Virus record (IMG/VR): IMGVR_UViG_3300009158_000031
Location: 124,001 to 188,000 of that record
DNA: 64,000 nt
Direction: 5' to 3' (one strand)
Made by a program: the position numbers and the translations under genes. Positions within the stretch are counted from its first letter, which is position 1, and each line of letters starts with the position of its first letter. The notes under the pieces were generated by a model. That model was not told the origin of the DNA and did no database searches. It saw only the letters and a list, made by a program, of their open reading frames with translations. Below are positions 1 through 64,000 of this stretch, one piece after another.

Positions 1-2
1 TC

Positions 3-1550
3 TTTTTAGAATTTCGTTTAGTTAGATATGGTACAGATGTAGGAACTAGAACTCTTACATTAGCGGCAATGGAATTCGAGAGCAAATCTGCTCCTGAACA
101 AATGGTTGAATCGCCATTTGGAAATACATCATGTTATGCACAATGTTCTCCATCACAAAACTTCTATACCGGAGTAAGAATTGATTGTGATCCAAGACTT
201 CTATTTCAACCTTACAATTTAATGAATCCGGCAATAAACTTCTATCGAGAAGCTTCGAATGCCGTATCTGAAATGTTTGGTCATTGTGTTCGTTATTTCA
301 AAACTCAAGCAGATGTTGCTTCAGCTGATGCGGTACTTAAAGAATATTCATTATTCAATGTGACTGATGTTAAAGACATCAAAATCATGGTTCCGGATAA
401 TACATTCCCAGATAATGCTATTGCATTCTTTCCTTATGATATGGATTTTGGAGAAGGTCTAGAGATACACATAGTAAGAGATCATTTCGAAAGAGCATTC
501 GGTGTAGATGATTTACCTGAACAAAAAGATTATTTATACTTTCCTCTCATAGATCGTATGTTCGAAGTTCATTCAGCATATCTTTATAGAGATTTTATGA
601 TGTCTCAAGTTTATTACAAAGTGATGCTATACAAATGGCAAGATAAGCTAAATGTAATGAGAGATATCAAAGAAATCAATGATTATGTAGATAATTTAAC
701 TGAGAATTTTGATGAAGTTCTACAACCAGAGGTGGATAAAGAATTTTTACAAATAACGAAACCAGATCAATATGTAACTTCATCCATGAATAATATCGGT
801 GGATATGATAATGTTAGATCTCTTATTAATACAGATATTCAAATAAAGACTTATGATCTAAACAATTACTTTACAATAGTAGGTAAGTATTTTTACGAAT
901 TGAATACCGGAATAAAACAAAATGATTTAGCGGTGAAATATAAATTGTTAGTAAATAGATCACAAAGTGAACATACTGCATTTTCTGCATGGTTCAAACC
1001 TTTAAAGTCTAATTGGACAACGCAAACAAATACATACGATACAATAATCAATGGATATAATACTGCAGAATCCAAAGGTTATCGAATCAATCTTCTTTAT
1101 AGTAATGTAAATAATACAGTTGTTACTAGTGGAATAGAAGTTAAAATAAATGGACAAACTTTACAATTCAATCAAGATTTTCCTCAATTAAATAGAGACG
1201 AATGGTATGCAATCGTATTTAATCAGCTAAACGATTTTTCACAGGCATCAATTCATATTTGGAAAATGAAATGGACAGGGGCACCAAACACACAAAAGAC
1301 AACCGATCTTCAATTAGTATACACTCAAAACGTTTCAATTATTGCAGAAGAAGTCAAACCAACTGCAACTAATTTTACTTTAGTCGGTGGAACTTTAGGA
1401 ATAACAAATGTAAGAATTTGGAAAGAATCTATTGAAGAAGAAAAACAACCATTGGTTCTTAATCAATATGTAGTAAGAGATTCTCATTTATCTTTAGCTA
1501 CAGACAATGCTATACCACCTTTACGATTAGTTAAAGAATATGTTAGATAA
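3..1550 (+). CDS. Neck/head-completion protein (T4 gp14-like N-terminal part) with C-terminal LamG/concanavalin-like domain; 5'-truncated by the window edge
   Basis: The frame is open from position 3 (FLEFRLVRYGTDVGTRTLTLAAM...), so ATG 69 is internal. Segments QKDYLYFPLIDRMFEVHSA and YKVMLYKW resemble T4 gp14-type neck proteins. It lies just upstream of terminase and sheath, as in T4 gene order. C-terminal FSAWFKP / EWYAIVF / ITNVRIW pattern is LamG-like. Confidence 0.5.
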   Translation, partial: FLEFRLVRYGTDVGTRTLTLAAMEFESKSAPEQMVESPFGNTSCYAQCSPSQNFYTGVRIDCDPRLLFQPYNLMNPAINFYREASNAVSEMFGHCVRYFKTQADVASADAVLKEYSLFNVTDVKDIKIMVPDNTFPDNAIAFFPYDMDFGEGLEIHIVRDHFERAFGVDDLPEQKDYLYFPLIDRMFEVHSAYLYRDFMMSQVYYKVMLYKWQDKLNVMRDIKEINDYVDNLTENFDEVLQPEVDKEFLQITKPDQYVTSSMNNIGGYDNVRSLINTDIQIKTYDLNNYFTIVGKYFYELNTGIKQNDLAVKYKLLVNRSQSEHTAFSAWFKPLKSNWTTQTNTYDTIINGYNTAESKGYRINLLYSNVNNTVVTSGIEVKINGQTLQFNQDFPQLNRDEWYAIVFNQLNDFSQASIHIWKMKWTGAPNTQKTTDLQLVYTQNVSIIAEEVKPTATNFTLVGGTLGITNVRIWKESIEEEKQPLVLNQYVVRDSHLSLATDNAIPPLRLVKEYVR

Positions 1551-1752
1551 TGGGAGAATGAAGGAGATTAACCTAACTAGTAACTACTAGTACTGCCTGA
1601 AGAACTATATTATTTCCTCGATCACCTTAGATAAAGGTTATATGTTATTTTGAAGTAGTCAGATTCAGTACCATCGTTGATTCATTTACACATTTCCTGC
1701 AAATAATAATAAAACCTAAGAGATGCTAATTTATGCATCCAATAAATAAATT

Positions 1753-2382
1753 ATGGAAGATAAAAACGATTCAGTAAGAAAATCTATAGATGATTTATTA
1801 GCAGAAGATCAACAATCAAATTCTTTGTCTACTACATCAGGTGGAGGTTTACCTGCATTTCAAGTAACAGATCCTTTAGATTATGATGGAGAAAAAGATA
1901 TAGCACAGAATAAGGCCAAGAAATTAATGAATTCTCTTTTGAAATTCTACCTATCACAGGAGATAATTCAAAAGAATGAATATATTACTCTCAAAGCTAA
2001 AATTGATGTAATGACAATGAGTAACTTAATGTTTCAGATGAGAACTGCTGAACATGCAATAGTTACTTTGTTAAGATCTATTGATGCCGGTGAAGCTTCA
2101 CCTCGTATGTTTGAAGTTCTTGGTGGACTTCAGAAAACGATGTTAGATATTATGAAACATCAAACCCTTCATATGATGGCTGCGGAGGAGAACATGAAAA
2201 AACTTAAACGTGATATTGATATCTATGGAGATTCAATTGATATTACACCAAAAGACACAAAACCTCAGATTGCATCTGTTAATAGAGGAACTAGAAATCT
2301 AATGAGAGATATTCAATCAGAAATCAACGGAGAAGAAATTGAAGAAACTGATTTCGATTCCCAAAATCAAGAAGATATGTAA
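1753..2382 (+). CDS. terS: Terminase small subunit (T4 gp16-like)
   Basis: ASPRMFEVLGGLQKTMLDIMK matches the gp16 PRAYEV..L.K helix motif; helical 209 aa; upstream of TerL. Confidence 0.7.
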   Translation: MEDKNDSVRKSIDDLLAEDQQSNSLSTTSGGGLPAFQVTDPLDYDGEKDIAQNKAKKLMNSLLKFYLSQEIIQKNEYITLKAKIDVMTMSNLMFQMRTAEHAIVTLLRSIDAGEASPRMFEVLGGLQKTMLDIMKHQTLHMMAAEENMKKLKRDIDIYGDSIDITPKDTKPQIASVNRGTRNLMRDIQSEINGEEIEETDFDSQNQEDM

Positions 2383-3060
2383 ATGATTAATCCAATTAAA
2401 GGTACTTTTAAAACCTTTCATAATTTCATTAAAATTATAGGTCATAACGATAAAGAGTTAGATCCTAAACAATTTACTCGAATTGATACAGAAGAGAAGG
2501 TTCTTTATCTAACGTTTGATACCTGTCCAACTAATGGAGTAGACTTCGATACCGTAAATTGGTTAATGGAAAATAAAATACCAGCAACCATATTTCTAAA
2601 TATTGAATGGTATAAAACAAACAAATCGAAAGATCTGTCATTCTTAAAATCCTCACAATTTGAAATTGGTGGTCATGGATATAATCATAAACGTCCATTT
2701 AGACAAGATCTTCGAGAACAAACATATGATATTGATTCTTGTGTAAACTTCATTGATAGTGAATTAAAACGAGAAGTAAAATGGTATCGTTGTCCTTATG
2801 GAAAACCTAATGAAGATACCTTTAATATATTAGAACCTTTAGGTATTAGATACGCATCATGGGCTGGTCATGTATTTGACAAGAGTGTACCTGATTTAGC
2901 AAATCCAAATAAAGTTGCATTATCATATCTAGCTCAAAATACTCGTCCTGGAGATATTTTGTTATTTCACATCAATGGTGAAGGAATTAATACATTAGAG
3001 ATTTTAAAGATTGCTCATACATGGGCAATCGATCAAGGATATTCCTTCAAAACGCTATAA
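2383..3060 (+). CDS. Polysaccharide deacetylase (NodB/CE4 family)
   Basis: CE4 motifs LYLTFDTCP, GHGYNH, RCPYG and GDILLFH. Confidence 0.85.
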   Translation: MINPIKGTFKTFHNFIKIIGHNDKELDPKQFTRIDTEEKVLYLTFDTCPTNGVDFDTVNWLMENKIPATIFLNIEWYKTNKSKDLSFLKSSQFEIGGHGYNHKRPFRQDLREQTYDIDSCVNFIDSELKREVKWYRCPYGKPNEDTFNILEPLGIRYASWAGHVFDKSVPDLANPNKVALSYLAQNTRPGDILLFHINGEGINTLEILKIAHTWAIDQGYSFKTL

Positions 3061-3063
3061 TTT

Positions 3064-4854
3064 ATGTTTAAAGTAAAAGAATATAAAGAGGAAAATTCAG
3101 AAGATAACAAAGTAATTTGGACATCTGCAAAAGTTGAAAAACTTCTTGTGGCAATGGAAGAAGGATATGCTACGGTTGACCATCCATTTTATGAAGGTGA
3201 TCCTAGTTATCGAAAAGGAAATATTGTATTTGAATATAGTGATTGGGAATATGAAGAGATAAAGAAATGTGCTAAGGATATCATTCACTTTGCCAATCAT
3301 TATTGTACGGTAATGACAGATGAAGGTTACATGAAAATCGAACTTCGTCCATATCAAGAAGATGTACTTCGATCATATCAAGCAAATCGTTGGAATATCT
3401 TTATGGCATCTCGTCAAATAGGTAAAACTATTACATCTTCTATATTTTTAACATGGTATCTTCTATTTCACTTTGATAAAAATGTACTCCTTATGTCTAA
3501 TAAAGGAGCAACCACTAAAGAGATTATGGATAAGATCAAAGCAATCGTTGAAGGTCTTCCATTCTTCTTAAAACCTGGTGTTAATAAGAAAGACGTTATG
3601 ACAATGATATTCGATAATAAATGTCGTATCATTGGTCAGAATACTACAAAAACCGGTGGTATTGGATTTACCATCCATTTGCTATTTATAGATGAGTTTG
3701 CTCACATTCCAGAAGGAATTAAGAGAACCTTCTATGAAAACGTATATCCAACTTTATCATCATCCAAAATATCCAGGGTTATAATCACAAGTACACCTAA
3801 TGGATTTGATCTATTTCATGATTTATATTCATCTGCTATGGATGGATCTAATGAGTATAAAGCAATGAGAGTTGATTGGTGGCAAGTTCCAGGTAGAGAT
3901 GAAGAATGGAAAGAACGAGAGATAGCAAATTTAGGTTCGTTAGAAGCTTTTAATCAACAATATGGTTGCCAATTTCTTTCATCTTCTAATTTACTTCTTT
4001 CATCCGATGAATTAAAAAGACTTAAGCGAGATGAAGCAGAATATATCTTTCAGGAATTTGATGCTTTAGATGATTTAGGTTTGGATTATTCTCAGCTTAA
4101 ATGGCATCCTGATTTTGATATATTAGATATCGACGATCCAAATAAATTCTTCATATTTGCCATTGATTTGGCTGAAGGAATAGGACGAGATCATTCTATC
4201 ATAAATATATTTGAACTTGATTCGTTAACGTATGAAGATATTGAAAAATTAGAATCGCCAGGAGGAATAACGGATTTCTTTTCATTAAGACAAGTTGGTT
4301 TATTTAGATCTAATATACATCCAATAGAAAGTTTTGCAAAAATTCTTTATACGATGTCTGTGAAAATTTTTGATCAGGAAAATCTACGACATGTAATTGA
4401 ATATAATGTTTATGGTGCTGAGTTAATGAAAAACTTAATTACGTTATATCCATCATCCAATGATTTTGATGAGGATTGTGTAGTTAGGTATCATCATAGA
4501 GTCGGTGCTAAAGTTAAACAACCCGGACTTAGATTAAATAAAGATTTGAAGAAAATTTATTGTGAAAAGATGAAAGCTTTGATAATGTCTGGAAAAATTC
4601 AATTAAACGAGAGACAATCTATACAAGAGGCTTCTATGTTTTCTAGAAATCCTTCTGGAACATATTCAGCTCAAACTGGCCATGATGATATTATTATGTC
4701 GGCGGTTTCTGTATCTTCTTTCTTCGATACTTTAGATTTTGCAGACATCGTAGAAGAGTATTTCGAATTCCTCGATGGTGAGAAAGTCGCTAAAATAGAA
4801 CAGATCCTAGATGAACTAGGAGACGATACAGGGGAAATATATGATATTTTTTAG
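3064..4854 (+). CDS. terL: Terminase large subunit (T4 gp17-like)
   Basis: LRPYQ, Walker A ASRQIGKT, Walker B LFIDEFAH, ITSTPNG, nuclease AIDLAEG and GHDDIIMS. Confidence 0.96.
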   Translation: MFKVKEYKEENSEDNKVIWTSAKVEKLLVAMEEGYATVDHPFYEGDPSYRKGNIVFEYSDWEYEEIKKCAKDIIHFANHYCTVMTDEGYMKIELRPYQEDVLRSYQANRWNIFMASRQIGKTITSSIFLTWYLLFHFDKNVLLMSNKGATTKEIMDKIKAIVEGLPFFLKPGVNKKDVMTMIFDNKCRIIGQNTTKTGGIGFTIHLLFIDEFAHIPEGIKRTFYENVYPTLSSSKISRVIITSTPNGFDLFHDLYSSAMDGSNEYKAMRVDWWQVPGRDEEWKEREIANLGSLEAFNQQYGCQFLSSSNLLLSSDELKRLKRDEAEYIFQEFDALDDLGLDYSQLKWHPDFDILDIDDPNKFFIFAIDLAEGIGRDHSIINIFELDSLTYEDIEKLESPGGITDFFSLRQVGLFRSNIHPIESFAKILYTMSVKIFDQENLRHVIEYNVYGAELMKNLITLYPSSNDFDEDCVVRYHHRVGAKVKQPGLRLNKDLKKIYCEKMKALIMSGKIQLNERQSIQEASMFSRNPSGTYSAQTGHDDIIMSAVSVSSFFDTLDFADIVEEYFEFLDGEKVAKIEQILDELGDDTGEIYDIF

Positions 4855-4881
4855 TCATCTATCACATATCAGAAAAACCCA

Positions 4882-4889
4882 GATATATA
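4882..4889 (+). promoter_or_regulatory. Representative T4-like late promoter variant RATA(A/T)ATA (also at 1741, 8219, 8883, 17657, 24760, 46152, 53260, 53880, 54721, 55554, 58853)
   Basis: Octamer lies a few to about 35 bp before starts of structural and CTS genes. T4 late consensus is TATAAATA. The AT-rich background limits significance. Confidence 0.45.
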
Positions 4890-4908
4890 ATTAAAAAATT
4901 AAAGACCC

Positions 4909-7900
4909 ATGGCAATATCTCCTAGTCTACAACAATTCAAATCTTCAGGTGTTTACCGATTAGAATTCGACAAGAGTCAAATTACTAATATTCCATCTGA
5001 AACAATCCGTTTAATTATCGGATTCTCAAAAAAAGGACCTTTTAATACTCCTGTTCTTTGTAAAGACACCGTCTTCTTTAAAGAAATTTTTGGAGATATT
5101 GATACTTCTCTTGAAAGAAAAGGTTCGTTCTTCCATAGAACGGCTCTAGTTTCTCTTGATAGAGGTCCAGTTATTGTATTGAATCTTTTGAATCTTGACG
5201 ATACTCTAGATCAATCACAATTCCGCTCAATCTCTACTGCTTCTTGGCAAGCTAATTCAGCGGTTAAGTATGCTCCAGTATCAAATTATTTCAACCAAGA
5301 TAAATTCTGGTTCACTGATGCTCAAGCTCTTATTGACACTGCAGATAATTCTGATTATCAATCAGTTTTAGCTCAAAGATTACTTAACCTTGCAAATGTT
5401 GGTAGAAAAAACATGTCAGTTTTTACTAAAAAATCTACAACTTTAGGTTTCGATATTTTAGCTAAAGATTGGTACGGAACTGGTAAAGTTCCAGAATTCA
5501 TTAACGAAAATGATTACATCTCTGATTATATGGTAGATTTGATTATCGTTGAAGGTGACTTCTCTAATTATCAATCTCTTGCAATCGATCCAATTTATGG
5601 AACTTATTTCGATGCAACTGGTTTAAAAACTACTATCACTGATTCTTATGGAAATATTTTAGATGGTTTAACTGCATTCTTAAACTTAAATTCAGTTAAT
5701 GTACTAGGTGTTTATACTGGTTGTTTAATTCCAGAATTCCAAGATAAAAATGGTAATAACCTTTTCATTCAAGATCTAGTTAATCTAGAAACTTCTAAGA
5801 CTGGTTTGCTATTAGGAATTAATGTAGATACTATTGATGATGCTCCTGAAACTATTGGAAACGATTTAATTGACTTAATTGGTCATGGTATCGAATCTCA
5901 AGAACCTACAGTAGTAGACTTCCTTTCTTATTATGGTTCTATTGTTTCTGCAATGCCTTATGCCGGAGCTACCGGTATCGATACTCTTATCGTTGCTGGA
6001 ACTGCTGGTCAAACTGGTGCTCAGGCATTAATGATTGCTTCTGCTGGTTTAACTGGAGCTTCTGCTACAAACGGTTGGAAAACTACAACAGGTCATTATG
6101 ATACTTTATTGGTATATGGTCCTTCTGCTACTCTTCCCACTTCATTTGCATCTAAATTTGCTAACGAAACAGCATTCGCTACTTTCCGTACTGCCGTTTC
6201 AGTGGATAATACATTCATTAAAGCTGGTGCTTCAGCGAATACAACTGGTGCTTCAGGTAACTACTCTTATTTAGCTTCCGAATCTTATGATACTACAACT
6301 GATATCTTAACACTTAAGATCTCTAACGTTGCTGGTTCTGGTGTTACTGGTCCTACTTCAGTTGCTCAAGGTTATTATTACTTATACCCAGTTGGTTTAA
6401 CCGCTGGTGGTACTGCTTCATTACCGGTTATCCAATCAGTGAATTTCAATTTTGCTGAAGGTGGTAATTTGTTTACTGGTGTTGCAAATCAACTTTATCA
6501 AGATAATCTTTCTGGTATTTTAACTGATGGAGATAAAGTTAAAGTTAATAATGCAGGTGCTACTGCTACTGCTTATGCTGAATTTAACCGAGTATCTACT
6601 AATGACTTTAGTGGTGCTACATTTACTAACGCTAATGCTTTTGGTAATGAAGCTCCTATTCTAAATGCATTTACTAATTACATTGAAGTTAATGCTTATA
6701 CAAATCCTAACTTATCTACTGGAGCTACTGCAATTACTCCGCAAACTACTTATGTGGTAAATACTTTAACCGGTAATATCAACGAATCTTTCGCTCTATG
6801 GGGTGGAACTGCCTATACAAATCCTACTAACGTAGTTTGGGTAGATAATGGTTCTACTGGTCCTCTTGGATTAAATGGTTTCAATGGTCTAATCATTAAA
6901 AATCAATTATTGCTTCAGAACTTTGGCGGAACTGGTGGTGCTACATCTAACAGTCCTATTACTGGAAAATCAAGATTAACTCGCATCCTTTCAGTTGCTG
7001 AAATTACCGATCCTACATCTGATCTTTACAAAAAGATCAAGATTACTACAGTAGATCCCATCTTTATTTCTGCAACAAGTGAAATTGAAAGATATAAAGA
7101 GGCTTCTAATTTTGTTACTCACTACAGACCTTCTGCTCTTAGAGGTTATACTTTAAGAACTGGTCAAATGCCTGATGGTACTGATACTCGTCAAAATGAA
7201 ATTCTAGACGTTATGTATAACAGTAATATCGCGGCTGCTCTTGCTGATCGTGAAACTATTAGTTTCCGTTATATTATCGATTCATTCCAAGGAACAATCG
7301 AACCTTCAACGAAGATTCGTTTAACTAAACTTGCTAAGAATCGTCAATCTGCTTTAGCAATTGTCAATATGCCTTCAGTGAAACAATTTAAAGATAGTAC
7401 TAACCCTATATTCAAATTAACTTCATCTTCTCAATTCGATGCTGCTTATATTGCTGATGGTGGTAATCTATCAACAAATCCTTCAAACATATTCAGCTTA
7501 CCAGGTATTGCTGATGGTGGTAATTACTCCGCTTTCTATGGTCCTAACTTGACTATCAGAGAAGCCGGTAAAAACACTTCAGTTCCTCCTGCTGCTCATG
7601 TTGGTAACTTATACATTGACAAATACACTCAAGCCCTTCCTTATTCAATTATCGCTGGTCCTCGTAGAGGTGTGATAACAGGAACTGGTCTTGTAGGTGT
7701 TGAATACAATTTTGATAGAACCGATCTAGATTCAATTGAACCATTTGGTTACAATGCAATCGTTAACAAGAGAGGTTTTGGATTAACTATTAATGCCAAT
7801 CAAACTGCTCAACAAACTGTAAAATCTGCTCTTTCACAAATTCACGTAAGAGAGTTATTAATTTACATTCAAGATGGTATTGAGGCTATCCTTAAAAATT

Positions 7901-8160
7901 ACCGTTGGGAATTCAACAGTGCTAATAATCGTTTAGAAATTAAAACTTTAGCCGACAATTTCCTATCACAAATCCTTTCTGATGGTGGAGTTTACGACTT
8001 CCAAAACATTATGGATACAACTAACAATACGACTGAGATCATCGATAACAATTATGGAATCCTTGATACTTACATCGAACCTGTTAGAGGAATGGGTATC
8101 TTAGTTCACAGAACTACAATTCTAAGAACTGGTGCTATTTCAACTGGTAACTTTATTTAA
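4909..8160 (+). CDS. gp18: Tail sheath protein (T4 gp18-like) with a large Gly/Ala/Thr-rich central insertion
   Basis: N-terminal SGVYRLEFDKS and IIGFSKKGPFNTP; C-terminal SALSQIHVRELLIYI..WEFN and DFQNIMDTTNNT..IIDNN..IEPVRGM; 1083 aa. Confidence 0.95.
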   Translation: MAISPSLQQFKSSGVYRLEFDKSQITNIPSETIRLIIGFSKKGPFNTPVLCKDTVFFKEIFGDIDTSLERKGSFFHRTALVSLDRGPVIVLNLLNLDDTLDQSQFRSISTASWQANSAVKYAPVSNYFNQDKFWFTDAQALIDTADNSDYQSVLAQRLLNLANVGRKNMSVFTKKSTTLGFDILAKDWYGTGKVPEFINENDYISDYMVDLIIVEGDFSNYQSLAIDPIYGTYFDATGLKTTITDSYGNILDGLTAFLNLNSVNVLGVYTGCLIPEFQDKNGNNLFIQDLVNLETSKTGLLLGINVDTIDDAPETIGNDLIDLIGHGIESQEPTVVDFLSYYGSIVSAMPYAGATGIDTLIVAGTAGQTGAQALMIASAGLTGASATNGWKTTTGHYDTLLVYGPSATLPTSFASKFANETAFATFRTAVSVDNTFIKAGASANTTGASGNYSYLASESYDTTTDILTLKISNVAGSGVTGPTSVAQGYYYLYPVGLTAGGTASLPVIQSVNFNFAEGGNLFTGVANQLYQDNLSGILTDGDKVKVNNAGATATAYAEFNRVSTNDFSGATFTNANAFGNEAPILNAFTNYIEVNAYTNPNLSTGATAITPQTTYVVNTLTGNINESFALWGGTAYTNPTNVVWVDNGSTGPLGLNGFNGLIIKNQLLLQNFGGTGGATSNSPITGKSRLTRILSVAEITDPTSDLYKKIKITTVDPIFISATSEIERYKEASNFVTHYRPSALRGYTLRTGQMPDGTDTRQNEILDVMYNSNIAAALADRETISFRYIIDSFQGTIEPSTKIRLTKLAKNRQSALAIVNMPSVKQFKDSTNPIFKLTSSSQFDAAYIADGGNLSTNPSNIFSLPGIADGGNYSAFYGPNLTIREAGKNTSVPPAAHVGNLYIDKYTQALPYSIIAGPRRGVITGTGLVGVEYNFDRTDLDSIEPFGYNAIVNKRGFGLTINANQTAQQTVKSALSQIHVRELLIYIQDGIEAILKNYRWEFNSANNRLEIKTLADNFLSQILSDGGVYDFQNIMDTTNNTTEIIDNNYGILDTYIEPVRGMGILVHRTTILRTGAISTGNFI

Positions 8161-8172
8161 TATTTGAATGAA

Positions 8173-8196
8173 GCTGGGATTCGCAAGGATCCCAGC
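8173..8196 (+). other. GNRA-capped hairpin between sheath and tube genes (mRNA stabiliser/processing site or weak terminator)
   Basis: gctgggattc-GCAA-ggatcccagc: 10-bp stem with one G.U pair, no U-tract. Confidence 0.55.
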
Positions 8197-8254
8197 CAAT
8201 TCATTTACGAATCAGTAAGATAAATAATAAAATACACAAAAAAAGCAATATACA

Positions 8255-8809
8255 ATGCCAGGATTACCACATTTTCTAAACAGTAAAGCGGCTACTAAAT
8301 ACTACGAACCGTTTTATCAAAACTTGTTTGAGGTAAACATTCTTCCTCCTTCTACTATTTCTGGTGGAGAGATCTTGATTGAACACGTAAATAAAATCGG
8401 CGGTTTAACTCAAGATAGAGGTTCAGAAGCAACCACTCAATCATACAAATTCGCTAAGAGATCTTACGCAATGGGAACTCCTACAGATACCATTACAGAT
8501 TTAACAATCGGTTTCTCTCTTAACTTAAACGATGCAAACGAACTATACGTATATAAAACATTACGTGATTGGTTCCGTTTGATCTATAACCCACTTACTG
8601 GTGAACAAGGTTTGAAGAAAGATTATGTAGGTACTCTCGTTATTACAAACTATAATCGTGCCGGAGATATCTTCTGGCAACGTACTTTCCATGATTGTTT
8701 CCCTACTGGAGATATCGGTGAATTAGCTGCAGATTACTCAGGTGGTGAAAAAGTTGATATGCCAGACGTTAAATTTCGTTCTGATTGGTGGGAAGAGAAC
8801 ATCGTTTAA
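8255..8809 (+). CDS. gp19: Tail tube protein (T4 gp19-like)
   Basis: YKTLRDWFRLIYNPLTG..YVGTLVITNYNRAGDIFWQRTFHDCFP; 184 aa directly after the sheath. Confidence 0.9.
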   Translation: MPGLPHFLNSKAATKYYEPFYQNLFEVNILPPSTISGGEILIEHVNKIGGLTQDRGSEATTQSYKFAKRSYAMGTPTDTITDLTIGFSLNLNDANELYVYKTLRDWFRLIYNPLTGEQGLKKDYVGTLVITNYNRAGDIFWQRTFHDCFPTGDIGELAADYSGGEKVDMPDVKFRSDWWEENIV

Positions 8810-8830
8810 TTTCAATCTATTAAGACTTTT

Positions 8831-8861
8831 AAAGAGAACTTCGAAAGAGGTTCTCTTTTGT
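8831..8861 (+). terminator. Rho-independent terminator after tail tube
   Basis: aaagagaacttc-GAAA-gaggttctcttt followed by tgtt. Confidence 0.75.
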
Positions 8862-8918
8862 TGTATATTCATATAAGTAAGAGATAAATATAATAACGAA
8901 AAAAAATTATATTTAAAA

Positions 8919-9182
8919 ATGGGTGAAACGTCGGTTGTTGGTATAATTTTAGCACTAATCGGTATATTTAAAGGAAAAGACATATGGGAATTCTTTAAAC
9001 ATCGAGCTACTATTAAAAGTAAAACTAATGACAAGGTCATTGAGATTTATGAAAAACAACTAAATACTTGCGAAACTAAAGTTCAGCTTTTAGAAACAAA
9101 AAATGATAAATTGTCTAAGAGATTTGAAACTAAATTGAAGAGTCGAGGAAAAACCAAAGAAGAACCTCTTAAAAAAGATTAA
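8919..9182 (+). CDS. Small membrane protein with coiled coil (holin/spanin-like, unassigned)
   Basis: N-terminal hydrophobic helix VVGIILALIGIF, then a heptad-rich C-terminus. Confidence 0.35.
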   Translation: MGETSVVGIILALIGIFKGKDIWEFFKHRATIKSKTNDKVIEIYEKQLNTCETKVQLLETKNDKLSKRFETKLKSRGKTKEEPLKKD

Positions 9183-9185
9183 AAT

Positions 9186-9449
9186 ATGAAAAACTACATA
9201 AACACATTTGAAGAGTTCTTAAATGAATCAATTAACGAAAATGTTTGGGCAGATATAACTAAATCAGCAAAACCTACTAAAGGTCCTTGGACTCTAGTAT
9301 CATCTGATAATAAAAAAGTTTTAGCCCAGAGCACAACTGATAATATACACATGCTTCCTGCTCATTTTGAATCACTGAAACTAAAATTTCCAAAATCAAG
9401 TATTCATATAGAAAGTGCTTCCGGTGAAGTAATTTGGAAAATGAAATAA
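9186..9449 (+). CDS. Putative internal head protein with capsid-targeting sequence (CTS 1)
   Basis: Starts MKNYINTFEEFLNESINE; compare the T4 IPII/IPIII CTS MKTYQEFIAE. Confidence 0.65.
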   Translation: MKNYINTFEEFLNESINENVWADITKSAKPTKGPWTLVSSDNKKVLAQSTTDNIHMLPAHFESLKLKFPKSSIHIESASGEVIWKMK

Positions 9450-9454
9450 TCAAT

Positions 9455-9910
9455 ATGAAAAATTACATAAACACATTTGAAGGTTTCTTAAATGAAGTTC
9501 GATTAAATGAAGATAAAATGCCGGTAGTTTCGGACTTTAAAGCTAACCCAACCGTATTGGATGGTGTTAAAATTAAAAACCTAGCCGAAGAAAATCCTGA
9601 ACAGGTGTTCATTATAAAGAAGGAATATGGCAAATGGCCTGATGATATACTTGCTAAATACAGCAAAACAGAAACTTCGATAACTGAATTTCTACCAATC
9701 GATAAATATGCTACAATGACAAAGTTAGAGTACTTAGGTTCTATGGCTGAAGTTATTGATATGATGTTCGGAGCTGACGAATGGCCACCAGCTAAACAGA
9801 AAGAACTTGCAAATGAACCATACTTATCTACTAATAAACAAGGAGAAGTTATAATAGATGTTCAACGAGGAAATATCAGTAAGTTTGTAAAATTAGCAGA
9901 AAAAAAGTAA
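9455..9910 (+). CDS. Putative internal head protein (CTS 2)
   Basis: True start is ATG 9455: MKNYINTFEGFLNEVRLNE. Confidence 0.65.
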   Translation: MKNYINTFEGFLNEVRLNEDKMPVVSDFKANPTVLDGVKIKNLAEENPEQVFIIKKEYGKWPDDILAKYSKTETSITEFLPIDKYATMTKLEYLGSMAEVIDMMFGADEWPPAKQKELANEPYLSTNKQGEVIIDVQRGNISKFVKLAEKK

Positions 9911-9920
9911 TTTAACTAAT

Positions 9921-10526
9921 ATGAAAAATTACATAAACACATTTGAAGGCTTCTTAAATGAATCTAAATACAAAGGAAATATCTCAGGAGATTCTGCTGA
10001 ATATATTGCTAAAGAAATGTCACAATATGTTAAAGGCATAATTAAACAGCCTAATGATAATGTTACTTACTTCCATTTAAAAGATAAATCCGGCAAATCA
10101 AAAGTTATTAAAACCTTATTAGATGTTTATGGATTAGAAGCAGTAGATGGTGGAAATCAATTTTCTCCATCACCTACTATTAAATTTGATAACGATCAAC
10201 TTCTTGAATCCCTTAGATCAGGTCCTAATGATGCTAAAATATATCCCATTAAAAAAGGAAGTGATCCAGAAGATCTTCTTTCCGGTAGATCTAGAGGATC
10301 ATGGGTAAGTTCAAAAACCATTAATGATATATTAGACGTTTTTGGTAAGGAAATGACCATTTATAAAGGTGACGAAATCACAGAATTCCTTCAAGTTAAT
10401 AGCCGAGATAATAGTGACATATATAAAATAGTTAGACGAGATTTAAGAGGACCTAGAACGGTTGGTTATATCCCTTCATATTATCAGAATTTTGACCAAA
10501 CCGAAGAAATAAACAATACTCGTTAA
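9921..10526 (+). CDS. Putative internal head protein (CTS 3)
   Basis: MKNYINTFEGFLNES; a possible second internal site at QLLES. Confidence 0.65.
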   Translation: MKNYINTFEGFLNESKYKGNISGDSAEYIAKEMSQYVKGIIKQPNDNVTYFHLKDKSGKSKVIKTLLDVYGLEAVDGGNQFSPSPTIKFDNDQLLESLRSGPNDAKIYPIKKGSDPEDLLSGRSRGSWVSSKTINDILDVFGKEMTIYKGDEITEFLQVNSRDNSDIYKIVRRDLRGPRTVGYIPSYYQNFDQTEEINNTR

Positions 10527-10527
10527 T

Positions 10528-11010
10528 ATGAAAAACCACATAAACACATTTGAAGGATTCTTAAATGAAGCTCGATTAAATGAAAGCAAACCTGCTATGA
10601 TGTACTATGTAGTAGCCAAGGATGTCATTAAGGATAGAAGACTTAAAGTATATCCTGAAAACATCGAAAGACTTTTGAACAACTTACAAGCAGACGGACA
10701 TTTATCATATGATGCAACGATAACATCAGATGCAAAGAAAGATATTGAAAACGCATTAGATAAGTTAGACTTGAAAGGGAATGAATTGCTTTCATATGCA
10801 AGAAAAGGCATGAAGTACGAAAGTGAAGATGTTAATGAAGCCAATCAAATTAAAGTTGGAACTTTTGTTAGATACAAAAAAGACGAAGATTTTACTGGTG
10901 GTAAGATCAAATCTATAAGTTCTGGTAAAGCAGAAATACATAATTGGGATGGTTCAACAACAGAACTTCCACTTAAAGATCTTGAATATATTGAGTCTTG
11001 GAATAATTAA
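10528..11010 (+). CDS. Putative internal head protein, two modules (CTS 4)
   Basis: MKNHINTFEGFLNEARLNE; internal EDVNE followed by a small SH3/Tudor-like beta module (IKVGTFVRY..GKIKSI..AEIHNWDG). Confidence 0.65.
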   Translation: MKNHINTFEGFLNEARLNESKPAMMYYVVAKDVIKDRRLKVYPENIERLLNNLQADGHLSYDATITSDAKKDIENALDKLDLKGNELLSYARKGMKYESEDVNEANQIKVGTFVRYKKDEDFTGGKIKSISSGKAEIHNWDGSTTELPLKDLEYIESWNN

Positions 11011-11013
11011 AAT

Positions 11014-11421
11014 ATGAAACCTATCAAACTATATAAAGAGTTTATTAATGAGGCAAAAGACGTTGATTCGGCAATGAAGAAAATCGATGATTTGCCAAAA
11101 GGATCAACCTTTGAAGATGCCAAAAGAATAGATCGTATTTTTGATATCAGTAAACATAGTTGGAGTGAGGTTGTGGAAACTTTTGAAAAGAATCAAAAAT
11201 CCGCAAAGATTAAACCGATAAATATAAAAGACATACAAATAACTCAACCAAATATCCAGAGCAATAAAGTGAAAGCCATGATTGAGAAATTTGATAAATT
11301 ACCTACAATTAATGCAGTTCAATTTCCGGATGGAATATCCATATATGATGGACATCATCGTCTATTAACTGCTTGGTCAATAGGAGAAACACGAATCAAA
11401 GTTAATCTTGTAAAAATATGA
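11014..11421 (+). CDS. CTS-bearing ParB/Sulfiredoxin-fold protein (CTS 5)
   Basis: MKPIKLYKEFINE, then INIKDIQITQPNI and IYDGHHRLLTA (ParB/Srx DGxHR motif). Confidence 0.7.
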   Translation: MKPIKLYKEFINEAKDVDSAMKKIDDLPKGSTFEDAKRIDRIFDISKHSWSEVVETFEKNQKSAKIKPINIKDIQITQPNIQSNKVKAMIEKFDKLPTINAVQFPDGISIYDGHHRLLTAWSIGETRIKVNLVKI

Positions 11422-11648
11422 AACACCTACACACATACAAAGAGTTCTTATTCGAGTCAACGATTTCCGAAATGAAGATAACTTCAGTTGGCGTTAAAGA
11501 GATTCTTAAGAAGCTTTATGACGATGCTAAACTTACAAAAGCATTACATTTTAAAAACTTCCGAGATGCACTCGATTCTATTCTTGGATATAGTCAAACG
11601 GAATTAGAAGAATTAGAAACAGAGATAAAAGAACTAGAGCACGCTTAA
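11418..11648 (+). CDS. Putative internal head protein (CTS 6)
   Basis: MKHLHTYKEFLFESTISE. Confidence 0.6.
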   Translation: MKHLHTYKEFLFESTISEMKITSVGVKEILKKLYDDAKLTKALHFKNFRDALDSILGYSQTELEELETEIKELEHA

Positions 11649-11670
11649 GATAATTTAAAAAATAAAAAAC

Positions 11671-12501
11671 ATGAAACATACACAAACATTCAAAGAGTTC
11701 TTAAATGAACAAGAAGAGATACTTAATGAAGATAGTTCTCTTGCACTTATGGTAATACTGCAAGCGGCTATAGTTAATGGACTTCTAATAGGTCAAATGG
11801 CGGCTAGTGGTGGTGGAGATGGCTTTCATCCTATCGATGATTTAAAAGCTTGGTGGGCGAAACGTAAAAAAGATAAAGCTGTAAAAAGTATTGTTGATAA
11901 ATTAAAAGAAGATCCTGAAGTTTTAGCCTTTTTGAAAATGTCAAATTGGGCACAAAAAGGAAAATGGTATAAACTTATTGAACCTAAACTTAATGACGAA
12001 GAGAAAAAATATCTAAAAAGTATTTCAAGAACTCCATTTATGAATGAGGAAGTTAATGAAAATTCCGCAATCCTTCTTGATCTTTCTGATAAGCAGTTGG
12101 CACTTTCTATAAAGGCTAAATTACCAGCCAAGTATAAAAAAGATACGAAGACTTTAATATACAATGCTCCATATTCAATGGTTTCTCATGGTGCTAAACT
12201 TACAAACCTTCCAACTCCTTCACGAGTATATCAATTGGAAAAAATGAATGAAACTTATAGAGGATCTGATAATTGGATATCTTTATCTTCATTAGCTATT
12301 GTACAAGATACAACCAATCAAGTTACTTTTGTAATTGTATATGAAGAATTTGATCCAATTCAATTTGATGAAATAAAATCAAATAAAGATTTGTACAAAG
12401 AAGAGGATTATAAAGACGAAAAAGATTTGCTTAAAAAGATGCAAACTTGGTTTGCTTATTCTGAAAAGGTCTTTAAAGAAGTAATAGAAGATCACTCATA
12501 A
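11671..12501 (+). CDS. Putative internal head protein, two modules (CTS 7)
   Basis: MKHTQTFKEFLNEQEEILNE; hydrophobic segment LALMVILQAAIVNGLLIG; internal FMNEEVNE linker. Confidence 0.6.
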   Translation: MKHTQTFKEFLNEQEEILNEDSSLALMVILQAAIVNGLLIGQMAASGGGDGFHPIDDLKAWWAKRKKDKAVKSIVDKLKEDPEVLAFLKMSNWAQKGKWYKLIEPKLNDEEKKYLKSISRTPFMNEEVNENSAILLDLSDKQLALSIKAKLPAKYKKDTKTLIYNAPYSMVSHGAKLTNLPTPSRVYQLEKMNETYRGSDNWISLSSLAIVQDTTNQVTFVIVYEEFDPIQFDEIKSNKDLYKEEDYKDEKDLLKKMQTWFAYSEKVFKEVIEDHS

Positions 12502-12512
12502 AAAAACATAAT

Positions 12513-12989
12513 ATGAAACATATACTCACATTCAAAAACTTCTTAAACGAGGAAAGAGTTTATGGAATGTTCAATGATTCTCAAGGAAAACCATCTAAAC
12601 TTTCACAAGAGATTTTAGATATTTGTCTAAAAGCACTACCTAAATATGTAATAGATAATATTGAATCAGTTGAAGCTTCCGGTTATTCTAAGACAAATTT
12701 AGCATCACCTCCTACGGTTAGTAATAAAGGTCAATCAAGAGGTGAAAATGATTATACGACTATTGTTCTAATATTCAAAAATCCAATGGGAAAATCTAAA
12801 ACAACTGAATTGACGGTTGGATTAAGAAAAAGAACTTCTGGACCAGGAACTGGTTATCTTGCGGTTAAACCTACTGCAAATGGTCATTATGTTTTACCTG
12901 AACATAGTGCCGCAATTGAATTTTATGATGCAGCGCCTGAAAGTTTAGCGGATTTATATAAGAGTACACTAGAAAAATTAATGAAATAA
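12513..12989 (+). CDS. Putative internal head protein (CTS 8)
   Basis: MKHILTFKNFLNEE. Confidence 0.65.
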   Translation: MKHILTFKNFLNEERVYGMFNDSQGKPSKLSQEILDICLKALPKYVIDNIESVEASGYSKTNLASPPTVSNKGQSRGENDYTTIVLIFKNPMGKSKTTELTVGLRKRTSGPGTGYLAVKPTANGHYVLPEHSAAIEFYDAAPESLADLYKSTLEKLMK

Positions 12990-12990
12990 T

Positions 12991-13353
12991 ATGAAACATA
13001 TACCAACATTCGATAATTTCCTAAATGAAGGAACCATCATGATTTTTCACTACTCAAAGAAATCTTCAGAGATTGATGGTGACGTGAAAGAATTACAGAA
13101 GAAAGCTCAAGAATTTATTAAAATCGCAAGAGACAAAGATTACAATATATCTTCTAACGATTCCGTACTTTATTTTCCAAATTTTAAATGGGCAGGAGGT
13201 AAACAAATCTTTGGACCATCATTAGGTATTAAAGCAGGATCAGAAACAATGCTAATTAATCCAATAGGCTCTGATAAAATAATCAAGATTAGCGAAGGCT
13301 TGCTTGTTCGTTTTGTAAAAGACGGCAGAATCGAATCATATAATTTATACTAA
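12991..13353 (+). CDS. Putative internal head protein (CTS 9)
   Basis: MKHIPTFDNFLNEG. Confidence 0.65.
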   Translation: MKHIPTFDNFLNEGTIMIFHYSKKSSEIDGDVKELQKKAQEFIKIARDKDYNISSNDSVLYFPNFKWAGGKQIFGPSLGIKAGSETMLINPIGSDKIIKISEGLLVRFVKDGRIESYNLY

Positions 13354-13354
13354 T

Positions 13355-13603
13355 ATGAAACATATACTCACATTCAAAAACTTCTTAAATGAAGGATTCA
13401 AGAAACCTTATAGCGAAAAAATGAGCCTTGAGGATTTTTCTGCTATAGAAGTTGGAAGTGAGGTTCTTTATGCTGGAGCAACTTACGAAGTGGTTAACAA
13501 CGATGGTGCAACTCTTCAATTAAAACCGGCTAAAGGTGCTAATGGTAAAGCGACTAAAGTTAATTTCTCAATGTTTAATGTTGCTGGAGCAATCCGCGAT
13601 TAG
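13355..13603 (+). CDS. Putative internal head protein (CTS 10)
   Basis: MKHILTFKNFLNEG; SH3-like cargo (IEVGSEVLYAGATYEVV). Confidence 0.65.
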   Translation: MKHILTFKNFLNEGFKKPYSEKMSLEDFSAIEVGSEVLYAGATYEVVNNDGATLQLKPAKGANGKATKVNFSMFNVAGAIRD

Positions 13604-13688
13604 TTGAATCTTCATAAATTTCAAATCATATAATTAAAATTATAAGTCTAAGGATATGATCTGCTTATAGTAAAAAATATCATATGTT

Positions 13689-15050
13689 TTGAAATTAAGA
13701 CAAGGGTTATTATTCCTAAAATCTCTACACACAAGATCTAAATCCGATGAAGAAGTTCTTCAATGGATAGAATCTAGACGATCATTAGTTAAGCACACGA
13801 TTCAACAAATCGATCTTAATAAGCTAAATGGTTGGAATTTCTACGATCATAAGATAGAACATACTTCTGGTAAATTTTATCAGATTCATATTAGACGCAA
13901 TGAGTTAGATGGAAGGATTTGGGATCAACCAATAATCAATCAACCCGAAATTGGTATTCTTGGATTTATTACCAAACAAATCGATGACGTACTTCATTTT
14001 CTAGTTCAAGCTAAAATTGAACCAGGAAATATCAATATCGTTCAGTTATCACCAACCGTACAATCAACTAAAAGTAATTTCACTAAAGTTCATGGTGGTG
14101 CATTAACACCCTTTGTAGAATATTTCTTAAAAGGAGAATCTAGAATTTTAGTAGATCAACTACAATCCGAACAATCTAGTAGGTTCTTTCAAAAACGTAA
14201 TCGCAATATTATTATAGAAGTTGAAGATGAGTTATCTCATGAAAATTATTTATGGATGACTCTTGGAGATCTTGTTGCATTAACTAGATATCCTAATACT
14301 GTCAATATGGATAGTCGAACCGTTTTAAGTTGTATTCACTTTGGTTCATATTCATTTGAACATCTAGAACTAAGAGATTTTCTTGGTGGAATTTCACATG
14401 ATTCTGCTTGGATAGATTCACTACTTCGTAAAGATGTATATCAAAAATCCCATCCAGAAATTCTTTCATTAATTACCGATCTTAAATTTAGAAGAGAAGC
14501 TTTGACTAGGTTAATTTATCTTTCAGAATCACATGATTGGAATTTGATTGATGGTAAGATTGTTCATAAAGATGAAAAATATTTTGATGTAGTAGGTTAT
14601 CGAATATTTATTGAAAATCGAGAATCCGCTCAATGGGATCAACCTTTAATCCGACCTAAATCTACTGGAATATGTTGTTTCTTTGCTCGTAAATTTGAAG
14701 GAGTATTTCACTTACTAGTTCAGCTAAAAGATGAGATTGGATCTTTTGATGGTGTTGAAATGGCACCAACTATTCAAATGTCTGAAGAGAATTTAGATCT
14801 ATCGCCTTTCTTTGAATCGTATCAAAGACTAATAAATACAGATTCGGTTTTATTTGATGTTATGCAATCCGAAGAAGGAGGAAGATTTTATCAAGAACAA
14901 AACCGAAATATTATCATAGAAGTTAATGAAGAACTGGAACTTCCAAGAAATTATATTTGGATGACTCTTAATCAACTTAAAACATTCTTACAATATAACA
15001 ATTACGTAAATATTCAAACACGTTCAATTATGTCATCTTTACCTCTATGA
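13689..15050 (+). CDS. NDP-hexose 2,3-dehydratase (EvaA/SpnO/TylX3 family), TTG start
   Basis: Two-repeat architecture: WDQPIINQPEIGILGF..LVQAKIEPGN..QLSPTVQST..QSEQSSRFFQKRNRN, then WDQPLI..LLVQ..EMAPTIQ..QSEEGGRFYQEQNRN. Confidence 0.92.
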   Translation: MKLRQGLLFLKSLHTRSKSDEEVLQWIESRRSLVKHTIQQIDLNKLNGWNFYDHKIEHTSGKFYQIHIRRNELDGRIWDQPIINQPEIGILGFITKQIDDVLHFLVQAKIEPGNINIVQLSPTVQSTKSNFTKVHGGALTPFVEYFLKGESRILVDQLQSEQSSRFFQKRNRNIIIEVEDELSHENYLWMTLGDLVALTRYPNTVNMDSRTVLSCIHFGSYSFEHLELRDFLGGISHDSAWIDSLLRKDVYQKSHPEILSLITDLKFRREALTRLIYLSESHDWNLIDGKIVHKDEKYFDVVGYRIFIENRESAQWDQPLIRPKSTGICCFFARKFEGVFHLLVQLKDEIGSFDGVEMAPTIQMSEENLDLSPFFESYQRLINTDSVLFDVMQSEEGGRFYQEQNRNIIIEVNEELELPRNYIWMTLNQLKTFLQYNNYVNIQTRSIMSSLPL

Positions 15051-16000
15051 AAGTAGCTATTCTAAATTGTTCAGATATTGCAAAACGAAGAATGATTCCG
15101 GCATTTCAGGCAATACCTGAAGTTGAAGTTTCTATCGTATGTAGCCGAGATATTCGTAGAGCTAAACAATATGCTGAAGAATTTGGAATCCCAAAATATA
15201 CGGATAATCCAGATGAAATTATTGGAGTTGATCTAGTTTATATTTCATCTCCTCCATCTGAACATTTTGATGCGATTAAAACATTTATAAAGAGAAAAAT
15301 TAATATTCTTTGCGAAAAATCTCTTACCATAGATGCATATCAAACAACCTATCTAATTAATCTAGCCGATAAACAAGGAGTTCTTATACAAGAAAATTAT
15401 GGATTTCCTTTTCATACTCAGTGGAAATGGATAAAAGAAAACCTAAATAAAATAGGAGATCTTCTTTACATAAGAAGTGGATTTGAATTTCCTCCAAGAA
15501 ATACCGAAACAGATTTTCGTTACAAATCTGCTCTCGGTGGTGGTGCTCTTTTCGATGCCGGTGGATATCCTATTAAATTAGCCTCTTTATTATTGGGAAC
15601 TCCTCAAAAACTTGATGCAGTTACTCATATATCAAAATCACTTGATATTGATCTTTCTGGAAGAACATTTATTATTGATGAAACTGGAAAATCTGCATTT
15701 TTAACTTGGAGTTTTGAATCTACTTATCGTTGTGATGTAGAAATTGTAGGAACTCAAGGAACAATTAAAGCTGGTAAGATATTTACTCCTAGAATTGATG
15801 AACATGTTGAAGTGTCAATTTCACTTATTGGAGAGCCGGTAGAAAGACAACAATTTGTTTGCGATCATTTCGTTGAACTTATTCGAGATTTTATAAATAG
15901 AATAAAGATTAAAGATAACTCTCATCATAAAAGTATATTAAAACAATCAAAATGGCAAACATATGTATCGTCTACTAGTATCAGAACCTTCACTAACTAA
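15047..16000 (+). CDS. Gfo/Idh/MocA oxidoreductase, likely NDP-sugar 3-ketoreductase (SpnN/KijD10-like)
   Basis: CSDIAKRRMIPA, ILCEKSL, GGGALFDAGGYP; coupled to the 2,3-dehydratase by an ATGA overlap. Confidence 0.82.
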   Translation: MKVAILNCSDIAKRRMIPAFQAIPEVEVSIVCSRDIRRAKQYAEEFGIPKYTDNPDEIIGVDLVYISSPPSEHFDAIKTFIKRKINILCEKSLTIDAYQTTYLINLADKQGVLIQENYGFPFHTQWKWIKENLNKIGDLLYIRSGFEFPPRNTETDFRYKSALGGGALFDAGGYPIKLASLLLGTPQKLDAVTHISKSLDIDLSGRTFIIDETGKSAFLTWSFESTYRCDVEIVGTQGTIKAGKIFTPRIDEHVEVSISLIGEPVERQQFVCDHFVELIRDFINRIKIKDNSHHKSILKQSKWQTYVSSTSIRTFTN

Positions 16001-17045
16001 CTTCGAAGAATTTGCAAATATTGCAAAAGAAGTTTGGGCAAGTGGAATCCTAACGCACAATGGACCTAAGGTCAAAGAACTCGAACATCGGTTAAAAGAA
16101 CAATGGCAGATACCTCATCTATCATTAGTTACAAATGGAACTATTGCACTTGAAGTTGCAATGAGAGCTCTAGAACTTCCTAAAGGAAGTGAAATTATTA
16201 CAACTCCATTTACCTGGATTGCAACTGCATCAGCTATTCAATGGCAAGATTATGAACCTATTTTTGTTGACGTTGATCCAAATACTCTTAATATAGATCC
16301 GGCTAAAATTGAAGAAAAAATAACAGATAGAACATCTGCTATTTTAGCGGTTCATGTATTCTCGAATCCATGTGATGTAGATTCTATTCAAGAAATTGCA
16401 GATCGTCGAGGTCTACGAGTTATTTATGATGGTGCTCATGCAGTTGGTGTAAAATATAAAGGAGTAGATCTTTCTCAATTCGGTGATATTACAACTCATT
16501 CATATCATGCAACTAAAATTTATAATAGTGGAGAAGGTGGATCGATTATTACTAGAAATCCAGAGTTAGCTAAAAGAATTGATCGTCTTCGCTTCTTTGG
16601 ACATAATGAAAAGAAAGATATTGTACATGAAGGAACTAATGCTAAAATGCATGAAATCTCTGCTGCAATTGGATTAGCTAATTTAAAAATGTTACCTAAA
16701 ACAATTATGCATAGAAAACTTTTAACTCTTATGTATAAACATAGAATGGAAGGTTTACCGGTTAGATATCAAGCAATCAGCAACGACTCTTATAATTTTT
16801 CATATTTCCCCATCATATTTGAAACAGAAGAACAATGTCTTAAAGTGTATGCGGCATTAGATGCTATTAAAATTATGCCTCGTAGATATTTCTATCCATC
16901 AGTTAACGAATTCAAAATCTTTGATCCTCAATCATGTCCTATTAGCGAAGATATTTCTAGACGAATTCTTTGTCTACCATGTCACGATGGTGTGAAGCTT
17001 ATGGATGTCGATGAAATCTCACACACAATAATCAAAACTTTCTAA
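15963..17045 (+). CDS. vioA: DegT/DnrJ/EryC1 PLP aminotransferase, VioA-like sugar 4-aminotransferase
   Basis: VTNGTIAL, IYDGAHA, SYHATKIYNSGEGG (catalytic Lys retained), GTNAKMHEISAAIGL, RRYFYP. Confidence 0.85.
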   Translation: MYRLLVSEPSLTNFEEFANIAKEVWASGILTHNGPKVKELEHRLKEQWQIPHLSLVTNGTIALEVAMRALELPKGSEIITTPFTWIATASAIQWQDYEPIFVDVDPNTLNIDPAKIEEKITDRTSAILAVHVFSNPCDVDSIQEIADRRGLRVIYDGAHAVGVKYKGVDLSQFGDITTHSYHATKIYNSGEGGSIITRNPELAKRIDRLRFFGHNEKKDIVHEGTNAKMHEISAAIGLANLKMLPKTIMHRKLLTLMYKHRMEGLPVRYQAISNDSYNFSYFPIIFETEEQCLKVYAALDAIKIMPRRYFYPSVNEFKIFDPQSCPISEDISRRILCLPCHDGVKLMDVDEISHTIIKTF

Positions 17046-17046
17046 G

Positions 17047-17661
17047 ATGCATGTAGTTATTGGAGCTAATGGATTAGCTAAACAAGTACTTCCTTTATAC
17101 GACGCAAATCCTAGAGTTATCTTCTTTGATGATACTGAAAATGCAGGAGAGAACCTATATGAACATAAAATTGCACATGATCTTAAATGGGTAAAAGAGT
17201 ATACGTCAATTGGCGAGACAGTAAATTTCTCAATTTGTATAGGAAATCCTAAATGGCGTGAGTATTTTTATTATCTTCTGGTTGATATGGGAGCCACACC
17301 AATTAATATCTTATCGGAATTATCCTCCATTCAAGAGAGATCCGAGATTGACACAGGGAATATCTTTTTAGACTACACTTTAGTAGAAACCGATGTAAAA
17401 ATTGGAAAAGGAAACCTTATAAATTGCTATGCCGGTTTATTTCATGATTCTCAAATAGGAGATTTTAATGAGATTATGCCAGGAGCTAAAATTCTAGGAG
17501 GAGCTAAAATAGGTAACTCTTGTAGAATAGGAACGAATGCAACAATTCTTCCACAAATACATATTTGCTCGAATGTAGTAATTGGAGCTGGAGCAGTGGT
17601 TACTAAAAATATTACTGAACCAGGAACATATATTGGAATTCCTGCAAGGAAGCAAGGATAA
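17047..17661 (+). CDS. NeuD/PglD/VioB-like sugar N-acetyltransferase (left-handed beta-helix)
   Basis: VVIGANGLAK Rossmann-like N-terminus; hexapeptide repeats; ends GAGAVVTKNI..GTYIGIPAR. Confidence 0.88.
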   Translation: MHVVIGANGLAKQVLPLYDANPRVIFFDDTENAGENLYEHKIAHDLKWVKEYTSIGETVNFSICIGNPKWREYFYYLLVDMGATPINILSELSSIQERSEIDTGNIFLDYTLVETDVKIGKGNLINCYAGLFHDSQIGDFNEIMPGAKILGGAKIGNSCRIGTNATILPQIHICSNVVIGAGAVVTKNITEPGTYIGIPARKQG

Positions 17662-17684
17662 ATAACAAAATACAACATATATTA

Positions 17685-18566
17685 ATGGAATTTTTAAAGT
17701 ACAACAACTTCATTCTTAATGAGCAATCTAAATGGGTTAATTTAGACACTATTAATGAAGCTGCACTTACGGCTACTCCAGATAAAAGCGTTAAGTTTGG
17801 TATTTGTATTACCACTTACAAAATTGATGCTGGTGGTAGACAAAATCACATGTCCACCGAAAAAGTTCTGAGAGAATGTTTAGAGTCAGTTAAAACACAG
17901 AGTTGGCCAGAATGGAAAGTCTATATTATGGGAGACGCATATCCACAAGAAGAATGGCCGGAAATTGAAAAACTTGCTGCATCTATCGTTCCAAAAGATA
18001 AACTTTGGATGGATAATCTAAAAACACCAGGAGAAAGAGACAAATATGATGGATCTATTCCACATCTAACAGGAGGAAATACGGCAGCAAACGTGACCAT
18101 CGCTCAAATGAAAAAAGATGGCATTAAGTATTTTGCACGTCTTGACCATGATGATGCTTGGAAAACCGATCATTTAAAAACTCATGCTACTGCTTATACA
18201 CAATTCCCAGAAGTTGTTTATAGTTTAACACAAGCTCGCAAGAAAAGAGTAAAAGGAGATGCCGGATCTTACATGTATTTTCCTGACAAAGGAACATATG
18301 AGAATTCTGAAAATAATTACACATTAGGTCTTGGTGGACAATGTCATTCAGCAATGACTTGGAAATTAGAACCTTTAAAATATATCAAGTATCGTACTTG
18401 GGATCAACAAAAAGCGACACAACCTCGTAGAAAAGAGTGCTTCCCTGGCGATTGGGATAATACTGAAAGAATTAAAAGAATTGTAGAAGATGAAAATAAT
18501 AAACACTCAATGATTTTTGTTCCTAAATTAACTGTAAAATATCGTAACTCTGAAGGAAAATTTTAA
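17685..18566 (+). CDS. GT2-like glycosyltransferase with N-terminal CTS
   Basis: MEFLKYNNFILNE..TINE leader; GICITTY, CLESVKTQS, IMGD, YFARLDHDDAW (DxDD). Confidence 0.75.
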   Translation: MEFLKYNNFILNEQSKWVNLDTINEAALTATPDKSVKFGICITTYKIDAGGRQNHMSTEKVLRECLESVKTQSWPEWKVYIMGDAYPQEEWPEIEKLAASIVPKDKLWMDNLKTPGERDKYDGSIPHLTGGNTAANVTIAQMKKDGIKYFARLDHDDAWKTDHLKTHATAYTQFPEVVYSLTQARKKRVKGDAGSYMYFPDKGTYENSENNYTLGLGGQCHSAMTWKLEPLKYIKYRTWDQQKATQPRRKECFPGDWDNTERIKRIVEDENNKHSMIFVPKLTVKYRNSEGKF

Positions 18567-18567
18567 T

Positions 18568-19140
18568 ATGAAAAAACTACTAATCTTATTAATCTCGAGT
18601 CTTCCTCTTTTTGGATATTCACAAGACACTCTGGTAAAAAGACCTATCTATACTGTAAAATATTCTCAATCACTACAACAACCTCTTTGGTTAGAGTATT
18701 CTGTTAAAAGTCGTGAATGTGGAGCGAAACGAGATGGAATGGATTTTTATTCCGAAAAGGGAATTATAACAAGTGACAACGCTGATTATGCCGATAATGT
18801 TTATGATAAAGGTCATATGGCTCCTGCTGCCGATTTCTGTGTTAATCGAGAAACTCTATTACTAACATTTTCCTATCTCAATTGTGCTCTTCAACACTAT
18901 AAATTAAACCGAGGTGTATGGAAACAACTTGAATCAAATGAACGTGAATGGTCTAAAACTGATTCATTGATTATTCGAATCGATGTTATTTTTGAAAATG
19001 CTACCAAACTTCCTAGTGGTGCAACTATTCCTACTGCTTTTAAGAAGACTATTAAATTCTATAATTCAAAGAAGACGGTTGTTTATTACTTCAAAAACGA
19101 ACCTCCTACAAAAACACTAGATCAATATCTAGTTAAATAA
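18568..19140 (+). CDS. Secreted DNA/RNA non-specific endonuclease (NucA/Endonuclease_NS)
   Basis: Signal peptide MKKLLILLISSLPLFGYSQ; YDKGHMAPAAD; TFSYLNCALQ..LNRGVWKQLE. Confidence 0.92.
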   Translation: MKKLLILLISSLPLFGYSQDTLVKRPIYTVKYSQSLQQPLWLEYSVKSRECGAKRDGMDFYSEKGIITSDNADYADNVYDKGHMAPAADFCVNRETLLLTFSYLNCALQHYKLNRGVWKQLESNEREWSKTDSLIIRIDVIFENATKLPSGATIPTAFKKTIKFYNSKKTVVYYFKNEPPTKTLDQYLVK

Positions 19141-19144
19141 CTAA

Positions 19145-19201
19145 TTGTTAATAACTTTTGATCCCGAGATTTTTTAATCTCGGGATTTTGTATTATATTT
19201 G
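19145..19201 (+). promoter_or_regulatory. Composite early promoter, copy 1
   Basis: TTGTTAATAACTT at 19145; Bacteroidota -7 element TATATTTG at 19194 (49 bp later); internal palindrome at 19161-19186. Confidence 0.8.
19161..19190 (+). terminator. Perfect inverted repeat embedded in promoter 1 (terminator for upstream operon and/or operator)
   Basis: atcccgagatt-tttt-aatctcgggat followed by tttg. Confidence 0.55.
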
Positions 19202-19223
19202 TATATACAATTTAAAACAATAT

Positions 19224-19616
19224 ATGCAAAAGATTAGTGCTCAAGTTGTCCTCATCAACGAGGAAGGAAAAATTCTCTGTGTTTCTAGAAAAGATAACCA
19301 TTCTGATTTTGGTTTACCTGGTGGTAAATCCGATCCTGAAGATAATGGTGATCCCGTTCAAACTGCCATTAGAGAAACCAAAGAAGAAACCGGTTTAGAT
19401 GTTCACGATCTTAAACTTATATTTGCAATTCATAAATACGGTTTCATGAATTATACTTATGTTGCCAAGTATTCTGGTGAAATTCATTTTAATGAACCTC
19501 ATATTGTTAAATGGGCACCAATCAAATTAGCAACGGAAGGAACCTTCGGTGTGTATAATCAATTAGTTGCAGAATCCTTAAGAGATTCAAATTATGAATT
19601 CATCCGCCATTTTTAA
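19224..19616 (+). CDS. NUDIX hydrolase
   Basis: Nudix box GLPGGKSDPEDNGDPVQTAIRETKEETGL; start moved to ATG 19224, downstream of the promoter. Confidence 0.92.
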   Translation: MQKISAQVVLINEEGKILCVSRKDNHSDFGLPGGKSDPEDNGDPVQTAIRETKEETGLDVHDLKLIFAIHKYGFMNYTYVAKYSGEIHFNEPHIVKWAPIKLATEGTFGVYNQLVAESLRDSNYEFIRHF

Positions 19617-19618
19617 AA

Positions 19619-19675
19619 TTGTTAATAACTTTATTCAAAAAGATTTTTTTATTTCACAAAGATTTATTATATTTG
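19619..19675 (+). promoter_or_regulatory. Composite early promoter, copy 2
   Basis: TTGTTAATAACTT at 19619; TATATTTG at 19668. Confidence 0.8.
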
Positions 19676-19700
19676 TATATACAATTTAAACAAATAACAT

Positions 19701-19910
19701 ATGCAACCTTTCGTAATTACTCTATCCGCTAAAGCCGCAAAATCTTTTCTTAAAGATCTTCGATCAAATGCAATTTCATTACAAACCATCGTAGAAAAAA
19801 CCCATTTTACGCATTTCGGATTTATGGAAGATTCACCTAAACTCCAAATGGCAATTCATTTAGTGAAAGAAAGATTCGGTACTAAATCATTTTCAATTGA
19901 ATACATCTAA
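19701..19910 (+). CDS. Hypothetical early protein
   Basis: 69-aa ORF directly after promoter 2. Confidence 0.6.
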   Translation: MQPFVITLSAKAAKSFLKDLRSNAISLQTIVEKTHFTHFGFMEDSPKLQMAIHLVKERFGTKSFSIEYI

Positions 19911-19928
19911 TATTAAAACCAAAATCAT

Positions 19929-20348
19929 ATGAGCAATTACAAACAATGGATGAATCAAAAACAATCAGAAGTAAAAATAACAATTTCACCTTCTGATCTT
20001 GAGTACTCTGAAATTATAAAAGAATATACATTACTTACTGGATCTACGAATTATTACGATAATCGTGATCTATACAATCAAATTACCAATAATATACGAA
20101 AGGTAATTATCTTAGAAAATGTTTCTTTAAACGAAGCTCAAACTTTCGCTGAACCTTTAAGAATTACATTCCCTAATCAATGTGTTTCACTTTATGCTGG
20201 TGAAAATTCATTCGTTGGTAATACCACTTGGAACGATCAATTAAAAATGTTTTTTGAATATCCAACATTTACGGAAATTGGAAAATCCATAATGGCAATC
20301 CGAAAAGAAGAAGCAAACGCAATGGGAATCGAAGCATCTTGGGAATAA
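19929..20348 (+). CDS. Hypothetical early protein
   Basis: 139-aa ORF in operon. Confidence 0.6.
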   Translation: MSNYKQWMNQKQSEVKITISPSDLEYSEIIKEYTLLTGSTNYYDNRDLYNQITNNIRKVIILENVSLNEAQTFAEPLRITFPNQCVSLYAGENSFVGNTTWNDQLKMFFEYPTFTEIGKSIMAIRKEEANAMGIEASWE

Positions 20349-20363
20349 TCAAAATTAATCTAT

Positions 20364-20498
20364 ATGCAATATATCAAAAAAATCTATCGTGCAATACGAT
20401 GCAAATTTTGCGGAAAGAATATATCTTCCGTTGGTGCAGGAACCGAACCTCGACCTGAAATGTGTGAGCGATGCTATGAACATGGCGGAGATGAATAA
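20364..20498 (+). CDS. Small zinc-finger protein (not in ORF track)
   Basis: MQYIKKIYRAIRCKFCGKNISSVGAGTEPRPEMCERCYEHGGDE; two CxxC pairs; fills the gap up to promoter 3. Confidence 0.6.
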   Translation: MQYIKKIYRAIRCKFCGKNISSVGAGTEPRPEMCERCYEHGGDE

Positions 20499-20555
20499 TT
20501 GTTAATAACTTTCCTACAAAACATTTTTTTATTCCACAAAAAAGTATTATATTTG
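20499..20555 (+). promoter_or_regulatory. Composite early promoter, copy 3
   Basis: TTGTTAATAACTT at 20499; TATATTTG at 20548. Confidence 0.8.
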
Positions 20556-20579
20556 TTATAACCAATTAAAAAATAATCT

Positions 20580-20822
20580 ATGAATTCATTCTATGACAAT
20601 CTAAAAGGCGTTGAAAAAGTAATGTACAAAACAAAATTCGACTTTCACATGAAATATTCTACCGGTGCTACCAAAGATTCTGCACATACTGCTGGTATTA
20701 AAGAGCTAGAAAGACTTGGAAAAATGCGTAAAGAAATGGATCAACCACAAACTTATGTAGATCTTTCAACTGGTCGTAAATTTCGTTCAACCGAATCAGA
20801 ACTTATATCACGTAATTCTTAA
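20580..20822 (+). CDS. Hypothetical early protein
   Basis: 80-aa ORF after promoter 3. Confidence 0.6.
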   Translation: MNSFYDNLKGVEKVMYKTKFDFHMKYSTGATKDSAHTAGIKELERLGKMRKEMDQPQTYVDLSTGRKFRSTESELISRNS

Positions 20823-20842
20823 CATCATATAAATTATAACTA

Positions 20843-21088
20843 ATGAAAAAATTACTCACATTTGCTCTTATCATTGTTTCTATTGCAACTTCATGTAAAG
20901 AGCCAAAAAGTAAAACCGTTGTTAATCACATAGTTCAATCTATTGACACATCATTAAAATGGAATCCGACTATTCAACGAATGGAACCAATCTATGTTTA
21001 TCATTATATAGATGGTGATAGTGTAAGAATGGCTGCTGATCGAATAAAAATCGGTGATACCATACCATACATATATTATAAATACTAA
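20843..21088 (+). CDS. Putative lipoprotein
   Basis: MKKLLTFALIIVSIATSC-KEPK lipoprotein signal. Confidence 0.6.
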   Translation: MKKLLTFALIIVSIATSCKEPKSKTVVNHIVQSIDTSLKWNPTIQRMEPIYVYHYIDGDSVRMAADRIKIGDTIPYIYYKY

Positions 21089-21097
21089 TCTTTTCGA

Positions 21098-22933
21098 ATG
21101 AAAGTAACAGACATAAGTAAAAAATACGAATTACTCGATGAAATACAGCACGTCTTAAAAAGACCTGGAATGTATATTGGTTCAACCAAACCACATCAAT
21201 CATCCGAGTATTTTTTAGAAGATGGTAAATTTCAAAAAGAAGAAATTGAATTTAATCCAGGCTTTCTAAAATTATTTGATGAAATCGTTTCCAACTCGGT
21301 AGATGAATCTAAACGTAATAAGACACTAGATACTATCGTTGTAAATGTAAACGAACAAACAAATGAAATTACCATTTGGGATAATGGTGGTATTCCAGTT
21401 GTTCAACATACTGAACACAAACAATGGATTCCAGAATTAATCTTCTCAAATCTTCGTGCTGGTTCAAATTTCGATGATACTCAATCAAGAACCGTTGCTG
21501 GAACAAATGGTGTTGGTTCCACATTAACTAATATCTTTTCCAAGAAATTTACAGTAAAAACGGCAGATGGTAAAAATCAATACCTTCAAACCTTTTCCGA
21601 CAACATGGGAAAACGAACCGAAGCTAAGATTTCCAAATCTGATAGAAAATTTACTGAAATATCTTATATCGCGGATCTTCAACAATTTGGAATGAAATCA
21701 ATTGGCGAAAAGCATCTCAAAATGATGCGTAAACGTTTAATCGATATTGCCGCTGCAAATCCAGGACTTCGAGTAAATTTCAATAAAGAGAAATATCGTT
21801 TCAAATCATTTTTAGAATATGTTAAATTATACGTCAATGAAGCTTTATTCGAATCTTCAGAAAATTGGGAATTCGCTTTTGCACCATCAAACGGATCTTT
21901 TCAATCTGTTTCCTTTGTTAACTCCATTGAAACTAAGGATGGTGGAACTCATATCAATTACATCTTAAATCAAGCAGTTGAAAAACTACGAATTCTAATT
22001 AAGAAAAAACATAAAGTCGAGGTAAAACCAGCCGAGATTCGTAATCACATTTTTCTATTTGTTAATGCAACGGTATTCAATCCGGCATTCTCATCCCAAA
22101 CTAAAGAAAAACTAATTACCGAACCTAAAGATTTTGGATCTTCTCATATCATTTCAGATAAACTTGCAATGCGTATCTTTCAATCTGAAATTGTAAAATC
22201 ATTACTTGATTGGATAGATCGTAAAAAGGAAGCTGATGAAAGAGCACAACTTCGTAAATTAAACAAGAATTTAGATACCACCAAGATTCAAAAGCTAATT
22301 GATGCAAAATCTAGAGGTGATCGTGATAAATGTGTACTTGGTATATTCGAAGGAATGAGTGCATTAAGTGCCGTTCGTAAATTTAGAGAACCTCAATCAT
22401 TCGGTGCATTTCCACTCAAAGGAAAATTCCTAAATGTTAATGAACTAAAACCATCTGATGTTATTAAGAATCGTGAAGTAGTCGATCTTATGGGTTCGCT
22501 TGGACTTCGTTTAGGTGAAGCACCTGAAAATCTTCGATATGGTAAAATTTACATATATACCGATGCTGATCCAGATGGTGATGCAATCGCTGCATTGTTA
22601 ATTAATTTCTTCGCTAAATTTTGGCCAGAATTATTTACTGAAAATCGCATCTTCCGTATTATGACTCCTATTGTGGTTGCTCAAAAAGGAAAACAAACCA
22701 TGAGTTTCTATACTAACGAAGAATATCATAAATGGTTTAAAGAAATCGATCCAAAACCCTGGTCTATCGAATACAAAAAAGGTCTTGCATCTCTTGAAGA
22801 TGTGGAATACAACGATATCATTCGTAATCCAAATACTTTATTGCTTACTAGCGATAAATTATTCAAACAAACTTTATCTGAATGGTTCGGTGGAGATTCA
22901 ACCCCTAGAAAAACAAAATTGTTAAAAGCGTAA
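21098..22933 (+). CDS. gp39: DNA topoisomerase II large (ATPase/TOPRIM) subunit, T4 gp39+gp60 fused type
   Basis: HVLKRPGMYIGS, LFDEIVSNSVDE, DNGGIP, AGTNGVGSTLTN, FEGMSA, PLKGKFLNV, YTDADPDGDAI. Confidence 0.96.
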   Translation: MKVTDISKKYELLDEIQHVLKRPGMYIGSTKPHQSSEYFLEDGKFQKEEIEFNPGFLKLFDEIVSNSVDESKRNKTLDTIVVNVNEQTNEITIWDNGGIPVVQHTEHKQWIPELIFSNLRAGSNFDDTQSRTVAGTNGVGSTLTNIFSKKFTVKTADGKNQYLQTFSDNMGKRTEAKISKSDRKFTEISYIADLQQFGMKSIGEKHLKMMRKRLIDIAAANPGLRVNFNKEKYRFKSFLEYVKLYVNEALFESSENWEFAFAPSNGSFQSVSFVNSIETKDGGTHINYILNQAVEKLRILIKKKHKVEVKPAEIRNHIFLFVNATVFNPAFSSQTKEKLITEPKDFGSSHIISDKLAMRIFQSEIVKSLLDWIDRKKEADERAQLRKLNKNLDTTKIQKLIDAKSRGDRDKCVLGIFEGMSALSAVRKFREPQSFGAFPLKGKFLNVNELKPSDVIKNREVVDLMGSLGLRLGEAPENLRYGKIYIYTDADPDGDAIAALLINFFAKFWPELFTENRIFRIMTPIVVAQKGKQTMSFYTNEEYHKWFKEIDPKPWSIEYKKGLASLEDVEYNDIIRNPNTLLLTSDKLFKQTLSEWFGGDSTPRKTKLLKA

Positions 22934-22937
22934 ATAT

Positions 22938-24296
22938 ATGAAAGTAGCTGAACAGAAATCAAAATCGGTAACTGAATATCTGGATACCGAATATTTAAGT
23001 TATGCCAAGTATGTGGTGGAAAATCGTGCAATACCTTCGGTTATTGATGGATTCAAACCAACACAAAGAAAAATCATTTTTACTGCAAATCGAGCATGGA
23101 AGAATGGAACTGAAAAACCTTTTAAGATTTTTCAATTGAGCGGTAAAGTTGCAGTTGAATCTTTTTATCATCATGGTAATGCATCACTTGATGCTGCAAT
23201 TATTGGTATGGCACAATCATTTAAGAATTCACTTCCGCTCCTTGAAGAGATTGGTCAATTTGGATCTTTGCGATCTCCTGAAGCCGGTGCTCCTCGTTAT
23301 ATCTCAACTAAATTATCTAAAAATTTCAGATTGATTTATAAAGACTTCGAATTACTTACTCCTCGAATGGAAGAAGGAAATGAAATTGAACCTGAATATT
23401 TCTTACCAATTATACCTACTGTTTTATTAAATGGATCTTCCGGTATTGCAGTTGGATTTGCCACTAACATTCTTAACCGAAATCCAATTGATTTAATCGA
23501 TGCTTGTCTTGCGATTGTTAATGGAAAGAAATTTAAAGAACCTTTACCATGGTGGAGAGACTTTAACGGTAACGTTGAAAAAGTCGATGGCAGTGCATCA
23601 TCATTTGTATTTCGTGGAATCTATGATGTAAAAGATACTACAACCGTAGAAATCACAGAACTTCCACCTTCAATGACTCTTGAGAAATATGATAATATTC
23701 TTAATGGTTTATTGGAAAAAGGAATCATTCGTCATTATGATGATAATTGTTCAAATGGAATTAGCTATACCGTAAAAATTGGTAGAGCAGAAATGAAACA
23801 ACATGAACCTCGTCTTGAAGGTTATTTAAAATTAGCCGAAGCCGAAACAGAAAATCTAACTTGTTTAGATGAACGTGGTAAGCTAATCATTTTCAAAAAC
23901 GTAAATGAAATTATCAATTACTTTGTAAACTTCCGTCTAAGTTATTATGACAAACGAAAACAATATTACGTTGATCTATATACCCGAGACCTAACTAGAT
24001 TATCAAATCGAGCTAGATTTATTAAAATGGTTGTTGATAGCAAACTAAAAATTAATAACGTTCCTAAAGCACAAATCGAAGCTGAATTAATAAAGAATAA
24101 ATTCGATCAGCTAGATGGATCGTTTACTTACTTACTTTCAATGCCTATTCATTCATTAACGAAAGAAAAAATCGATGAATTGCTTAAAGATGTTGAAACC
24201 AAAAAATCTGAAATCGAAGAAATTCAAAAGTTAACTAAGGAAGAATGGTATAAACAAGACCTTATGGCTCTTAAAAAATCATTACAAACCAAATAA
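22938..24296 (+). CDS. gp52: DNA topoisomerase II medium subunit (T4 gp52/GyrA-like)
   Basis: RAIPSVIDGFKPTQRKI, FYHHGNAS, GQFGSLRSPEAGAPRYI (active Tyr), LLNGSSGIAVGFATNI. Confidence 0.96.
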   Translation: MKVAEQKSKSVTEYLDTEYLSYAKYVVENRAIPSVIDGFKPTQRKIIFTANRAWKNGTEKPFKIFQLSGKVAVESFYHHGNASLDAAIIGMAQSFKNSLPLLEEIGQFGSLRSPEAGAPRYISTKLSKNFRLIYKDFELLTPRMEEGNEIEPEYFLPIIPTVLLNGSSGIAVGFATNILNRNPIDLIDACLAIVNGKKFKEPLPWWRDFNGNVEKVDGSASSFVFRGIYDVKDTTTVEITELPPSMTLEKYDNILNGLLEKGIIRHYDDNCSNGISYTVKIGRAEMKQHEPRLEGYLKLAEAETENLTCLDERGKLIIFKNVNEIINYFVNFRLSYYDKRKQYYVDLYTRDLTRLSNRARFIKMVVDSKLKINNVPKAQIEAELIKNKFDQLDGSFTYLLSMPIHSLTKEKIDELLKDVETKKSEIEEIQKLTKEEWYKQDLMALKKSLQTK

Positions 24297-24301
24297 TTCA
24301 C

Positions 24302-24562
24302 ATGAAAAAATATATCATCATTGCGATTGCAGCCTTAATTATAGAAGCTGCTGGTACCATGTACATATCAACCGTTGCTGATAAAAGTATATCAATGATA
24401 TTTTGGGCTTCTCTTGGTCCTTTCCTCGGTCTACCATTTGTAGGCTATATGGTTGAATCTAAAACTTGGAAAGACCGTATAAAAATGGCTTTAGCCTCTT
24501 CTACTGGTTTTACTATTGGAGCGGCAATCATTTATGGAGTTAACAGCACTCATCTTTTTTGA
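24302..24562 (+). CDS. Small 3-TM membrane protein
   Basis: Three hydrophobic segments in 86 aa. Confidence 0.55.
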   Translation: MKKYIIIAIAALIIEAAGTMYISTVADKSISMIFWASLGPFLGLPFVGYMVESKTWKDRIKMALASSTGFTIGAAIIYGVNSTHLF

Positions 24563-24783
24563 TGGCCTAGTAGATATATTCCCAATAAGTATTTTGATTA
24601 TACTTCTCGGATCAATAGATGACCACCTTTGTTTAATGATAATTTTGTTAAGGAAAAACTTTATCAAATAAATTCTGGTCATTAGAGTATCATATATTGA
24701 ATCCATATTTTTAGATTATAGGAATACTATAATCATATACTATTTTATTATAGTTCTTAGATATATAAAATAAAACCAAGGAA

Positions 24784-25026
24784 ATGAAAGAGAACAAAGA
24801 TAGAAAATACCAAGTTCTACTCTCTCCTTCGGATGACCATAAATTAAAGAACATTATCATCAATTACTCATCGGTGAAAGGTCAATTAATGACGGCATCA
24901 GCTTATATTCGAGATATGATTAACAATCATATAAGAGAATATGAAGGAGAACAAAATTCGTTTGTGAATGAACGAGTTAAAGAAATTATTCAAACAACAA
25001 AACAAAATTCAAAAAACGAAAATTAA
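24784..25026 (+). CDS. Ribbon-helix-helix-like DNA-binding protein
   Basis: KYQVLLS strand, DDHKLKNI helix, TASAYIRDMINNHI helix (CopG/MetJ-like pattern). Confidence 0.5.
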   Translation: MKENKDRKYQVLLSPSDDHKLKNIIINYSSVKGQLMTASAYIRDMINNHIREYEGEQNSFVNERVKEIIQTTKQNSKNEN

Positions 25027-25029
25027 AAA

Positions 25030-25992
25030 ATGGAAAACAAAAATAATTATGAGGCAGGGATGAATGATTTAGAGAATCGTGAATTTCGCCAAGAAACGAA
25101 AATTGAAGAACAGGAAGTAAAACCTACTTCATTGGGTAAAGCTAGAGATTATACTGATCGTGGATCAGATGAAGCGGCTTTATTACCAGGTTATCATGAA
25201 ATCTATGCAGAGCAATTCCCATCAAAAGGAATTTTTTATCCAGAAGGAACTCGCTTTATGATTCGTGCAGCACAAGTAAAAGAGATTCGTCATTTCTCTA
25301 CAATCGACGAACAAAATCCCTTTTCGGTAGATGAAGCCTTAAATGAAATTCTTAATGGATGTATGCAAATTCGTGTACCTGGCCGTCAAGCATCTTTTAA
25401 AGATCTTAAAGAAGAAGATCGTATATTCATAATCATGGCTATTCGTGAATTAACTTTCCTTAAAGGTGAAAATCGTCTAATGTTAAGTGTAACTTGCAAA
25501 GAGTGTAGTACTGATAATGAACTTGATATTCGTAATGATGCATTTGAATCTACTAAATTAGAAGATACCATTATGAAATATTACGATCCAGAATCTCGTA
25601 TATTTGATGTACAAACTAAATCATCAGGTAATATTAAAATCTCTCCACCATCAATTGGTATCATGAGAGAAATTACTAAATATATTCAAAAGACTCAACA
25701 AGAAGGAAAGAAAATCGATCAATCATTCGTTAAGGTTCTTCCTTACATGATTCAAGAATGGAGAGGATTTACTGAAGCATCCATTAAAAATATGGAAGTT
25801 GAATTTATGCGTTGGGATACTACTAAATATCAAACAATGAGTAAATTAACTGAAATGACTCGAATAGGGGTAAAAGAAGAGCTAAGTCATAATTGCTCAA
25901 AGTGCGGTACGGAGTTGCGCACTCCCATTAGCTTTCCCGGCGGTATCAAAAGTCTTTTCGTTATTTCAGATATCTCTGGAGAACTTATTTAA
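25030..25992 (+). CDS. Baseplate hub/tail assembly chaperone (T4 gp26-like)
   Basis: PSKG..FMIRAAQVKEI, DRIFIIMAIRELT, CKEC and CSKCG zinc pairs, IKISPPSIG; precedes the tape measure gene. Confidence 0.72.
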   Translation: MENKNNYEAGMNDLENREFRQETKIEEQEVKPTSLGKARDYTDRGSDEAALLPGYHEIYAEQFPSKGIFYPEGTRFMIRAAQVKEIRHFSTIDEQNPFSVDEALNEILNGCMQIRVPGRQASFKDLKEEDRIFIIMAIRELTFLKGENRLMLSVTCKECSTDNELDIRNDAFESTKLEDTIMKYYDPESRIFDVQTKSSGNIKISPPSIGIMREITKYIQKTQQEGKKIDQSFVKVLPYMIQEWRGFTEASIKNMEVEFMRWDTTKYQTMSKLTEMTRIGVKEELSHNCSKCGTELRTPISFPGGIKSLFVISDISGELI

Positions 25993-26257
25993 GACTAAAA
26001 CTTATTTACTTTATCATCTACGACTACAGCCTTCAGAAATTGAAGGCATGTCGTATTATGAGTACGAATATATCACACAGAACTTGATAGATATATTAAA
26101 GGAGAAACAAGATGCCGAAGAACGTTCTCATAAAGGACAATCTGATAGTATGAATGTTAATTCCATGATGAAAGACGCTAAAAAGAGTTTACCTTCAATG
26201 CCTAGCATGGGTTCACTATCATCTTTCCCTGGAATTCCCTCCTCATTAAAAATATAA
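25886..26257 (+). CDS. T4 gp51-like/lambda gpT-like chaperone extension; open frame lacking a good start, probably reached by frameshift
   Basis: The +1 frame relative to 25030 is open from 25886 to 26257 and reads LFQISLENLFKTKTYLLYHLRLQPSEIEGMSYYEYEYITQNL. The first ATG (26048) falls in the middle of the gp51-like motif. Confidence 0.6.
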   Translation, partial: VIIAQSAVRSCALPLAFPAVSKVFSLFQISLENLFKTKTYLLYHLRLQPSEIEGMSYYEYEYITQNLIDILKEKQDAEERSHKGQSDSMNVNSMMKDAKKSLPSMPSMGSLSSFPGIPSSLKI

Positions 26258-26264
26258 TTTGTAA

Positions 26265-29200
26265 TTGAGCGCTAGACAAGTAAATGCACAAGAAGCAATT
26301 GTTTCCATCACTAGCAAGATGGAAGCGATGCTTCAGCAAGTGCAAACCCAATATGATCAGTCAATTAATTTATTAACGTCATTAAATACAACAATGACGG
26401 TTGATGTTGGGCAGGAGCTTAAGAAGCAAACCTCCTTACTTATGTCCATTGAGGCTAAGATAGGAACCAATGGAGGTAGTGCTGGCGAAGATAAAATGTT
26501 AGGCAAGAATTTAGAAATTCTCTCTAAAGGATTGAGTAAACTTGTTAAAGCGGCTGAAAAAATTAAACCTAAAACTGGCGAACAAGTAAAAGAATTTTTA
26601 GGTAATATAGCTGATGGTCTAGCTAGTTTAACTGATAAAATAGATGAAAAGAAAGCTGAAATTATAGCGAATACGGTTATAACTTTAGCAAAAGGTGTTC
26701 TTCTATTTGGATTAGCAATGACTCTATATGTAATACTCGGACCAACCGCAATGTTAGGTTCAATGCTATTTGGATTAACAATTAGACTCTTATTGAAATC
26801 TGCCGGAGAAGTAGATGAAAATTCGCTTAAAGGAATTGTTGCAGTTGCTGCATTAGGTCTTGGTGTTATATATTTTGGATTAGCAATGGCTTTATATGCA
26901 GTTATTGGTATTCCTGCAATGCTAGGTGCTGTTTTATTTGGATTAACCGTTAGATTATTAGCTAAAACTGCCGGATTAAATGATCCTAAAGTTGCTGCTG
27001 GAATTGTCGGAATTGCTGCATTAGGTCTTGGAGCCATATATTTTGGATTAGCAATGTTGGGTTATGCAATTATCGGTATTCCAGCAATGCTAGGTGCTGT
27101 TTTATTTGGATTAACCGTTAGATTATTAGTGAAAACAGCTGGTTTAAACGATCCTAAAGTTGCTGCCGGAATGCAAGCCTTAATAGGACTTGGTAAAGCT
27201 ATTTTAATATTCGGTTTAGTTATGTTGGCTTATGCAATTATTGGTATTCCTGGATTGATTGGTGCTTTGGTTCTTGCATTAACTCTTAAACTTCTTTCGA
27301 AAAGTATTAAGTCAATGGGATCTAATATGGTCAGAAAAGGAATTATAAATATGGCTTTAGGAGCTATTGCTATTATTCTTCTCGGATTAACTATTATATT
27401 ATTTGCAAAAGAGGTTCCTATAATGAGTTCTCTTTATGTTATTCTTACCATTGGTGCATTTGCTTTAGCCTTCTATATAGTAGGTAAATTCTTTAATGAT
27501 ATATTAAAAGGAGCTCTTGCAGTTGCTGCTATAGGATTAGGTATATCATTCTTAGCCTTAGGTTTATTCTTTTATAAATCAGTTGGAATGACTTGGGAAG
27601 AAACCGCAATGTTAGGGGTTACTATCGCTGGTCTTGGATTAGTAATGGGAGGTGCTGGTGAATTCTTTATGGAAATTATTAAAGGATCCGCTGCAATGAT
27701 AGTCGCCGGAATTGCTCTAATAGTTATTTCTGCGGGTTTACTTGTATTCGCTCAAACTAAATTAACATTTCAAGATGCTGCTATTCTAGGAGCTACCATC
27801 TTAGGACTTGGTGTTGTAATGGGAATTGCCGGTGCTGGACCGGTACCTTTATTTATTGCATTAGGATCTGCCGCAATGATTGTTGCTGGTTTATCTTTAG
27901 TAGTTCTTTCTCTTGGTCTTGGAGCATTCAAGCTAACCGGATTTAAAGTTGAAGATGCTTTATCTTTAGGAGCTGCTATAGGTGCAGTTGGTGTAACTAT
28001 GGGTATTGCCGGATTAGCCTCTCCATTTATTATATTAGGTAGTGCAGCAATGGCTATTGCCGGTGTTGCATTAATGCCTCTTGCATTAGGATTGGCCGTA
28101 TTCAAAGCTATTGGTTGGAAAAAAGGAACCGATGATGAGAGTTTAAAATCTGCATTAGGTTCCGTAATATCTGGTTTTCTTGGAGGAGATATGCCTGGTG
28201 GTATTCTTGCATCAATTAAATTTGCTGCTCAAGCGGCAGCTAGATCGGTTCTTCTATTCATAGCAATTCCGCCATTAATTCTTGCCGGTGTTGCTTTATT
28301 GTCTATCTCTTTAGGATTAGCCGCATTTAAGAAAGCCGGATTTACTTCTTCGGATTCTGCTAATATGGAAGCTGCTATTGGTGGTATCGTTGGAGCATTC
28401 TCATTAGTTACTGATAAAGAACGTCAGAAGAAAATGGGAATCAATGTCGATTGGATGGATTTAATGATTGGTATTATGGCACTTTCACAAGCCGGAAATA
28501 CTCTATCTTCATTAGCAAAAGGAATTCAAGCATTTGCTAATCTTTCAGTTATTGAATATGAGGTGGTTGGTGCTGGAACTAAAAATGCTAAAATCGTTCC
28601 TAAAGGAATTACCAAATTAAGCAAGTCCGATTTTGAATCAGCGGCTTATGGAATGGCACAAGTAATTGGGGCTATTGCCGAACCATTCGCTTTAGTTGGT
28701 AAATTAGAAAAGGGTACACCATCTGGAAATCCTTTCTATGATGCAATATTCGGTGGTGGATTTGTATCTGCCGGTATTGATGCATTATCAAGATCTGGAG
28801 ATACTCTTGTTAATTTAGCAAAAGGAGTACAAGCATTCGCTAATCTCGAAATAACTGAATATGAAGTAATTGGTGCTGGAACTAAAAATGCTAAAATAAT
28901 TCCTAAATCGATTACGAAAATGTCGCCGACAGATTTTGCTGCTGCCGGAGCCAATATAGCAAAAATTATTGCGGTTGTTGCCGAAGCATTCGCTAAAGTA
29001 GGTAAAGATGAAGCTGCATCTGAAGGAGTATTCTCTGGAGGATTCTTATCTAAAGGAGTCGAAGCATTAGCTAACATAGGAGAAAATCTACAAGGAATTA
29101 CTGAATCGGTTATTAAAGTTGCAACAGGAACATTTACTCCAATGACTGCCGTTCAAGACGGAAAAGGTACTAAATTAGTACCTGGAACTCCTATTAAAAT

Positions 29201-30005
29201 TTCTAAGGCAATGTTAGAAGAGGCTGCCAGAACAATTAATAGTGTTATAATGGTTCTAGGACAGGGAATGATGGACTTCGGAACATTCGTTGACGAGAAT
29301 GAAGATTCTATCGACGAAGCTATTGAATACATTCCTACAATGAGTGAAGCCTTAATGAAGATGGTAGAGGTTAATGAAAAATTCTCTAAGATAACAGATG
29401 CAGATAAAGGAGTTAAATCATTTACTAGTTTTAATCAAGCAGTAATGGATGCTTATGATCCAGCCAAGCAGAAAAATCTTCCTCAAACAGCAGGATATAT
29501 GATGCTATTCGTTAAAGGTATTGAAAGACTTGCTGCACCGGCCGATCAATTAGGTAAGGTTGCATCTAACGTAGAACGTATAGAAGCAGCAATGAAAAAT
29601 ATCAAAACTCATGTTAATGGATTTGATATGGAAAGGCTTACTAAAACGGATTCTCTATTTAAGTCAATGGCGATTTTATCAAAGAATCCTGAAGCTATGG
29701 CTGCTAAAATTAATGATACTCTTAAAGTTGCATTTGAAGAATTTGGTAAAGCTCTTACCGAAGCAATTAAAGAATCCGGTGGTGGTGGTGGCGGTGGCGG
29801 TGGTGGAATACTTGAAGGCGTTAAAGATATTTTGACTCCAGGTCCAGCAGGTGCTGCTCCAAAAGCTACCGATCCAAAAGGAAAGGCTGCTCCTGGACCT
29901 GCTCCTCTCACTGCAGAGGCGATTGGAGCTGCTATGTCGAAAGCTTTAAATGCCGCTTCAATTACCATAAAACCGGCAGCAAACGCGGTATTCAAAACCA
30001 CCTAA
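26265..30005 (+). CDS. Tape measure protein
   Basis: 1246 aa, Gly/Ala/Leu-rich amphipathic repeats (56-aa period near 26850-27200, about 100-aa period near 28520/28820); follows the chaperone genes; TTG start uncertain. Confidence 0.8.
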   Translation: MSARQVNAQEAIVSITSKMEAMLQQVQTQYDQSINLLTSLNTTMTVDVGQELKKQTSLLMSIEAKIGTNGGSAGEDKMLGKNLEILSKGLSKLVKAAEKIKPKTGEQVKEFLGNIADGLASLTDKIDEKKAEIIANTVITLAKGVLLFGLAMTLYVILGPTAMLGSMLFGLTIRLLLKSAGEVDENSLKGIVAVAALGLGVIYFGLAMALYAVIGIPAMLGAVLFGLTVRLLAKTAGLNDPKVAAGIVGIAALGLGAIYFGLAMLGYAIIGIPAMLGAVLFGLTVRLLVKTAGLNDPKVAAGMQALIGLGKAILIFGLVMLAYAIIGIPGLIGALVLALTLKLLSKSIKSMGSNMVRKGIINMALGAIAIILLGLTIILFAKEVPIMSSLYVILTIGAFALAFYIVGKFFNDILKGALAVAAIGLGISFLALGLFFYKSVGMTWEETAMLGVTIAGLGLVMGGAGEFFMEIIKGSAAMIVAGIALIVISAGLLVFAQTKLTFQDAAILGATILGLGVVMGIAGAGPVPLFIALGSAAMIVAGLSLVVLSLGLGAFKLTGFKVEDALSLGAAIGAVGVTMGIAGLASPFIILGSAAMAIAGVALMPLALGLAVFKAIGWKKGTDDESLKSALGSVISGFLGGDMPGGILASIKFAAQAAARSVLLFIAIPPLILAGVALLSISLGLAAFKKAGFTSSDSANMEAAIGGIVGAFSLVTDKERQKKMGINVDWMDLMIGIMALSQAGNTLSSLAKGIQAFANLSVIEYEVVGAGTKNAKIVPKGITKLSKSDFESAAYGMAQVIGAIAEPFALVGKLEKGTPSGNPFYDAIFGGGFVSAGIDALSRSGDTLVNLAKGVQAFANLEITEYEVIGAGTKNAKIIPKSITKMSPTDFAAAGANIAKIIAVVAEAFAKVGKDEAASEGVFSGGFLSKGVEALANIGENLQGITESVIKVATGTFTPMTAVQDGKGTKLVPGTPIKISKAMLEEAARTINSVIMVLGQGMMDFGTFVDENEDSIDEAIEYIPTMSEALMKMVEVNEKFSKITDADKGVKSFTSFNQAVMDAYDPAKQKNLPQTAGYMMLFVKGIERLAAPADQLGKVASNVERIEAAMKNIKTHVNGFDMERLTKTDSLFKSMAILSKNPEAMAAKINDTLKVAFEEFGKALTEAIKESGGGGGGGGGGILEGVKDILTPGPAGAAPKATDPKGKAAPGPAPLTAEAIGAAMSKALNAASITIKPAANAVFKTT

Positions 30006-30023
30006 CCTAATAAAAAACAATAT

Positions 30024-30770
30024 ATGGCTAAAAGAAGAAAGAATTATCAAGAGGAAGAACAAGATTACCAAGAGGTAATCAATCATTTCCAACCAAATCA
30101 ACCCATTCTTGAAAAATACAAAATTGAGTTAAAACCTAAAAGCGAAAATCAAAAGATTTTTTTAGACTTAATAAGTAATAAGGAAATTGTAATATGTTCG
30201 GGTCCAGCTGGTACAGGTAAAACTTTCTTAGCTTGCGTTCAAGCACTTAAATTATTCAAATCCGAATTTAAGTATCGTAAAATCGTATTAGTAAAATCCG
30301 TTACAACTCTTAAGGATGAAGAGATTGGTTATCTTAAAGGAACTATGGAAGAAAAAATGGAACCTTTCGTTTATTCATTCTTTCACAACTTCGAGAAAAT
30401 CCTTCCCAAGAATGTTATTAAAAATTTAAAAGACTCTCAATCAATTGAAGTTCTTCCTCTTGCATATATGCGAGGAATTAATCTAGATAATTGTATTGTA
30501 ATTGTCGATGAATGTCAAAATATTACACCTGATAATATGAGAACTATTATGACTCGTATAGGTGAAAATTGTAAGATGATATTCTTAGGTGATGAAGGTC
30601 AAATCGATTTGAAAAATAAGAAAAACTCTTCTTTACAGCTAATCATGGATAAATTCTCAACGGTTCCAGCAATTGGATGTATTAGATTCACCGAAGAAGA
30701 TACGGTTAGAAATCCATTAATCAGAAAAATAGAAGAAGTTTTTAGATCTATTTCTAATCCTACTGCATAA
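30024..30770 (+). CDS. phoH: PhoH-family ATPase
   Basis: GPAGTGKT, IGYLKGTMEEKMEP, PLAYMRG, IVDECQN, LGDEGQID, VRNPLI. Confidence 0.95.
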   Translation: MAKRRKNYQEEEQDYQEVINHFQPNQPILEKYKIELKPKSENQKIFLDLISNKEIVICSGPAGTGKTFLACVQALKLFKSEFKYRKIVLVKSVTTLKDEEIGYLKGTMEEKMEPFVYSFFHNFEKILPKNVIKNLKDSQSIEVLPLAYMRGINLDNCIVIVDECQNITPDNMRTIMTRIGENCKMIFLGDEGQIDLKNKKNSSLQLIMDKFSTVPAIGCIRFTEEDTVRNPLIRKIEEVFRSISNPTA

Positions 30771-30777
30771 AATAGGT

Positions 30778-31299
30778 ATGAAAAGAAAAAAGCCAAATGT
30801 CTTCTTAATATCCGATACTTTCTTTGGTAGAAATTTAGCTGCCGTTGAAAGAGGATTTGAGAGTGTAGAAGAGATGGAAGATAACATGATTGATTTATGG
30901 AATGAAACCGTCGGTGAAGATGATGTAGTATATCATTTAGGTAATTTTGCATGGGATCCTATTTCAGCAGAAACGGCAATCAATTTTCTGAAAGGTAAAA
31001 TTTATTTCGTATCCGGTAAATGTGATACCTTTCTACCGACCATATCTTTAGTTAAAACTGGAGTTCATACTTTATTTACCAATCAGATTGGAACTATGAA
31101 AGATCACAATTTTATATTTTCTCATTGGCCTATGTTAGATTGGCCTGGAAAAGAAAATGGATTTATGCAATTTCATGCCGGAGAAGAACCAACAAATATT
31201 AAAGAACAACGAATCAATGTCAATTGTAAGAATTGGGGTTTAAAACCAGTTGCCCTAGATGCTATACTTGATATTATTGAAATAACAAATAAAAAATAA
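30778..31299 (+). CDS. Calcineurin-like phosphoesterase homologue with degenerate metal ligands
   Basis: FLISDTFFG, YHLGNF, VSGKCD, FSHWP, FHAG replace canonical SDxH, HLGD, GNHD, SHYP and HGH. Confidence 0.7.
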   Translation: MKRKKPNVFLISDTFFGRNLAAVERGFESVEEMEDNMIDLWNETVGEDDVVYHLGNFAWDPISAETAINFLKGKIYFVSGKCDTFLPTISLVKTGVHTLFTNQIGTMKDHNFIFSHWPMLDWPGKENGFMQFHAGEEPTNIKEQRINVNCKNWGLKPVALDAILDIIEITNKK

Positions 31300-31377
31300 A
31301 CATAGAGCCTCACTCTTGTTTGTCTTGGGTTTAATCACCCTAGAGTAGTCTAATCGGCTACAATAAGATTAACAAAC
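31298..31377 (+). ncRNA. Candidate structured 5' leader: left arm of a long-range inverted repeat plus a three-way junction with two UAAUC loops
   Basis: P1 ttgtttgtctt/aagattaacaa; P2 gggt-ttaatc-accc; P3 gtagtc-taatc-ggctac. Confidence 0.45.
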
Positions 31378-31394
31378 TAAAAACAAAGGTAAAA

Positions 31395-32171
31395 ATGTAC
31401 ACAACAACCACAACAGAAAAAGCTTGCGAAGCTCATATCGCTATTAATCACAGCCGTCTAAAGAGCTATGATAAAAATCGCTACTATCTTAAAGATAAAA
31501 CAAATTTCGAGATAGAGGTATTCAATCCACATACCGTTTCGGTATTAGCAAAAATCAAAATGAATGGTGAGTATATCTCAACTGCCGGATTGATTATTAA
31601 ACCAGGTCAACGAGTATTTCTTTCTCGTTATCTAGACACAAACAATTCCTTCCTTTTCGAAACATATGATGTTGAGAATAATCATGAAGTACTTGAAGCA
31701 ATTGCCAACAATGGTAAAATTGAAGTTGAATTCTTCTTAGAACAGAATTATTATAATCCTACTTTTAGTGGAATATCGTGGACTTCATCGCCAACGGTTT
31801 ATTATCAAAACAACTTCCATAATGGAAATATGTTGTTCGATTCACAACCCATCTTTGGAGGAATTGCCTCTACCTTCACATCATCTCTTAATATGCCTAT
31901 TGCCGGTAGTTCAGATGTAAAATCTCTTTCGGTAGATGCATCAATAGAAACGGGAAGAATTGAGAAAGGTGAAAAGACTAATCAAAAAATGGAATCATCT
32001 TATGGATCTTATAATTCATGGCCAACGAACGCCATTCAAATTCAGCTATTCCCGGAATCAATCAAACCAATTGAGGTTTCTGAAATTCGTACATATTGTA
32101 CTGAATGTGGAACTCGAATGAAAAAACAAACATGGAAATTCTGCCCTAATTGCGGAACTAAAAATGACTAA
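31395..32171 (+). CDS. Conserved phage protein with C-terminal double zinc ribbon
   Basis: Beta-rich N-domain (FEIEVFNP..KIKMNG..KPGQRVFL); C-terminal YCTECG..KFCPNCG. Confidence 0.7.
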   Translation: MYTTTTTEKACEAHIAINHSRLKSYDKNRYYLKDKTNFEIEVFNPHTVSVLAKIKMNGEYISTAGLIIKPGQRVFLSRYLDTNNSFLFETYDVENNHEVLEAIANNGKIEVEFFLEQNYYNPTFSGISWTSSPTVYYQNNFHNGNMLFDSQPIFGGIASTFTSSLNMPIAGSSDVKSLSVDASIETGRIEKGEKTNQKMESSYGSYNSWPTNAIQIQLFPESIKPIEVSEIRTYCTECGTRMKKQTWKFCPNCGTKND

Positions 32172-32199
32172 TTAGAGAGTGAGGCCTCTATGTTTTAAT

Positions 32200-32256
32200 T
32201 TGTTAATAACTTTATTCAAATAAATTTTTTTATTCCACAAAAAAGTATTATATTTG
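32200..32256 (+). promoter_or_regulatory. Composite early promoter, copy 4
   Basis: TTGTTAATAACTT at 32200; TATATTTG at 32249. Confidence 0.8.
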
Positions 32257-32282
32257 TATATACAATTTAAAACAATATACAT

Positions 32283-32483
32283 ATGACAATGACTAAATTA
32301 GACTACAACAAAATCTCAAACGTATTCGTAGGTGGAATCGATATGGAAGATTTTCCAGATTTCTGTGACGCTTACATCGAATCTGCTGATTATGATAATC
32401 GTGAAATGACCGACGAAGAATTAGATATTCTTAACGAAGACGGTAGCTTTATTTCCGAACACGCACATTCACAAATTTGTTAA
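32283..32483 (+). CDS. Small acidic early protein
   Basis: IDMEDFPDFCDAYIESADYDNREMTDEELD; very acidic, possible DNA mimic. Confidence 0.6.
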   Translation: MTMTKLDYNKISNVFVGGIDMEDFPDFCDAYIESADYDNREMTDEELDILNEDGSFISEHAHSQIC

Positions 32484-32484
32484 T

Positions 32485-32646
32485 ATGATAATTTACATGA
32501 TACAAACTCTTCAGATGTTCGTAAACATAAGAGGAGAAGAATTCGCAAAACGAATTTCAGAATGTGGAAGATTCCAACAAACTAAAGATGGAGTTCCATT
32601 TTTAATAATTGAAGACGAAGATAAACTTAATACTCTACTAAATTAA
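32485..32646 (+). CDS. Small hypothetical protein (53 aa, not in track)
   Basis: MIIYMIQTLQMFVNIRGEEFAKRISECG..; tightly packed between neighbours. Confidence 0.45.
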   Translation: MIIYMIQTLQMFVNIRGEEFAKRISECGRFQQTKDGVPFLIIEDEDKLNTLLN

Positions 32647-32647
32647 T

Positions 32648-32809
32648 ATGGAAGATAAAGAGATAATCATAAAAGCAATCGCTCAAAGAATCAAAGATGA
32701 GCAAAAGAAACATGAACGAAGTATTCCAGATTGGCATGAAATTGCTGCACGAAAAATATATGCTTCATTAGATATTAAACCTAAAACAGATTCAGATGAA
32801 AACTTATGA
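32648..32809 (+). CDS. Small hypothetical protein (53 aa, not in track)
   Basis: MEDKEIIIKAIAQRIKDEQKKHERSIPDWHEIAARKIY..; tightly packed. Confidence 0.5.
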   Translation: MEDKEIIIKAIAQRIKDEQKKHERSIPDWHEIAARKIYASLDIKPKTDSDENL

Positions 32810-33023
32810 ACCAACCGATTCTATGCGAACGAATCAACTATCATTTACTCCAGGAGGATCTACTATAAAGGTTCTATATGAAACTCATGAAGTGGTATAC
32901 ACAAAAGTAAAATATCCAAATGCATATATTAGGAAAATTCTAACCGATGCTCAACCTGAAGCAATTTGGATAAACGATCAATTAACACACATAAAAAAAG
33001 ATGGGACGATTACGAAACTTTAA
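32796..33023 (+). CDS. Hypothetical protein
   Basis: 75-aa ORF in operon. Confidence 0.55.
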   Translation: MKTYEPTDSMRTNQLSFTPGGSTIKVLYETHEVVYTKVKYPNAYIRKILTDAQPEAIWINDQLTHIKKDGTITKL

Positions 33024-33492
33024 TAAATTAAAATGGAAACCTTTTCAATTGAGAGAGGGTTCAATTTCCATAACTAATTACTTTATCGATAAAGATGGAA
33101 AGAAATGTCCAATGCAATCACATTTAGATATTCCCAAATATTCATTCTTTGAGATTGTAAAATGGGAACCTAATCAATATTATGGTAAGCTTCAAGAATA
33201 TTTAGATAATGGATGGAACATATCATTTGGCGGAGATTTCCTTCAACGGAATAATACCTCTATTTCTCTATCATTCTTTACCGGATCTCCTGAATCTTGT
33301 TTCATGCTTGCCTCATGGGAAAACATGGATCATGATGAAAAATCTCCTGACCTTAAATTTGTAGGATCTCGTCCAATGGATTTAAATGAAGAAGAACAGG
33401 CAATTTTCATGCAGATTGCAAAAGCCGGTCAACAACATATAGAAAAGGTATTAAGCAAATTCAACGAAGAAGATCACGATCATTGGAATTAA
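33001..33492 (+). CDS. Hypothetical protein
   Basis: 163-aa ORF in operon. Confidence 0.55.
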   Translation: MGRLRNFNKLKWKPFQLREGSISITNYFIDKDGKKCPMQSHLDIPKYSFFEIVKWEPNQYYGKLQEYLDNGWNISFGGDFLQRNNTSISLSFFTGSPESCFMLASWENMDHDEKSPDLKFVGSRPMDLNEEEQAIFMQIAKAGQQHIEKVLSKFNEEDHDHWN

Positions 33493-33493
33493 A

Positions 33494-33550
33494 TTGTTAA
33501 TAACTTTTGAAACAAATATTTTTTTATTCCAAAAAGATTTATTATATTTG
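33494..33550 (+). promoter_or_regulatory. Composite early promoter, copy 5
   Basis: TTGTTAATAACTT at 33494; TATATTTG at 33543. Confidence 0.8.
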
Positions 33551-33576
33551 TATATACAATTTAAAACAATATACAT

Positions 33577-33846
33577 ATGACACACAGAGAATTCCATTTA
33601 AACGTAACAAAAGCAATTACCGAAAACTCCGGTAGAGAAGTTTATCCCATAATATACAAAGTTGGTGATACTTTAACACTTAACGAAAAACAATTCGATG
33701 ATCTTCAATCTGGTTCTACTATCACTTTTTATACTAACGAAGGAATCATGGAATTTGACAAATATAATTTTAATAATGAAGTTTCCTTCACAGAAATAAC
33801 CGTTCAATCCGGAACTCGCAAATTAGGTCAACGTAAAAAGAAATAA
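33577..33846 (+). CDS. Hypothetical early protein
   Basis: 89-aa ORF after promoter 5. Confidence 0.6.
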   Translation: MTHREFHLNVTKAITENSGREVYPIIYKVGDTLTLNEKQFDDLQSGSTITFYTNEGIMEFDKYNFNNEVSFTEITVQSGTRKLGQRKKK

Positions 33847-33847
33847 T

Positions 33848-33912
33848 TTGTTAATAACTTTCCATCAATAAATTTTACTTTACCAATTTTTTTTATTATA
33901 TTATACTATAAA
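33848..33912 (+). promoter_or_regulatory. Composite promoter, copy 6 (variant -7: TATATTAT-ACTATAAT)
   Basis: TTGTTAATAACTT at 33848; TATATTAT at 33897 (49 bp later). Confidence 0.7.
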
Positions 33913-33935
33913 TAATAACTTAAACAAATCAACTT

Positions 33936-34535
33936 ATGGCTAAAAACGAATCATTAAAGGAATTAGGCGTTTCATTTAAAGAAACCAGATCAGAACGAGT
34001 ATTTACCGATTTGTATCATCGACTTAAACCAGGATTAACAAATTATGTCTTTCAAATTGTAAAAGATTACGATATGTCTAATCATATTGTTTCGGCGGTA
34101 ATGTCTGAGGTTTACAATAAAATCGATAAATATGATCCCAAATGGCATATATCAACGTGGATTTATCGAATAGCATACACTCATGCTTGTGGTTATCTTC
34201 GTGCTAAAAAAGTACAAAGAACGGTTTCCCTTTCTGCATTCGATAACGATGAAAATCGTAACCGTTTACATAAACTTGAATTTGAATCTATCGAAGATCA
34301 TCGTGATGCAATCGAAAAACGTGAGGATGCTGATGCGGAAAAAGCACACATTTTATACCTTCGTACAATCGTCGATAATTTACCAATCGAATATCGTGAG
34401 GTAGTAGTTGAAAAATTCTATAACGATTTAAAATACGATGAAATCGCCGAGAAACTAAATATTCCATTACATACCGTAAAAAATCGAATTTCTCGAGGAA
34501 AACGAATCATTCAAGAAGAACTTACCAAAAAATAA
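33936..34535 (+). CDS. ECF-type RNA polymerase sigma-70 factor
   Basis: Region 2 (VYNKIDKYDPKWHISTWIYRIAYT); region 4 HTH (LPIEYREVVVEKFYNDLKYDEIAEKLNIPLHTVKNRISRGK). Confidence 0.92.
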   Translation: MAKNESLKELGVSFKETRSERVFTDLYHRLKPGLTNYVFQIVKDYDMSNHIVSAVMSEVYNKIDKYDPKWHISTWIYRIAYTHACGYLRAKKVQRTVSLSAFDNDENRNRLHKLEFESIEDHRDAIEKREDADAEKAHILYLRTIVDNLPIEYREVVVEKFYNDLKYDEIAEKLNIPLHTVKNRISRGKRIIQEELTKK

Positions 34536-34551
34536 ATTAATTTGAAATATT

Positions 34552-34620
34552 CAATTGTCACTTATCAATGATAGGTGACAATTGCTGTTCCTACAGACCG
34601 CTAGTAGTAAGCAATTTTTT
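34552..34620 (+). terminator. Long hairpin plus overlapping alternative hairpin with T-tract after the sigma gene
   Basis: caattgtcacttatc-aat-gataggtgacaattg (34552-34584); aattgct (34580-34586) can instead pair with agcaatt (34610-34616), which is followed by tttt. Confidence 0.5.
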
Positions 34621-34658
34621 CATCACTTTTAGGATACATATCTTAAAACAAAAACAAA

Positions 34659-36581
34659 ATGAAGAAATTGCTTAAATCATTTCTATTGATGATTATTCTA
34701 GCTCTTCCAATTCTTACGTTTGCACAATCTGGTCCACCAGCACCAAGTGCAGGAATCTGGGCTTTAATAGATACCAACTATTCTGTTGGTACATCAACAT
34801 TAGGAATATCAAAAGCCAGAATAACTCTTAAAAACACAACCAGTACATTATATACTGGTGTACAATTTAGAGTATTCTACGACAAAAATGCTTTCTCATC
34901 TGCATCAGTTGCTTTAGTAGGATCAACAACTAATCTTTACCTACAATCAGTAGATAACAATACGGCAGGTTATGTTACTATGTCTCTAGTTTATACAGGA
35001 AATAGTTCAGCATATACATTAGCAGACGGTGAAAGATTTGAAATTACATTTAATCACGTATCATCCGGTGCATTTTTTGCCTTACCAAGTATTAGTGCAT
35101 TAACCTGGACTGGTTCTGCTACTTTTCCTGAGATTGCTGCTGAGCAAACTGGTTTAGATACGGTCTTAAATTTACATAGTTATGGTGGAACTTGGTTAAG
35201 ACCACAACTTAGTTATCATGGTAAATTTACTAACGTAACCGCAACACCAGCTAAAAACCTTCCGCTTTCATTAGAAAAAAAAGTTAAGATTGGTGGAACT
35301 TGGGGTGCACATGCAACTTACACAACTAACCTTTTAGGAGTATTTTCATTTACGGAATTAATCGATACAACTTATTATGATGTTCGTCTTTCTATTCAAG
35401 GAGATACAATGTCAGTTGGTAACGTTATTTCAACTGCCGATGCTCAGCTAATTAATCAATGGGTTCTTGGTGGAGCTACTCCTTCTGGATTTGATTTTTA
35501 TACTGGAGACGTTAATTCATCTAATGGAATATCCATCACCGATGCTTATGGAGTATTTGGTAGAATTGCCGGTAGATTTAGCACTTGGCCTAACTCAGTT
35601 AAAGATGTAAAATTCTTTACTGAAACAGAATATACCACAATCGTTGGAACCCCAACCACAAACTTTACTGGAACTATTTCAGGAGCTACGAACTTCTATT
35701 TTGATATACTTCCTGGAGCACCAGATAGTGTAACTTATTATGTATGTGTACCTGGTGATGCAAATGGAACCGGTTATCATATGGCTCGTCTAACCCCAAT
35801 AGATATTATTGTTAGTCCACCTGCCGGAACTCCTATCCAACAAGAAAATGTTATTGATATGAAAGTTGAATATGACTTTCCTACATCTTCTATGGAAATA
35901 GGTCTACCTTCACTTTCTGTTAAAGAAGGAAATCTAGTGGAACTTCCAGTTACTGTTAAAACTAATGGAAAAGATATTTCAGCATTACAACTTTCAATGC
36001 TATACGATCAAACGCTTTTACAATTCAAAGATGTTAAGAATTCTCAAAAATCCATGTTTTGGATGTCTTCTATTAATCCTATGAATGGTATTATAGAATG
36101 GGCCGGATATGATCCTTCATCTAACAAATCATATATGATTTCTGATGGATATGAAATATTCACTCTTCGTTTCTTGGCTTTGAAACCTCAAGCAGAATGG
36201 AATCAATCACCTCTTTATACTTCTCGTAAATTTTCAGGTGATGCTTATTCTAAAGATATGAATATTACTCCAGCAAATGGAATTTTGATTGTCGCTAAAA
36301 TGGCACCTATTTCTGGAGGTTTAAGTGAAAATGAAATGACTATATTTCCAAATCCAACATCTGGTGAAATTACCATCGACTTTACCGTAAAACAGACAGG
36401 TCGAGTAAAGTTATATATAGTAGGCATGAATGGAGAAATCAATCACATAATTCTTGATAAAGATATGCCAGAAGGTGAATATGTTTATACTTCAAATATT
36501 AATCATCTTACTCAAGGAATTTATGTTGCTTCTTTACAAGCCAAGAATCAAACTATAAGTAAAAAAATAATCAAAAACTAA
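34659..36581 (+). CDS. Secreted cohesin-Ig-dockerin-cohesin protein with T9SS C-terminal sorting domain
   Basis: Signal peptide; cohesin-like YTGVQFRVFYDKNAF; dockerin/EF-like ISTADAQLI..GDVNSSNGISITDAY; second cohesin LVELPVTVKT..ISALQLSMLYDQTLLQF; CTD TIFPNPTSGEITI..GIYVASL..KKIIKN. Confidence 0.82.
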   Translation: MKKLLKSFLLMIILALPILTFAQSGPPAPSAGIWALIDTNYSVGTSTLGISKARITLKNTTSTLYTGVQFRVFYDKNAFSSASVALVGSTTNLYLQSVDNNTAGYVTMSLVYTGNSSAYTLADGERFEITFNHVSSGAFFALPSISALTWTGSATFPEIAAEQTGLDTVLNLHSYGGTWLRPQLSYHGKFTNVTATPAKNLPLSLEKKVKIGGTWGAHATYTTNLLGVFSFTELIDTTYYDVRLSIQGDTMSVGNVISTADAQLINQWVLGGATPSGFDFYTGDVNSSNGISITDAYGVFGRIAGRFSTWPNSVKDVKFFTETEYTTIVGTPTTNFTGTISGATNFYFDILPGAPDSVTYYVCVPGDANGTGYHMARLTPIDIIVSPPAGTPIQQENVIDMKVEYDFPTSSMEIGLPSLSVKEGNLVELPVTVKTNGKDISALQLSMLYDQTLLQFKDVKNSQKSMFWMSSINPMNGIIEWAGYDPSSNKSYMISDGYEIFTLRFLALKPQAEWNQSPLYTSRKFSGDAYSKDMNITPANGILIVAKMAPISGGLSENEMTIFPNPTSGEITIDFTVKQTGRVKLYIVGMNGEINHIILDKDMPEGEYVYTSNINHLTQGIYVASLQAKNQTISKKIIKN

Positions 36582-36586
36582 TAATC

Positions 36587-36916
36587 ATGTCAGAAGAAAC
36601 ACAAGATCAAAATGACGGAACTTGGTCAGGTCTAAAGAAAACTTTAATAGGAACTCTAACCACAGTTATTGCTGGCGGAGGAATCTGGTTATCTACTACT
36701 CTATTTGGTGGTGGACACGAAGATAAAGAAGAAACTAAAACCGAGCAAGCTGCACCAGCACCAGTTGTAATTAATGTACAACAAAATCAAGAGAATACTC
36801 AAAAACAACAAAACAATGGTGGTACCACTACTATCATCAAAGAAAGAGTTATAGAGAAAGCTCCTGCTGAAAAGAAAGAAGAAAAGAAAAAAGAATCTGA
36901 GGATGCTCCTTGGTAA
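36587..36916 (+). CDS. Single-TM membrane protein
   Basis: TLIGTLTTVIAGGGIWLSTTLFG helix; low-complexity exported tail. Confidence 0.6.
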   Translation: MSEETQDQNDGTWSGLKKTLIGTLTTVIAGGGIWLSTTLFGGGHEDKEETKTEQAAPAPVVINVQQNQENTQKQQNNGGTTTIIKERVIEKAPAEKKEEKKKESEDAPW

Positions 36917-36935
36917 TTAAAAAAATTAAAACAAA

Positions 36936-37232
36936 ATGGCTAAATTACAAAACACCAAACCTGGATTCTTTAAGAGAATGTTTATGGATGATAACGATAT
37001 TAATGAAAAATCTATCGTTGGATTTTGTGCTTTCATTGTGATGGTTATTGCATTTGGAGTTGATATTTATACCGGTTTCAAAGGTATGCCTTTCGAGATT
37101 AATGAATTCATTTTTGATGGATTTATGGTTATTACTTTAGGTGCATTTGGTATCGCTTCAGTTGATAAGTACTTAACCGGAAAGAATAAAAATGAGAGTT
37201 CATCATCTAATGAAGAACCGCCTATTGAATAA
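36936..37232 (+). CDS. Two-TM membrane protein
   Basis: SIVGFCAFIVMVIAFGVDI and IFDGFMVITLGAFGIA helices. Confidence 0.6.
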   Translation: MAKLQNTKPGFFKRMFMDDNDINEKSIVGFCAFIVMVIAFGVDIYTGFKGMPFEINEFIFDGFMVITLGAFGIASVDKYLTGKNKNESSSSNEEPPIE

Positions 37233-37242
37233 ACCAAAATTT

Positions 37243-37962
37243 ATGAAAGCGATTATAATTTCTATATTGCTATTATTTTTTGCTCAAGCAAGTATTGCTC
37301 AGATTGGTACTATAAAATCTGAGCAATATCAAGCTGAGTTTGAAAAGAAGCAATCTCTTGATGCATTACCAGAATATACTGATACAGTTAAAGTTCCCAT
37401 TCAAATTCTTAAAATTGGAATCAATTCAGAATTGTATGAGATGTACCCTGAATTGAAAGATAAAAGAGTTGGTTTAGGTGTAACTAATATTGTTCTAGAA
37501 TATCTTGAATATACTAATCGTTTTGTATTCACTGAAGATAAACTTGAAATTAAAGAACGTATGGTTCAGCAATTTAAAGCATCTGATAAAGGATTTACTG
37601 AAAATAAAATAGACGGTAGAGGAAAGATCAAACTCGCTAAATATTTTGTTTATATTGAGGTCTATGATTTTTCTGTATCTGATGATGAAGTTGTAAAAAT
37701 TAATGGCGAATCAAAAACCACTCAAATAACTCGTTTAGGTTTACAAATTAAATTTGTGGATGCTGAGACTGGTGAAATTATTATGGGATCCGGTCTTGGT
37801 GAAGCATCAACTATTAAGACGGTTTCTATTTTAGATGGAGTTGATGATAGTGAAATTAAGTTCAATCAATCACACATTGGTATAACTACCAAGAAATCTC
37901 TTGAAACGGCATCTTCTAGAATTGTTTCGAGAATGATTAAAAAAGGCATATTCAAATCGTAA
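37243..37962 (+). CDS. CsgG/HfaB-like exported protein
   Basis: Signal peptide from ATG 37243 (MKAIIISILLLFFAQASIAQ); GLGVTNIVLEYL..RFVFTE, YFVYIEVYDFSV, LQIKFVDAETGEII..G.G follow the CsgG pattern. Confidence 0.75.
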   Translation: MKAIIISILLLFFAQASIAQIGTIKSEQYQAEFEKKQSLDALPEYTDTVKVPIQILKIGINSELYEMYPELKDKRVGLGVTNIVLEYLEYTNRFVFTEDKLEIKERMVQQFKASDKGFTENKIDGRGKIKLAKYFVYIEVYDFSVSDDEVVKINGESKTTQITRLGLQIKFVDAETGEIIMGSGLGEASTIKTVSILDGVDDSEIKFNQSHIGITTKKSLETASSRIVSRMIKKGIFKS

Positions 37963-39726
37963 ATGTACATTAGATCAATTATATTCTTTATTGCCTTTTG
38001 GTTCACGTCAATAGCAAGTTATGGTCAGTCTTTTAATTATTCATATACTGATCCTTGTACAGGTGTAGTCAAGACAATACCGGTTTCTACTAATGGAATA
38101 ACGGTAACCTATTACGGCCAAATCCATACATTTCAACCTACTGATTTTTACAATGGAGGTTTTGAAAGTTGGGCTCAAACGGTATACTCATCCTTTGGAA
38201 ATAATAATCCATGTGCTTCTATTGTAGGTCTTCCTACTGGAATTAATATAGCACAAAACACAGCAATCAATTTCTTAAGTATTATAAATTCTCTATCTGC
38301 TATTAGTGATTTATCTTCTTTAGGTGGAGCTACTAATTTATTATCAGGAATTGGAAGTGTTTCCGGTTCTACTAGTAATAAAAAGAAAGATGATAAAAAG
38401 AGTGGATCCGCTCAAACAGACGGAACAACCACAACTACTGAAGGTAGCGTATCAACTCCTAATGGAGGATCAACAACATCAGGTTCATCAGGAAATTCCG
38501 GATCCACTCAAACGAATGGAACTGCTACAAATACGGAAGGAAGCGTATCAACTCCAAGTGGAGGTTCAACAACTTCAGGATCTTCTACTAATCAAGGAAC
38601 TGGAAATACAAATCCAACTCAACCTACTCAAACAGGAGGTCAAACAACTCAACCACCGGTAGGTTCTACTCAAAATCAAACTGGCACAAATGGAAATAAT
38701 AACACGAGTAATACCAATAGTAATTCTAGTGGGTCTAGTAATACTAGCAATAATACAAACAATACTCAACCTACGACTGGTACAAATCAAACACAAAACC
38801 CTACCACAACCCAAAATGGAAATTCACAGAGTGGAAGCACAAATTCAAATAGCGGCAATGCTAACCAAAATGGGAGTGGATCCTCTAATAGCAATGGATC
38901 GAGCAACCAAAATGGTAGCGGATCAAACTCAAACGATGGATCTTCTCAAGAAGGTAAAAGTGGAAGCGGAAATACTCAAGGAAGCGAAACGCCTAAAGAA
39001 GAAGGTGGAAAAACCAACCTAGTAGGTGGAGCCGTTTCGACTTTAGCAAATTCAACTAGTTCTGGTAAAGCCGCTTCAACTGAAAGTAGAAAACCCACAA
39101 TTCTAGGAAGTAGTGATTTTGTTGGATTTAATTTTAAAGATTCCGATATTGATCGAGGAGCTAAATTTACAGGAGGTTATACTTCATTAAGATGGGATGG
39201 ACAAAGATCCCATGGAATTTTAGTTGATTATACAACTGCTCTTAAAGGACCAAATATTACTGGATTTTATGCAATCATAAAGAAGAAGAGAATTGATTTA
39301 ATATCAACTACGCTTACATTAGGATTTGATCGAAAGACTTCGGTTTATGGAACTTTGGCTCTTGGTCAAATGTGGAATATTGATAAAAAGAAAAAACTTA
39401 AAGCAGTATACATGTTAACCGGATCATTTGGTTCTGTATATGGCGAAGAATTTGTTGGTACTGCTGCAATTGCCGGTGTAATGTACGATTGGAAAATTTC
39501 TAAACGAATAGATATTAAATTAATGGGGCTATATGTCTATGCTCCATATGTTAGTTATTATAATGACATACTACTAAAATCTCCTCATGTAGTTCTTCCT
39601 ATCATTGGAACTAACATTGGACTTACGAAGAGATTTAAGTTAAACATAAATGGTGGTGGAGCTTGGGCATTACAAGAAAATGCATTAAACTACACCATAA
39701 TGATGGGTACTAGATTTTTATTATGA
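37963..39726 (+). CDS. Outer-membrane beta-barrel protein with a long Ser/Thr/Asn/Gly-rich stalk
   Basis: Signal peptide; about 220-aa low-complexity linker with a 31-aa duplication (TEGSVSTPNGGSTTSGSS / TEGSVSTPSGGSTTSGSS); amphipathic strands ending NYTIMMGTRFLL. Confidence 0.65.
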   Translation: MYIRSIIFFIAFWFTSIASYGQSFNYSYTDPCTGVVKTIPVSTNGITVTYYGQIHTFQPTDFYNGGFESWAQTVYSSFGNNNPCASIVGLPTGINIAQNTAINFLSIINSLSAISDLSSLGGATNLLSGIGSVSGSTSNKKKDDKKSGSAQTDGTTTTTEGSVSTPNGGSTTSGSSGNSGSTQTNGTATNTEGSVSTPSGGSTTSGSSTNQGTGNTNPTQPTQTGGQTTQPPVGSTQNQTGTNGNNNTSNTNSNSSGSSNTSNNTNNTQPTTGTNQTQNPTTTQNGNSQSGSTNSNSGNANQNGSGSSNSNGSSNQNGSGSNSNDGSSQEGKSGSGNTQGSETPKEEGGKTNLVGGAVSTLANSTSSGKAASTESRKPTILGSSDFVGFNFKDSDIDRGAKFTGGYTSLRWDGQRSHGILVDYTTALKGPNITGFYAIIKKKRIDLISTTLTLGFDRKTSVYGTLALGQMWNIDKKKKLKAVYMLTGSFGSVYGEEFVGTAAIAGVMYDWKISKRIDIKLMGLYVYAPYVSYYNDILLKSPHVVLPIIGTNIGLTKRFKLNINGGGAWALQENALNYTIMMGTRFLL

Positions 39727-40715
39727 GAAAGTTTATCACCACAATAATTGCCATCTTGTTAACCGGTGCTACATATGCACAAGCGTTTACATATTCAGGC
39801 TACATATATAACGCAAATGGTACAGGAGCAGTAAATGTTCCAGTAAAGTTATATAAGAGAACAACTCCAAATATAACTGGTTTTACGTCTCAAACAAACT
39901 ATAATGGTCACTCATATTATAGATCAACCGGTTCTATGACGTGGACTGATGCAAAACAAGCTTGCATAAATATGAATGGGCACTTGGTTACAATTGCTAA
40001 CGCCTCTGAACAATCATTCGTATTTAATACATGGCCATCAGGATGGATTGGATTTACTGATGAATCGGTTGAAGGTACATTTGTATGGGTAACTGGAGAA
40101 CCTGTAAATTATACCAATTGGAATCCTGGTGAACCAAATAATGCAGGCAATGAAGATTATGCTCAATTTGTTAGTGGCGGTAAATGGAATGATCTACCTA
40201 ACACATCTTTACCTTATGTAATTGAATTTGATTATATTGTAACCACTACTCCATGGGTTTTGCATCAAACCGTATACACAAACGCTAGTGGATATTATTC
40301 ATTCAATCAATTGACAAATCCATCAGTTGAATGGTATATTCGATATGATGCACCAACACCAATCACAATACATCAAACATCTGATTTAAGTACAATTGGA
40401 AATATCGTATTAGGAGTTACCACCAAGAAATCTTTACATTGGAATATGTTCGATGTGAATAATGATGGAAATATAACGATATCTGATGCATACTATGTGA
40501 GTGGAAAGAAAAACGGAATATTTGCAAGTTGGATTGGATCTCAATCATCAGCCTTATATACGCCAGCCCAATTTAATATTCTAAATACCGGAACTACTAA
40601 TTTAAAGGCAACATACCCTGGAGTAAGCTCATTTACAATATCAACTCCAGTGAATGGTGGATCTGCAAATTATTACCTAATTGCTCCAGGTTATGCTGGA
40701 CAAGTAACATACTAA
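39723..40715 (+). CDS. Secreted Ig-like/C-type lectin/dockerin-like protein
   Basis: Signal peptide; CTLD motifs MTWTDAKQAC, GHLVTI, WIGFTDE..EGTFVWVTGE..NYTNWNPGEPNN..EDYA..GKWNDL; FDVNNDGNITISDAY. Confidence 0.88.
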   Translation: MRKFITTIIAILLTGATYAQAFTYSGYIYNANGTGAVNVPVKLYKRTTPNITGFTSQTNYNGHSYYRSTGSMTWTDAKQACINMNGHLVTIANASEQSFVFNTWPSGWIGFTDESVEGTFVWVTGEPVNYTNWNPGEPNNAGNEDYAQFVSGGKWNDLPNTSLPYVIEFDYIVTTTPWVLHQTVYTNASGYYSFNQLTNPSVEWYIRYDAPTPITIHQTSDLSTIGNIVLGVTTKKSLHWNMFDVNNDGNITISDAYYVSGKKNGIFASWIGSQSSALYTPAQFNILNTGTTNLKATYPGVSSFTISTPVNGGSANYYLIAPGYAGQVTY

Positions 40716-40721
40716 ATATTT

Positions 40722-41177
40722 ATGAAAAATCTACTTCTTATATTACTTCTGCTTCCAATGTTATCATTCGGACAAATCAATTCATGTGTTCATGTTGATT
40801 CGGTTTATTCAACCGCTAAATATAAGGATATGGGTAATCGTGATATTCGCTTTGGTATTAGACAAATGACCGAGGATATTCTTTCTGAAAAATATTGTAT
40901 CAATTCATCATCTCCGGATGTAGATGTAGAGGTATTTTTCTTTGGTTTACCTAGAAGTACTTATAGAATAATTGGAGTAGAGAAAACTAATCAAATAACT
41001 CAAGTTGGCATTCGTATTTATTATAATGGTGTTAAATACGAAGCTTATGGAGAATCTGATACTGAAATACGAACTGTGATGTTAGAGATTGTTGAAGGAC
41101 AGACTCCATTTTCAAAGATGACGGTTTCTAATGCGATAAAAAAAGCAATAGAATCATGCGTATCTCAAATGCCTTAA
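40722..41177 (+). CDS. Exported protein, possibly CsgG/LptE-like fold
   Basis: Signal peptide; alpha/beta pattern ending in helix VSNAIKKAIE. Confidence 0.45.
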   Translation: MKNLLLILLLLPMLSFGQINSCVHVDSVYSTAKYKDMGNRDIRFGIRQMTEDILSEKYCINSSSPDVDVEVFFFGLPRSTYRIIGVEKTNQITQVGIRIYYNGVKYEAYGESDTEIRTVMLEIVEGQTPFSKMTVSNAIKKAIESCVSQMP

Positions 41178-41617
41178 TTATATTCTTACTCTTTATACCA
41201 TCATTCATATTTGGACAAATTAAAGTTCAAGATGTTGGTGACGGATGGCAAAGCAAAGTAGATTCTGCTATTACTCTTATACAGAAAACTGATACCATCG
41301 CCTATCAAATCTTAATAGAAAATTGTAAGGATGTGGAATTTATTATTGGTAAGTACTCTACTACTAAACCTCCTTATACGATTGCTATAACCACTAAAGA
41401 TATGAATCTAAATTCCATCAATAATATAGCAGCCGTGTTAATACATGAATCATATCATCTTTTTATATACAATAACAAAATAGTATATTCACCAACCGAT
41501 GAAGAAGCCACTTGCTATGAAAGAGAATATGAATTTCTTTGTAAACTCCCTAATGTTGAAGATTGGCTATTTCTTAATGCCATGAACAACATCATCCTTT
41601 TCCGAAATCGGAAGTAA
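41156..41617 (+). CDS. Exported zincin-like metallopeptidase
   Basis: Signal peptide; IAAVLIHESYH (HExxH) followed by EEATCY. Confidence 0.65.
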   Translation: MRISNALIIFLLFIPSFIFGQIKVQDVGDGWQSKVDSAITLIQKTDTIAYQILIENCKDVEFIIGKYSTTKPPYTIAITTKDMNLNSINNIAAVLIHESYHLFIYNNKIVYSPTDEEATCYEREYEFLCKLPNVEDWLFLNAMNNIILFRNRK

Positions 41618-41671
41618 CTTTTTATTACACGGTTCATATAATTAATATATTGATCTCTTAAAATTAAGGAA

Positions 41672-42298
41672 ATGAAACCACACAAGCTAAAAGGAGATTT
41701 TGATCTAGATGAATCTTCATCTAACAAAATCAAAGAAGTAAAAGATAAAATATCCAATTGGCTTTGGATGAATATTGGATGGCAATTTAGATACATTTAT
41801 CGTAAAATTCGTAATCTAATTAGATGGACTCCTATTATTTGGAAAGATCAAGATTGGGATGATACTTTCATATTTGAAATTCTAAAATTCAAATTGACCA
41901 ATCAAGCTAAATATATTGGTGGTCAGGATCGTCATACAACGGCAAAAAGAGATGCCGAGATTATGATGACTTGCGTTAGATTAATTGATCGTATACAAGA
42001 TGATTTCTATGATAGTGAATATACAGATTATCATGAAGCTGATTTTAGATTTGAAGATTGCGAAGATAAACCCGGATATTCACAATTACACATTGATGAG
42101 ATTTCTAATAGATTTCCAGAATACTTCTCTAAATATCCAAGACAATATAAACGAGCATTAGATCCTAATACTCATTGGTATTATAGCGAGAAATCTGATA
42201 AGACAATTGCAATGTGGATTAGTAACGAAAATCAAAAACGAGCACAAACTCTACTCTTCAAAATTATAAACGAAAGAATCCAAGGATGGTGGGATTAA
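41672..42298 (+). CDS. Conserved phage hypothetical protein
   Basis: 208 aa; IWKDQDWD..FEILKFKL..GWWD. Confidence 0.6.
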   Translation: MKPHKLKGDFDLDESSSNKIKEVKDKISNWLWMNIGWQFRYIYRKIRNLIRWTPIIWKDQDWDDTFIFEILKFKLTNQAKYIGGQDRHTTAKRDAEIMMTCVRLIDRIQDDFYDSEYTDYHEADFRFEDCEDKPGYSQLHIDEISNRFPEYFSKYPRQYKRALDPNTHWYYSEKSDKTIAMWISNENQKRAQTLLFKIINERIQGWWD

Positions 42299-42403
42299 TC
42301 AACAGATGTACTTCTTAGTTCATCTATTGACCCTAATAGAATCAATAACTATTATATACATTATCTTACAATCAATACCTCTATTGTTAATAATTGGCTA
42401 AAA

Positions 42404-42470
42404 TTGTTAATAACTTTATGACTCGAGATTTTTTAATCTCGGTTTTTTGTATTATATTTATACTATAATT
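42404..42470 (+). promoter_or_regulatory. Composite promoter, copy 7 (variant -7: TATATTTA-TACTATAAT) with internal palindrome
   Basis: TTGTTAATAACTT at 42404 (partial copy at 42384); CGAGATT-TTTT-AATCTCG at 42424-42441; TATATTTA at 42453. Confidence 0.72.
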
Positions 42471-42481
42471 AATTAAACAAT

Positions 42482-43126
42482 ATGAAGATAGAAATTCCAA
42501 AAGGCGTAAACGTTTGGTTTACTTCGGATACCCATTACAATCACAAAAACATTTGTCGAGGCGTAAGTACATGGGAAGCTGGAAGAGGAACTCGAGATTT
42601 TACAAATCTACAAAAGATGAACGATGCGATCGTTAATCAAATCAATTCAAAGGTAATGGAAGATGATATTCTTTTCCATCTTGGTGATTGGTCATTTGGT
42701 GGATTTGAATCTATTATGGAATTTCGTAATCGTATCGTTTGTAAAAACATTCACTTAATCTTAGGTAATCATGACCATCATATCGAAAATAATGCAGATG
42801 ATGTTCAAGATTTATTTTCTTCTGTTAATCAGTACTTGAAAATGCAAATCAACATTAACCGAACAGCAAATGGCGTAGATAAACATAACTTCGTTTTATG
42901 TCATTATCCTCTTGGATCTTGGCACGATATGGCAATGGGTGTAATACATTTACATGGTCACGTTCACCTTCCACCAAATTTAAAACTTGGTGAAGGAAAG
43001 GCAATGGATGTAGGTGTTGATGGAAATAATATGGCAGTATACTCATTACAAGAAATTGTGAACATCATGAAGAAACAACCAATTGCCTCTTTACGTTTAC
43101 CAAAAGATCATCATGAACAAGTCTAA
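42482..43126 (+). CDS. Calcineurin-like metallophosphoesterase
   Basis: TSDTHYNH, HLGDWS, LGNHDHH, CHYP, HLHGHVH, DVGVD. Confidence 0.92.
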   Translation: MKIEIPKGVNVWFTSDTHYNHKNICRGVSTWEAGRGTRDFTNLQKMNDAIVNQINSKVMEDDILFHLGDWSFGGFESIMEFRNRIVCKNIHLILGNHDHHIENNADDVQDLFSSVNQYLKMQININRTANGVDKHNFVLCHYPLGSWHDMAMGVIHLHGHVHLPPNLKLGEGKAMDVGVDGNNMAVYSLQEIVNIMKKQPIASLRLPKDHHEQV

Positions 43127-43138
43127 CATAAAATAAAT

Positions 43139-43543
43139 ATGAAAAATCTAATTCTACTTCGAGGATTACCAGGTTCTGGAAAATCCACAGCTGCAAAACT
43201 ATTTCAAGGATCAGGATATTCTTCACATTATGAAGCCGATATGTATTTCCTTAATAAAGAAACTGGTGAATATCAATTTGATCCGAGTAAATTAAAATTG
43301 GCTCATAATTGGTGTGCTATACAAACTCAAAAAGCAATGGTTGATGAGATACCTACTATTATAATCTCGAATACATTTACTCAAGAATGGGAAATGGACA
43401 ATTATCGTGAATTAGCAAAAATGCACGATTATCAAGTATTTACTCTAATTGTAGAAAATCGTCATGGTGGAGTTAATGTACATGGAGTACCTGATGATAA
43501 ATTAAAAGCAATGGAAGACCGTTTTGAACTTAAATTAATATAA
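43139..43543 (+). CDS. P-loop kinase (polynucleotide-kinase/AAA_33-like)
   Basis: LILLRGLPGSGKST, HYEADMYF, IISNTFT, NVHGVP. Confidence 0.88.
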   Translation: MKNLILLRGLPGSGKSTAAKLFQGSGYSSHYEADMYFLNKETGEYQFDPSKLKLAHNWCAIQTQKAMVDEIPTIIISNTFTQEWEMDNYRELAKMHDYQVFTLIVENRHGGVNVHGVPDDKLKAMEDRFELKLI

Positions 43544-43544
43544 C

Positions 43545-43763
43545 ATGAAAAATGACAGACACATTTGGGAAGGTTGGACAGCTCAATCTTTTATCGATGA
43601 ATTACAACCAATCTTTAATATGATAATCCAAAATCAATCTCATATTAAACCTTTTAAAACAAAAGAAGAACTTAAAACCTGGTGTAAGGATCATCAACCT
43701 TACTATAAGAAACATATACCAGAAGTATACAATCATTTCTTAGAACTTACTGAATTAAAATAA
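43545..43763 (+). CDS. Hypothetical protein
   Basis: 72-aa ORF in operon. Confidence 0.6.
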   Translation: MKNDRHIWEGWTAQSFIDELQPIFNMIIQNQSHIKPFKTKEELKTWCKDHQPYYKKHIPEVYNHFLELTELK

Positions 43764-44012
43764 ATGGGAAAAATAATATTAGAATTCGATTCAATCGAAG
43801 AATCGCAAGATGCAAGAGTAGCATTGGATGCGATGAAATGGAAAATGGCAATGTGGGACTTAGATCAAAAGTTAAGAGGAACTACTAAATATGGAGCAAG
43901 TCAACTTGATACAGCAAAAGAAGCAACAGATGAAGAGATGAATATTGCAGAAAAATACAGAAATACGATTAGGGAAATACTTAATGAATATAATCTAAAC
44001 ATAGAAGATTAA
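43764..44012 (+). CDS. Hypothetical protein
   Basis: 82-aa ORF, TAAATG-coupled. Confidence 0.6.
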   Translation: MGKIILEFDSIEESQDARVALDAMKWKMAMWDLDQKLRGTTKYGASQLDTAKEATDEEMNIAEKYRNTIREILNEYNLNIED

Positions 44013-44032
44013 ACGATTACAAAATATAATAG

Positions 44033-44293
44033 ATGAAAAATATTGATATTGAATTAGACCGAATAAATGTTCGTTCAGAACAAATACTTGATAGATTAAA
44101 AGAAATTCAAGGAGAAAGAACAACTATTAAATTCAAGATAAAAAATAATCTAATAGATTTTGTTTTAGGAGAGCTACAAATGCAAACACTCGATTATGAA
44201 GCACTTCTTCTAGTCGAAGAAACGGTAGAATTAGAAGTAGATATTTCGTTCGTGGAGTTAATCGATGAATTGGATATTGATATACAAAGATAA
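44033..44293 (+). CDS. Hypothetical acidic protein
   Basis: 86-aa ORF. Confidence 0.5.
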   Translation: MKNIDIELDRINVRSEQILDRLKEIQGERTTIKFKIKNNLIDFVLGELQMQTLDYEALLLVEETVELEVDISFVELIDELDIDIQR

Positions 44294-44299
44294 AAAATT

Positions 44300-44914
44300 A
44301 TGAAAGCGTTAAAAAAAATAAAGTACTTCATCAAAGATTTCGAATTTTTGAAGGCGTATAACTCACCATTCCTAGCACCAAAACCTCATTTGTACATTGG
44401 AAAAATTGCTTTAGGAACACCACATTTTTTTCCTAGAAAATGGGTAAAGGCTACTCCAGAAAGAGCTACTGAGGCAGCTTTACGAGAAATTGAAGATACC
44501 AAGAAATTTAATGAAAATCATACCGAATATAAAAGAACCGTCAAGACTTTTGATGATCTTTATGTAGAGAAGATGAGATGGTCTTATACCGAACCTAAAA
44601 AAATCGGTTTTGATTTTGTTTCACTTGGTTGGAAAACTAAATGGTCAGATACCGATTATCGTTTTGAATGGTCGCCTAGATGGTCATTTGTCTTTTTTAA
44701 ATGGCAAATTGCCATTACGTTTGTTGCTCCTCAAATAGATCATTATTGGGAATGTTGGTTATTTTATACTCGAAATACTGATAAAACTAAATCAATTGAA
44801 CAAAGAATCATTCAATGTAGAAAAGAATTTCCTTGTAATTGGATTTCCTCAATTGATGGAGTAAAAACAACTACTTGTTATTGGGATGTAATTTTAAAGG
44901 AAAAATGGTTATAA
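44300..44914 (+). CDS. Hypothetical protein
   Basis: 204-aa Trp-rich ORF. Confidence 0.6.
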   Translation: MKALKKIKYFIKDFEFLKAYNSPFLAPKPHLYIGKIALGTPHFFPRKWVKATPERATEAALREIEDTKKFNENHTEYKRTVKTFDDLYVEKMRWSYTEPKKIGFDFVSLGWKTKWSDTDYRFEWSPRWSFVFFKWQIAITFVAPQIDHYWECWLFYTRNTDKTKSIEQRIIQCRKEFPCNWISSIDGVKTTTCYWDVILKEKWL

Positions 44915-44926
44915 CATATAATAGAT

Positions 44927-45493
44927 ATGAAAGTAATATTTTTAGATAATGATGGAGTAATTTGTTTATCTAGCAATTGGGGTGGAAGATCTAAGAAATG
45001 GTCTAATTATAGGAGTGAAAATCCTGAATCTAGTAATGACTTAAGATCTGCTCCTGTTACCGTGAGATTTGATAATTTCGATAAGAAAGCCATTAAAATT
45101 CTTAACGAAGTTATTGAGGAAACTGGTGCTGAAATTGTGGTAAGTTCTGATTGGAAACTTCACGCAAATCTCGAAGAACTTGGAGATTATTATGAATCAC
45201 AAGGAATCGTTAAAAGGCCTATTGCAATAACTCCTAACTTAGAAGATTTTGATCCTGATTCTGCTGGCATATATCATTGGAAAGGGTGGAAGGAAAGAGC
45301 TCGAATATTAGAAATACAAAAGTATCTTGAACTACATCCAGAGATTACACATTGGGTTGCTATTGATGATTTGAATATGTCACCAGAATATAACCAAGAT
45401 CATGGATTAGAACATTTCGTTTTAACGCCGAGATCGAATGAAGGAATTAAACAATCCGGTATAAAAGAAAAACTAATTAATAAATTGAAATAG
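44927..45493 (+). CDS. HAD-superfamily phosphatase (Swiss-Army-Knife RNA-repair-like HAD)
   Basis: KVIFLDNDGV, IVVSSDWK, WVAIDD. Confidence 0.85.
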   Translation: MKVIFLDNDGVICLSSNWGGRSKKWSNYRSENPESSNDLRSAPVTVRFDNFDKKAIKILNEVIEETGAEIVVSSDWKLHANLEELGDYYESQGIVKRPIAITPNLEDFDPDSAGIYHWKGWKERARILEIQKYLELHPEITHWVAIDDLNMSPEYNQDHGLEHFVLTPRSNEGIKQSGIKEKLINKLK

Positions 45494-46156
45494 ATGGAAA
45501 CGAAGATTGTTTGTATCTCTGATACACATGGTAAACACAAACAAATTCCCGAAGATTGGTTTCCTGAAGGAGATATTATCGTACATGCCGGTGATATTAG
45601 TTCAATGGGTTATTTACACGAAATAGAAGAATTTTGTAAATGGTACTCTAATCTATCATATTCTTATAAGATTCTTATTGCAGGAAATCATGATTGGGGA
45701 TTCCAAACTAAACCTCAGGAAGTAAAAGAAATTCTTGATCGTTATCCAGAAATTACCTACCTACAAGATTCTAGTATAGAAATACGAGGTATTAAATTCT
45801 GGGGTTCTCCATGGCAACCTGAATTTTGTGATTGGGCTTTCAATCTTAAAAGAGGACCTCGAATTCTAGAAAGATGGAAACAAATACCCGAAGATACTCG
45901 AGTACTTATTACTCATGGTCCTGTACAGGGAAGATGTGATATGACATTAAGTGGAGAATTCGTTGGTTGTGAAATGCTTGAAATGGAACTTCATACTAGA
46001 TTAAATGTTGAGCTACATATATGCGGACATATTCATTGTGCTCATGGAGAAACTCATGATGGTAAAACACATTTCATCAATGCCGCAATTCTAAACGAAC
46101 GTTATCAAGTACAATATAAACCGATCGTTTACACCGTTGACCTAAACGACGAATAA
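45494..46156 (+). CDS. Metallophosphoesterase (MPPED/239FB-like)
   Basis: CISDTHG, VHAGD, IAGNHD, GSPWQP, ITHGP, HICGHIH. Confidence 0.92.
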   Translation: METKIVCISDTHGKHKQIPEDWFPEGDIIVHAGDISSMGYLHEIEEFCKWYSNLSYSYKILIAGNHDWGFQTKPQEVKEILDRYPEITYLQDSSIEIRGIKFWGSPWQPEFCDWAFNLKRGPRILERWKQIPEDTRVLITHGPVQGRCDMTLSGEFVGCEMLEMELHTRLNVELHICGHIHCAHGETHDGKTHFINAAILNERYQVQYKPIVYTVDLNDE

Positions 46157-46175
46157 ATATAAAAAACAACTTACC

Positions 46176-46469
46176 ATGGATAAAATTCCTACATATAAAA
46201 ACTATAAACAAGATTTTACGACTAAGAAGCTAGATGAAGCCGGCATGAAAGTATCTCGTCAACTTCAAAAAGCAACCGAAGATTATCATCAAGCACAACT
46301 AGATATGCAGACTATACAAAAAGATTTTATTGCAACTGCTAAAAATGATGAATCTAAACGTAAAGAACTTAAAGATAAACTAATTAAACAAAATGAAATC
46401 GTCAAAACCAAAGAGAAAGCGTTTCATCAAGCCCTTGGCAACGAGGACATTGACGATCTTGAAATCTAA
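46176..46469 (+). CDS. Coiled-coil protein with weak CTS-like start
   Basis: MDKIPTYKNYKQDF..KLDE; helical. Confidence 0.5.
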   Translation: MDKIPTYKNYKQDFTTKKLDEAGMKVSRQLQKATEDYHQAQLDMQTIQKDFIATAKNDESKRKELKDKLIKQNEIVKTKEKAFHQALGNEDIDDLEI

Positions 46470-46473
46470 AAAT

Positions 46474-46959
46474 ATGGGTCTATTTAATTTCTGGTCATGG
46501 CCAGCTGAACTTATCGATGATATACGACAATGGTTTGTTGTTAGATCAGCACTTAAAGAACCGGCTACTGATGCTGAGTTTAAAGCATTTAAAGATCTTG
46601 AAATCAGAAAAGATAAAATTGGTAGATTATATACCGTCGTAAATTTACCCGAAGAACTTTGGCCATATGAAAAAAAGAATATGGCTTGGCCTTATGTCCT
46701 AGATAAATTAAGAACTGTAGATGAACTTCTAATGAGATTGCGTCTAAACGAACTTCTATTTCCAGATGTTAGACCTATCGAAGATTCATTTGCATATTTG
46801 GTAATTCTTTCTCCATCAATTGAATCCTTTTCGATATGGAAATTTTTAAGATGGTTACTTAATTTATCAGTAACTACCGGAACATTATTTTTAATCGATC
46901 GAATAGTACTTAAACTTTCCGGATTAGGTATACTAGATCACTTCATAACATTATTTTGA
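46474..46959 (+). CDS. Hypothetical protein with C-terminal hydrophobic segment
   Basis: Start at ATG 46474 (MGLFNFWSW). Confidence 0.55.
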   Translation: MGLFNFWSWPAELIDDIRQWFVVRSALKEPATDAEFKAFKDLEIRKDKIGRLYTVVNLPEELWPYEKKNMAWPYVLDKLRTVDELLMRLRLNELLFPDVRPIEDSFAYLVILSPSIESFSIWKFLRWLLNLSVTTGTLFLIDRIVLKLSGLGILDHFITLF

Positions 46960-47678
46960 GAACTACAATAGGAAACCACGGTGCTGGTAGATACTATGTT
47001 GTAGACGAAGAGAAACAAATCAAACTCCCATCTGTCACTACTATACTTGGTGAAATGATGGACAAATCCGGTTTGCTAGAATGGCAAAAACGAGTTGGTG
47101 TTGAAGAGGCAGAAAAAATCGCCAAGAAAGCAGCAAATCGAGGAACATTCATGCATGCCGTTTTAGAGAATTATGTTGATAACTTATTCGTTGCACCTAT
47201 AGAAAATGCATTACAAGAATCTTTTAAAAAGGCAGTAGCCGAAAACGATTTCACTGAAGAAGAATTTGAAATTGGTAAGAACTTATTCTTTAACTTTTAT
47301 CAATCCGACTTTTTTAATAAAATTGATGGAGTTCTTTATCAAGAAGAAGCTCTATGGTCTAATCGAGGTGGTGGTTATGCTGGTCGTATGGACTTAGCAG
47401 TTAGGTATAAAGATCAAAAGAAAAAAGTCGTAGATTATAAAACATCTAAAAAACCTAAAAGAGATGATTGGATTCTAGGTTATAAAATGCAAGTATCCGC
47501 TTATGCAGTTGCGTTATACGATCGATTTGGAATTGTCATAGATGAATGTGAAATATGGATATCTTGTGAGACTGGAGATTTACAAACATTTACACTAACA
47601 CAACCAGATATGAAATTTTATTTCGGTGAATTTATGAAGTTAGTTAAAGGTTATCATGAGAAATTCCCACAGAATTAA
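46956..47678 (+). CDS. PD-(D/E)XK exonuclease (RecB/Cas4-like phage family)
   Basis: LPSVTTILG, RGTFMH, YAGRMDLA, VVDYKTS, YKMQVSAYA. Confidence 0.88.
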   Translation: MRTTIGNHGAGRYYVVDEEKQIKLPSVTTILGEMMDKSGLLEWQKRVGVEEAEKIAKKAANRGTFMHAVLENYVDNLFVAPIENALQESFKKAVAENDFTEEEFEIGKNLFFNFYQSDFFNKIDGVLYQEEALWSNRGGGYAGRMDLAVRYKDQKKKVVDYKTSKKPKRDDWILGYKMQVSAYAVALYDRFGIVIDECEIWISCETGDLQTFTLTQPDMKFYFGEFMKLVKGYHEKFPQN

Positions 47679-47691
47679 CATATAATAGAAT

Positions 47692-48345
47692 ATGGCGATA
47701 CCTAAAATTATACATCAAATTTGGATTGGTCCCAAGAAATGCCCTGATAAATTAATACAAACTTGGCGAGATCTACATCCAGAAGAAGATGGTTGGCAAC
47801 ATATACTTTGGACAGATAAAGATGTAGATGATTTCAAAATGAAAAATATCCGTCATTATAATGATATTGAAGAATGGGCAGGAAAAGCAGATGTTTGGCG
47901 ATATGAAATACTTTATCGTTATGGTGGATTCTTTTGTGATGCAGATTCTATTTGCACTAATACATTAGATGATTTTTTCTTTGAACATGATTGTTTTGCT
48001 GGTTTCGAAAATGAACAAGCTAGACCTAATCTAGTGGCAAACGGTTATATCGGTGCTTCAAAAGAAAATCCATTCATGAAAATCCTTATTGATGAGTTAT
48101 ACAAAACTACATCGGTTTCTCATAAATATACTAATCGTATGGCTTGGCAAAATACCGGTCCTCTTTTCTTTACGAACACAATCATTAAACATCAATATCC
48201 AATTTCGGTTTATCCATCATTTGTTTTTATACCTGAACATTATTCAGGAGTCAAATATACAGGAGATAAAAAATCTTACTCTAAACAATTATGGGGTAGT
48301 ACGCAAGAATTTGGAGCTAACCCAAACTTTTATAACGAATTATGA
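47692..48345 (+). CDS. DXD glycosyltransferase (GT32/Gb3-synthase-like)
   Basis: IPKIIHQIWIG, KADVWRYEILYRYGGFFCDAD, TGPLFFT. Confidence 0.9.
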   Translation: MAIPKIIHQIWIGPKKCPDKLIQTWRDLHPEEDGWQHILWTDKDVDDFKMKNIRHYNDIEEWAGKADVWRYEILYRYGGFFCDADSICTNTLDDFFFEHDCFAGFENEQARPNLVANGYIGASKENPFMKILIDELYKTTSVSHKYTNRMAWQNTGPLFFTNTIIKHQYPISVYPSFVFIPEHYSGVKYTGDKKSYSKQLWGSTQEFGANPNFYNEL

Positions 48346-49046
48346 TAGCATCTGTAATTGTTCCTATTTACAATACACCCATTGAATGGCTTAAACTTTC
48401 AATCGAATCGATAAAAGCACAGACATATAAAGATCTGCAAATTTTACTTATTGATGATTGTTCAACCGATCTTGAAGTACAAAAAGCCTGTCAAGAGCTA
48501 GAGGATTCTGATAATAGAATTGAATACTATAGATTAGAAGAAAATCGAGGTATTGCCGGTGCACTTAATGTAGGTTTGCATTATTCGAAATCTGAATGGG
48601 TTTTTAGAATGGATGCCGATGATATTATGTTACCAGGAAGAATTCAATTACAAATGGATTATCTTAAAGAAAATCCAACCGTTGATATTCTTGGTGGTGG
48701 TCTTTTTTATCTAATTAAAAATGAAGATACTTGGAATTATGATCCTAATCCAATAATTCATCCTAATATAATTACTCGTGAAATTGGTAAAAACTCTCAT
48801 TGGTTTATTAATCATCCAACAGTAGTTTACAGAAAATCTAAGATTCGAGAAATTGGTGGTTACGATGAATCTTTACGAGGTCTTCCTGAAGATTATGAAC
48901 TTTGGTGTCGTTCTTTACGTAATGGATTGACCATACATAACATTGCTCTTCCTTTAATATTTCTAAGACTTTCGCCAAAATCACTTTCTCAAAATTTCGA
49001 TTCTAGAGTACTTGATTTTCTAAATCAAAACCAGAAAACCCTATGA
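48342..49046 (+). CDS. GT2 glycosyltransferase
   Basis: VIVPIYNT, IDDCSTD, ALNVGL, RMDADD, NHPTV, EDYELW. Confidence 0.92.
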   Translation: MIASVIVPIYNTPIEWLKLSIESIKAQTYKDLQILLIDDCSTDLEVQKACQELEDSDNRIEYYRLEENRGIAGALNVGLHYSKSEWVFRMDADDIMLPGRIQLQMDYLKENPTVDILGGGLFYLIKNEDTWNYDPNPIIHPNIITREIGKNSHWFINHPTVVYRKSKIREIGGYDESLRGLPEDYELWCRSLRNGLTIHNIALPLIFLRLSPKSLSQNFDSRVLDFLNQNQKTL

Positions 49047-49816
49047 TAACTACTGCATTAATAGGTGGACTTGGAAATTACATGTTCCAAATTGCCACAG
49101 CTCATTCTATCGCTAAAGATGTAAGAACTGATGCCTTTTTTGATTTAAGTAGAACCGGCCAATCACAAAGACACATCAATTATTATTTAGATAATATCTT
49201 CAAAAATGTAAAGTTCGGAACCCCAATCCCGAAATACTTATATAACGAGAAAAAATTCAGTTTTGATACGATCCCAGCAGTAGATGATTTATATTTAAGC
49301 GGATATTTTCAAAGTGAAAAGTATTTTGAAAAATACGCTAAAGAAATACGAGATCTATTTAGATGCAAAGAAACTGAAATTAAATTAAGGGAACATATCT
49401 CACAAATCGATTTTACTTGCTCAATACATGTTAGACGAGGAGATTATCTTCAATATCCGAATAAACACAATCAATCACCTGCAGATTATTATAAAACAGC
49501 AATTCAATTAGTAAAAGATCAATTTCCTAATTATGAAGTAACTTTTCTGGTATTCTCTGATGATATACAATGGTGTAAAAATCATTTCATTGGAATGGAA
49601 TATATGTTCATTGAAGGATTCGAAGATTGGGAAGACATGATACTCATGTCTTTATGTGATGCTAATATTATAACAAATTCCACCTTTTCTTGGTGGGCAG
49701 CTTGGTTAGGTGAAACTCCTAATAAGCTAATCATTGCACCAGAAAAATGGTTTGGTTCAGAAGGACCACAAGATCAACAAGATATTATACCTGAACGATG
49801 GATAAAATTAAGATAA
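49043..49816 (+). CDS. GT11 alpha-1,2-fucosyl/colitosyltransferase
   Basis: GGLGNYMFQ, GYFQSEKYF, SIHVRRGDY, FSDDIQWCK, NSTFSWWAAWL. Confidence 0.92.
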   Translation: MITTALIGGLGNYMFQIATAHSIAKDVRTDAFFDLSRTGQSQRHINYYLDNIFKNVKFGTPIPKYLYNEKKFSFDTIPAVDDLYLSGYFQSEKYFEKYAKEIRDLFRCKETEIKLREHISQIDFTCSIHVRRGDYLQYPNKHNQSPADYYKTAIQLVKDQFPNYEVTFLVFSDDIQWCKNHFIGMEYMFIEGFEDWEDMILMSLCDANIITNSTFSWWAAWLGETPNKLIIAPEKWFGSEGPQDQQDIIPERWIKLR

Positions 49817-50628
49817 GAGATTATGCCTTTGCTCATGCAAAGTACAGTACAGATTTTCAAAACTCTCAATTTATTGAATGGGATAGAGGACCTATAACTG
49901 CTGAAGACAAAGTGGTATTCTATACTGACAATTCATTAGAATTAGTTCACCGAGAATCTTCGCAAAATGCACATTGTAAAAAGATTGCATGGTTGCTAGA
50001 ACCGGTGGATGTATGTCCTCATTCATACGATTTCATCCGAATAACTCGTTATTTTGATTTAGTTCTTTCGCATAACATAGATTTCGTAAATGAAATGCAA
50101 AATCGAGGAGTTGAAGCATTATGGGTACCATTTGGTGGTTGTTGGATAAAACCAGAAGATCAACGAATATATGATAAACATGGAATGACTTCAATCATTG
50201 CATCAGATAAACAAATGACGGTTGGTCATCGTTTACGACACTCAGTCATTGCAGCAACTAGAGATAAACTAACTGTTCGAGGAAGAGGCTATACGCCTGT
50301 TGATTATAAGCTCGATTTACTCAAAGATTTTAGATTCCATGTAGTTATTGAAAACGCTAATATTGCTGGTTGGTTTACTGAAAAGCTAATTGATTGCTTT
50401 AGAACAGGAACCGTTCCTATTTATTGGGGAAATCCTCTGATCGAAGAAATTTTTGATCGTGAAGGAATGATACTTTGCTACAATGAACAACAAATTATTG
50501 ATGCAATAAATTCTGTTACTCTAGAAAAATATGATACGATGAAAGAGGCAATACAACGAAATTTCGAAATTGCACAAACCTACCTAATTGCCGAAGATTA
50601 TATCTATAAAAATATTCTCAATAAATGA
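49798..50628 (+). CDS. GT10-like fucosyltransferase-family protein
   Basis: FRFHVVIEN..GWFTEKLIDCFRTGTVPIYWG. Confidence 0.78.
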   Translation: MDKIKIRDYAFAHAKYSTDFQNSQFIEWDRGPITAEDKVVFYTDNSLELVHRESSQNAHCKKIAWLLEPVDVCPHSYDFIRITRYFDLVLSHNIDFVNEMQNRGVEALWVPFGGCWIKPEDQRIYDKHGMTSIIASDKQMTVGHRLRHSVIAATRDKLTVRGRGYTPVDYKLDLLKDFRFHVVIENANIAGWFTEKLIDCFRTGTVPIYWGNPLIEEIFDREGMILCYNEQQIIDAINSVTLEKYDTMKEAIQRNFEIAQTYLIAEDYIYKNILNK

Positions 50629-51551
50629 AACAAAAAATTCTAATAACTGGATCTAATGGAATGGTTGGTAAAGACCTTATTAGATTAATAGAAGACGAAG
50701 GGTTATACTCAGTAATAGGAGTTCCTTCTAAAGTATATGATCTTAGAGATTCTCAAGAAGTATTTGGTTTATTGAGACTCAATAAACCGGATATTGTAGT
50801 TCATTTAGCTGCAAAAGTCGGAGGAATTGTAGATAACATAGAAAAACCTGCAGAATACACAGAAGATAATTTACTAATGAATACGAACATCGTATCAGCT
50901 TCTCGTAATTTTGGAGTAAAAAGATTAATTGGAATTCTTTCAACTTGTGCATATCCTGATAAAGTTGAAATTTATCCCATGACAGAAGAACAACTTCATG
51001 ATGGTCCACCGGCACCAACTAATTTTGGTTATGGTATATCTAAACGTTGTATGGCATCTCATATAGATGCAATCAATAAACAATATGGATTGGAATATCA
51101 ATATCTAATTCCCTGCAATTTATATGGAGAACACGATAAATTTGATAATCAAAGAGCACATTTCATATCAGCTCTAATCAAAAAGATATTAGATGCTAAA
51201 GAACAAAATGCAGAAGAAGTAACCCTATTTGGTGATGGAACTCCTCTTCGTCAATTTATGCATTCTAGAGATTTAGCTAACATCATATATGAATGTATCA
51301 AAAATGATATAACCGAATCAATGAATGTGGCAACTGAAGATAATTTATCTATTGATGAAATGGCACATATTGCTAGAACTTCTTTAGGTGCCGATCATAT
51401 AAAAATAAAATACGATATCACCAAACCAAATGGTCAATTTCGTAAAGATGTTTCAATACAAAAATTACGTAAACATTTCCCTGACTTTAAGTTCACTACT
51501 TTAAGCGAAGGAATCAAACAAATATATCAAACTTATGCAAAAAGCAATTAA
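50625..51551 (+). CDS. fcl: GDP-L-fucose synthase-like epimerase/reductase (Fcl/WcaG; ColC in this context)
   Basis: ITGSNGMVG, HLAAKVGGI, LSTCAYP, PTNFGYGISKR, PCNLYG, GDGTPLRQF, GQFRKD. Confidence 0.88.
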   Translation: MKQKILITGSNGMVGKDLIRLIEDEGLYSVIGVPSKVYDLRDSQEVFGLLRLNKPDIVVHLAAKVGGIVDNIEKPAEYTEDNLLMNTNIVSASRNFGVKRLIGILSTCAYPDKVEIYPMTEEQLHDGPPAPTNFGYGISKRCMASHIDAINKQYGLEYQYLIPCNLYGEHDKFDNQRAHFISALIKKILDAKEQNAEEVTLFGDGTPLRQFMHSRDLANIIYECIKNDITESMNVATEDNLSIDEMAHIARTSLGADHIKIKYDITKPNGQFRKDVSIQKLRKHFPDFKFTTLSEGIKQIYQTYAKSN

Positions 51552-52713
51552 GTTAGTATCCGACACAATTGATAAGAAAGATCTAAAGGCTCTATCTGAT
51601 TGGATGTTACACTCAGAAACTCCACAATTAACAAAAGGTCCTTTAACAATTGAATTTGAAAAGAATTGGTCAGAATGGTTAGGTGTAAAACATACGACTT
51701 TCGTAAACTCCGGTTCATCTGCAATTCTTTTGGCGCTTGCCGCATTAAAAGAAACAAATCGTTTAAGAAACGAAAAAGTCGTAGTTCCTGCATTGAGTTG
51801 GGTAACCGATGTTAGTTCTGTTATGCAATTAGGAATGACTCCTATTTTATGTGATTGTAATAATGAAGATCTTTCATTAGATCTCGATGATTTAGAGAAG
51901 ATATTTATTGAAGCAAATCCTTCAGTAATGATTTTAGTTTCCGTTCTTGGTCTAGTACCAGATATGAATAATGTTGTTAAGCTTTGTAAAAAATATGGAG
52001 TTTATCTTATTGAAGATGTATGTGAAAGTATGGGATCTTCTTATAATGGAAATAAACTAGGAACCTTTGGTGACATATCTTTATTTTCACTTTACTATGG
52101 ACATCATATTTCAACTATTGAAGGTGGTTTAATTTGTACTAATAACGAAGAGCTAAATACCATAATTCGATCAATGAGATCTCATGGTTGGGATCGCGAT
52201 TGGAACGATAAAACCAAACGAGAATATAGAGATCTATATGATATATCAGAATTTGATTCAATGTATACATTCTATTATCCAGGGTATAATCTCAGATCTA
52301 CTGATTTACAAGCCTTCATTGGTTTACGCCAAATAGGAAAGATCGACGAATTTGCTAAACTTCGTTCGTATAATTTCACGATCTATCAAGAACTTTTATC
52401 AGAATACAATGAATTAGATATTGAATATCGAGAAAATACATTTATTTCTAATTTTGCATATCCTATGGTACATGCAAATCGAGAAAAAATTATTACTGCT
52501 CTTCGAGAAAAAAATATTGAAGTTCGACCTTTAATTGCCGGAAATATGGCAAACAAACCATTTTGGAAAATGAAATATGGTGATCGAGATGATTACTTCT
52601 TCAATTGTGTTGACATTGATAAATGTGGATTCTATCTACCAAATCATCAAGGTTTAATCCGGGAAGACATTGAATTCATATGTTCAATAATTATCAAACA
52701 TGCAAAATCTTAA
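51535..52713 (+). CDS. colD: GDP-4-keto-6-deoxymannose 3-dehydratase (ColD-like PLP enzyme)
   Basis: FVNSGSSA, EDVCES, SLYYGHHISTIEGG (His in place of the catalytic Lys, as in ColD), RSHGW, GYNLRSTDLQA, RPLIAGN. Confidence 0.8.
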   Translation: MQKAIKLVSDTIDKKDLKALSDWMLHSETPQLTKGPLTIEFEKNWSEWLGVKHTTFVNSGSSAILLALAALKETNRLRNEKVVVPALSWVTDVSSVMQLGMTPILCDCNNEDLSLDLDDLEKIFIEANPSVMILVSVLGLVPDMNNVVKLCKKYGVYLIEDVCESMGSSYNGNKLGTFGDISLFSLYYGHHISTIEGGLICTNNEELNTIIRSMRSHGWDRDWNDKTKREYRDLYDISEFDSMYTFYYPGYNLRSTDLQAFIGLRQIGKIDEFAKLRSYNFTIYQELLSEYNELDIEYRENTFISNFAYPMVHANREKIITALREKNIEVRPLIAGNMANKPFWKMKYGDRDDYFFNCVDIDKCGFYLPNHQGLIREDIEFICSIIIKHAKS

Positions 52714-52752
52714 TATTAAAACAATCATATAAAATAAAACAAACAAATTAAA

Positions 52753-53268
52753 ATGAAAGTAGTTAAAGCAAACGACGTTCCTACTCAGGAACAAACAAAA
52801 ACAGGTGCAATTAATGAAGTATTAGTTGCTCAATTGGTGGAAAAATTTGATAACATGAAAATGTTAGTAGATACTAAAAAGTACTCTATTCTTTTAGATG
52901 AAAATCAAACAAATGCATTGATGAACGAATTCTATCCAGCATTTCAATGGAAAGGTTACGAATCTTATGCAGTGGCAGAAACCTATAATCAATTAAGTGA
53001 AATGGTTAAAGATAACAAAATCGATTCAGGTGCTGATGCTCCTATTATTGAAGCTATCTTTCACTTCTTAAAAAATTATATTGGAACTGGTGTTGATTCT
53101 GCTACTAAATTCCGTTCAATTTGCGATCAATTTGCATTACCTATGCAAGACATCAATACTGATCGTCAAACATTGAAAGATGTTGCTCTAGAATTAACTG
53201 CAGCGGAAAAAGGAATTACCGTAGAATCATTAGTAAATTCATTCGATCCAGAAAAACGAAATATATAA
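52753..53268 (+). CDS. Hypothetical protein
   Basis: 171-aa helical ORF. Confidence 0.6.
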   Translation: MKVVKANDVPTQEQTKTGAINEVLVAQLVEKFDNMKMLVDTKKYSILLDENQTNALMNEFYPAFQWKGYESYAVAETYNQLSEMVKDNKIDSGADAPIIEAIFHFLKNYIGTGVDSATKFRSICDQFALPMQDINTDRQTLKDVALELTAAEKGITVESLVNSFDPEKRNI

Positions 53269-53284
53269 TAGAAAGAAACTCCTA

Positions 53285-53524
53285 ATGTTCAAGAAATTCT
53301 TTCAATTTATAAGTGAAGGCAAAAAACCAAAACCGCATGAGATCCAACAAGCTGACCCTCAAAGTCCTCCTGTAGATCCATCAATAGTAACTAAATGCCC
53401 TAAGTGTGGAAGTACTGGTATGATTTGCGATTGCTATACTGATGATTATTATAATGCAAAGCTGCCTCAACAGGCACCAAGACCTAATAAAAAAGTAAAA
53501 CCTAAAACGAAAAAAGATGAATAA
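53285..53524 (+). CDS. Small CTS-like, Cys-containing protein
   Basis: MFKKFFQFISEG; CPKCG..CDC. Confidence 0.55.
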   Translation: MFKKFFQFISEGKKPKPHEIQQADPQSPPVDPSIVTKCPKCGSTGMICDCYTDDYYNAKLPQQAPRPNKKVKPKTKKDE

Positions 53525-53807
53525 ATTCGAACAATTCATAGAGAAACATTTTAACAAATTAGCTTTATTTTTGTTGATTGTTACTTTCCTAAATACATGC
53601 GGAAACCCAAACAAAGTTACAAACAAACGTTTAGATGCTTTAACAACTAAGATTGATTCTTTACAATCAATTACTGTTAATATAAAAGATCTTCAAATCG
53701 AAGGACTTAAAGCCGAAAAACGAATGATACAATCAACCGATCGTAAAATGTTAGACGTTAGTCGTCAAACAGAAATCGATAAAGAGATTGAAAAACTTTC
53801 CAAGTAA
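53517..53807 (+). CDS. Putative lipoprotein/spanin-like coiled coil
   Basis: LALFLLIVTFLNTC-GN, then a coiled coil. Confidence 0.45.
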   Translation: MNKFEQFIEKHFNKLALFLLIVTFLNTCGNPNKVTNKRLDALTTKIDSLQSITVNIKDLQIEGLKAEKRMIQSTDRKMLDVSRQTEIDKEIEKLSK

Positions 53808-53812
53808 TATAT

Positions 53813-53841
53813 AAAAGAACCGAGCAATCGGTTCCTTTTTT
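53813..53841 (+). terminator. Rho-independent terminator
   Basis: gaaccga-GCAA-tcggttc followed by ctttttt. Confidence 0.8.
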
Positions 53842-53851
53842 GTTAATAATT

Positions 53852-53877
53852 AGGAGATCTAAATGATCTCCTTTTTG
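53852..53877 (+). terminator. Second tandem terminator-like hairpin
   Basis: aggagatc-taaat-gatctcct followed by tttt. Confidence 0.6.
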
Positions 53878-53899
53878 CATATAAATAATATACATAAAA

Positions 53900-54277
53900 A
53901 TGAAAGTTACCAAAAGCATTAAATTAGAAGATTATCTTTTCCTTGAAATCGAAAGAATTATCAATGAAGATAATTCTATAGAAAAACACTTTTACTTAAA
54001 AGATGACGAAAATAAAATTCGTCAGAAATTAGCAGTATTAAGCGATCTAAGATGGTCATCTCATAATCCAATGGCATTGGATAAATTTTTTAAAATATCA
54101 AAACAATATAAGGTGCCTATAACAAATAACATCAATAAAGGATTGGATTTCGAACATGAAATAAGTATTCAAAAGAGATTTAATTGTTTCAGCCGAACAT
54201 TCAAAATTAGAGTAACTAGATTAACCAATCAAACAGCCAGAAATACAAGAAATGCAATACAGAATATACTTGGATGA
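53900..54277 (+). CDS. Hypothetical protein
   Basis: 125-aa ORF preceded by TATAAATA at 53880. Confidence 0.55.
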   Translation: MKVTKSIKLEDYLFLEIERIINEDNSIEKHFYLKDDENKIRQKLAVLSDLRWSSHNPMALDKFFKISKQYKVPITNNINKGLDFEHEISIQKRFNCFSRTFKIRVTRLTNQTARNTRNAIQNILG

Positions 54278-54725
54278 TGTAAGAACTCCAGTCGATAAAG
54301 ACTCTTGGGTGATTGTTAGAAATTATGAAAAATTCATAGCTAAAGTTAGCGAATTAGGATTGAAGAACATTTCAACAATCTCATTAGATCATGATTTAGG
54401 CGATGGAGCTATGAGTGAATACTTCAATAATGTATCACCAAATTATAAGTTAGATTATAACAACATCAATGAAAAAACAGGAATGGATTGTACTAAATGG
54501 TTGATTAATCATTTTTACGAAATCAATCCTAAGAGAACGGAAATGACACGTTTTGATAGAAAATCTGTTCCATTAATATTTCCTACCGTATATGTACATT
54601 CTGCAAATCCAATTGGAAGCGCTAATATGATGGGATATATCAATAACTTCTTAATGAATGAAGGTGCTCCTCAAACATGTGTTAGAGTTCGTATCGATCA
54701 TACTATGGAAACTATCATCGAATAA
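54252..54725 (+). CDS. Cyclic-phosphate-processing receiver-like domain protein
   Basis: IYLDDVRTP, ISLDHDLG, TGMDCTKWL, VHSANPIG. Confidence 0.82.
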   Translation: MQYRIYLDDVRTPVDKDSWVIVRNYEKFIAKVSELGLKNISTISLDHDLGDGAMSEYFNNVSPNYKLDYNNINEKTGMDCTKWLINHFYEINPKRTEMTRFDRKSVPLIFPTVYVHSANPIGSANMMGYINNFLMNEGAPQTCVRVRIDHTMETIIE

Positions 54726-54748
54726 ATAAAGAAAATATACTTACGTCA

Positions 54749-55546
54749 ATGAACAAACGCGACAACATAATTAAATGGACAATCATTGGAATCTTTGTTG
54801 GCTTATATGCCATGGTTTCAGCTATCTCCACTATTCACGTTATCGATTTCTTTCGTTTAAGTAATCCAAATTGGTTGGCAATTACTTTAGCGATTGCATT
54901 CGAGATTGGTGCTGCTGCATCGTTAGGTGCTATCGTAATCCTAGATAAAACTTCTCGTTTTATGGTTTGGATGTTATTCTTAATTATAACTGCAATGCAG
55001 ATGATGGGAAATATGTATTATGCATATACTCATTTAACCGAATATCAATCTTGGTCTGAGCTATTTGGATTGATTGAAGACGAACCCATTTATCAAAAAC
55101 GAATACTTTCATTAATTTCTGGTGCAATTTTACCTTTAGTTGCACTTGGATTTATCAAATCCCTAGTTGATTATATTAGACCTTCAAAAGAACAACATTT
55201 AACCGATAAAGAAATACAGAAAGAGGCTATCATAAAGACGATGAAATCTGACGAGAAATCTAATATATATGATACTCCTGAAGTAAAAGAAAAAATGTTA
55301 GCCGATTTATTTACAAAAGATGAGGTTATTGAAGAAGACGTTCAAGTTAGTCCTAGCATCGAATCCGAAGAAAATCCTCATAATATCACAATAGAATCGG
55401 TAGAGAATAAAGAAGAATGGCCACCAAAAGAAGAAATTCAATTCTATAAAGGACCTACTGCTAGCGAATCGTCAACTTTACCTAAAGAACCACAAACTGT
55501 TAATACTATAGAAGAGCTAAGACACTTCAATAAGATGCATGCATAA
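54749..55546 (+). CDS. Multi-TM membrane protein with acidic C-terminal tail
   Basis: Four hydrophobic helices in the first 140 aa. Confidence 0.65.
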   Translation: MNKRDNIIKWTIIGIFVGLYAMVSAISTIHVIDFFRLSNPNWLAITLAIAFEIGAAASLGAIVILDKTSRFMVWMLFLIITAMQMMGNMYYAYTHLTEYQSWSELFGLIEDEPIYQKRILSLISGAILPLVALGFIKSLVDYIRPSKEQHLTDKEIQKEAIIKTMKSDEKSNIYDTPEVKEKMLADLFTKDEVIEEDVQVSPSIESEENPHNITIESVENKEEWPPKEEIQFYKGPTASESSTLPKEPQTVNTIEELRHFNKMHA

Positions 55547-55580
55547 TCAATGAGATAAATATAAAAACATCTCATTTTAA

Positions 55581-56123
55581 ATGGACATAGTATCATCGGG
55601 TAGTAGTATCAATGGAATTTCTCAATTTGGAACGGCATTTATGGACTTGCAAGAGAATTTCTGTTGCTGGGACACGGATAACCGACATATCATTCGTTGG
55701 ATTGGTTGTAATCCATCTATTTACAAAAACAACAAAAATGTATTTTCTGCAGCCGATTTAGCATTCTGTAATTGGTATCAGGTAGTAGATTCTTATCAAT
55801 TTACTATTGTAGAAATGGCTCCTGAAGCATTAGTTGAGGTTGCTTTAAATTCAAAGTACTTAATGATGAAAGTTATATGGCCAACCGGAACTACTGGACC
55901 ATTAGAATCTGCTAAAACTATAGAAGTTCAAATTAATGAACAGGCTGGTTATGTTGGTTCTACCGTACCTGTTAATATCGAATCTCCTAGTCCTGCTAGA
56001 TATAACACATATGTTATGAAAGATGTATTTACTCTTAATTCAGAATCTCTTTTAACTAGCAATTTAATTCTAAACAATATATCTGCCTATACGGTAGATG
56101 TTGCAATATTATACGCAAAATAA
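55581..56123 (+). CDS. Hypothetical (probable virion) beta-rich protein
   Basis: GATAAATA upstream; 180 aa. Confidence 0.5.
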   Translation: MDIVSSGSSINGISQFGTAFMDLQENFCCWDTDNRHIIRWIGCNPSIYKNNKNVFSAADLAFCNWYQVVDSYQFTIVEMAPEALVEVALNSKYLMMKVIWPTGTTGPLESAKTIEVQINEQAGYVGSTVPVNIESPSPARYNTYVMKDVFTLNSESLLTSNLILNNISAYTVDVAILYAK

Positions 56124-56133
56124 ATAAAAAACA

Positions 56134-56451
56134 ATGTCTATAGCAAGTAGAAATACATTAAAAACCGGATTTGTTGCAGGTACTGCAGCAACCGCAACTA
56201 AATTTGCAGATTTAATCGATTCTGCATTTAACCGAAATGATGACTCTTTAGTATTAGGTCCAACCGGAATGACTGGTGTTTATGGTCTATTAGGTCCAAC
56301 TGGTGGAACTTATATGGGAATGTTCATCTCTCCATCTTACGCTGGATTTACTGGAGCTTCTGGAATGACTGGTCAAACTATTTTTGACGGTTATACCATG
56401 TATGTTTATAGTGGAGTAAATTGGGTAAAATTTGGTGGTACTTCAGTTTAA
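56134..56451 (+). CDS. Small virion-type protein with GxTG repeats
   Basis: SRNTLKTGF..TKFADLIDS N-terminus; GPTGMTG, GPTGGT, GFTGASGMTGQT. Confidence 0.55.
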   Translation: MSIASRNTLKTGFVAGTAATATKFADLIDSAFNRNDDSLVLGPTGMTGVYGLLGPTGGTYMGMFISPSYAGFTGASGMTGQTIFDGYTMYVYSGVNWVKFGGTSV

Positions 56452-56484
56452 GTAACTTCATATAATTACTAAAACCAATTATAT

Positions 56485-56745
56485 ATGTCACAAAAGAAAA
56501 GTGTTACTAATGCTGGTGAAGCTATCTCAGTATTAATTCAAACCGCAGAATTAGCTCAATCAAGAGGAATCTTATCGTTAGATGATGCATTCCTGGTAAA
56601 GCAATCAATTGATTTGCTTGATGCAATGGCTAAGGCTGCACAACGTATGGATGGACCAATTCCTCCAGGACATCCTGTTCCTGAAACGGCAATTCCTACA
56701 TATGATGAAAATCAAGTTTTAAACGAAAGTGCAAAAACCAAATAA
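56485..56745 (+). CDS. Hypothetical protein
   Basis: 86-aa ORF. Confidence 0.55.
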   Translation: MSQKKSVTNAGEAISVLIQTAELAQSRGILSLDDAFLVKQSIDLLDAMAKAAQRMDGPIPPGHPVPETAIPTYDENQVLNESAKTK

Positions 56746-57040
56746 AGAAAACCTGCTTACTCAAGGTGAATATAACCCAGGTACAGAAAATACTGATCTA
56801 GAAAAGATTCGTTTTTTTCGTTCTACTTGGAAAAATTTCTTCGACTACTGGAAGGCTAGAGGTGTAGAAACCGATCCTTATGAAGGTACAGAGATGGAAT
56901 ATCCTACTAAAAAAGTACAAGATAAACCAACTTTACCATATCAGGACTTTGGCACTTACGACAAATCTAGTAAAAATCAGAAGCTATCTGAAAGTTTCAA
57001 TGATTTCCAAAAAGAAGAAGATAATTCAATCGAAGAGTAA
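56729..57040 (+). CDS. Hypothetical protein (GTG start)
   Basis: 103-aa ORF. Confidence 0.5.
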   Translation: MQKPNKENLLTQGEYNPGTENTDLEKIRFFRSTWKNFFDYWKARGVETDPYEGTEMEYPTKKVQDKPTLPYQDFGTYDKSSKNQKLSESFNDFQKEEDNSIEE

Positions 57041-57057
57041 GTACATATAATTAATAT

Positions 57058-57285
57058 ATGTCATACCGAGAATTAATCCCAAATTCAAATTTTTCTAATC
57101 CTCTTAACGAATTAATGTTTAAATTCATGGATCGTTTAGATATGGATGCTCGAGATCGAGAGATCTTCGAGGATTTGGCGTTATTCATTTATCATGAAGG
57201 TAAATTAAAAGGTGCAGAAGAGTACTTAAACGAAATAACTGAAATTAAATTAATAGATAATGGAGAAAACAAAACAGCCGATTAA
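57058..57285 (+). CDS. Hypothetical protein
   Basis: 75-aa ORF. Confidence 0.55.
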   Translation: MSYRELIPNSNFSNPLNELMFKFMDRLDMDARDREIFEDLALFIYHEGKLKGAEEYLNEITEIKLIDNGENKTAD

Positions 57286-58441
57286 CGGCTTACCTACTAT
57301 TGGATTGAGCATCATTGTAAAAAATGAATCCAAAGTAATTGAAAGAATGCTCAATACCGTGCATCCTATACTTGATTACTATTGTGTAATTGATACTGGA
57401 TCTACTGATGGAACGCAAGATATTATTCGCAAATTCTTTGAAGAAAAAGGAATACCCGGTGAAGTAATCGAACATCAATGGGTTAATTTCCAAGATGCTC
57501 GTAATACGGCAATGAATGCCGTAAAAGGTAAAGTAGATTTTGGATTTTGGATAGATGCCGATGAACAATTAACATACGATCCAAGATTTAATTTAATGGC
57601 TTTGAAAATGAGTCTAGCTAAAATCGATGGTGGAAATGTAAAAGTAACTTATGGTGATCAGAATTATTACCGTATGCAATTCTTTCGAACTAATAAACCA
57701 TGGTATTGGTATGGTCCAGTCCACGAGGTTCTTATTAGTGATGAACCACTAATATCAAATGAAGTTCCTGGTCTTGGTGTCCTAGTTACTCCTGATGGTA
57801 ATTCATGGACTTCTGAATCGGTACAATCTAAATATGAAGGTCATGCTAAAATCCTAGAAGATTACGTAGCAAATGATCCCAAGAAAGATCCTCGTTGGTT
57901 ATTCTATTTAGCTCAATCATATAGAGATGCTAATGGTGAAGAAAACCTAAAGAAATCTCTTGGATGGTATACTAAACGTGCTGAAACGCTTAGTGGATTT
58001 TGGGAAGAGGTTTATTATTCAGGTTTAATGGCTGCAACTATTAAAGCTCAATTAAAACATCCAACATCAGAAATTATCGAAGATTATCTTAAGATAGGTA
58101 AAACTAATATCTTCCGTTGTGAACACCTAGTTCCCATCATTATGCATTATCAAGCAATAAAAGAATTTGATATTGCATACATATTCTCATCACATGCAAT
58201 GAAATATGCCGGTAAGAATCCATTCCCTAAAGCAACTTTATTCATCGATAAAAACACTTACAATTGGAAGATTTTTGATCTTCATTGTTTAAGTTGTTTC
58301 TATTCTGGTCGTAAAGAAGAAGGCGAACAAGCATTTAGAAAATTGCTTAAAGCTAAAGAGAAAGGACTTATCCCACAAACGGAATTAGCTAGAATTGAAC
58401 AAAACCGTCAATGGTTTATTAAAGCAAAAAATGGAAAGTAA
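57260..58441 (+). CDS. GT2 glycosyltransferase with TPR repeats
   Basis: LSIIVKNESKVIERML, DTGSTDGT, FQDARN, WIDADE, WYGPVHE; TPR-like PRWLFYLAQSYRD..WYTKR..EEVYYS. Confidence 0.9.
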   Translation: MEKTKQPINGLPTIGLSIIVKNESKVIERMLNTVHPILDYYCVIDTGSTDGTQDIIRKFFEEKGIPGEVIEHQWVNFQDARNTAMNAVKGKVDFGFWIDADEQLTYDPRFNLMALKMSLAKIDGGNVKVTYGDQNYYRMQFFRTNKPWYWYGPVHEVLISDEPLISNEVPGLGVLVTPDGNSWTSESVQSKYEGHAKILEDYVANDPKKDPRWLFYLAQSYRDANGEENLKKSLGWYTKRAETLSGFWEEVYYSGLMAATIKAQLKHPTSEIIEDYLKIGKTNIFRCEHLVPIIMHYQAIKEFDIAYIFSSHAMKYAGKNPFPKATLFIDKNTYNWKIFDLHCLSCFYSGRKEEGEQAFRKLLKAKEKGLIPQTELARIEQNRQWFIKAKNGK

Positions 58442-58658
58442 AATGAAGCTTAACAAAAGAGAAGATATTAAAGTAGCTATGTGGATAAATGAAGAGCTGG
58501 TTACTAATGATTCTAATATTGTGTATGCTGAAATTGAAGAAAACGACCTTTTCTTGTTAATAAAAACCGAGTCAAAAGATTATAAATTTAAAATATCCAA
58601 ATATGAAAACATTAAAGAAAATGAACCTGAAAGGGGAAATGGAGTACAAGAGAGTTAA
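58431..58658 (+). CDS. Hypothetical protein
   Basis: ATG 58431 overlaps the end of the GT gene. Confidence 0.4.
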   Translation: MESKMKLNKREDIKVAMWINEELVTNDSNIVYAEIEENDLFLLIKTESKDYKFKISKYENIKENEPERGNGVQES

Positions 58659-58818
58659 TGACTCTGAAGGAAACAATCTTACACGAGTTGGATGGAACTT
58701 CTGTCCTAAAACTGAGTGGAAAGAAAATGTAAGAGATTTCGGTAAAACGAAAGAAGAAATCACTAAGGTTGATAAACCTAAGAAAGAAAAGAAGATTAAA
58801 AAGGAGAAAGTCGCTTAA
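58603..58818 (+). CDS. Small basic hypothetical protein
   Basis: MKTLKK..YKRVND..GWNFCPKTEWK. Confidence 0.6.
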   Translation: MKTLKKMNLKGEMEYKRVNDSEGNNLTRVGWNFCPKTEWKENVRDFGKTKEEITKVDKPKKEKKIKKEKVA

Positions 58819-58864
58819 TTGCGGCTTTTGCCGTTTTAACCATCGAGGATTGAATATATATTAC

Positions 58865-60178
58865 ATGAAAAGATTATTAAAGTATAAAGACTTTGTTGAA
58901 GTTTTAAGCGAAGGTGCTAGACTTCAAGCATTGGTCGATGATCTTCCTTTGTTTGAAGGTGGTGCATACGGTCACCTATCACATCCTTTCGAAGACATGA
59001 ATTTGACTATGGCAGATTTGCATACGATGATACAAGATACTGTTAATGGATCTTTTGGTCCTGAGAATTTTGTTCAAGAGAAAACTGATGGTCAGCAAAT
59101 ATCAATATCTTGGAAGGATGGTAAATTGATTGCGGCAAGAAATAAAAGTCATCTAAAGAATGCTGGCGAAGCCGCATTAGATTCTTCTGGTATTGCTTCT
59201 ATGTTTGCTGGTCGTGGTGATATCGAAATTGCCTATAATGCAGCAATGGAAGATCTTCAAAAATCTATTGGCGGTTTATCAGATAAAGATAAATTAGCCT
59301 TCTTTGCTAATGGTAAGAAATTCGTTTCATTAGAAGTTATTACGCCTATCACACAAAATACAGTTCCTTATGGTCAAAATATGCTTGTATTCCATGGAGT
59401 ACTTGAATATGATGAATCCGGAAATGTTATCGATGAAGATAAACAAGCTGCTAGAAATCTTGGTAAATCAATTGCTGATGCGAATCTAGCTGCACAGAAA
59501 ATGTTCTTTGTTAGAGGACCTCAAGATATGGATATTAAACCATTTCCTAATACCGCAAAAAGATCTTCATATTACGAAAAGAAATACAACGAAATCCTTA
59601 CTACTTGTGGATTAACTGATGCATCTACCGTATTTGATTATGCAATAGGTATGGCTAGATTAGTACTTGAAGAAGAAGCTAAATCTGCAAAGGTTGAAAT
59701 CCCTGCATCTGCAATCGATGGTTTGGCTGCACGTATAGCAGATATTAATAAGTCTTTTTCGGTTTCGTTAATCAAGAAAGAACTTGGTGATAATGCTGAT
59801 TGGTATTTTGATCTAGAAAAGAAAAGTGCCAAACAACTTAAACGTAAAATTTATGCTCCTCTTGAATCGCTTTTCCTTGAAATAGGAACAGAATTCATGA
59901 AGAATATGTCTACCTTCCTATCTGCAAATCCTACGGAAGCAGCCGAAGCAATGAAAAATGAAATTGATTCTACTATCGCAAAGATTCGTACAAATGGTGA
60001 CGAAAAAGACGTAGAAAAATTAGAACACGAATTAACTAGAGTTACTGCTGCTGGTGGTGTCGAAGGATTGGTTCCTACTGAAGGAATTACATTCGTTTAT
60101 AAAGGTAAACTTTATAAGTATACTGGAATTTTCGCTCCACTACATCAAATACGCTCTATTTTAGCTTATAAAAAATAA
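58865..60178 (+). CDS. CTS-bearing ligase-like (covalent nucleotidyltransferase) protein
   Basis: True start ATG 58865: MKRLLKYKDFVEVLSE..LFEGG; GHLSHPFED; QEKTDG (KxDG motif I); PTEGITF..YKYTG (motif IV/V-like). Confidence 0.62.
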   Translation: MKRLLKYKDFVEVLSEGARLQALVDDLPLFEGGAYGHLSHPFEDMNLTMADLHTMIQDTVNGSFGPENFVQEKTDGQQISISWKDGKLIAARNKSHLKNAGEAALDSSGIASMFAGRGDIEIAYNAAMEDLQKSIGGLSDKDKLAFFANGKKFVSLEVITPITQNTVPYGQNMLVFHGVLEYDESGNVIDEDKQAARNLGKSIADANLAAQKMFFVRGPQDMDIKPFPNTAKRSSYYEKKYNEILTTCGLTDASTVFDYAIGMARLVLEEEAKSAKVEIPASAIDGLAARIADINKSFSVSLIKKELGDNADWYFDLEKKSAKQLKRKIYAPLESLFLEIGTEFMKNMSTFLSANPTEAAEAMKNEIDSTIAKIRTNGDEKDVEKLEHELTRVTAAGGVEGLVPTEGITFVYKGKLYKYTGIFAPLHQIRSILAYKK

Positions 60179-60191
60179 AAACAAAGTAATT

Positions 60192-60368
60192 ATGCAAAAG
60201 TACGAAGAAATCAAAACTTTAATCTCATCAATCGATGGTGACGTAGACAAATTTTATAATAAAGGAAATAAGTCTGCTGGAACTCGTATCCGTAAAGCTA
60301 TGCAAGATTTGAAAAAACTTGCTCAAGACTTACGTGTTGATGTTCAAGAATCGAAAAGTGCTGAGTAA
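60192..60368 (+). CDS. Histone H1-like protein, Hc1 family (58 aa, not in track)
   Basis: MQKYEEIKTLISSIDGDVDKFYNKGNKSAGTRIRKAMQDLKKLAQDLR; KF..KGNK.AGTR.RK is the Hc1/Bacteroidota histone-H1-like signature. Confidence 0.85.
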   Translation: MQKYEEIKTLISSIDGDVDKFYNKGNKSAGTRIRKAMQDLKKLAQDLRVDVQESKSAE

Positions 60369-60374
60369 TCCTAA

Positions 60375-60830
60375 ATGACCGGATTGTTCAAAATTAATGA
60401 AGATTCTGCCTTTGGACCGGGAATGATGTTTGGCATCCCTGGTCCTGGTCCAAAAGCGGATTCTCCAAAACAACCTTCTGATAAAAAGAAGGAAAAAGGA
60501 ATTACCCCGAAACAAATGAAGAAGACTATACCATCATTCAAAAAATTTAACGAAGGTTTTGCTTACGTTAAAGATCCTTTCAGAGAAGGTGAAAGGATGT
60601 TCAGTAAAGATATTAAAATAGACAATGTTGCTGTTATTAATATCAATGGTTCTATTGATGGATTAGATGCTACACACACAGCAATCGTATCCGTTATAAC
60701 TAGTACTATGGATAACTTCGGCGAAGATCTTGGTAAAGAACGAATCATATTAACACAAAAAGATTTTACCACTAAAGCAGAGGCTGAAAGCTTTTTGAAG
60801 AAAATTGAAAAAGAAATTATCTACAAATAA
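60375..60830 (+). CDS. Hypothetical protein with N-terminal FKINE and internal CTS-like IPSFKKFNE
   Basis: Sequence motifs as stated. Confidence 0.55.
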   Translation: MTGLFKINEDSAFGPGMMFGIPGPGPKADSPKQPSDKKKEKGITPKQMKKTIPSFKKFNEGFAYVKDPFREGERMFSKDIKIDNVAVININGSIDGLDATHTAIVSVITSTMDNFGEDLGKERIILTQKDFTTKAEAESFLKKIEKEIIYK

Positions 60831-61417
60831 TGAAGAAATTTAAAGAATTCGTTACAGATATTCTGATATTTGAAAAGATTGATGGAAAGGAAGTTTGTAT
60901 ATTTCCTGGACGTTTTCAACCTTTTCATAATGGACATATTGAAGCAATACATCGAACAGCAAAAGCTTTCGGAGTTCCTGTTATCCCGGTACAAATCAAA
61001 TCAAAGAACGAAAATTCACCTTTCCCAGATTCTCTTCTAGAAAAGATTGGTAAGGCCATGATTAAAGAATTTCCTTTCATTGAAGATTATGTACTTTATC
61101 CTCCTGATAAGAAAACTGTAGTACCTCAAATGGTTAAATTCCTTCAAGAAAAGGGTTATGATCCAATTGGTATTGGTTGTGGAAGTGATCGTTTAAGAGA
61201 TTATGAACGTCAAGTTGAATATCTAACATCACCGAAATCGGATGTTCAAGTTAATAAATTTTCGGTTGCAATGGTTGATGAACGAAGAGCCGATGGTCCT
61301 TCAGGAACAAGAGTTCGTGAAGCACTTATGAATGATGATAAAGAGGCATTCGAAAAAGCTACACCAAGATCACTACATCCTTTCTATAAAGAGCTACAAA
61401 AATACCTTAAAAAATAA
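60830..61417 (+). CDS. CTS-bearing HIGH-superfamily (cytidylyl/adenylyl) nucleotidyltransferase
   Basis: MKKFKEFVTDILIFE; FPGRFQPFHNGH (HxGH); GSDR; SGTRVRE. Confidence 0.85.
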   Translation: MKKFKEFVTDILIFEKIDGKEVCIFPGRFQPFHNGHIEAIHRTAKAFGVPVIPVQIKSKNENSPFPDSLLEKIGKAMIKEFPFIEDYVLYPPDKKTVVPQMVKFLQEKGYDPIGIGCGSDRLRDYERQVEYLTSPKSDVQVNKFSVAMVDERRADGPSGTRVREALMNDDKEAFEKATPRSLHPFYKELQKYLKK

Positions 61418-61433
61418 AAATCATAATATAAAT

Positions 61434-62957
61434 ATGAAACCTATTAAAAACTACAACGAATTCATTAATGAAGCATGGATTGGTCCATTCGTATTCAATG
61501 AAGACATGACCGATGATGAACTAAAGGCTATATACCAAGGTGCATTAGATGGATTTGCTTATTGGCAAAAAGGATTTGAATATCCAAAAGCCGATTACAA
61601 AAAGGCATATACTGAAATTGGAAAGATTCTAAAGAAAAGAGGAGTTAATGTTGATGAATCTGTTAATGAAGGATCTAACGACGAAATGGTAAAACGGAGT
61701 TGTGTCGAAAGACTTTCTCAATTCTTTAGAGTTAGTCCAAACGCATTATCACATTTCAAATTTGATGGAACCGATAACATTAAAGCTTTAACAAAAGCTC
61801 TTAATTCTACATCAGATGAAGGAACCGAGGCATACTATAAAGTAGCAATCCGAGTTGGAAAACAAGATGCCGGTATCGAAGAATCTATCGAGGAATCAGC
61901 TAAATGTCCTCCTATATACATTCCGGTATTATCTAATATCGATCATACTAGAATAATCAAATGGATGGATATTCATTTTGATAGTCATAAATGGGATATG
62001 AAGAAATCCGGTGCTGGTTTTGAAATCGATGTTGAAAAACTATCTAGTCAAGAACAAGATGATTTATTAAAATATTTACACTCACAAGATTATTTAGAAG
62101 AATCTGTTAATGAAGCTTGGAGTAATATAGACACCGACAAAGCTGCCGATCTAATCAATAAAGAAATTGGAGTTAATCCTGGTTATTTCTTTATTGGCGA
62201 TGAAGATTTATGCATCAAATTTGATAAATTATGGACTGAAAAGAAATACAAAGTAGCTCTTAATATGTTATTTTTTATTGAAAATCTAAAAGATCTTAAA
62301 GACTTCATAAAACAAAACCAAAACGAATCGGTTAATGAAGCAGTATCACCAGAAGTACATCGTATGGTTAATAAATTTGTAACCGGTATGGCTGATAAAT
62401 ATGATTATTCTTTACAAGATGCAGTTTATGCAATACTAGACGTTTTAAAAAGTCAAAAATATAAAGGATTAAAAGAATCTGTTAATGAAGGTGAAACTTT
62501 AATATTTGATGAGATCGGAGAAAACCTAACCAAACTTCAGGATCAAATAGATGCAATGCTTAAATGGGAAATCACCGATCAAAAATGGATCGTTGCACTT
62601 AAAACAATTCAATCTGCCTGTTCTAAATTGGAAGATACTGTCGCTAAAGCTGATCAGAAATTAGGTGCTATTGAATATAATGAATCCATTAGTGAAGGTC
62701 TTTTAAAATTAGATGAAGGTGCTGTTAAACAATTTGAGATCGATTATAAAGACATGGAAAGTAGTATCAAACGAGGTATTGGTTGGATTGATCCTGAATA
62801 TGTGGCTGAAACTTGGGAGAATTCTTCAGATACTATTGATTATGAAATAGTTAGAAATGAAATTCTTACTCGTCTAATTAAAGCCGATCTTCTTTATACA
62901 TCACTAGATGGAGAAACTAAAGGTAAAAGAATTACCAACATAAGTCAAATTAAATAA
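61434..62957 (+). CDS. CTS-bearing multi-module polyprotein with ES(V/I)(N/E/S)E linkers
   Basis: True start ATG 61434: MKPIKNYNEFINE; linkers DESVNE, EESIEE, EESVNE, NESVNE, KESVNE, NESISE. Confidence 0.75.
   Translation: MKPIKNYNEFINEAWIGPFVFNEDMTDDELKAIYQGALDGFAYWQKGFEYPKADYKKAYTEIGKILKKRGVNVDESVNEGSNDEMVKRSCVERLSQFFRVSPNALSHFKFDGTDNIKALTKALNSTSDEGTEAYYKVAIRVGKQDAGIEESIEESAKCPPIYIPVLSNIDHTRIIKWMDIHFDSHKWDMKKSGAGFEIDVEKLSSQEQDDLLKYLHSQDYLEESVNEAWSNIDTDKAADLINKEIGVNPGYFFIGDEDLCIKFDKLWTEKKYKVALNMLFFIENLKDLKDFIKQNQNESVNEAVSPEVHRMVNKFVTGMADKYDYSLQDAVYAILDVLKSQKYKGLKESVNEGETLIFDEIGENLTKLQDQIDAMLKWEITDQKWIVALKTIQSACSKLEDTVAKADQKLGAIEYNESISEGLLKLDEGAVKQFEIDYKDMESSIKRGIGWIDPEYVAETWENSSDTIDYEIVRNEILTRLIKADLLYTSLDGETKGKRITNISQIK
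61656..62490 (+). repeat. 16-bp linker repeats gaatc(t/g)gttaatgaag at 61656, 62100, 62325 and 62475
   Basis: Three identical copies and one with a single substitution; degenerate copies at 61881 and 62682. Confidence 0.92.
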
Positions 62958-63859
62958 TGCTAAAATTTAATCAATTTGTTAACCTGATTCTTAATGAAGG
63001 AGGTAATGCGATTGAGGATGCTCGTCCTATTTTGCAATCTGAAATAGATGCAACGTATGCATATGTTATTAAAAACATATATCCTCTTATTGGTCTTGCC
63101 GAAGATTTTGCTAAACCAATAGGATCTTTTAAGAAAAAAGCACCTGATCAAACATCTGGTGATATCGATATTGCCGTTCTTGCTGATAGAATTGCCGGAG
63201 AAAATGGAATTGATTTATCTCAGGTTCTTGAATTCATCGCATCTAAATTGAGTGATTATTCTCCGGTCGTTAGTAAAGGGTTTCAACAAGTTTCTATAGG
63301 TGTTCCAATTGAAGGTGATAAGAAAAAAGGTATTGCACAAATTGATTTGATGCTAACAGATAATCTGAATTTTTCCTCCTTCATGTATCATTCACCAGAC
63401 TTTACTCAAGCAGAATCCAAATATAAAGGACTTTACCGTAATATTCTACTAATGAATATCATTAGCAATTCGAAACGAGAAACTACCAAGCTAACCGACA
63501 AAGGTGAAATTGAAGAATATCGTTCATATGTACTTCGTCTAAATCAAGGTGTTGTTGCGGTAACCAAATCGTTTATAGGTAAGAAAGGGTTAGTTAAGAA
63601 TCCTACATTACTCAACGATCAAGATAAATTTATGTCTAATACTCCAGAAGTTATTGCGGAATTGGCATTCGGTCCGGATGTTCCCATTTCAGAAATAATG
63701 ACTTTTGAAGATACTTGGAGACATACAATGGATTCTAAATTTATTCACCAAGATAAATTAGATGCAATTCTAAAAGATTTCAGAACTAGATTACTTGCTG
63801 CTAAAGTTCCTTTCCCTATTGAATGTGTAGAACAATACCCAAATATATTTACATCATGA
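62957..63859 (+). CDS. CTS-bearing DNA polymerase beta-superfamily nucleotidyltransferase
   Basis: MLKFNQFVNLILNEGGNA; PIGSFKKK..SGDIDIAV (GS..DxD); AQIDLM. Confidence 0.8.
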   Translation: MLKFNQFVNLILNEGGNAIEDARPILQSEIDATYAYVIKNIYPLIGLAEDFAKPIGSFKKKAPDQTSGDIDIAVLADRIAGENGIDLSQVLEFIASKLSDYSPVVSKGFQQVSIGVPIEGDKKKGIAQIDLMLTDNLNFSSFMYHSPDFTQAESKYKGLYRNILLMNIISNSKRETTKLTDKGEIEEYRSYVLRLNQGVVAVTKSFIGKKGLVKNPTLLNDQDKFMSNTPEVIAELAFGPDVPISEIMTFEDTWRHTMDSKFIHQDKLDAILKDFRTRLLAAKVPFPIECVEQYPNIFTS

Positions 63860-64000
63860 TGTTAAAATACAATCAATTCGTTCAATGGTTAAATGAATCA
63901 GCTATGGCTCCAGTTGAATGGAATGAGAAGCCTAAATATCGAGTACAATTTCTTAGTTTCTTAGAAGATAAAAATAAAGAACTTATAATTGATGGTAAAT
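63856..64000 (+). CDS. CTS-bearing protein, 3'-truncated by the window edge
   Basis: MMLKYNQFVQWLNESAM.. starts at an ATGA overlap with the previous stop. Confidence 0.65.
   Translation, partial: MMLKYNQFVQWLNESAMAPVEWNEKPKYRVQFLSFLEDKNKELIIDGK

What the first reader, a model, noticed from the sequence alone, without database searches (positions are those of the whole stretch)
9186..13389. DNA-level identity of the leaders suggests a recombination-driven cassette-shuffling locus
Seen: a 39-bp perfect repeat (12509/13351) that includes 4 nt upstream of the start codon, and four 42-bp near-identical repeats (9186, 9455, 9921, 10528). Identity extends to synonymous positions while the downstream cargo shows no similarity. 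Established: the T-even IP locus is hypervariable between isolates. Inference: the leader doubles as a recombination handle, so cargo genes can be gained, lost or duplicated between repeats, like an integron built from a targeting signal.
Basis: partly seen in the sequence, partly recalled or inferred. Interest (0 to 1): 0.6.

Follow-up and report, generated by a model that had tools for sequence, protein, structure and literature searches.

The report
Shuffled capsid-cargo gene array in phage
A freshwater giant phage carries ten back-to-back genes that all start with the same short capsid-targeting tag, and close relatives gain, lose, swap and fuse these genes exactly at that tag, so the tag's DNA also seems to serve as the joint for shuffling.

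Summary
There is an exact 39-bp repeat at 12509/13351 and four 42-bp copies at 9186, 9455, 9921 and 10528; shuffled sequence gives none. They belong to ten abutting genes (9186-13603) that all begin MK..[IL]..[TL][FY]..F[LI]NE. Eleven more such genes lie elsewhere in the 254-kb genome.

The phage is not a T-even. It is a freshwater jumbo myophage with a T4-type head module: a gp21-type S77 protease and a gp23-type capsid protein. The leader has the spacing of the T4 capsid-targeting sequence MKTYQEFIAE and ends in the gp21 cleavage motif L/I-x-E.

The cargo parts are unrelated to each other. At least six haplotypes exist in phages whose flanks are collinear and 86-100% identical, with four to ten leader genes. 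Nearly every scored indel or replacement edge lies in or directly after a leader, or at a leader-like internal [LIVM]NE linker. The DNA shared at the joints is 6-42 nt long, and there are hybrid leaders.

Homologues show the same modules either as separate genes or fused in frame at these linkers.

The integron comparison is only an analogy, because there is no integrase. Packaging, cleavage and circular intermediates remain untested.

The parts
8831..8858 (+). Terminator-like hairpin after the tail tube gene (8255-8809). It marks the upstream edge of the variable interval.
   Evidence: Homology of the window to L005 and L087 stops near 8900-8904.
8919..9182 (+). Small 87-aa protein with a hydrophobic N-terminus and no leader. 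It is itself variable: absent in L005-7 and replaced in L087 by a leader gene with a GTG start.
9186..9449 (+). Gene 1 (87 aa). Leader 9186-9227 (MKNYINTFEEFLNE), second INE site at 9231-9239.
   Evidence: The whole unit is absent in the X6 contig (joint 9194->9464, 19 nt shared). L003 has an extra ~426-nt domain after the leader.
9455..9910 (+). Gene 2 (151 aa). Leader 9455-9496, second LNE site at 9503-9511.
   Evidence: Orthologue present in L003/L004.
9921..10526 (+). Gene 3 (201 aa). Leader 9921-9962, N-terminal module, internal LLE linker at 10200-10208, then C-terminal module.
   Evidence: L003 and X4 lack the N-terminal module. L003 lacks 9965-10204 (240 nt); the X4 joint 9958->10205 skips 246 nt with 6 nt shared.
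10528..11010 (+). Gene 4 (160 aa). Leader 10528-10569, second LNE at 10576-10584, internal VNE linker at 10831-10839 before a C-terminal module.
   Evidence: In L003, X4 and X6 the leader and N-module (about 299 nt) are replaced by 41-47 nt that encode a degenerate leader.
11014..11421 (+). Gene 5 (135 aa). Leader 11014-11052 (MKPIKLYKEFINE) and a cargo with the ParB-N/sulfiredoxin fold (DGHHR motif).
   Evidence: AF2 mean pLDDT 88.6, with leader residues 1-14 disordered. L003/X6 carry a 329-nt in-frame insertion after the leader, flanked by a 16-nt repeat. The L005 orthologue has a different leader and a GTG start.
11418..11648 (+). Gene 6 (76 aa). Leader 11418-11456 (MKHLHTYKEFLFE). Its start overlaps the gene 5 stop by 4 nt.
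   Evidence: Absent from L005 and L087.
11671..12501 (+). Gene 7 (276 aa), a two-module polyprotein. Leader 11671-11709, second LNE at 11722-11730, module A (hydrophobic segment), linker FMNEEVNE at 12040-12060, then module B.
   Evidence: Module B occurs alone behind three different leader classes. Module A occurs fused to cargo 8 or to other modules in homologues.
12513..12989 (+). Gene 8 (158 aa). Leader 12513-12551 (MKHILTFKNFLNE). This is the 5' copy of the exact 39-bp repeat (12509-12547).
   Evidence: Orthologous cargo in L005 and L087 carries other leaders (58% leader identity to the L005 orthologue, against 94% to leader 10 of the same genome).
12991..13353 (+). Gene 9 (120 aa). Leader 12991-13029 (MKHIPTFDNFLNE).
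   Evidence: The whole unit is absent in L005-7, and is replaced by two other leader genes in L087.
13355..13603 (+). Gene 10 (82 aa). Leader 13355-13393. This is the 3' copy of the 39-bp repeat (13351-13389).
   Evidence: Its cargo is conserved in L005 and L087. X4 and X6 contigs show extra sequence between two leader copies here.
13689..15050 (+). NDP-hexose 2,3-dehydratase gene. It is the conserved downstream anchor of the variable interval and is not part of the array.
61434..62957 (+). Another leader-bearing ORF in the window (507 aa from MKPIKNYNEFINE) with five internal [LIV]NE-type sites. It is a candidate multi-module polyprotein.
   Evidence: No Pfam family.

Best explanation
The array encodes internal (capsid-packaged, probably injected) proteins of a freshwater jumbo myophage with a T4-type head.

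Each gene starts with a 13-14-residue propeptide of the T4 capsid-targeting type ([FY]-x-x-F-[LI]-N-E). This propeptide most likely takes the protein into the prohead core and is then cut off after the Glu by the phage's gp21-type S77 prohead protease.

The cargo is built from unrelated small modules. A module can have its own gene and leader, or it can be fused in frame behind another module through a leader remnant or a short [LIVM]-N-E linker. Proteolysis would then release the same mature pieces either way.

The DNA that encodes the leader and the linker is the only repeat in this tightly packed operon. Short-homology recombination between these repeats, within one genome or between co-infecting relatives and probably using the phage's own RecA/UvsX-type recombinase, would delete, insert, replace and fuse modules and homogenise neighbouring leaders. 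Selection would then keep the in-frame, cleavable products.

Shown: the repeats, the unrelated cargo, the T4-type protease and capsid genes, the many haplotypes, the position of the joints and the DNA shared at them, and the modular fusions.

Inferred: packaging, cleavage, injection, the recombination pathway, and the function of the cargo (probably host takeover or anti-defence, by analogy with T4 Ip1-3).
For: Leaders and chance:
- The repeats are confirmed and shuffles give none.
- 21 leader genes occur in the genome.

T4-type head machinery:
- Peptidase_S77 match of 50.7 bits inside a 633-aa protease-scaffold ORF.
- Gp23 match of 124 bits; the capsid protein starts MYLINE.
- T4 gp21 cuts after L/I-x-E. 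Targeting depends on CTS residues 4 and 7, and processing on residues 8 and 10 (PMC9026906).
- The T4 CTS is MKTYQEFIAE (PMC8442874), which has the same spacing as the leaders here.
- AF2 leaves the leader of gene 5 disordered in front of a confident fold.

Cargo is unrelated.

Haplotypes in syntenic relatives:
- L003/L004, L005-7 and L087.
- Contigs in other lake metagenomes, X4 and X6.

Joints:
- 19 nt shared with a hybrid leader.
- A 42-nt leader aligning to both leader 9 and leader 10.
- Flanking repeats of 16, 10 and 6 nt.
- A 28-nt overlap between FMNEE and FLNEE.

Concerted evolution:
- Leader 8 is 94% identical to leader 10 of the same genome but 58% to its L005 orthologue.
- Cargo 5 orthologues are 82% identical, yet their leaders are 46% identical.

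Modules fused at linkers:
- Seen directly in homologues, some with partial leaders kept as linkers such as PTFESFVNE.
- 36 of 48 well-supported homology boundaries lie within 8 residues of [LIVMF][NTS]E, against 17% of random positions.

Machinery and layout:
- A RecA-family recombinase gene is present.
- The gaps between genes are -4 to 22 nt, and there is no excess of promoter- or terminator-like sites, so no other repeat is available.
Against: - There is no direct evidence that these proteins are packaged or cleaved.
- Only assembled contigs could be laid, so no split reads, rates or circles were seen.
- Some joints share only 6-10 nt. That fits microhomology plus selection as well as it fits homology-driven exchange.
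- Boundaries at module edges are what selection alone would preserve.
- Part of the synonymous identity reflects a genome-wide codon preference in the leaders, so identity alone is not proof of conversion.
- In the conserved gene 5 family about 115 of 120 homologues keep their own leader subtype, so leader exchange is not frequent everywhere.
- Leader subtypes differ by 30-50% at the DNA level, which limits which pairs can recombine.
Confidence: 0.7

Rival explanations
1. The joints are placed by selection, not by homology. Illegitimate recombination happens anywhere, and only products that keep whole modules, the reading frame and a cleavage site survive. The DNA identity of the leaders would come from a nucleotide-level constraint on the translation start region, with the leader doing nothing to promote exchange.
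For: Leader-specific codon choice occurs even in scattered, diverged leaders (ACA 14/14, TTC 19/21, ATA 12/18). The same DNA pattern occurs in 44 stretches of IMG/VR contigs. Some joints share only 6-10 nt. There are no Shine-Dalgarno-like spacers, and the conserved AATATGAAA start context suggests a constrained initiation region.
Against: Several joints lie inside 16-42-nt stretches of identity and leave hybrid leaders. Leaders 8 and 10 share rare codons and a residue combination found in no other leader, while their orthologues differ. L005 uses TTT at -4 in three of four leaders, so that codon is not obligatory. The Gly/Glu codon at position 10 varies freely among the first four leaders.
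Confidence: 0.2
2. Plain tandem duplication and divergence: one ancestral gene was duplicated ten times, the cargo diverged beyond recognition, and the leader peptide was held by purifying selection.
For: The genes are tandem, co-oriented and share an N-terminus. One true paralogue pair exists elsewhere in the genome (genome positions 69416 and 222842, E 2e-25). Two tandem diverged copies occur in L084.
Against: Peptide-level selection does not preserve synonymous sites, yet the cargo shows no similarity at all. Orthologous cargo carries non-orthologous leaders. The same module is found behind three leader classes and fused to different partners. Lengths and predicted folds differ; gene 5 has a ParB/Srx fold.
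Confidence: 0.04
3. Assembly artefact: repeats of 39-47 bp misled metagenome assemblers, so the 'haplotypes' are chimeras.
For: The repeat length is close to assembler k-mer sizes. One joint (X3, 13350->12509, 39 nt shared) is best read as a graph artefact at about 3x depth.
Against: The window arrangement is identical in several records (L001, L002, L081). L003 and L004 agree with each other, as do L005, L006 and L007 from three samples. L087 has 72x coverage. The variants contain novel in-frame sequence, not just re-joined pieces. The X6 joint shares only 19 nt, less than the k of 31 (my own knowledge, not from a tool) that I take Logan's contigs to be built with.
Confidence: 0.03
4. The leader is a signal for something other than capsid targeting, for example another compartment, another partner, or a regulatory peptide.
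For: No proteomics is available. The cargo has no match to known internal-protein families.
Against: The leader has the spacing and the terminal L/I-x-E of the T4 CTS, and gp21- and gp23-type genes are present. One leader gene lies about 1.5 kb upstream of the portal-like ORF. The array follows the tail tube gene on the same strand. Internal linkers with the same motif sit at module borders.
Confidence: 0.1

Closest known systems
Internal protein (IP) loci of T-even phages, with the capsid targeting sequence
   Same: A short N-terminal propeptide with aromatic residues three apart, ending in L/I-x-E. A gp21-type protease and a gp23-type capsid. Diverse, unrelated cargo. Loci that vary in the number, order and identity of genes between close relatives. 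In T4, Ip1-3 each block a different GmrSD restriction enzyme (PMC12373910).
   Different: The host phage is a 254-kb freshwater jumbo phage whose sheath is nearest to uncultured huge phages, Tenacibaculum PTm1 and Lak phages. The leader is 13-14 residues, not 10. There are ten genes in one array and 21 in the genome. The cargo does not match IP families. Many cargo proteins are multi-module polyproteins. In T-evens the proposed handles are promoter/stem-loop repeats around the genes (Arbiol 2010 on Repoila 1994); here the handle would be the coding leader.
PeSL cassettes (promoter-early stem-loops) that mediate modular shuffling in T4-type phages (PMC2839356, PMC4122927)
   Same: Indels and replacements between close relatives are bounded by short conserved repeats. 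No dedicated recombinase is known. The authors themselves drew the integron analogy.
   Different: PeSLs are intergenic regulatory elements. This array has gaps of -4 to 22 nt and no excess of promoter- or terminator-like sites. The mini-circles shown for PeSLs could not be tested here.
Ejection / inner-body proteins of phiKZ-like giant phages (phiKZ gp175, SPN3US gp245 proteases)
   Same: Many head proteins carry propeptides removed after Glu by a gp21-related protease. Propeptides have several cleavage sites. Paralogues can share an identical N-terminus while the rest has diverged.
   Different: Their motif is S/A-x-E and their propeptides are often over 100 residues. No leader-bounded cassette array or polyprotein module exchange is described in the papers read.
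Integrons
   Same: An array of promoter-less cassettes of unrelated genes in one orientation, gained and lost as units between repeats.
   Different: No tyrosine integrase in the 254-kb record. No attC-like inverted repeats at cassette borders. The repeat is coding and lies at the 5' end of each gene. The exchange is probably homologous, not site-specific.
Polymorphic toxin loci (CDI/Rhs type), where a conserved peptide motif marks the border of swappable C-terminal modules
   Same: A conserved coding motif marks the border between a constant delivery part and variable cargo, and it supplies homology for swapping. This comparison rests on my own knowledge and was not tested here.
   Different: Those are bacterial and use other motifs. 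The variable part is a single C-terminal toxin with an immunity gene. No prohead protease is involved.

Membership tests
T4-type CTS-bearing internal head proteins | N-terminal propeptide of about 10-20 residues that ends in the gp21 site L/I-x-E, with the targeting aromatic residues three apart | tested here: met
   All ten array genes and eleven others begin MK...[FY]..F[LIV].E. The T4 rule and the T4 CTS come from PMC9026906 and PMC8442874.
T4-type CTS-bearing internal head proteins | gp21-type (Peptidase_S77) prohead protease in the same genome | tested here: met
   PF03420 match of 50.7 bits (cut-off 27) at genome 101739-102092, in a 633-aa ORF.
T4-type CTS-bearing internal head proteins | gp23-type major capsid protein, implying T4-like prohead core assembly | tested here: met
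   PF07068 match of 124 bits at genome 103938-105239.
T4-type CTS-bearing internal head proteins | Protein is physically packaged in the head and its propeptide is removed | not testable with these tools
   This needs virion mass spectrometry. The only indirect support is that AF2 leaves the leader disordered.
T4-type CTS-bearing internal head proteins | Cargo homologous to a described IP family | tested here: not met
   No Pfam or PHROG family for nine of the ten. Gene 5 matches only ParB-like families. IPs are defined by the leader, not by the cargo, so this weighs little.
T-even IP-locus / PeSL shuffling cassettes | Conserved intergenic promoter plus stem-loop repeat flanking each ORF | tested here: not met
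   Gaps between genes are -4 to 22 nt. Promoter-like sites: 22 against 26.8 expected. The strong terminator-like hairpins lie upstream of the array; the three weak hits at 11561-11575 and 12441-12455 lie inside genes, not between them.
T-even IP-locus / PeSL shuffling cassettes | Insertions, deletions and replacements between close relatives that are bounded by the repeats | tested here: met
T-even IP-locus / PeSL shuffling cassettes | Circular excision products | tested here: inconclusive
   Only contigs were available. One back-joint (13350->12509, X3) has the expected form but can be explained by the de Bruijn graph at low depth.
Integron | IntI-type tyrosine recombinase | tested here: not met
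   PF00589 gave no match in the 254-kb record, which is 83% complete, while all 14 control genomes matched.
Integron | attC-type imperfect inverted repeats at cassette ends | tested here: not met
   The inverted-repeat search found nothing recurrent at gene borders.
phiKZ-like ejection proteins | S/A-x-E cleavage motif and long propeptides | tested here: not met
   The leaders end in [LIV]-N-E and are 13-14 residues long.

The most novel reading that the evidence does not exclude
A 'beads on a string' effector system. The codons for the capsid-targeting and cleavage signal would be a universal joint. Any two modules could then be joined, split or exchanged without loss of function, because the prohead protease trims every product back to the same mature pieces. 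Gene fusion and fission would become nearly neutral, giving a group of freshwater T4-type jumbo phages an open combinatorial library of injected proteins. This goes beyond what is described for T-even IP loci, where the proposed handles are intergenic.
Probability: 0.4. Interest if true: 0.8.

Novelty: new variant of a known kind. Interest (0 to 1): 0.65.

Why it matters
Injected internal proteins are a phage's first line against host defences. In T4 each of Ip1-3 disarms one GmrSD variant.

This locus suggests that the T4 capsid-targeting principle reaches far beyond the T-evens, into uncultured freshwater jumbo phages. It also suggests how such an arsenal can turn over quickly: the delivery tag would double as the recombination joint and as the cleavage site, so modules can be exchanged or fused at little cost.

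Three practical consequences follow:
- a simple sequence rule for finding packaged or injected proteins in metagenomic phages
- a large pool of unknown candidate anti-defence modules
- a natural design for loading several cargo proteins into a capsid as one cleavable polyprotein.

Tried and rejected
- Megablast of 8200-14000 against the GenBank phage collection found nothing. Relatives were reached only through proteins and IMG/VR.
- The single metagenome scan, with the 87-aa protein as query, gave the window itself, L004 again and three distant phages. It gave no new close haplotype.
- Pfam and PHROGs on the cargo of the window, L003 and L087 gave almost nothing. The ESM Atlas search for gene 8 gave no usable lead.
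- Repoila et al. 1994 (PMC395341) is not held. Its content is cited only through Arbiol 2010 and from my own recall.
A stricter one was used instead.
- The X3 back-joint 13350->12509 was considered as a circle or tandem-duplication junction and set aside. The 39-nt repeat is longer than the k of 31 (my own knowledge, not from a tool) that I take Logan's contigs to be built with, depth is about 3, and both 'correct' edges lack cover.
- The X8 joint 9227->11667 was set aside because its side is only 26 nt and the contig is 85% alike, so it comes from a more distant relative.
- The first crude count of homology boundaries (45 of 110 near a motif) was inflated by split alignments. Only boundaries with five or more supporting pairs are quoted.
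- No complex prediction of the leader with the scaffold was attempted. The leader is shorter than the tool's minimum chain and the partner is not known.
- No genetic code other than table 11 was needed.

Full report
**1. What is in the sequence**

The region 9186-13603 holds ten ORFs on the + strand. The gaps between them are -4 to 22 nt, and most junctions read TAA(N)ATG.

Every ORF starts with a 13-14-residue leader:
- MKN[YH]INTFE[EG]FLNE in genes 1-4
- MKPIKLYKEFINE in gene 5
- MKHLHTYKEFLFE in gene 6
- MKHTQTFKEFLNE in gene 7
- MKHILTFKNFLNE in genes 8 and 10
- MKHIPTFDNFLNE in gene 9

The leader-stripped proteins show no similarity to each other (phmmer --max, best E 0.09). Nine of the ten match no Pfam or PHROG family.

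Gene 5 is the exception. It has a DGHHR motif and weak ParB-like hits. A confident AF2 model (pLDDT 88.6) matches only sulfiredoxin/ParB-N folds, and the leader (residues 1-14) is left disordered.

**2. Which phage this is**

The window is part of a 254,393-bp, 33% GC viral record. Upstream of the array lie the terminase, a 1083-aa tail sheath and the tail tube.

The sheath is nearest to uncultured huge phages (43% identity), Tenacibaculum phage PTm1 and the Lak phages. The phage is therefore not a T-even.

The head module is nevertheless T4-like. There is a Peptidase_S77 (gp21) domain at the start of a 633-aa protease-scaffold ORF, directly after a 458-aa portal-like ORF (not family-tested), and a Gp23-family capsid protein that begins MYLINE.

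Runs that hold the region are freshwater and lake metagenomes from about 20 studies.

**3. What the leader is**

T4 gp21 cuts after L/I-x-E. The T4 capsid targeting sequence is the first ten residues of the internal proteins, MKTYQEFIAE. Residues 4 and 7 are needed for targeting, and residues 8 and 10 for processing (PMC9026906; PMC8442874).

The leaders here have the same layout, [FY]-x-x-F-[LI]-x-E, with three or four extra residues after MK. Gene 5's YKEFINE is close to T4's YQEFIAE.

Many genes have a second [LI]NE four to seven residues further on. This resembles the redundant cleavage sites described for giant-phage propeptides.

Twenty-one ORFs in the genome carry the leader. One lies about 1.5 kb upstream of the portal-like ORF, and one is in this window at 61434.

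I conclude that the leader is a CTS-type propeptide. This rests on the sequence pattern plus the presence of the matching machinery. Packaging and cleavage were not observed.

**4. Is the DNA identity more than codon bias?**

Partly. In leaders 1-4, 10-12 of 11-13 same-residue codons are identical, against about 6.3-7.4 expected from genome codon usage. Leaders 8 and 10 share the rare CTC and AAC codons.

However, all 21 leaders prefer ACA (14/14; genome frequency 0.28), TTC (19/21; 0.39) and ATA (12/18; 0.26). A strict leader DNA pattern also recurs in 44 stretches of large IMG/VR contigs.

Identity alone therefore cannot prove gene conversion. The comparative data carry the argument.

**5. 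Relatives**

The tail tube protein retrieved 73 IMG/VR loci. The gene 7 homologue P0041 led to a further ENA contig, L087.

Flanks are collinear: 93-95% DNA identity to L003/L004, 86% to L005-7 and 87-89% to L087, with only small gaps over 4-9 kb.

The interval between the tail tube and the NDP-hexose dehydratase gene differs widely:
- 4883 bp in the window
- 1556 bp in L005-7
- 1437 bp in L027
- 1155 bp in L017/L022
- 994 bp in L032
- about 4.2 kb, with different content, in L087
- no array at this site in the group with about 80% tube identity.

Contigs from other lake metagenomes add two more arrangements among near-identical phages:
- X6 lacks gene 1.
- X4 combines L003-like genes 3 and 4 with a window-like gene 5.

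**6. Where the joints are**

| Variant | Change relative to the window | Shared DNA at the joint |
|---|---|---|
| X6 | Joint 9194->9464 removes exactly one leader-plus-cargo unit (269 nt) and leaves a hybrid of leaders 1 and 2 | 19 nt |
| L005-7 | Gene 9 unit (364 nt) missing; their single leader aligns to both leader 9 and leader 10, with its 5' half like leader 9 and its 3' half like leader 10 | 42-nt leader |
| L003/L004 | Extra ~426-nt domain directly after leader 1 | 10-nt repeat (TAAATGAATC) |
| L003 | Extra 329-nt domain directly after leader 5 (L004 ends before the distal joint) | 16-nt repeat (AAGAGTTTATTAATGA) |
| L003 and X4 | No N-terminal module of gene 3; the joint links the leader's TGAATC to the same hexamer after an internal LLE | 6 nt |
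| L003, X4, X6 | About 299 nt (leader 4 plus N-module) replaced by 41-47 nt encoding a degenerate leader that again ends in LNE | right side shared from the second LNE on |
| L087 | Module A of gene 7 fused to the cargo of gene 8; module B, the stop codon and leader 8 (479 nt) missing | 28-nt overlap (FMNEE vs FLNEE) |
| L087 | Two other leader genes in place of gene 9, between conserved leaders | leaders on both sides |

Leaders make up about 9% of the array. Yet apart from the outer left edge of the interval, which lies in the intergenic spacer near 8900, every scored boundary lies in a leader, at its 3' end, or at a leader-like linker. The one exception is the upstream edge of the gene 4 replacement, which lies just after the start codon.

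**7. Leaders move independently of the cargo**

- Cargo 5 of the window and of L005 is 82% identical in DNA, but the leaders are 46% identical, and the L005 gene starts with GTG.
- Leader 8 is 58% identical to its L005 orthologue but 94% identical to leader 10 of its own genome.
- All four L005 leaders are of the HIPTF type.
- The first four window leaders are of the NYINTF type.

This pattern is what concerted evolution or leader replacement would give.

It is not universal. In the conserved gene 5 family about 115 of 120 homologues keep their own IK[LI][FY] leader subtype.

**8. Modules and polyproteins**

The 63 homologues of gene 7 split it into two modules at FMNEEVNE.
- Module B occurs alone behind three different leader classes.
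- Module A occurs fused to cargo 8, to a relative of cargo 10, or to other modules.
- Four-module proteins join a relative of cargo 1, an SH3-like piece, module A and another piece.

Some linkers are truncated leaders, for example PTFESFVNE or NFLNE. Internal linkers therefore derive from leaders.

Of 48 homology boundaries supported by five or more protein pairs, 36 lie within 8 residues of [LIVMF][NTS]E, against 17% of random positions. The proteins are related, so these counts are not independent.

**9. Mechanism**

The array has no room for intergenic elements and shows no excess of promoter- or terminator-like sites. The phage encodes a RecA/UvsX-family recombinase and no tyrosine integrase.

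The simplest reading has three steps:
1. Short-homology recombination occurs between leader and linker coding repeats. It is unequal within one genome, or reciprocal between co-infecting relatives.
2. Selection keeps the in-frame, cleavable products.
3. Because the protease would cut after every linker, a module works the same whether it is a separate gene or part of a fusion. Rearrangements at these sites are therefore tolerated.

The main rival is that selection alone places the joints and that the DNA identity comes from a translation-start constraint. I give this rival about 0.2. The joints with only 6-10 nt of shared sequence and the genome-wide codon preference speak for it. The hybrid leaders and the 16-42-nt identities speak against it.

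**10. Relation to what is known**

T-even IP loci are known to be hypervariable, and their genes share the CTS. According to Arbiol et al. 2010, Repoila et al. 1994 saw promoter/stem-loop repeats around the IP genes that may drive the shuffling. Arbiol et al. showed repeat-bounded exchanges and mini-circles for PeSL cassettes and drew the integron analogy.

What appears new here:
- the setting, a distant freshwater jumbo phage
- the scale, with ten genes in the array and 21 in the genome
- the handle, which would be the coding leader itself
- the polyprotein architecture.

A full-text search for capsid targeting, prohead protease, jumbo phage, metagenome and propeptide returned only the SPN3US papers.

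**11. Limits**

- There are no raw reads, no proteomics and no isolate.
- The direction of each event (insertion or deletion) is unknown.
- The host is unknown.
- The function of the cargo is inferred only by analogy with T4 Ip1-3.

Noticed in passing
window 13689-17045: Directly downstream of the array lie an NDP-hexose 2,3-dehydratase, a GFO/IDH/MocA oxidoreductase and a DegT-type aminotransferase. This is a deoxy-amino-sugar pathway in a phage, conserved in L005, L017, L027 and L087. It could serve DNA or surface glycan modification.
   Followed up: partly
window 61434-62957: A 507-aa ORF starting MKPIKNYNEFINE, with five internal [LIV]NE-type sites and no Pfam family. It looks like a multi-module polyprotein of the same system. 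The listed ORF starts 34 codons earlier (61332) and overlaps the preceding gene.
   Followed up: partly
genome 217410-223450 (outside the window) and genome 13664, 69416, 97953, 112546: A second cluster of six leader genes and four scattered ones. The ORFs at 69416 and 222842 are true paralogues (E 2e-25). The ORF at 97953 lies about 1.5 kb upstream of the portal-like ORF.
   Followed up: partly
genome 101682-103583 (L079 1444-3345): The prohead protease domain is fused to a long acidic, repeat-rich C-terminal part that looks like a scaffold and is full of L/I/V-x-E sites. The capsid protein that follows starts MYLINE.
   Followed up: partly
window 8919-9182: An 87-aa protein with a hydrophobic N-terminus and no leader heads the variable interval. 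It is absent in L005-7 and replaced by a GTG-start leader gene in L087. 78%-identical copies sit in unrelated contexts in L083-L085, next to other leader-type genes (MKAKKFKQFVTE, MQMLKFTQFVNE).
   Followed up: partly
L084 10559-11670 versus L085 10569-11123: Two tandem, diverged copies of a 184-aa leader gene in L084 where L083 and L085 have one. This is a leader-bounded duplication in a different phage group.
   Followed up: no
L087 5750-6481 and L003 6776-7104: One L087 cargo (243 aa) contains HEVGVH, a possible zinc-protease motif. The module inserted in L003 gene 5 contains a Cys...His...Asp pattern that might be a papain-like hydrolase. Neither has a Pfam match.
   Followed up: no
window 12509-12647 and 13221-13350 (run X3): A 269-nt contig joins the end of gene 9 to leader 8 and the cargo of gene 8. 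This is the junction expected of an 842-bp circle or a tandem duplication of genes 8-9, but it can be explained as a graph artefact at low depth.
   Followed up: partly
all 21 leaders of the genome: Leader-specific codon choice (ACA 14/14, TTC 19/21, ATA 12/18) far from genome usage, even in diverged, scattered leaders. The cause is unknown.
   Followed up: partly
window 4909-8160: The tail sheath protein is unusually long (1083 aa). Only its C-terminal third matches common sheath families.
   Followed up: no

What the first reader, a model, noticed from the sequence alone, without database searches (positions are those of the whole stretch)
9186..13603. Ten-gene tandem array of internal-head proteins sharing a T4-type capsid-targeting leader but carrying unrelated cargoes
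Seen: ten consecutive ORFs all start MK(N/H/P)x(N/K/H/Q/L/P)(T/L)(F/Y)xxF(L/I)(N/F)E, and then diverge completely. Several repeat LNE/INE/VNE within a few residues or internally. The array sits where T4 has the portal gene, right after the tail tube. Established: T4 IPI/II/III use a 10-aa CTS (MKTYQEFIAE), are cleaved after (I/L/F)xE by the prohead protease gp21, and are injected with the DNA; IPI* blocks the GmrSD restriction enzyme. Inference: this is a large, previously unannotated arsenal of injected effectors, likely anti-defence. Across the window about 17-19 genes carry the leader (also 17685, 46176, 53285, 58865, 60375, 60830, 61434, 62957, 63856).
Basis: partly seen in the sequence, partly recalled or inferred. 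Interest (0 to 1): 0.82.

Follow-up and report, generated by a model that had tools for sequence, protein, structure and literature searches.

The report
Head-targeting leader on ten phage genes
Ten neighbouring genes of an uncultivated giant freshwater phage begin with the same 13-14-residue tag, which closely resembles the tag phage T4 uses to load proteins into its head, so they most likely encode a swappable set of proteins packed with the DNA, though what those proteins do is unknown.

Summary
Ten consecutive + strand genes (9186-13603) all start with M-K-x-x-x-(T/L)-(F/Y)-x-x-F-(L/I)-(N/F)-E. After that they share no detectable similarity.

The reading as T4-type head-internal proteins is well supported, but only indirectly:
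- The same phage (a 254-kb IMG/VR contig) encodes a T4-type portal, a Peptidase_S77 prohead protease fused to a scaffold, and a gp23-type capsid protein that starts MYLINE|SE.
- Leader genes also flank its head genes.
- The four leader positions that never or almost never vary match the four T4 IPIII positions mapped for targeting and processing.
- Codon usage shows the constraint acts on the protein, not the DNA.
- Strain-to-strain indels, metagenomic homologues and joints in lake-sample contigs all place module boundaries exactly at (L/I/V)-N-E sites. Many relatives are polyproteins of modules separated by such sites.
- Identical leader DNA coincides with recombination joints.

One cargo has a ParB/sulfiredoxin fold. 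One begins with a hydrophobic helix. One has a confident fold with no known relative.

Not supported: the count of 17-19 leader genes in the window (11 are robust), and any evidence of anti-defence function. Packaging, cleavage and injection are untested.

I rate this a new variant of a known kind.

The parts
9186..9449 (+). Leader gene 1, 87 aa. Leader at 9186-9227 (MKNYINTFEEFLNE), followed by a second site SINE, then a 69-aa cargo.
   Evidence: The cargo is 40% identical (E 1e-19) to the first module of the 470-aa polyprotein P0067. It is also the last module of a 235-aa three-module protein in strain L006.
9455..9910 (+). Leader gene 2, 151 aa. Leader at 9455-9496, followed by a second site VRLNE.
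   Evidence: 97% identical at the DNA level to the gene in L006. Present in contigs from lake RNA libraries.
9921..10526 (+). Leader gene 3, 201 aa. Leader at 9921-9962, then two cargo modules joined at QLLE|SLRSG (codon 95/96).
   Evidence: Other strains join the second module in frame directly to this leader (joint 9958>10205) or to the leader of g11014 (joint 11048>10205).
10528..11010 (+). Leader gene 4, 160 aa. Leader at 10528-10569, then ARLNE, then module 1, then EDVNE|, then a small (about 57 aa) C-terminal module.
   Evidence: In L006 the C-terminal module sits behind a different, degenerate leader, as a 76-aa gene at L006:6504. There is a weak HAS-barrel hint only.
11014..11421 (+). 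Leader gene 5, 135 aa. Leader at 11014-11052 (MKPIKLYKEFINE), then a cargo with a ParB/sulfiredoxin-fold domain and an invariant DGHHRL motif.
   Evidence: The top 50 Foldseek PDB hits are dominated by ParB, sulfiredoxin and related chains (best 6sdk_B, E 8.9e-4, probability 1.00). The model has pLDDT 78. At least 260 homologue clusters keep the leader. Atlas evidence. In L006 the module follows another module after LYEEFINE|.
11418..11648 (+). Leader gene 6, 76 aa. Leader at 11418-11456 (ends FLFE), followed by STISE.
11671..12501 (+). Leader gene 7, 276 aa. Leader at 11671-11709, then QEEILNE|. Module 1 starts with a hydrophobic helix (residues 23-41). Then FMNEEVNE|, then module 2.
   Evidence: Kyte-Doolittle 19-residue maximum of 2.08. 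Module 1 has 110 representative homologues, found alone behind a leader or inside polyproteins of up to 751 aa. Joint 11709>12055 removes module 1 in frame.
12513..12989 (+). Leader gene 8, 158 aa. Leader at 12513-12551, then a cargo with a confident alpha/beta fold that has no detectable structural relative.
   Evidence: pLDDT 83.4, pTM 0.79. No significant match in PDB, AFDB clusters or BFVD, and best VIA Z of 6.2. It has 62 homologue clusters; in some of them the module follows other modules after FMNE|, IINE|, AMNE|, LNE| or FINE|.
12991..13353 (+). Leader gene 9, 120 aa. Leader at 12991-13029.
   Evidence: A DNA contig from another sample joins its end to the start of g12513 through 39 nt of shared leader sequence.
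13355..13603 (+). Leader gene 10, 82 aa. Leader at 13355-13393, identical in DNA to the g12513 leader over about 39 nt.
61434..62957 (+). The only other robust leader gene in the window, 507 aa (MKPIKNYNEFINE|A, followed by FVFNE).
   Evidence: 16.4 bits with the clade profile. No Pfam or Atlas family.
3064..8809 (+). Context: large terminase (3064-4854), tail sheath (4909-8160) and tail tube (8255-8809), directly upstream of the array.
   Evidence: PHROG matches. Terminator-like hairpins follow the sheath and tube genes.

Best explanation
The ten genes encode proteins that are loaded into the phage's prohead.

- **Leader.** The 13-14-residue N-terminal leader is a capsid targeting sequence of the T4 kind. 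Consensus: M-K-H-I-K/P-T-F-E-E-F-(L/I/V)-N-E. It is predicted to be helical.
- **Loading (inferred).** The leader is inferred to bind the scaffolding core, so the attached protein is enclosed when the gp23-type shell forms.
- **Cleavage (inferred).** The phage's Peptidase_S77 (T4 gp21-type) protease then cuts after (L/I/V)-N-E, usually before S, A or G. This removes the leader and, in multi-module proteins, separates the modules.
- **Fate (inferred).** The freed cargoes stay in the head with the DNA and, by analogy with T4 IPs and Alt, are expected to leave it at infection.
- **Recombination.** The short, nearly identical leader and linker coding sequence also acts as portable homology. Recombination at it deletes, fuses, reorders and re-leads cargo modules in frame, which makes the locus highly variable between strains.

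Shown here: the shared leader, protein-level constraint, the T4-type head genes in the same genome, leader genes among head genes, xNE at the capsid N-terminus and in the scaffold, module boundaries and recombination joints at xNE, and the ParB/Srx fold of one cargo.

Inferred only: physical packaging, cleavage, ejection and what the cargoes do in the host.
For: 1. **T4-type head in the same contig.** L198 carries Portal_T4 (E 5e-71), Peptidase_S77 (E 6e-13) fused to a scaffold-like C-terminal part, and a Gp23 capsid protein (E 4e-36).

2. **Location.** In this phage, three genes with a canonical leader and two with leader-like N-termini lie just upstream of the head-completion and portal genes, and two more lie downstream of the capsid gene. 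In relatives they lie between the protease and capsid genes. In PAU, ten genes around the portal, protease and capsid genes share their own leader ending in KLNE, and two of them are annotated 'internal capsid protein'.

3. **Match to T4.**
   - T4 IPII and IPIII start MKTYQEFIAE|A.
   - T4 residues 4 and 7 were mapped as needed for targeting, and residues 8 and 10 for processing (PMC9026906).
   - The aligned positions here are the four most conserved: P7 F/Y in 81/82, P4 F in 81/82, P3 L/I/V in 82/82, P1 E in 82/82.
   - The clade profile ranks IPII and IPIII first and second of 34 T4 proteins, and the alignment ends at the T4 cleavage site.

4. **Protein-level constraint.** P4 Phe is encoded TTT 58 times and TTC 58 times. 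P1 is GAA or GAG, P2 is AAT or AAC, and P3 uses Leu, Ile and Val codons with only the middle T fixed. Conservation starts at the ATG; the upstream sequence is not conserved.

5. **The site recurs where a protease site should.**
   - 81 of 92 distinct clade capsid proteins have it within the first 9 residues. The length before it varies and the sequence after it is constant. The window phage has MYLINE|SE.
   - The scaffold part of the protease fusion has 5 [LIF]NE sites in 633 aa, against 0.86 per 1000 aa expected.
   - P1' is S, A or G in 59 of 82 leaders. The related SPN3US protease cuts after A-x-E and prefers Ser at P1' (PMC10052503).

6. **Module boundaries.**
   - A strain whose tube gene is 99% identical carries the same modules as polyproteins or behind other leaders, always joined at xNE or LLE.
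   - The same holds for homologues of g12513 and g11671.
   - 35 long homologues have 6.2 sites per 1000 aa against 1.28 expected, with the context E-(E/S)-S-(V/I/L)-N-E|(A/S/D/G).

7. **Joints in environmental contigs.** Contigs from lake RNA and DNA libraries join leader ends to internal sites in frame (9958>10205, 11048>10205, 11709>12055). One swaps the gene behind a 39-nt identical leader (13350>12509).

8. **One tag, many cargoes.** 152 distinct leader proteins fall into 72 cargo families.
Against: - There is no virion proteomics, no N-terminal sequencing and no isolate, so packaging, cleavage and ejection are all inferred.
- Similarity to the T4 CTS is weak in bits (9.0 and 7.9). Four reversed sequences out of 4261 reach 8 bits. 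Common descent of the leaders is therefore not shown, and convergence on a similar protease and scaffold is possible.
- The array sits next to tail genes rather than head genes.
- Tenacibaculum phage PTm1 has the same S77 protease and gp23-type capsid protein, yet shows no such leader in the roughly 100 kb examined.
- No cargo matches T4 IPs, Alt or any known anti-defence protein.
- The presence of the array in RNA libraries does not prove transcription.
Confidence: 0.75

Rival explanations
1. The proteins are head-targeted and processed as described, but they are not delivered effectors. They would be expendable core or filler components that help build or size the scaffold core, neutralise DNA charge or set internal pressure. 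They would then be degraded or remain inert.
For: - T4 gp22, gp67 and gp68 are core proteins that the protease cuts into fragments, and loss of IPIII slows head assembly (PMC9026906).
- PAU's annotated scaffolding protein gp152 carries the same leader as the other PAU leader genes.
- Several cargoes are small and have no recognisable activity.
- The ParB-like and hydrophobic-helix modules are widely conserved rather than fast-evolving.
Against: - The very high turnover and diversity of cargoes (72 families; the content differs between strains whose tube genes are 99% identical) fits conflict-driven accessory functions better than structural roles.
- Enzyme-like cargoes exist: a ParB/Srx fold and a leader-tagged RimK-type ATP-grasp enzyme elsewhere in the genome.
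- Most cargoes lack internal sites and would survive the protease.
Confidence: 0.15
2. The shared sequence is a nucleic-acid element reused in front of many genes, such as a translation-initiation or mRNA element, or a recombination cassette like the mobile promoter cassettes of T4-type phages. The peptide it encodes would have no function.
For: - Within the array the leader DNA is nearly identical between neighbouring genes (91-98% over about 45 nt; 39 nt identical between g12513 and g13355).
- Recombination joints fall in it.
Against: - Across 118 distinct leader DNA tails, synonymous positions vary freely while the amino acids are fixed (TTT:TTC is 58:58 at P4).
- Nothing upstream of the ATG is conserved.
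- The same peptide motif recurs inside proteins at module junctions and at capsid N-termini, where translation initiation is irrelevant.
- PAU uses a different leader sequence with the same LNE ending.
Confidence: 0.04
3. The leader targets proteins to another destination: the tail or baseplate lumen (given the neighbouring tube gene), the host membrane, secretion, or a degradation pathway.
For: - The array lies between the tube gene and, in relatives, the baseplate hub and tape-measure-like genes.
- One cargo has a hydrophobic helix.
Against: - The leader is acidic and amphipathic. It has no hydrophobic core or lipobox, unlike the true Bacteroidota signal peptides seen elsewhere in the window.
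- The motif's terminal tripeptide recurs on the capsid protein and in the scaffold, and leader genes cluster with head genes.
- No proteolytic processing of this type is known for T4-type tails (own knowledge).
Confidence: 0.05

Closest known systems
Phage T4 internal proteins IPI, IPII, IPIII and Alt, with their capsid targeting sequence (CTS)
   Same: - A short N-terminal leader is shared by unrelated proteins and ends in aliphatic-x-Glu.
- The four T4 positions mapped for targeting (4, 7) and processing (8, 10) correspond to the four most conserved positions here (PMC9026906).
- The genome has a gp21-type S77 protease, a gp20-type portal and a gp23-type capsid protein.
- Cargoes are small, diverse and mostly of unknown function, and there is at least one leader-tagged enzyme elsewhere in the genome (compare Alt).
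   Different: - The leader is 3-4 residues longer, and P2 is almost always Asn.
- The array has ten genes in tandem, and there are more leader genes elsewhere; T4 has three IPs plus Alt.
- Many relatives are polyproteins of up to about eight modules cut at internal sites.
- The protease is fused to the scaffold.
- No cargo is homologous to a T4 IP.
- The host is probably a member of Bacteroidota, and the genome is about 254 kb.
[quoted passage not shown]
   Same: The leader is conserved while the cargo differs between related phages. This has been interpreted as an arms race with host restriction (PMC3012670, PMC9026906).
   Different: - Here the exchange points can be seen directly. They are in-frame joints at the leader or xNE sites, and include leader swapping and gene reordering.
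- Modules also move between single-module genes and polyproteins.
Ejection and inner-body proteins of giant phages phiKZ, 201phi2-1 and SPN3US
   Same: Many head-internal proteins are processed by a gp21-related protease after small/aliphatic-x-Glu, with multiple sites per propeptide. One ejection protein's mature form starts with a transmembrane helix, like module 1 of g11671 (PMC5694885, PMC10052503).
   Different: - Those propeptides are mostly longer than 100 residues, and the motif is S/A/G-x-E or A-x-E.
- There is no common short leader across unrelated proteins.
- The phage lineage is different.
Sphingomonas (Sphingobacterium) phage PAU gp142-gp154
   Same: PAU belongs to the same broad clade (tube 44% identical). 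Ten genes around its portal, protease and capsid genes share a leader ending in KLNE, and gp142 and gp154 are annotated 'internal capsid protein'.
   Different: - The PAU leader (MKTLTQLYEAKLNE) has K instead of F at P4 and is not detected by the profile built here.
- I found no paper describing the PAU leader family.
Phage P1 Dar (defence against restriction) head proteins
   Same: These are accessory proteins packed in the head and delivered with the DNA to protect it (PMC9024508, PMC12810830).
   Different: Incorporation into the P1 head follows a dependency hierarchy rather than a common cleavable short leader (own knowledge). No sequence relationship was tested or seen.

Membership tests
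T4-type CTS-tagged internal head proteins | A short (about 10-20 aa) N-terminal leader shared by otherwise unrelated proteins | tested here: met
   Ten of ten array genes carry it. The profile finds 185 N-terminal hits against 0 in reversed controls. The cargoes are unrelated.
T4-type CTS-tagged internal head proteins | The leader ends in aliphatic-x-Glu, the site type cut by S77 prohead proteases | tested here: met
   P3 is L/I/V in 82/82, P2 is N in 71/82, P1 is E in 82/82, and P1' is S/A/G in 59/82. This is sequence evidence only; cleavage itself was not observed.
T4-type CTS-tagged internal head proteins | Conservation at the positions equivalent to T4 IPIII residues 4 and 7 (targeting) and 8 and 10 (processing) | tested here: met
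   P7 F/Y 81/82, P4 F 81/82, P3 82/82, P1 82/82. The functional mapping comes from PMC9026906.
T4-type CTS-tagged internal head proteins | The genome encodes a gp21-type (Peptidase_S77) protease with a scaffold, a gp20-type portal and a gp23-type capsid protein | tested here: met
   L198, from the same contig: S77 E 6e-13, Portal_T4 E 5e-71, Gp23 E 4e-36.
T4-type CTS-tagged internal head proteins | Statistically secure sequence homology between the leader and the T4 CTS | tested here: inconclusive
   The clade profile scores IPII at 9.0 bits and IPIII at 7.9 bits, the top 2 of 34 T4 proteins. However, 4 of 4261 reversed ORFs reach 8 bits.
T4-type CTS-tagged internal head proteins | Cargo homologous to T4 IPI, IPII, IPIII or Alt | tested here: not met
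   No significant Pfam or PHROG match. The only hint is phrog_2667 'internal head protein' at E 0.05 on g11014.
T4-type CTS-tagged internal head proteins | The proteins are present in virions with the leader removed, and are ejected into the host | not testable with these tools
   This needs virion mass spectrometry and infection assays. No isolate is available.
phiKZ/SPN3US-type ejection proteins | Long (>100 aa) propeptides cut at S/A/G-x-E | tested here: not met
   The leader is 13-14 aa and P3 is L, I or V.
ParB/sulfiredoxin superfamily (g11014 cargo only) | ParB N-terminal/Srx fold with the conserved G-x-x-R loop | tested here: met
   The top 50 Foldseek PDB hits are dominated by ParB, sulfiredoxin and related chains (best E 8.9e-4, probability 1.00). 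DGHHRL is invariant in 40 homologues. ParB_N appears in precomputed Pfam hits and in Atlas clusters. Activity was not tested.
Mobile regulatory DNA cassettes of T4-type phages (repeat conserved as DNA) | Conservation lies in non-coding DNA and at the nucleotide level | tested here: not met
   The upstream sequence is not conserved. Synonymous sites vary freely while the amino acids are fixed.

The most novel reading that the evidence does not exclude
The leader plus (L/I/V)-N-E sites would form a general 'plug-and-play' packaging code in a large clade of Bacteroidota jumbo phages.

- Any domain placed behind a leader or between two sites would be loaded into the head, released by the protease and delivered to the host with the DNA.
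- The repeated coding sequence itself would drive in-frame cassette exchange.
- The 70 or more cargo families would then be a largely unexplored arsenal of injected first-minute effectors. These would include new anti-defence proteins, enzymes (ParB/Srx, ATP-grasp) and a membrane-inserting module.
Probability: 0.35. Interest if true: 0.8.

Novelty: new variant of a known kind. Interest (0 to 1): 0.62.

Why it matters
If the model holds, four things follow.

- **Reach of the T4 mechanism.** The T4 capsid-targeting mechanism would extend far beyond the T-even phages, into an abundant, uncultivated clade of freshwater and gut-related jumbo phages of Bacteroidota.
- **A sequence rule for annotation.** The rule (leader plus xNE sites) picks out head-internal, probably injected proteins directly from metagenomes. 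It splits polyproteins into functional modules and yields dozens of candidate early effectors for testing against defence systems.
- **A way to evolve.** One short motif would serve as packaging tag, protease site and recombination site at once.
- **A possible tool.** It suggests a tag for loading foreign proteins into phages of Bacteroidota, as the T4 CTS has been used in E. coli.

Tried and rejected
- **Megablast of 4909-13700 against phage records:** no match. Relatives were reachable only by protein search.
- **Pfam and PHROG scans of the ten proteins:** nothing significant except a weak ParB hint. PDB sequence search of g11014: nothing.
- **Fold searches of the confident g12513 model** in PDB, AFDB clusters and BFVD, plus a wide VIA-align scan: no match above noise, best Z 6.2. 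Its function remains unknown.
- **Atlas search** of g12513 and of 61434: nothing usable.
- **Promoter motifs.** The T4 late-promoter motif TATAAATA is not enriched (10 found against 13.7 expected). Sigma-70-like sites are not enriched either. I make no statement about promoters.
- **Walking upstream.** The first 10 kb upstream of the window held RNA and nucleotide-metabolism genes, not head genes. Two more steps were needed to reach the head module.
- **PTm1.** It has the S77 protease and gp23-type capsid protein but shows no such leader in the two 50-kb stretches examined. The leader is therefore not universal in the wider group.
Four of them are kept only as a looser variant.
- **A purely DNA-level repeat** is rejected on codon evidence.
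- **Not done:** the remaining roughly 160 kb of the contig was not fetched, so the genome-wide number of leader genes is unknown.

Full report
**1. What is there**

The window is part of a 254-kb IMG/VR contig from a freshwater metagenome (IMGVR_UViG_3300009158_000031). Nearly all genes are on the + strand and G+C is about 32%.

Genes 3064-8809 encode the large terminase, a tail sheath and a tail tube. After a small membrane-anchored protein (8919-9182) come ten tightly packed genes starting at 9186, 9455, 9921, 10528, 11014, 11418, 11671, 12513, 12991 and 13355.

All ten start with M-K-x-x-x-(T/L)-(F/Y)-x-x-F-(L/I)-(N/F)-E. After the Glu they have no detectable similarity to each other (best BLASTP E 0.43, best phmmer E 0.043).

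Four of them have a second (L/I)-N-E within seven residues, and three have further internal sites.

**2. Is it more than chance, and is it protein or DNA?**

- A profile of the ten leaders finds 190 hits of 10 bits or more among 4261 ORFs of related loci. Of these, 185 are N-terminal, and reversed sequences give none.
- A broader profile finds 304 hits (281 N-terminal), again with none in the reversed control at that score.
- In the DNA alignment, conservation begins at the ATG and stops at the Glu codon. Upstream sequence is not conserved.
- Across 118 distinct leader DNA tails, the amino acids are fixed while synonymous sites vary. The invariant Phe at P4 is TTT 58 times and TTC 58 times. 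P1 is GAA or GAG, P2 is AAT or AAC, and P3 uses Leu, Ile and Val codons with only the middle T constant.

The constraint is therefore on the peptide.

In the window itself only one more gene, at 61434, carries a robust leader (16.4 bits). Four of them (17685, 58865, 62957, 63856) have a looser variant ending in LNE or LSE.

**3. What phage is it?**

The tube protein finds only distant relatives among sequenced phages: an uncultured 462-kb phage LR756500.1 (48%), Sphingomonas phage PAU (44%), the Lak megaphages of Prevotella (42%), and Tenacibaculum, Chryseobacterium and Flavobacterium phages. PAU's host is in fact a Sphingobacterium (PMC3738902).

A window protein with a type IX secretion sorting domain also points to a Bacteroidota host.

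I walked upstream along the same contig and reached the head module (L198). It has a T4-type portal (Portal_T4, E 5e-71), a 633-aa protein with an N-terminal Peptidase_S77 domain (E 6e-13) and a long scaffold-like tail, and a gp23-type major capsid protein (E 4e-36). This agrees with the published placement of this group among jumbo phages that have the gp20 portal and the gp21-type protease (PMC7824862).

**4. Evidence linking the leader to the head**

(a) *Location.*
- In this phage, three genes with a canonical leader and two with leader-like N-termini sit immediately upstream of the head-completion and portal genes. Two more sit downstream of the capsid gene.
- In many relatives, leader genes lie between the protease and capsid genes.
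- In PAU, ten genes around the portal, protease and capsid genes begin with a PAU-specific leader (MKTLTQLYEAKLNE). They include the annotated scaffolding protein and two genes annotated 'internal capsid protein'.
- In LR756500.1, three genes with leader-like N-termini lie downstream of the tube gene (after one intervening ORF); two of them match the leader pattern used.

(b) *The cleavage-type tripeptide occurs where a prohead protease must act.*
- The capsid protein of the window phage starts MYLINE|SE. Of 92 distinct capsid proteins in the clade, 81 have the motif within the first nine residues. Several of the rest have PINE or QINE. The stretch before the site varies in length and the sequence after it is constant.
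- The scaffold part of the protease fusion has five [LIF]NE sites. Expected from composition is 0.86 per 1000 aa, and the window background outside N-termini is 1.7 per 1000.

(c) *Match to T4.*
- T4 IPII and IPIII, read from NC_000866, start MKTYQEFIAE|A.
- Aligned from the cleavage site, T-Y-Q-E-F-I-A-E matches the clade consensus T-F-E-E-F-L-N-E.
- In T4, targeting depends mainly on residues 4 and 7, and processing on residues 8 and 10 (PMC9026906).
- The equivalent positions here are the four most conserved: P7 (F/Y 81/82), P4 (F 81/82), P3 (L/I/V 82/82) and P1 (E 82/82).
- The clade profile ranks IPII (9.0 bits) and IPIII (7.9 bits) first and second among 34 T4 proteins, with the alignment ending at the T4 cleavage site. 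These scores are near the noise level of a large search. I therefore treat common descent of the leader as open.

(d) *Site preference.* The residue after the site is S, A or G in 59 of 82 leaders. The related SPN3US protease cuts after A-x-E and prefers Ser at P1' (PMC10052503).

**5. Natural experiments that mark xNE as a boundary**

*Strain comparison.* A strain whose tube gene is 99% identical (L006/L007) has a different array:
- Its first gene is a 235-aa protein made of leader, module A, IVNE|, module B, VINE|SAVNE|, and then the cargo of window gene 9186.
- Its 252-aa gene is leader, an extra module, LYEEFINE|, and then the ParB-like cargo of window gene 11014.
- The second module of window gene 9921 (after QLLE|) follows the leader directly in L006.
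- The C-terminal small module of window gene 10528 (after EDVNE|) has its own leader in L006.

*Homologues of g12513.* These show the module behind a leader, or behind other modules after FMNE|, IINE|, AMNE|, LNE| or FINE|. One (P0002) is module 1 of g11671 fused to the g12513 cargo.

*Homologues of g11671 module 1.* There are 110 representatives at the 50% identity level. They occur alone behind a leader, or inside polyproteins of up to 751 aa with about eight sites.

*Site density.* In 35 such long proteins the sites occur at 6.2 per 1000 aa against 1.28 expected, in the context E-(E/S)-S-(V/I/L)-N-E|(A/S/D/G).

*A shared polyprotein.* The g9186 cargo is 40% identical (E 1e-19) to the first module of P0067.

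**6. Recombination at the leader**

Contigs from lake metatranscriptome and metagenome runs, laid on 8800-13700, show joints at the leader or linker:
- 9958>10205 joins the g9921 leader in frame to its second module.
- 11048>10205 puts the same module behind the g11014 leader.
- 11709>12055 joins the g11671 leader to its second module.
- 13350>12509 places the g12513 gene after g12991. The join runs through 39 nt that are identical in the leaders of g12513 and g13355.

So the repeated leader and linker coding sequence marks the places where modules are deleted, fused, re-led and reordered, always in frame.

The array is present in contigs of RNA libraries at 95-99% identity. This is compatible with transcription but does not prove it.

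**7. The cargoes**

Across the fetched loci, 152 distinct leader proteins fall into 72 cargo families. For the window genes:
- **g11014** has a ParB/sulfiredoxin-fold domain. The model has pLDDT 78. The top 50 Foldseek PDB hits are dominated by ParB, sulfiredoxin and related chains, the best with E 8.9e-4 and probability 1.00. DGHHRL is invariant. At least 260 homologue clusters keep the leader.
- **g11671 module 1** begins, right after the predicted cut, with a strongly hydrophobic helix followed by a basic region. This resembles the SPN3US ejection protein gp47, whose mature form starts with a transmembrane segment (PMC5694885).
- **g12513** has a confident alpha/beta fold (pLDDT 83, pTM 0.79) with no significant structural relative in four libraries. 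In that model the leader is a low-confidence helix.
- **The other seven** have no informative match.
- **Elsewhere in the same genome**, a 501-aa RimK-type ATP-grasp enzyme carries the leader. It recalls T4 Alt, a packaged enzyme.

Nothing points specifically to anti-defence.

**8. Most likely mechanism**

The leader binds the scaffold core, so the protein is enclosed in the prohead. The S77 protease cuts after (L/I/V)-N-E, removing the leader and separating the modules. The cargoes remain with the DNA and probably leave with it at infection. The repeated coding sequence promotes cassette exchange.

Shown here: the anatomy, the protein-level constraint, the head machinery, the co-location with head genes, and the boundary and joint evidence. 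Inferred: binding, cleavage, retention, ejection and function.

I put 0.75 on 'head-targeted and protease-processed'. Within that, I put roughly one third to one half on 'injected effectors that act in the host'. The rival explanations (core or filler role, a DNA-level element, another destination) are set out in their own section.

**9. Comparison and novelty**

The principle is established for T4 and the T-even phages: one conserved CTS, diverse internal proteins, and IPI* as an anti-restriction protein (PMC3012670, PMC9026906). Protease-processed ejection proteins are known in phiKZ-like phages (PMC5694885).

New here:
- the clade (uncultivated Bacteroidota jumbo phages related to PAU);
- the scale (a ten-gene array, plus further leader genes near the head genes);
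- the strict L/I/V-N-E site;
- the polyprotein organisation with movable modules;
- direct evidence that the leader and linker DNA marks recombination points.

I found no paper describing this. PAU's GenBank record does already label two such genes 'internal capsid protein'. My verdict is a new variant of a known kind.

Noticed in passing
L188:4547-6049 (same contig, upstream of the window): A 501-aa RimK-type ATP-grasp enzyme (Pfam RimK E 2e-34, plus a weak Zn_protease hit) starts with the leader MMNLKYFSDFVNE|A. It would be a leader-tagged enzyme, reminiscent of T4's packaged Alt.
   Followed up: partly
window 13689-18566; 47692-52713; 57260-58441; 60830-61417: These regions encode sugar-nucleotide and glycosyltransferase genes: an NDP-hexose 2,3-dehydratase, DegT-type aminotransferases, an epimerase, several GT2-type glycosyltransferases and a cytidylyltransferase. 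They may serve DNA or virion glycosylation. PAU DNA is reported to be heavily modified (PMC7824862).
   Followed up: partly
window 34659-41617: A run of predicted secreted proteins with Bacteroidota-type signal peptides. 34659-36578 has a cohesin domain and a type IX secretion C-terminal sorting domain. 39723-40712 has a C-type lectin domain. This is unusual cargo for a phage and a clue to the host.
   Followed up: partly
window 17685-18566: A 293-aa protein with a weak GT2 match starts MEFLKYNNFILNE. Homologues in L043 and L044 start MEFLKYEDFLFE. This is a looser leader variant, below the profile's noise level, so its status is undecided. Similar looser N-termini occur at 58865, 62957 and 63856.
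   Followed up: partly
window 21098-24296 and 30024-30770: A topoisomerase II split into two genes (T4-like large and medium subunits), and a PhoH-like ATPase.
   Followed up: no
window 8173-8196 and 8831-8858: Strong terminator-like hairpins lie directly after the sheath and tube genes. The array, together with the small membrane protein gene at 8919, may therefore be its own transcription unit.
   Followed up: no
L107 (PAU 105921-125654): PAU gp142-146, gp149, gp150, gp152 (annotated scaffolding), gp153 and gp154 share their own leader, MK(T/S)L(T/S)xL(Y/F)E.., several of them ending in KLNE. The PAU capsid protein has KLNE at about residue 20.
   Followed up: partly
L006:6738-7496: The extra first module of the 252-aa protein in a sister strain contains a Cys...His pattern (DGHCYSF ... 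HAWVLHKGKCYD) that could be a small peptidase-like or metal-binding domain. It is absent from the window.
   Followed up: no
window 1-1550: The first ORF of the window is cut by the window edge. In the contig it is a 609-aa protein that starts about 280 nt before the window (L091:9653-11482). No family match was found.
   Followed up: no

What the first reader, a model, noticed from the sequence alone, without database searches (positions are those of the whole stretch)
13689..17661. Antibiotic-type 2,6-dideoxy-aminosugar pathway in a phage
Seen: a translationally coupled operon of NDP-hexose 2,3-dehydratase, Gfo/Idh/MocA reductase, VioA-like aminotransferase (Lys retained, HATK) and hexapeptide acetyltransferase. 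Established: a 2,3-dehydratase plus 3-ketoreductase (SpnO/SpnN, EvaA type) removes the C2 hydroxyl in actinomycete antibiotic sugars; VioA/VioB make 4-acetamido-4,6-dideoxyglucose, which Mimivirus also uses on its fibrils. Inference: the product is probably dTDP-4-acetamido-2,4,6-trideoxyhexose, made from host dTDP-4-keto-6-deoxyglucose (no rmlA/rmlB in this window). I am not aware of a 2-deoxy sugar pathway described in a phage. The acceptor could be virion protein, phage DNA or the host surface.
Basis: partly seen in the sequence, partly recalled or inferred. Interest (0 to 1): 0.8.

Follow-up and report, generated by a model that had tools for sequence, protein, structure and literature searches.

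The report
Jumbo phage 2-deoxy aminosugar gene cassette
An uncultivated freshwater jumbo phage carries an intact, conserved set of genes predicted to make an unusual 2-deoxy, N-acetylated amino sugar and attach it to an unknown target; this chemistry has not been reported for any virus, but the same cassette is common in the surface-polysaccharide loci of Bacteroidota bacteria.

Summary
Window 13689-17661 encodes four tightly packed genes: an EvaA-type NDP-hexose 2,3-dehydratase, a KijD10-like Gfo/Idh/MocA sugar 3-ketoreductase, a DesI/VioA-like PLP aminotransferase and a PglD/VioB-class N-acetyltransferase. All known catalytic residues are present, and dN/dS against a 96%-identical relative is 0.05-0.16. 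The transcription unit probably continues through a lineage-specific GT-A glycosyltransferase (17685-18566) and a non-specific nuclease (18568-19140) to a hairpin at 19160-19187.

The predicted product, dTDP-4-acetamido-2,4,6-trideoxyhexose made from host dTDP-4-keto-6-deoxyglucose, is the best-supported reading. It rests on homology only.

"Antibiotic-type" is misleading. The nearest cellular relatives (42-49% identity) are mostly Bacteroidota and sit in Wzx/Wzy polysaccharide loci. DH-KR-AT, and sometimes DH-KR-AT-AcT in the same order, is frequent there.

The phage context does look new. The dehydratase has no homologue in 50,697 GenBank phage records and no PHROG family, I found no paper describing one, and only 14 IMG/VR contigs carry it, from two independent lineages.

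The window also holds a predicted colitose-type 3,6-dideoxy sugar pathway and five more glycosyltransferases. The acceptor is unknown.

The parts
13689..15050 (+). NDP-hexose 2,3-dehydratase (EvaA type, double Nudix-like fold), 453 aa, TTG start
   Evidence: PF03559 E 5e-134 with 2 stretches. PDB EvaA 4J7G E 5e-86. EvaA catalytic E139 and E190 (PMC8987622) align to E111 and E161, which are invariant in 9 homologues. dN/dS 0.05.
15047..16000 (+). Gfo/Idh/MocA sugar C3-ketoreductase (KijD10-like), 317 aa
   Evidence: PF01408 and PF22725. Best PDB hit is KijD10 3RBV at E 5.5e-38; the next hit is 1.5e-18, and WbpB/WlbA do not appear. The Lys (K91, position of the K102 mutants) and the Tyr (Y174) are conserved in all phage and bacterial cassette homologues. 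The gene always lies directly 3' of the dehydratase.
15963..17045 (+). PLP-dependent DegT-family aminotransferase, DesI/VioA-like (predicted C4), 360 aa
   Evidence: PF01041 E 3e-90. The best NCBIfam model is DesI TIGR04427, 241 bits, below its 650-bit cut-off. PDB DesI 2PO3 is the best hit both as a single sequence (E 8e-50) and as a profile (236 bits, followed by 7B0M (depositor's name only 'Sugar aminotransferase') and then two perosamine synthase entries). HATK Lys185 is invariant.
17047..17661 (+). Left-handed beta-helix N-acetyltransferase of the NeuD/PglD/VioB class, 204 aa
   Evidence: TIGR03570 161.7 bits against a cut-off of 160.8, covering residues 3-201. PDB PglD 2NPO/3BSS E 5e-24 and VioB 7TXP E 3e-17. 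His133 aligns with the PglD catalytic His and is conserved.
17685..18566 (+). Lineage-specific GT-A (GT2-like) glycosyltransferase, 293 aa; candidate transferase for the product
   Evidence: Weak PF00535 hit. AF2 model pLDDT 72, pTM 0.76. GT-A fold with TM about 0.5 to AvpGT, SpsA, RmlT and TarP. Invariant D154-H-D-D157. dN/dS 0.05. It follows the sugar genes in L003-5 and in L010.
18568..19140 (+). DNA/RNA non-specific endonuclease, 190 aa; last gene before the hairpin. Its link to the sugar pathway is unproven.
   Evidence: PF01223 E 6e-24. phrog_14168 nuclease. TAATATG junction with the GT. dN/dS 0.07.
19160..19187 (+). Terminator-like hairpin (12-bp stem followed by a T-run) closing the six-gene unit
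   Evidence: This is a consensus match only, and the count of such sites in the region is not above the shuffled expectation.

Best explanation
This is a phage-encoded nucleotide-sugar tailoring cassette. During infection it diverts the host's dTDP-4-keto-6-deoxy-D-glucose (the RmlA/RmlB product). The proposed steps are: (1) the EvaA-type dehydratase removes the C2 hydroxyl, giving dTDP-3,4-diketo-2,6-dideoxyhexose; (2) the KijD10-like reductase reduces C3; (3) the DesI/VioA-like aminotransferase aminates C4; (4) the PglD/VioB-class enzyme N-acetylates, giving dTDP-4-acetamido-2,4,6-trideoxyhexose; (5) the adjacent lineage-specific GT-A enzyme transfers it to an acceptor. The acceptor is most likely a phage-made glycan on a virion or other phage protein, built together with the colitose-type pathway and the five other GTs in the window. 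Shown here: gene presence, family membership, retention of catalytic residues, purifying selection, conservation of the DH-KR-AT core across a phage lineage, and its rarity in phages. Inferred: substrate, order of steps, C3/C4 regiochemistry, stereochemistry, the donor role of the adjacent GT, and the acceptor. The module resembles bacterial surface-glycan modules and has been kept in this phage lineage for a long time.
For: Family and best-structure matches fit each step. Catalytic residues are retained: DH E111/E161, KR K91/Y174, AT K185, AcT H133. dN/dS is 0.05-0.16 for all six genes against L003. DH-KR-AT keeps the same order in sister phages at 62-69% identity, always between the sheath module and topoisomerase II or the replication genes. 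The phage dehydratases form one clade with 100/100 support on a long stem. The cassette is collinear with bacterial DH-KR-AT(-AcT) modules in Wzx-flanked loci. Contigs from lake metatranscriptome libraries cover the cluster, some at 100% identity. Further GTs and a ColD/ColC-like pair lie in the same window.
Against: There is no biochemical evidence. The aminotransferase is below the DesI equivalog cut-off, and C3-specific enzymes (QdtB, WbpE) score only about 35-45 bits lower, so C4 specificity is not proven. In the phage clade the reductase has Asn in place of a Gly in the dinucleotide-binding turn ('ILNCSDIA'). L006, L007 and L009 lack the acetyltransferase and GT next to the core, so acetylation and this GT are not obligatory partners. 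No rmlA/rmlB was seen, and about 190 kb of the genome was not examined. RNA-library contigs may derive from DNA. Nothing identifies the acceptor.
Confidence: 0.7

Rival explanations
1. The enzymes are the same, but the purpose is to remodel the host cell surface (capsule, O-antigen or the Bacteroidota general O-glycan) during infection. The aim would be to block superinfection or to stop progeny adsorbing to debris, rather than to decorate the virion.
For: The closest cellular cassettes lie in Wzx/Wzy polysaccharide loci. The phage also encodes a protein with a T9SS C-terminal sorting domain, which points to interaction with the host envelope. GT11, GT10, GT32 and GT2 enzymes are typical of O-antigen assembly.
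Against: The window has no Wzx, Wzy, priming phosphoglycosyltransferase or ligase. The adjacent GT family is tiny (about 24 members) and has no annotated bacterial relatives; the source contexts of its members were not examined.
Confidence: 0.2
2. The sugar is attached to phage DNA as a hypermodified base. This would protect the DNA from host restriction and from the co-transcribed non-specific nuclease, which degrades unmodified host DNA.
For: The cassette ends with an Endonuclease_NS gene and lies beside a NUDIX gene and topoisomerase II. The best structural match of the GT is AvpGT, solved in complex with the nucleoside Ara-A (depositor's entry title), though only at TM about 0.5.
Against: The window has no hydroxymethylase, thymidylate-synthase-like or DNA-kinase gene. 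The GT is a generic GT-A with equally good matches to SpsA, RmlT and TarP. The genome assembles readily from many Illumina metagenomes. The six or so GTs and two sugar pathways suggest an oligosaccharide rather than a base adduct.
Confidence: 0.07
3. The reductase, aminotransferase and acetyltransferase form a WbpB/WbpE/WbpD-like module (3-oxidation, 3-amination and 3-N-acetylation of a UDP-HexNAc). On this reading the dehydratase acts separately, or the aminotransferase works at C3 (EvaB-like) to give a 3-amino-2,3,6-trideoxy sugar.
For: The Gfo/Idh/MocA + DegT + LbH trio is also the signature of the WbpB/E/D pathway (own knowledge). WbpE and QdtB, both C3 enzymes, are significant PDB hits.
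Against: The reductase hits KijD10 at E 5.5e-38 and does not hit WbpB/WlbA at all at E 1e-3 or better. The acetyltransferase belongs to the PglD/VioB class, which acts on C4 amines, rather than the WlbB/QdtC class. The best aminotransferase hits are the C4 enzymes DesI and perosamine synthases. In 79 of 83 bacterial loci the reductase is fused in order to the dehydratase.
Confidence: 0.06

Closest known systems
Actinomycete 2,6-dideoxysugar early steps: EvaA/SpnO/TylX3 2,3-dehydratases with KijD10/SpnN/TylC1 3-ketoreductases
   Same: Same two enzyme families and same gene adjacency, with the catalytic Glu pair and the Lys/Tyr pair retained.
   Different: EvaA scores only 293 bits, against 438-443 bits for the Bacteroidota homologues. 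The host is a phage of a probable Gram-negative bacterium, there is no aglycone or PKS context, and the downstream steps are viosamine-like rather than forosamine- or digitoxose-like.
VioA/VioB and DesI, PglD (4-amino-4,6-dideoxyhexose formation and N-acetylation); Mimivirus N-acetylviosamine on fibrils (own knowledge)
   Same: A DegT aminotransferase with the PLP Lys, followed by a PglD/VioB-class acetyltransferase with the catalytic His. There is viral precedent for making 4-acetamido-4,6-dideoxyhexose.
   Different: Here the substrate would already be 2-deoxygenated. The aminotransferase does not reach the equivalog cut-offs. The Mimivirus pathway uses UDP-sugars and has no 2,3-dehydratase.
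Uncharacterised DH-KR-AT(-AcT) cassettes in Bacteroidota polysaccharide loci (for example Brumimicrobium L050 and Flavobacteriaceae L057)
   Same: Identical gene order. AT identity is 46-56%, AcT 37%, DH 42-49% and KR 28-37%. The cassettes are flanked by Wzx flippases and by Gmd and Fcl-like genes.
   Different: Those are cellular loci with flippases. The phage version forms its own long-branched clade and is followed by a GT with only about 24 homologues, none annotated, and none found in the bacterial loci fetched here. I found no description of the sugar product of the bacterial cassettes.
Phage and giant-virus nucleotide-sugar auxiliary genes and virion glycosylation (cyanophage and pelagiphage DegT genes, mycobacteriophage virion glycosylation, chlorovirus and Mimivirus glycans)
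   Same: Virus-encoded sugar-tailoring enzymes and GTs. DegT homologues occur in 88 GenBank phage records.
   Different: None of those records has a 2,3-dehydratase. PHROGs has no family for the dehydratase, the Gfo/Idh/MocA reductase or the adjacent GT.

Membership tests
NDP-hexose 2,3-dehydratase (EvaA, PF03559) | Two tandem Nudix-like PF03559 domains in one chain | tested here: met
   Two stretches matched, 444 bits against a 25-bit cut-off. Both halves align to EvaA 4J7G.
NDP-hexose 2,3-dehydratase (EvaA, PF03559) | Pocket-A catalytic glutamates (EvaA E139, E190) | tested here: met
   They align to E111 (KIEPGN) and E161 (LQSEQ), which are invariant in alignment A1.
NDP-hexose 2,3-dehydratase (EvaA, PF03559) | Converts dTDP-4-keto-6-deoxyglucose to the 3,4-diketo-2,6-dideoxy product | not testable with these tools
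   Requires an enzyme assay.
KijD10-type sugar C3-ketoreductase (Gfo/Idh/MocA) | Gfo/Idh/MocA two-domain fold with the catalytic Lys and Tyr (KijD10 K102, Y186) | tested here: met
   PF01408 and PF22725. 3RBV at E 5.5e-38. K91 and Y174 are conserved.
KijD10-type sugar C3-ketoreductase (Gfo/Idh/MocA) | Canonical glycine-rich dinucleotide-binding turn | tested here: inconclusive
   The phage clade has 'ILNCSDIA' where KijD10 has 'VIGCADIA' and most bacterial homologues have 'ILG..NIA'. The position also varies in Bacteroides homologues, which have Cys.
KijD10-type sugar C3-ketoreductase (Gfo/Idh/MocA) | Genetic coupling to a 2,3-dehydratase | tested here: met
   ATGA overlap in the window. Adjacent in 79 of 83 bacterial loci and in the phage loci long enough to show it.
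DesI/VioA dTDP-4-keto-6-deoxyglucose C4-aminotransferase | DegT fold with the PLP-binding Lys, i.e. not a His-type dehydratase | tested here: met
   PF01041 at 303 bits. HATK K185 is invariant.
DesI/VioA dTDP-4-keto-6-deoxyglucose C4-aminotransferase | Scores above the curated equivalog threshold | tested here: not met
   TIGR04427 DesI 241 bits against 650; WecE 134 against 435. The enzyme works like a DesI/VioA enzyme but is not a curated member.
DesI/VioA dTDP-4-keto-6-deoxyglucose C4-aminotransferase | C4 regiospecificity | tested here: inconclusive
   DesI and two perosamine synthase entries (C4 enzymes) are among the top four hits; rank 2 (7B0M) is of unstated specificity; C3 enzymes (QdtB, WbpE) follow within about 45 bits.
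NeuD/PglD/VioB sugar N-acetyltransferase (TIGR03570) | Full-length match above the curated cut-off, with N-terminal PglD_N domain plus LbH | tested here: met
   161.7 bits against 160.8, which is marginal, covering residues 3-201. Pfam PglD_N scores 22.5 against 23.4, just below its cut-off.
NeuD/PglD/VioB sugar N-acetyltransferase (TIGR03570) | Catalytic His (PglD His125) | tested here: met
   H133 in 'LFHDSQIGDF' aligns to 'IEHECVIGEF' and is conserved in the phage and bacterial homologues.
GT-A / GT2 glycosyltransferase (gene 17685-18566) | GT-A Rossmann-like fold with a DXD-type metal/donor motif | tested here: met
   Foldseek probability 1.0 to several GT2 structures, TM about 0.5. Invariant D154-H-D-D157. 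The Pfam GT2 match covers only residues 59-99.
Phage DNA-glycosylation systems (T4 alpha/beta-GT, hmC/hmU hypermodification) | A base hydroxymethylase or kinase partner and a DNA-directed GT | tested here: not met
   No such gene in the 64-kb window. The rest of the genome was not examined.

The most novel reading that the evidence does not exclude
This phage lineage synthesises its own complex glycan from at least two rare deoxysugars: a 4-acetamido-2,4,6-trideoxyhexose and a colitose-like 3,6-dideoxyhexose. It then installs the glycan on virion proteins, or, in the more radical version, on its DNA, with the co-transcribed nuclease sparing only modified DNA. This would be a bacteriophage counterpart of the autonomous glycosylation machinery of giant viruses, using a sugar not known from any glycoconjugate.
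Probability: 0.3. Interest if true: 0.8.

Novelty: new variant of a known kind. Interest (0 to 1): 0.55.

Why it matters
Virus-encoded sugar pathways are known, but I found none that removes the C2 hydroxyl. If the enzymes work as predicted, three things follow. First, the set of sugars that viruses are known to make would expand to include 2-deoxy aminosugars. Second, there would be compact, soluble, non-actinomycete versions of EvaA/KijD10-type enzymes, which could be useful for glyco-engineering of 2,6-dideoxysugars. Third, attention would turn to a large, uncharacterised set of DH-KR(-AT-AcT) cassettes in Bacteroidota capsule and O-antigen loci, including gut Bacteroides, whose products appear to be undescribed. 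Together with the colitose-type pathway and several GTs in the same window, the cassette suggests that some jumbo phages build elaborate glycans of their own. That bears on phage-host recognition and on how virions evade receptors or immune and lectin recognition.

Tried and rejected
1. WbpB/E/D-like reading of the reductase, aminotransferase and acetyltransferase trio. Rejected because the reductase matches KijD10 and not WbpB/WlbA, and the acetyltransferase is PglD/VioB class.

2. Recent capture from an actinomycete antibiotic cluster. Rejected because the nearest relatives are Bacteroidota polysaccharide loci and the phage clade sits on a long stem.

3. Chance ORFs or pseudogenes. Rejected on dN/dS of 0.05-0.16 and intact catalytic residues.

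4. Looked for the dehydratase in cultured phages by megablast, tblastn and PHROGs. Nothing was found, while the aminotransferase positive control gave 88 records.

5. Tried to find a phage rmlB on the same UViG by scanning IMG/VR with a Bacteroidota RmlB. The back-translated patterns were too specific (one unrelated hit), so this was uninformative.

6. The SDR near the L010 cassette was tested as a possible RmlB. It is GDP-mannose 3,5-epimerase-like.

7. Sequence search of the adjacent GT against the PDB gave nothing. Structure prediction was needed, and it gave only a generic GT-A assignment, so the acceptor stays open.

8. Literature searches for the predicted sugar returned only 2-acetamido-4-amino-2,4,6-trideoxyhexoses (AAT, bacillosamine), which are not 2-deoxy sugars.

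9. The promoter scan was not above the shuffled expectation, so no promoter is claimed.

Full report
**What is there**

The window is part of an uncultivated freshwater jumbo phage.
- It encodes a large terminase, a 1083-aa tail sheath, a T4-type baseplate protein, both topoisomerase II subunits and PhoH.
- It is 100% identical to IMG/VR UViG 3300009158_000031, a 254-kb contig, and to two other UViGs.
- The nearest cultured relatives by TerL are distant (29-34% identity): Sphingomonas phage PAU, Tenacibaculum phages PTm1/PTm5 and Flavobacterium phage MaF61. The best match overall is an uncultured huge phage at 44%.
- One protein carries a T9SS C-terminal sorting domain, and GC content is about 32%. 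Both point to a Bacteroidota host.
- The sequence recurs in many freshwater metagenomes deposited 2017-2025.

**The observation**

At 13689-17661 there are four + strand ORFs.
- **Dehydratase (DH):** PF03559 NDP-hexose 2,3-dehydratase, E 5e-134, both halves matched.
- **Reductase (KR):** a Gfo/Idh/MocA oxidoreductase.
- **Aminotransferase (AT):** a DegT-family enzyme, E 3e-90.
- **Acetyltransferase (AcT):** a hexapeptide-repeat enzyme that just reaches the NeuD/PglB/VioB subfamily cut-off.

The junctions are an ATGA overlap, a 38-nt overlap and TAAGATG, so the "translationally coupled operon" description holds. The TTG start of the dehydratase matches the conserved N-terminus of homologues (MKxRQGL) and an ATG start at the same position in a sister phage.

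The unit probably extends further. A 293-aa glycosyltransferase follows after 23 nt, then an Endonuclease_NS nuclease (TAATATG junction). Only then comes a 12-bp-stem hairpin with a T-run, at 19160-19187.

**Are the enzymes what they seem, and are they intact?**

- **Dehydratase.** It matches EvaA (4J7G) at E 5e-86. The two glutamates whose mutation abolishes EvaA activity, E139 and E190 (PMC8987622), align to E111 and E161. Both are invariant across phage and bacterial homologues.
- **Reductase.** The best solved relative is the sugar C3-ketoreductase KijD10, at E 5.5e-38, with a 20-order gap to the next hit. The WbpB/WlbA 3-dehydrogenases are absent from the list. The Lys at the position of the KijD10 K102 mutants and the active-site Tyr are conserved.
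- **Aminotransferase.** It keeps the PLP lysine (HATK, K185). DesI is its best solved relative both as a single sequence and as a family profile; of the next three hits two are perosamine synthases, also C4 enzymes, and one (7B0M) carries no stated specificity.
- **Acetyltransferase.** It is closest to PglD and VioB and keeps the catalytic His.

Against a sister phage whose dehydratase is 96% identical (L003), dN/dS is 0.05-0.16 for all six genes.

One oddity: in the phage clade the reductase has Asn where most relatives have a Gly in the dinucleotide-binding turn. That position also varies in Bacteroides homologues.

**Most likely mechanism**

The only route that uses all four activities in their known roles has five steps.
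1. 2,3-dehydration of dTDP-4-keto-6-deoxyglucose.
2. C3 reduction.
3. C4 transamination.
4. N-acetylation, giving dTDP-4-acetamido-2,4,6-trideoxyhexose.
5. Transfer by the adjacent GT.

That GT has a GT-A fold (AF2 pLDDT 72; Foldseek TM about 0.5 to AvpGT, SpsA, RmlT and TarP) and an invariant DHDD motif. It has only about 24 homologues in 5.8 billion proteins; one of them shares a 217-kb contig with a dehydratase homologue, and I did not examine the context of the others.

The window has no rmlA or rmlB, so the precursor is presumably supplied by the host. About 190 kb of the genome was not examined. Substrate, step order, regiochemistry, stereochemistry and acceptor are all inferences.

The pathway is not specifically "antibiotic-type".
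- The nearest cellular dehydratases (42-49% identity, 438-443 bits, against 293 bits for EvaA) are overwhelmingly from Bacteroidota.
- They sit in Wzx/Wzy polysaccharide loci together with rmlA and rmlB.
- Of 83 bacterial loci fetched, 79 have DH-KR adjacent, 39 have an AT homologue within 5 kb (about two-thirds of them a 42-56%-identical AT directly after KR) and 6 also have an AcT homologue nearby.
- In a Brumimicrobium MAG and a Flavobacteriaceae MAG all four genes are contiguous in the phage's order. The Brumimicrobium cassette lies between two Wzx flippases and next to Gmd and an Fcl-like gene.

I found no description of the sugar these bacterial cassettes make.

**How the cassette is distributed in phages**

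The DH-KR-AT core is conserved in sister phages at 62-69% identity. It always lies between the sheath module and topoisomerase II or the replication genes.
- L003, L004 and L005 keep the whole DH-KR-AT-AcT-GT-nuclease-NUDIX order.
- L010 has an LbH acetyltransferase upstream and the GT downstream.
- L006, L007 and L009 have neither next to the core, so some relatives may use the free amine.

In a maximum-likelihood tree the six phage dehydratases form one clade with 100/100 support on a long stem (1.99 substitutions per site). This indicates long residence in the lineage.

A second, unrelated acquisition exists in a 405-kb UViG (L014). There the dehydratase sits with a Gfo/Idh/MocA reductase, a DegT enzyme, an RmlD-like reductase, a sugar C-methyltransferase (PF08484), a radical-SAM enzyme, a fucosyltransferase and a GT25.

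**Novelty checks**

- tblastn of the dehydratase against 50,697 GenBank phage records found nothing at E 1e-5. The aminotransferase, used as a positive control, found 88 records.
- PHROGs has no family for the dehydratase, the reductase or the adjacent GT.
- Two motif-based scans of 2.9 million IMG/VR contigs returned the same 14 loci.
- Full-text searches found no paper on a phage 2,3-dehydratase or a phage 2-deoxysugar pathway.

**Expression**

Contigs from four lake metatranscriptome libraries lie across the cluster. Some are 100% identical: 14996-15212, which spans the DH/KR junction, and 17242-17435. These libraries can contain DNA, so this is only suggestive.

**Acceptor**

The acceptor is unresolved.
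- **Phage-built glycan on virion or other phage proteins (my preferred reading).** The same window holds a second deoxysugar route. It pairs a ColD-like PMP 3-dehydratase, which has His in place of the PLP Lys (2GMS, E 1e-52), with an Fcl/ColC-like reductase. Beside these lie GT11, GT10-like, GT2 and GT32-like enzymes, and further on a weakly SunS-like GT2. There is no flippase, polymerase or priming transferase.
- **Host-envelope remodelling.** This remains plausible, because the cassette's cellular relatives work in surface-polysaccharide loci.
- **DNA glycosylation.** The co-oriented nuclease hints at it, but no base-hydroxymethylating enzyme is present in the window.

**Verdict**

This is a real, intact and conserved cassette. 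The origin is better described as a bacterial surface-glycan module than as an antibiotic pathway. The phage context appears to be undescribed. I rate it a new variant of a known kind (virus-encoded nucleotide-sugar tailoring), of moderate to high interest.

Noticed in passing
window 47692-52713: A second glycan cluster. It contains a GT32-like enzyme (Gly_transf_sug), a GT2, a GT11, a GT10-like enzyme, an Fcl/ColC-like SDR (50625-51551) and a ColD-like PMP-dependent 3-dehydratase (51535-52713). The ColD-like protein matches 2GMS at E 1e-52 and has 'GHHISTIEGG', with His replacing the PLP Lys. This predicts a GDP-colitose-type 3,6-dideoxyhexose pathway that starts from host GDP-4-keto-6-deoxymannose.
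   Followed up: partly
window 57260-58441: A 393-aa GT2 with a weak match to the SunS family of peptide S-glycosyltransferases (E 1e-14, far below the cut-off) and to phrog_13126. It could be a protein-directed GT.
   Followed up: no
window 34659-36581, 37963-39726 and 39723-40715: A phage protein with a cohesin domain plus a T9SS (Por) C-terminal sorting domain; a 587-aa Ser/Thr/Gly/Asn-rich protein; and a C-type-lectin-domain protein. The T9SS domain suggests a Bacteroidota host and export to the host surface. The other two may be fibres or adhesins and possible glycan acceptors or binders.
   Followed up: no
window 18568-19616: An Endonuclease_NS nuclease is packed directly behind the glycosyltransferase. 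A strong hairpin at 19160-19187 overlaps the listed TTG start of the following NUDIX ORF, so that ORF's true start is probably further downstream.
   Followed up: partly
window 2383-3060: A polysaccharide deacetylase (PF01522, E 8e-22) immediately upstream of the large terminase.
   Followed up: no
window 26265-30005 and 33936-34535: A 1246-aa protein with many repeated hydrophobic segments and a run of ten Gly, which looks like a tape measure protein. Its region has raised GC (0.36-0.39). There is also a phage sigma-70-like factor, and L010 has one too.
   Followed up: no
L014 / L109 (IMG/VR UViG 3300027899_000001, 405 kb), locus coordinates 6090-16873: An independent 2,3-dehydratase cluster in a megaphage-sized contig. 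It contains a DegT enzyme, an RmlD-like reductase, the dehydratase, a Gfo/Idh/MocA reductase, a FucT-like GT10, a radical SAM/SPASM enzyme, a GT25, FkbM-type methyltransferases and a sugar C-methyltransferase (PF08484). This suggests a branched or methylated 2,6-dideoxysugar.
   Followed up: partly
L015-L017 (Bacteroidota-type metagenome contigs), locus coordinates 7117-10484 and 15968-17440: Capsule or O-antigen loci with rmlA, rmlB, Wzx and Wzy carry two copies of an RmlD-like SDR followed by the dehydratase (the first also followed by the Gfo/Idh/MocA reductase; the locus ends within the second dehydratase). This predicts 2,6-dideoxyhexoses in Bacteroidota-type surface polysaccharides. The dehydratase protein is seen on dozens of contigs.
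   Followed up: partly
L010 16939-19309: In a sister phage the cassette is followed by a GDP-mannose 3,5-epimerase-like SDR (2C59, E 6e-83) and a C5 cytosine DNA methyltransferase. It is preceded by a DNA polymerase B fragment.
   Followed up: partly
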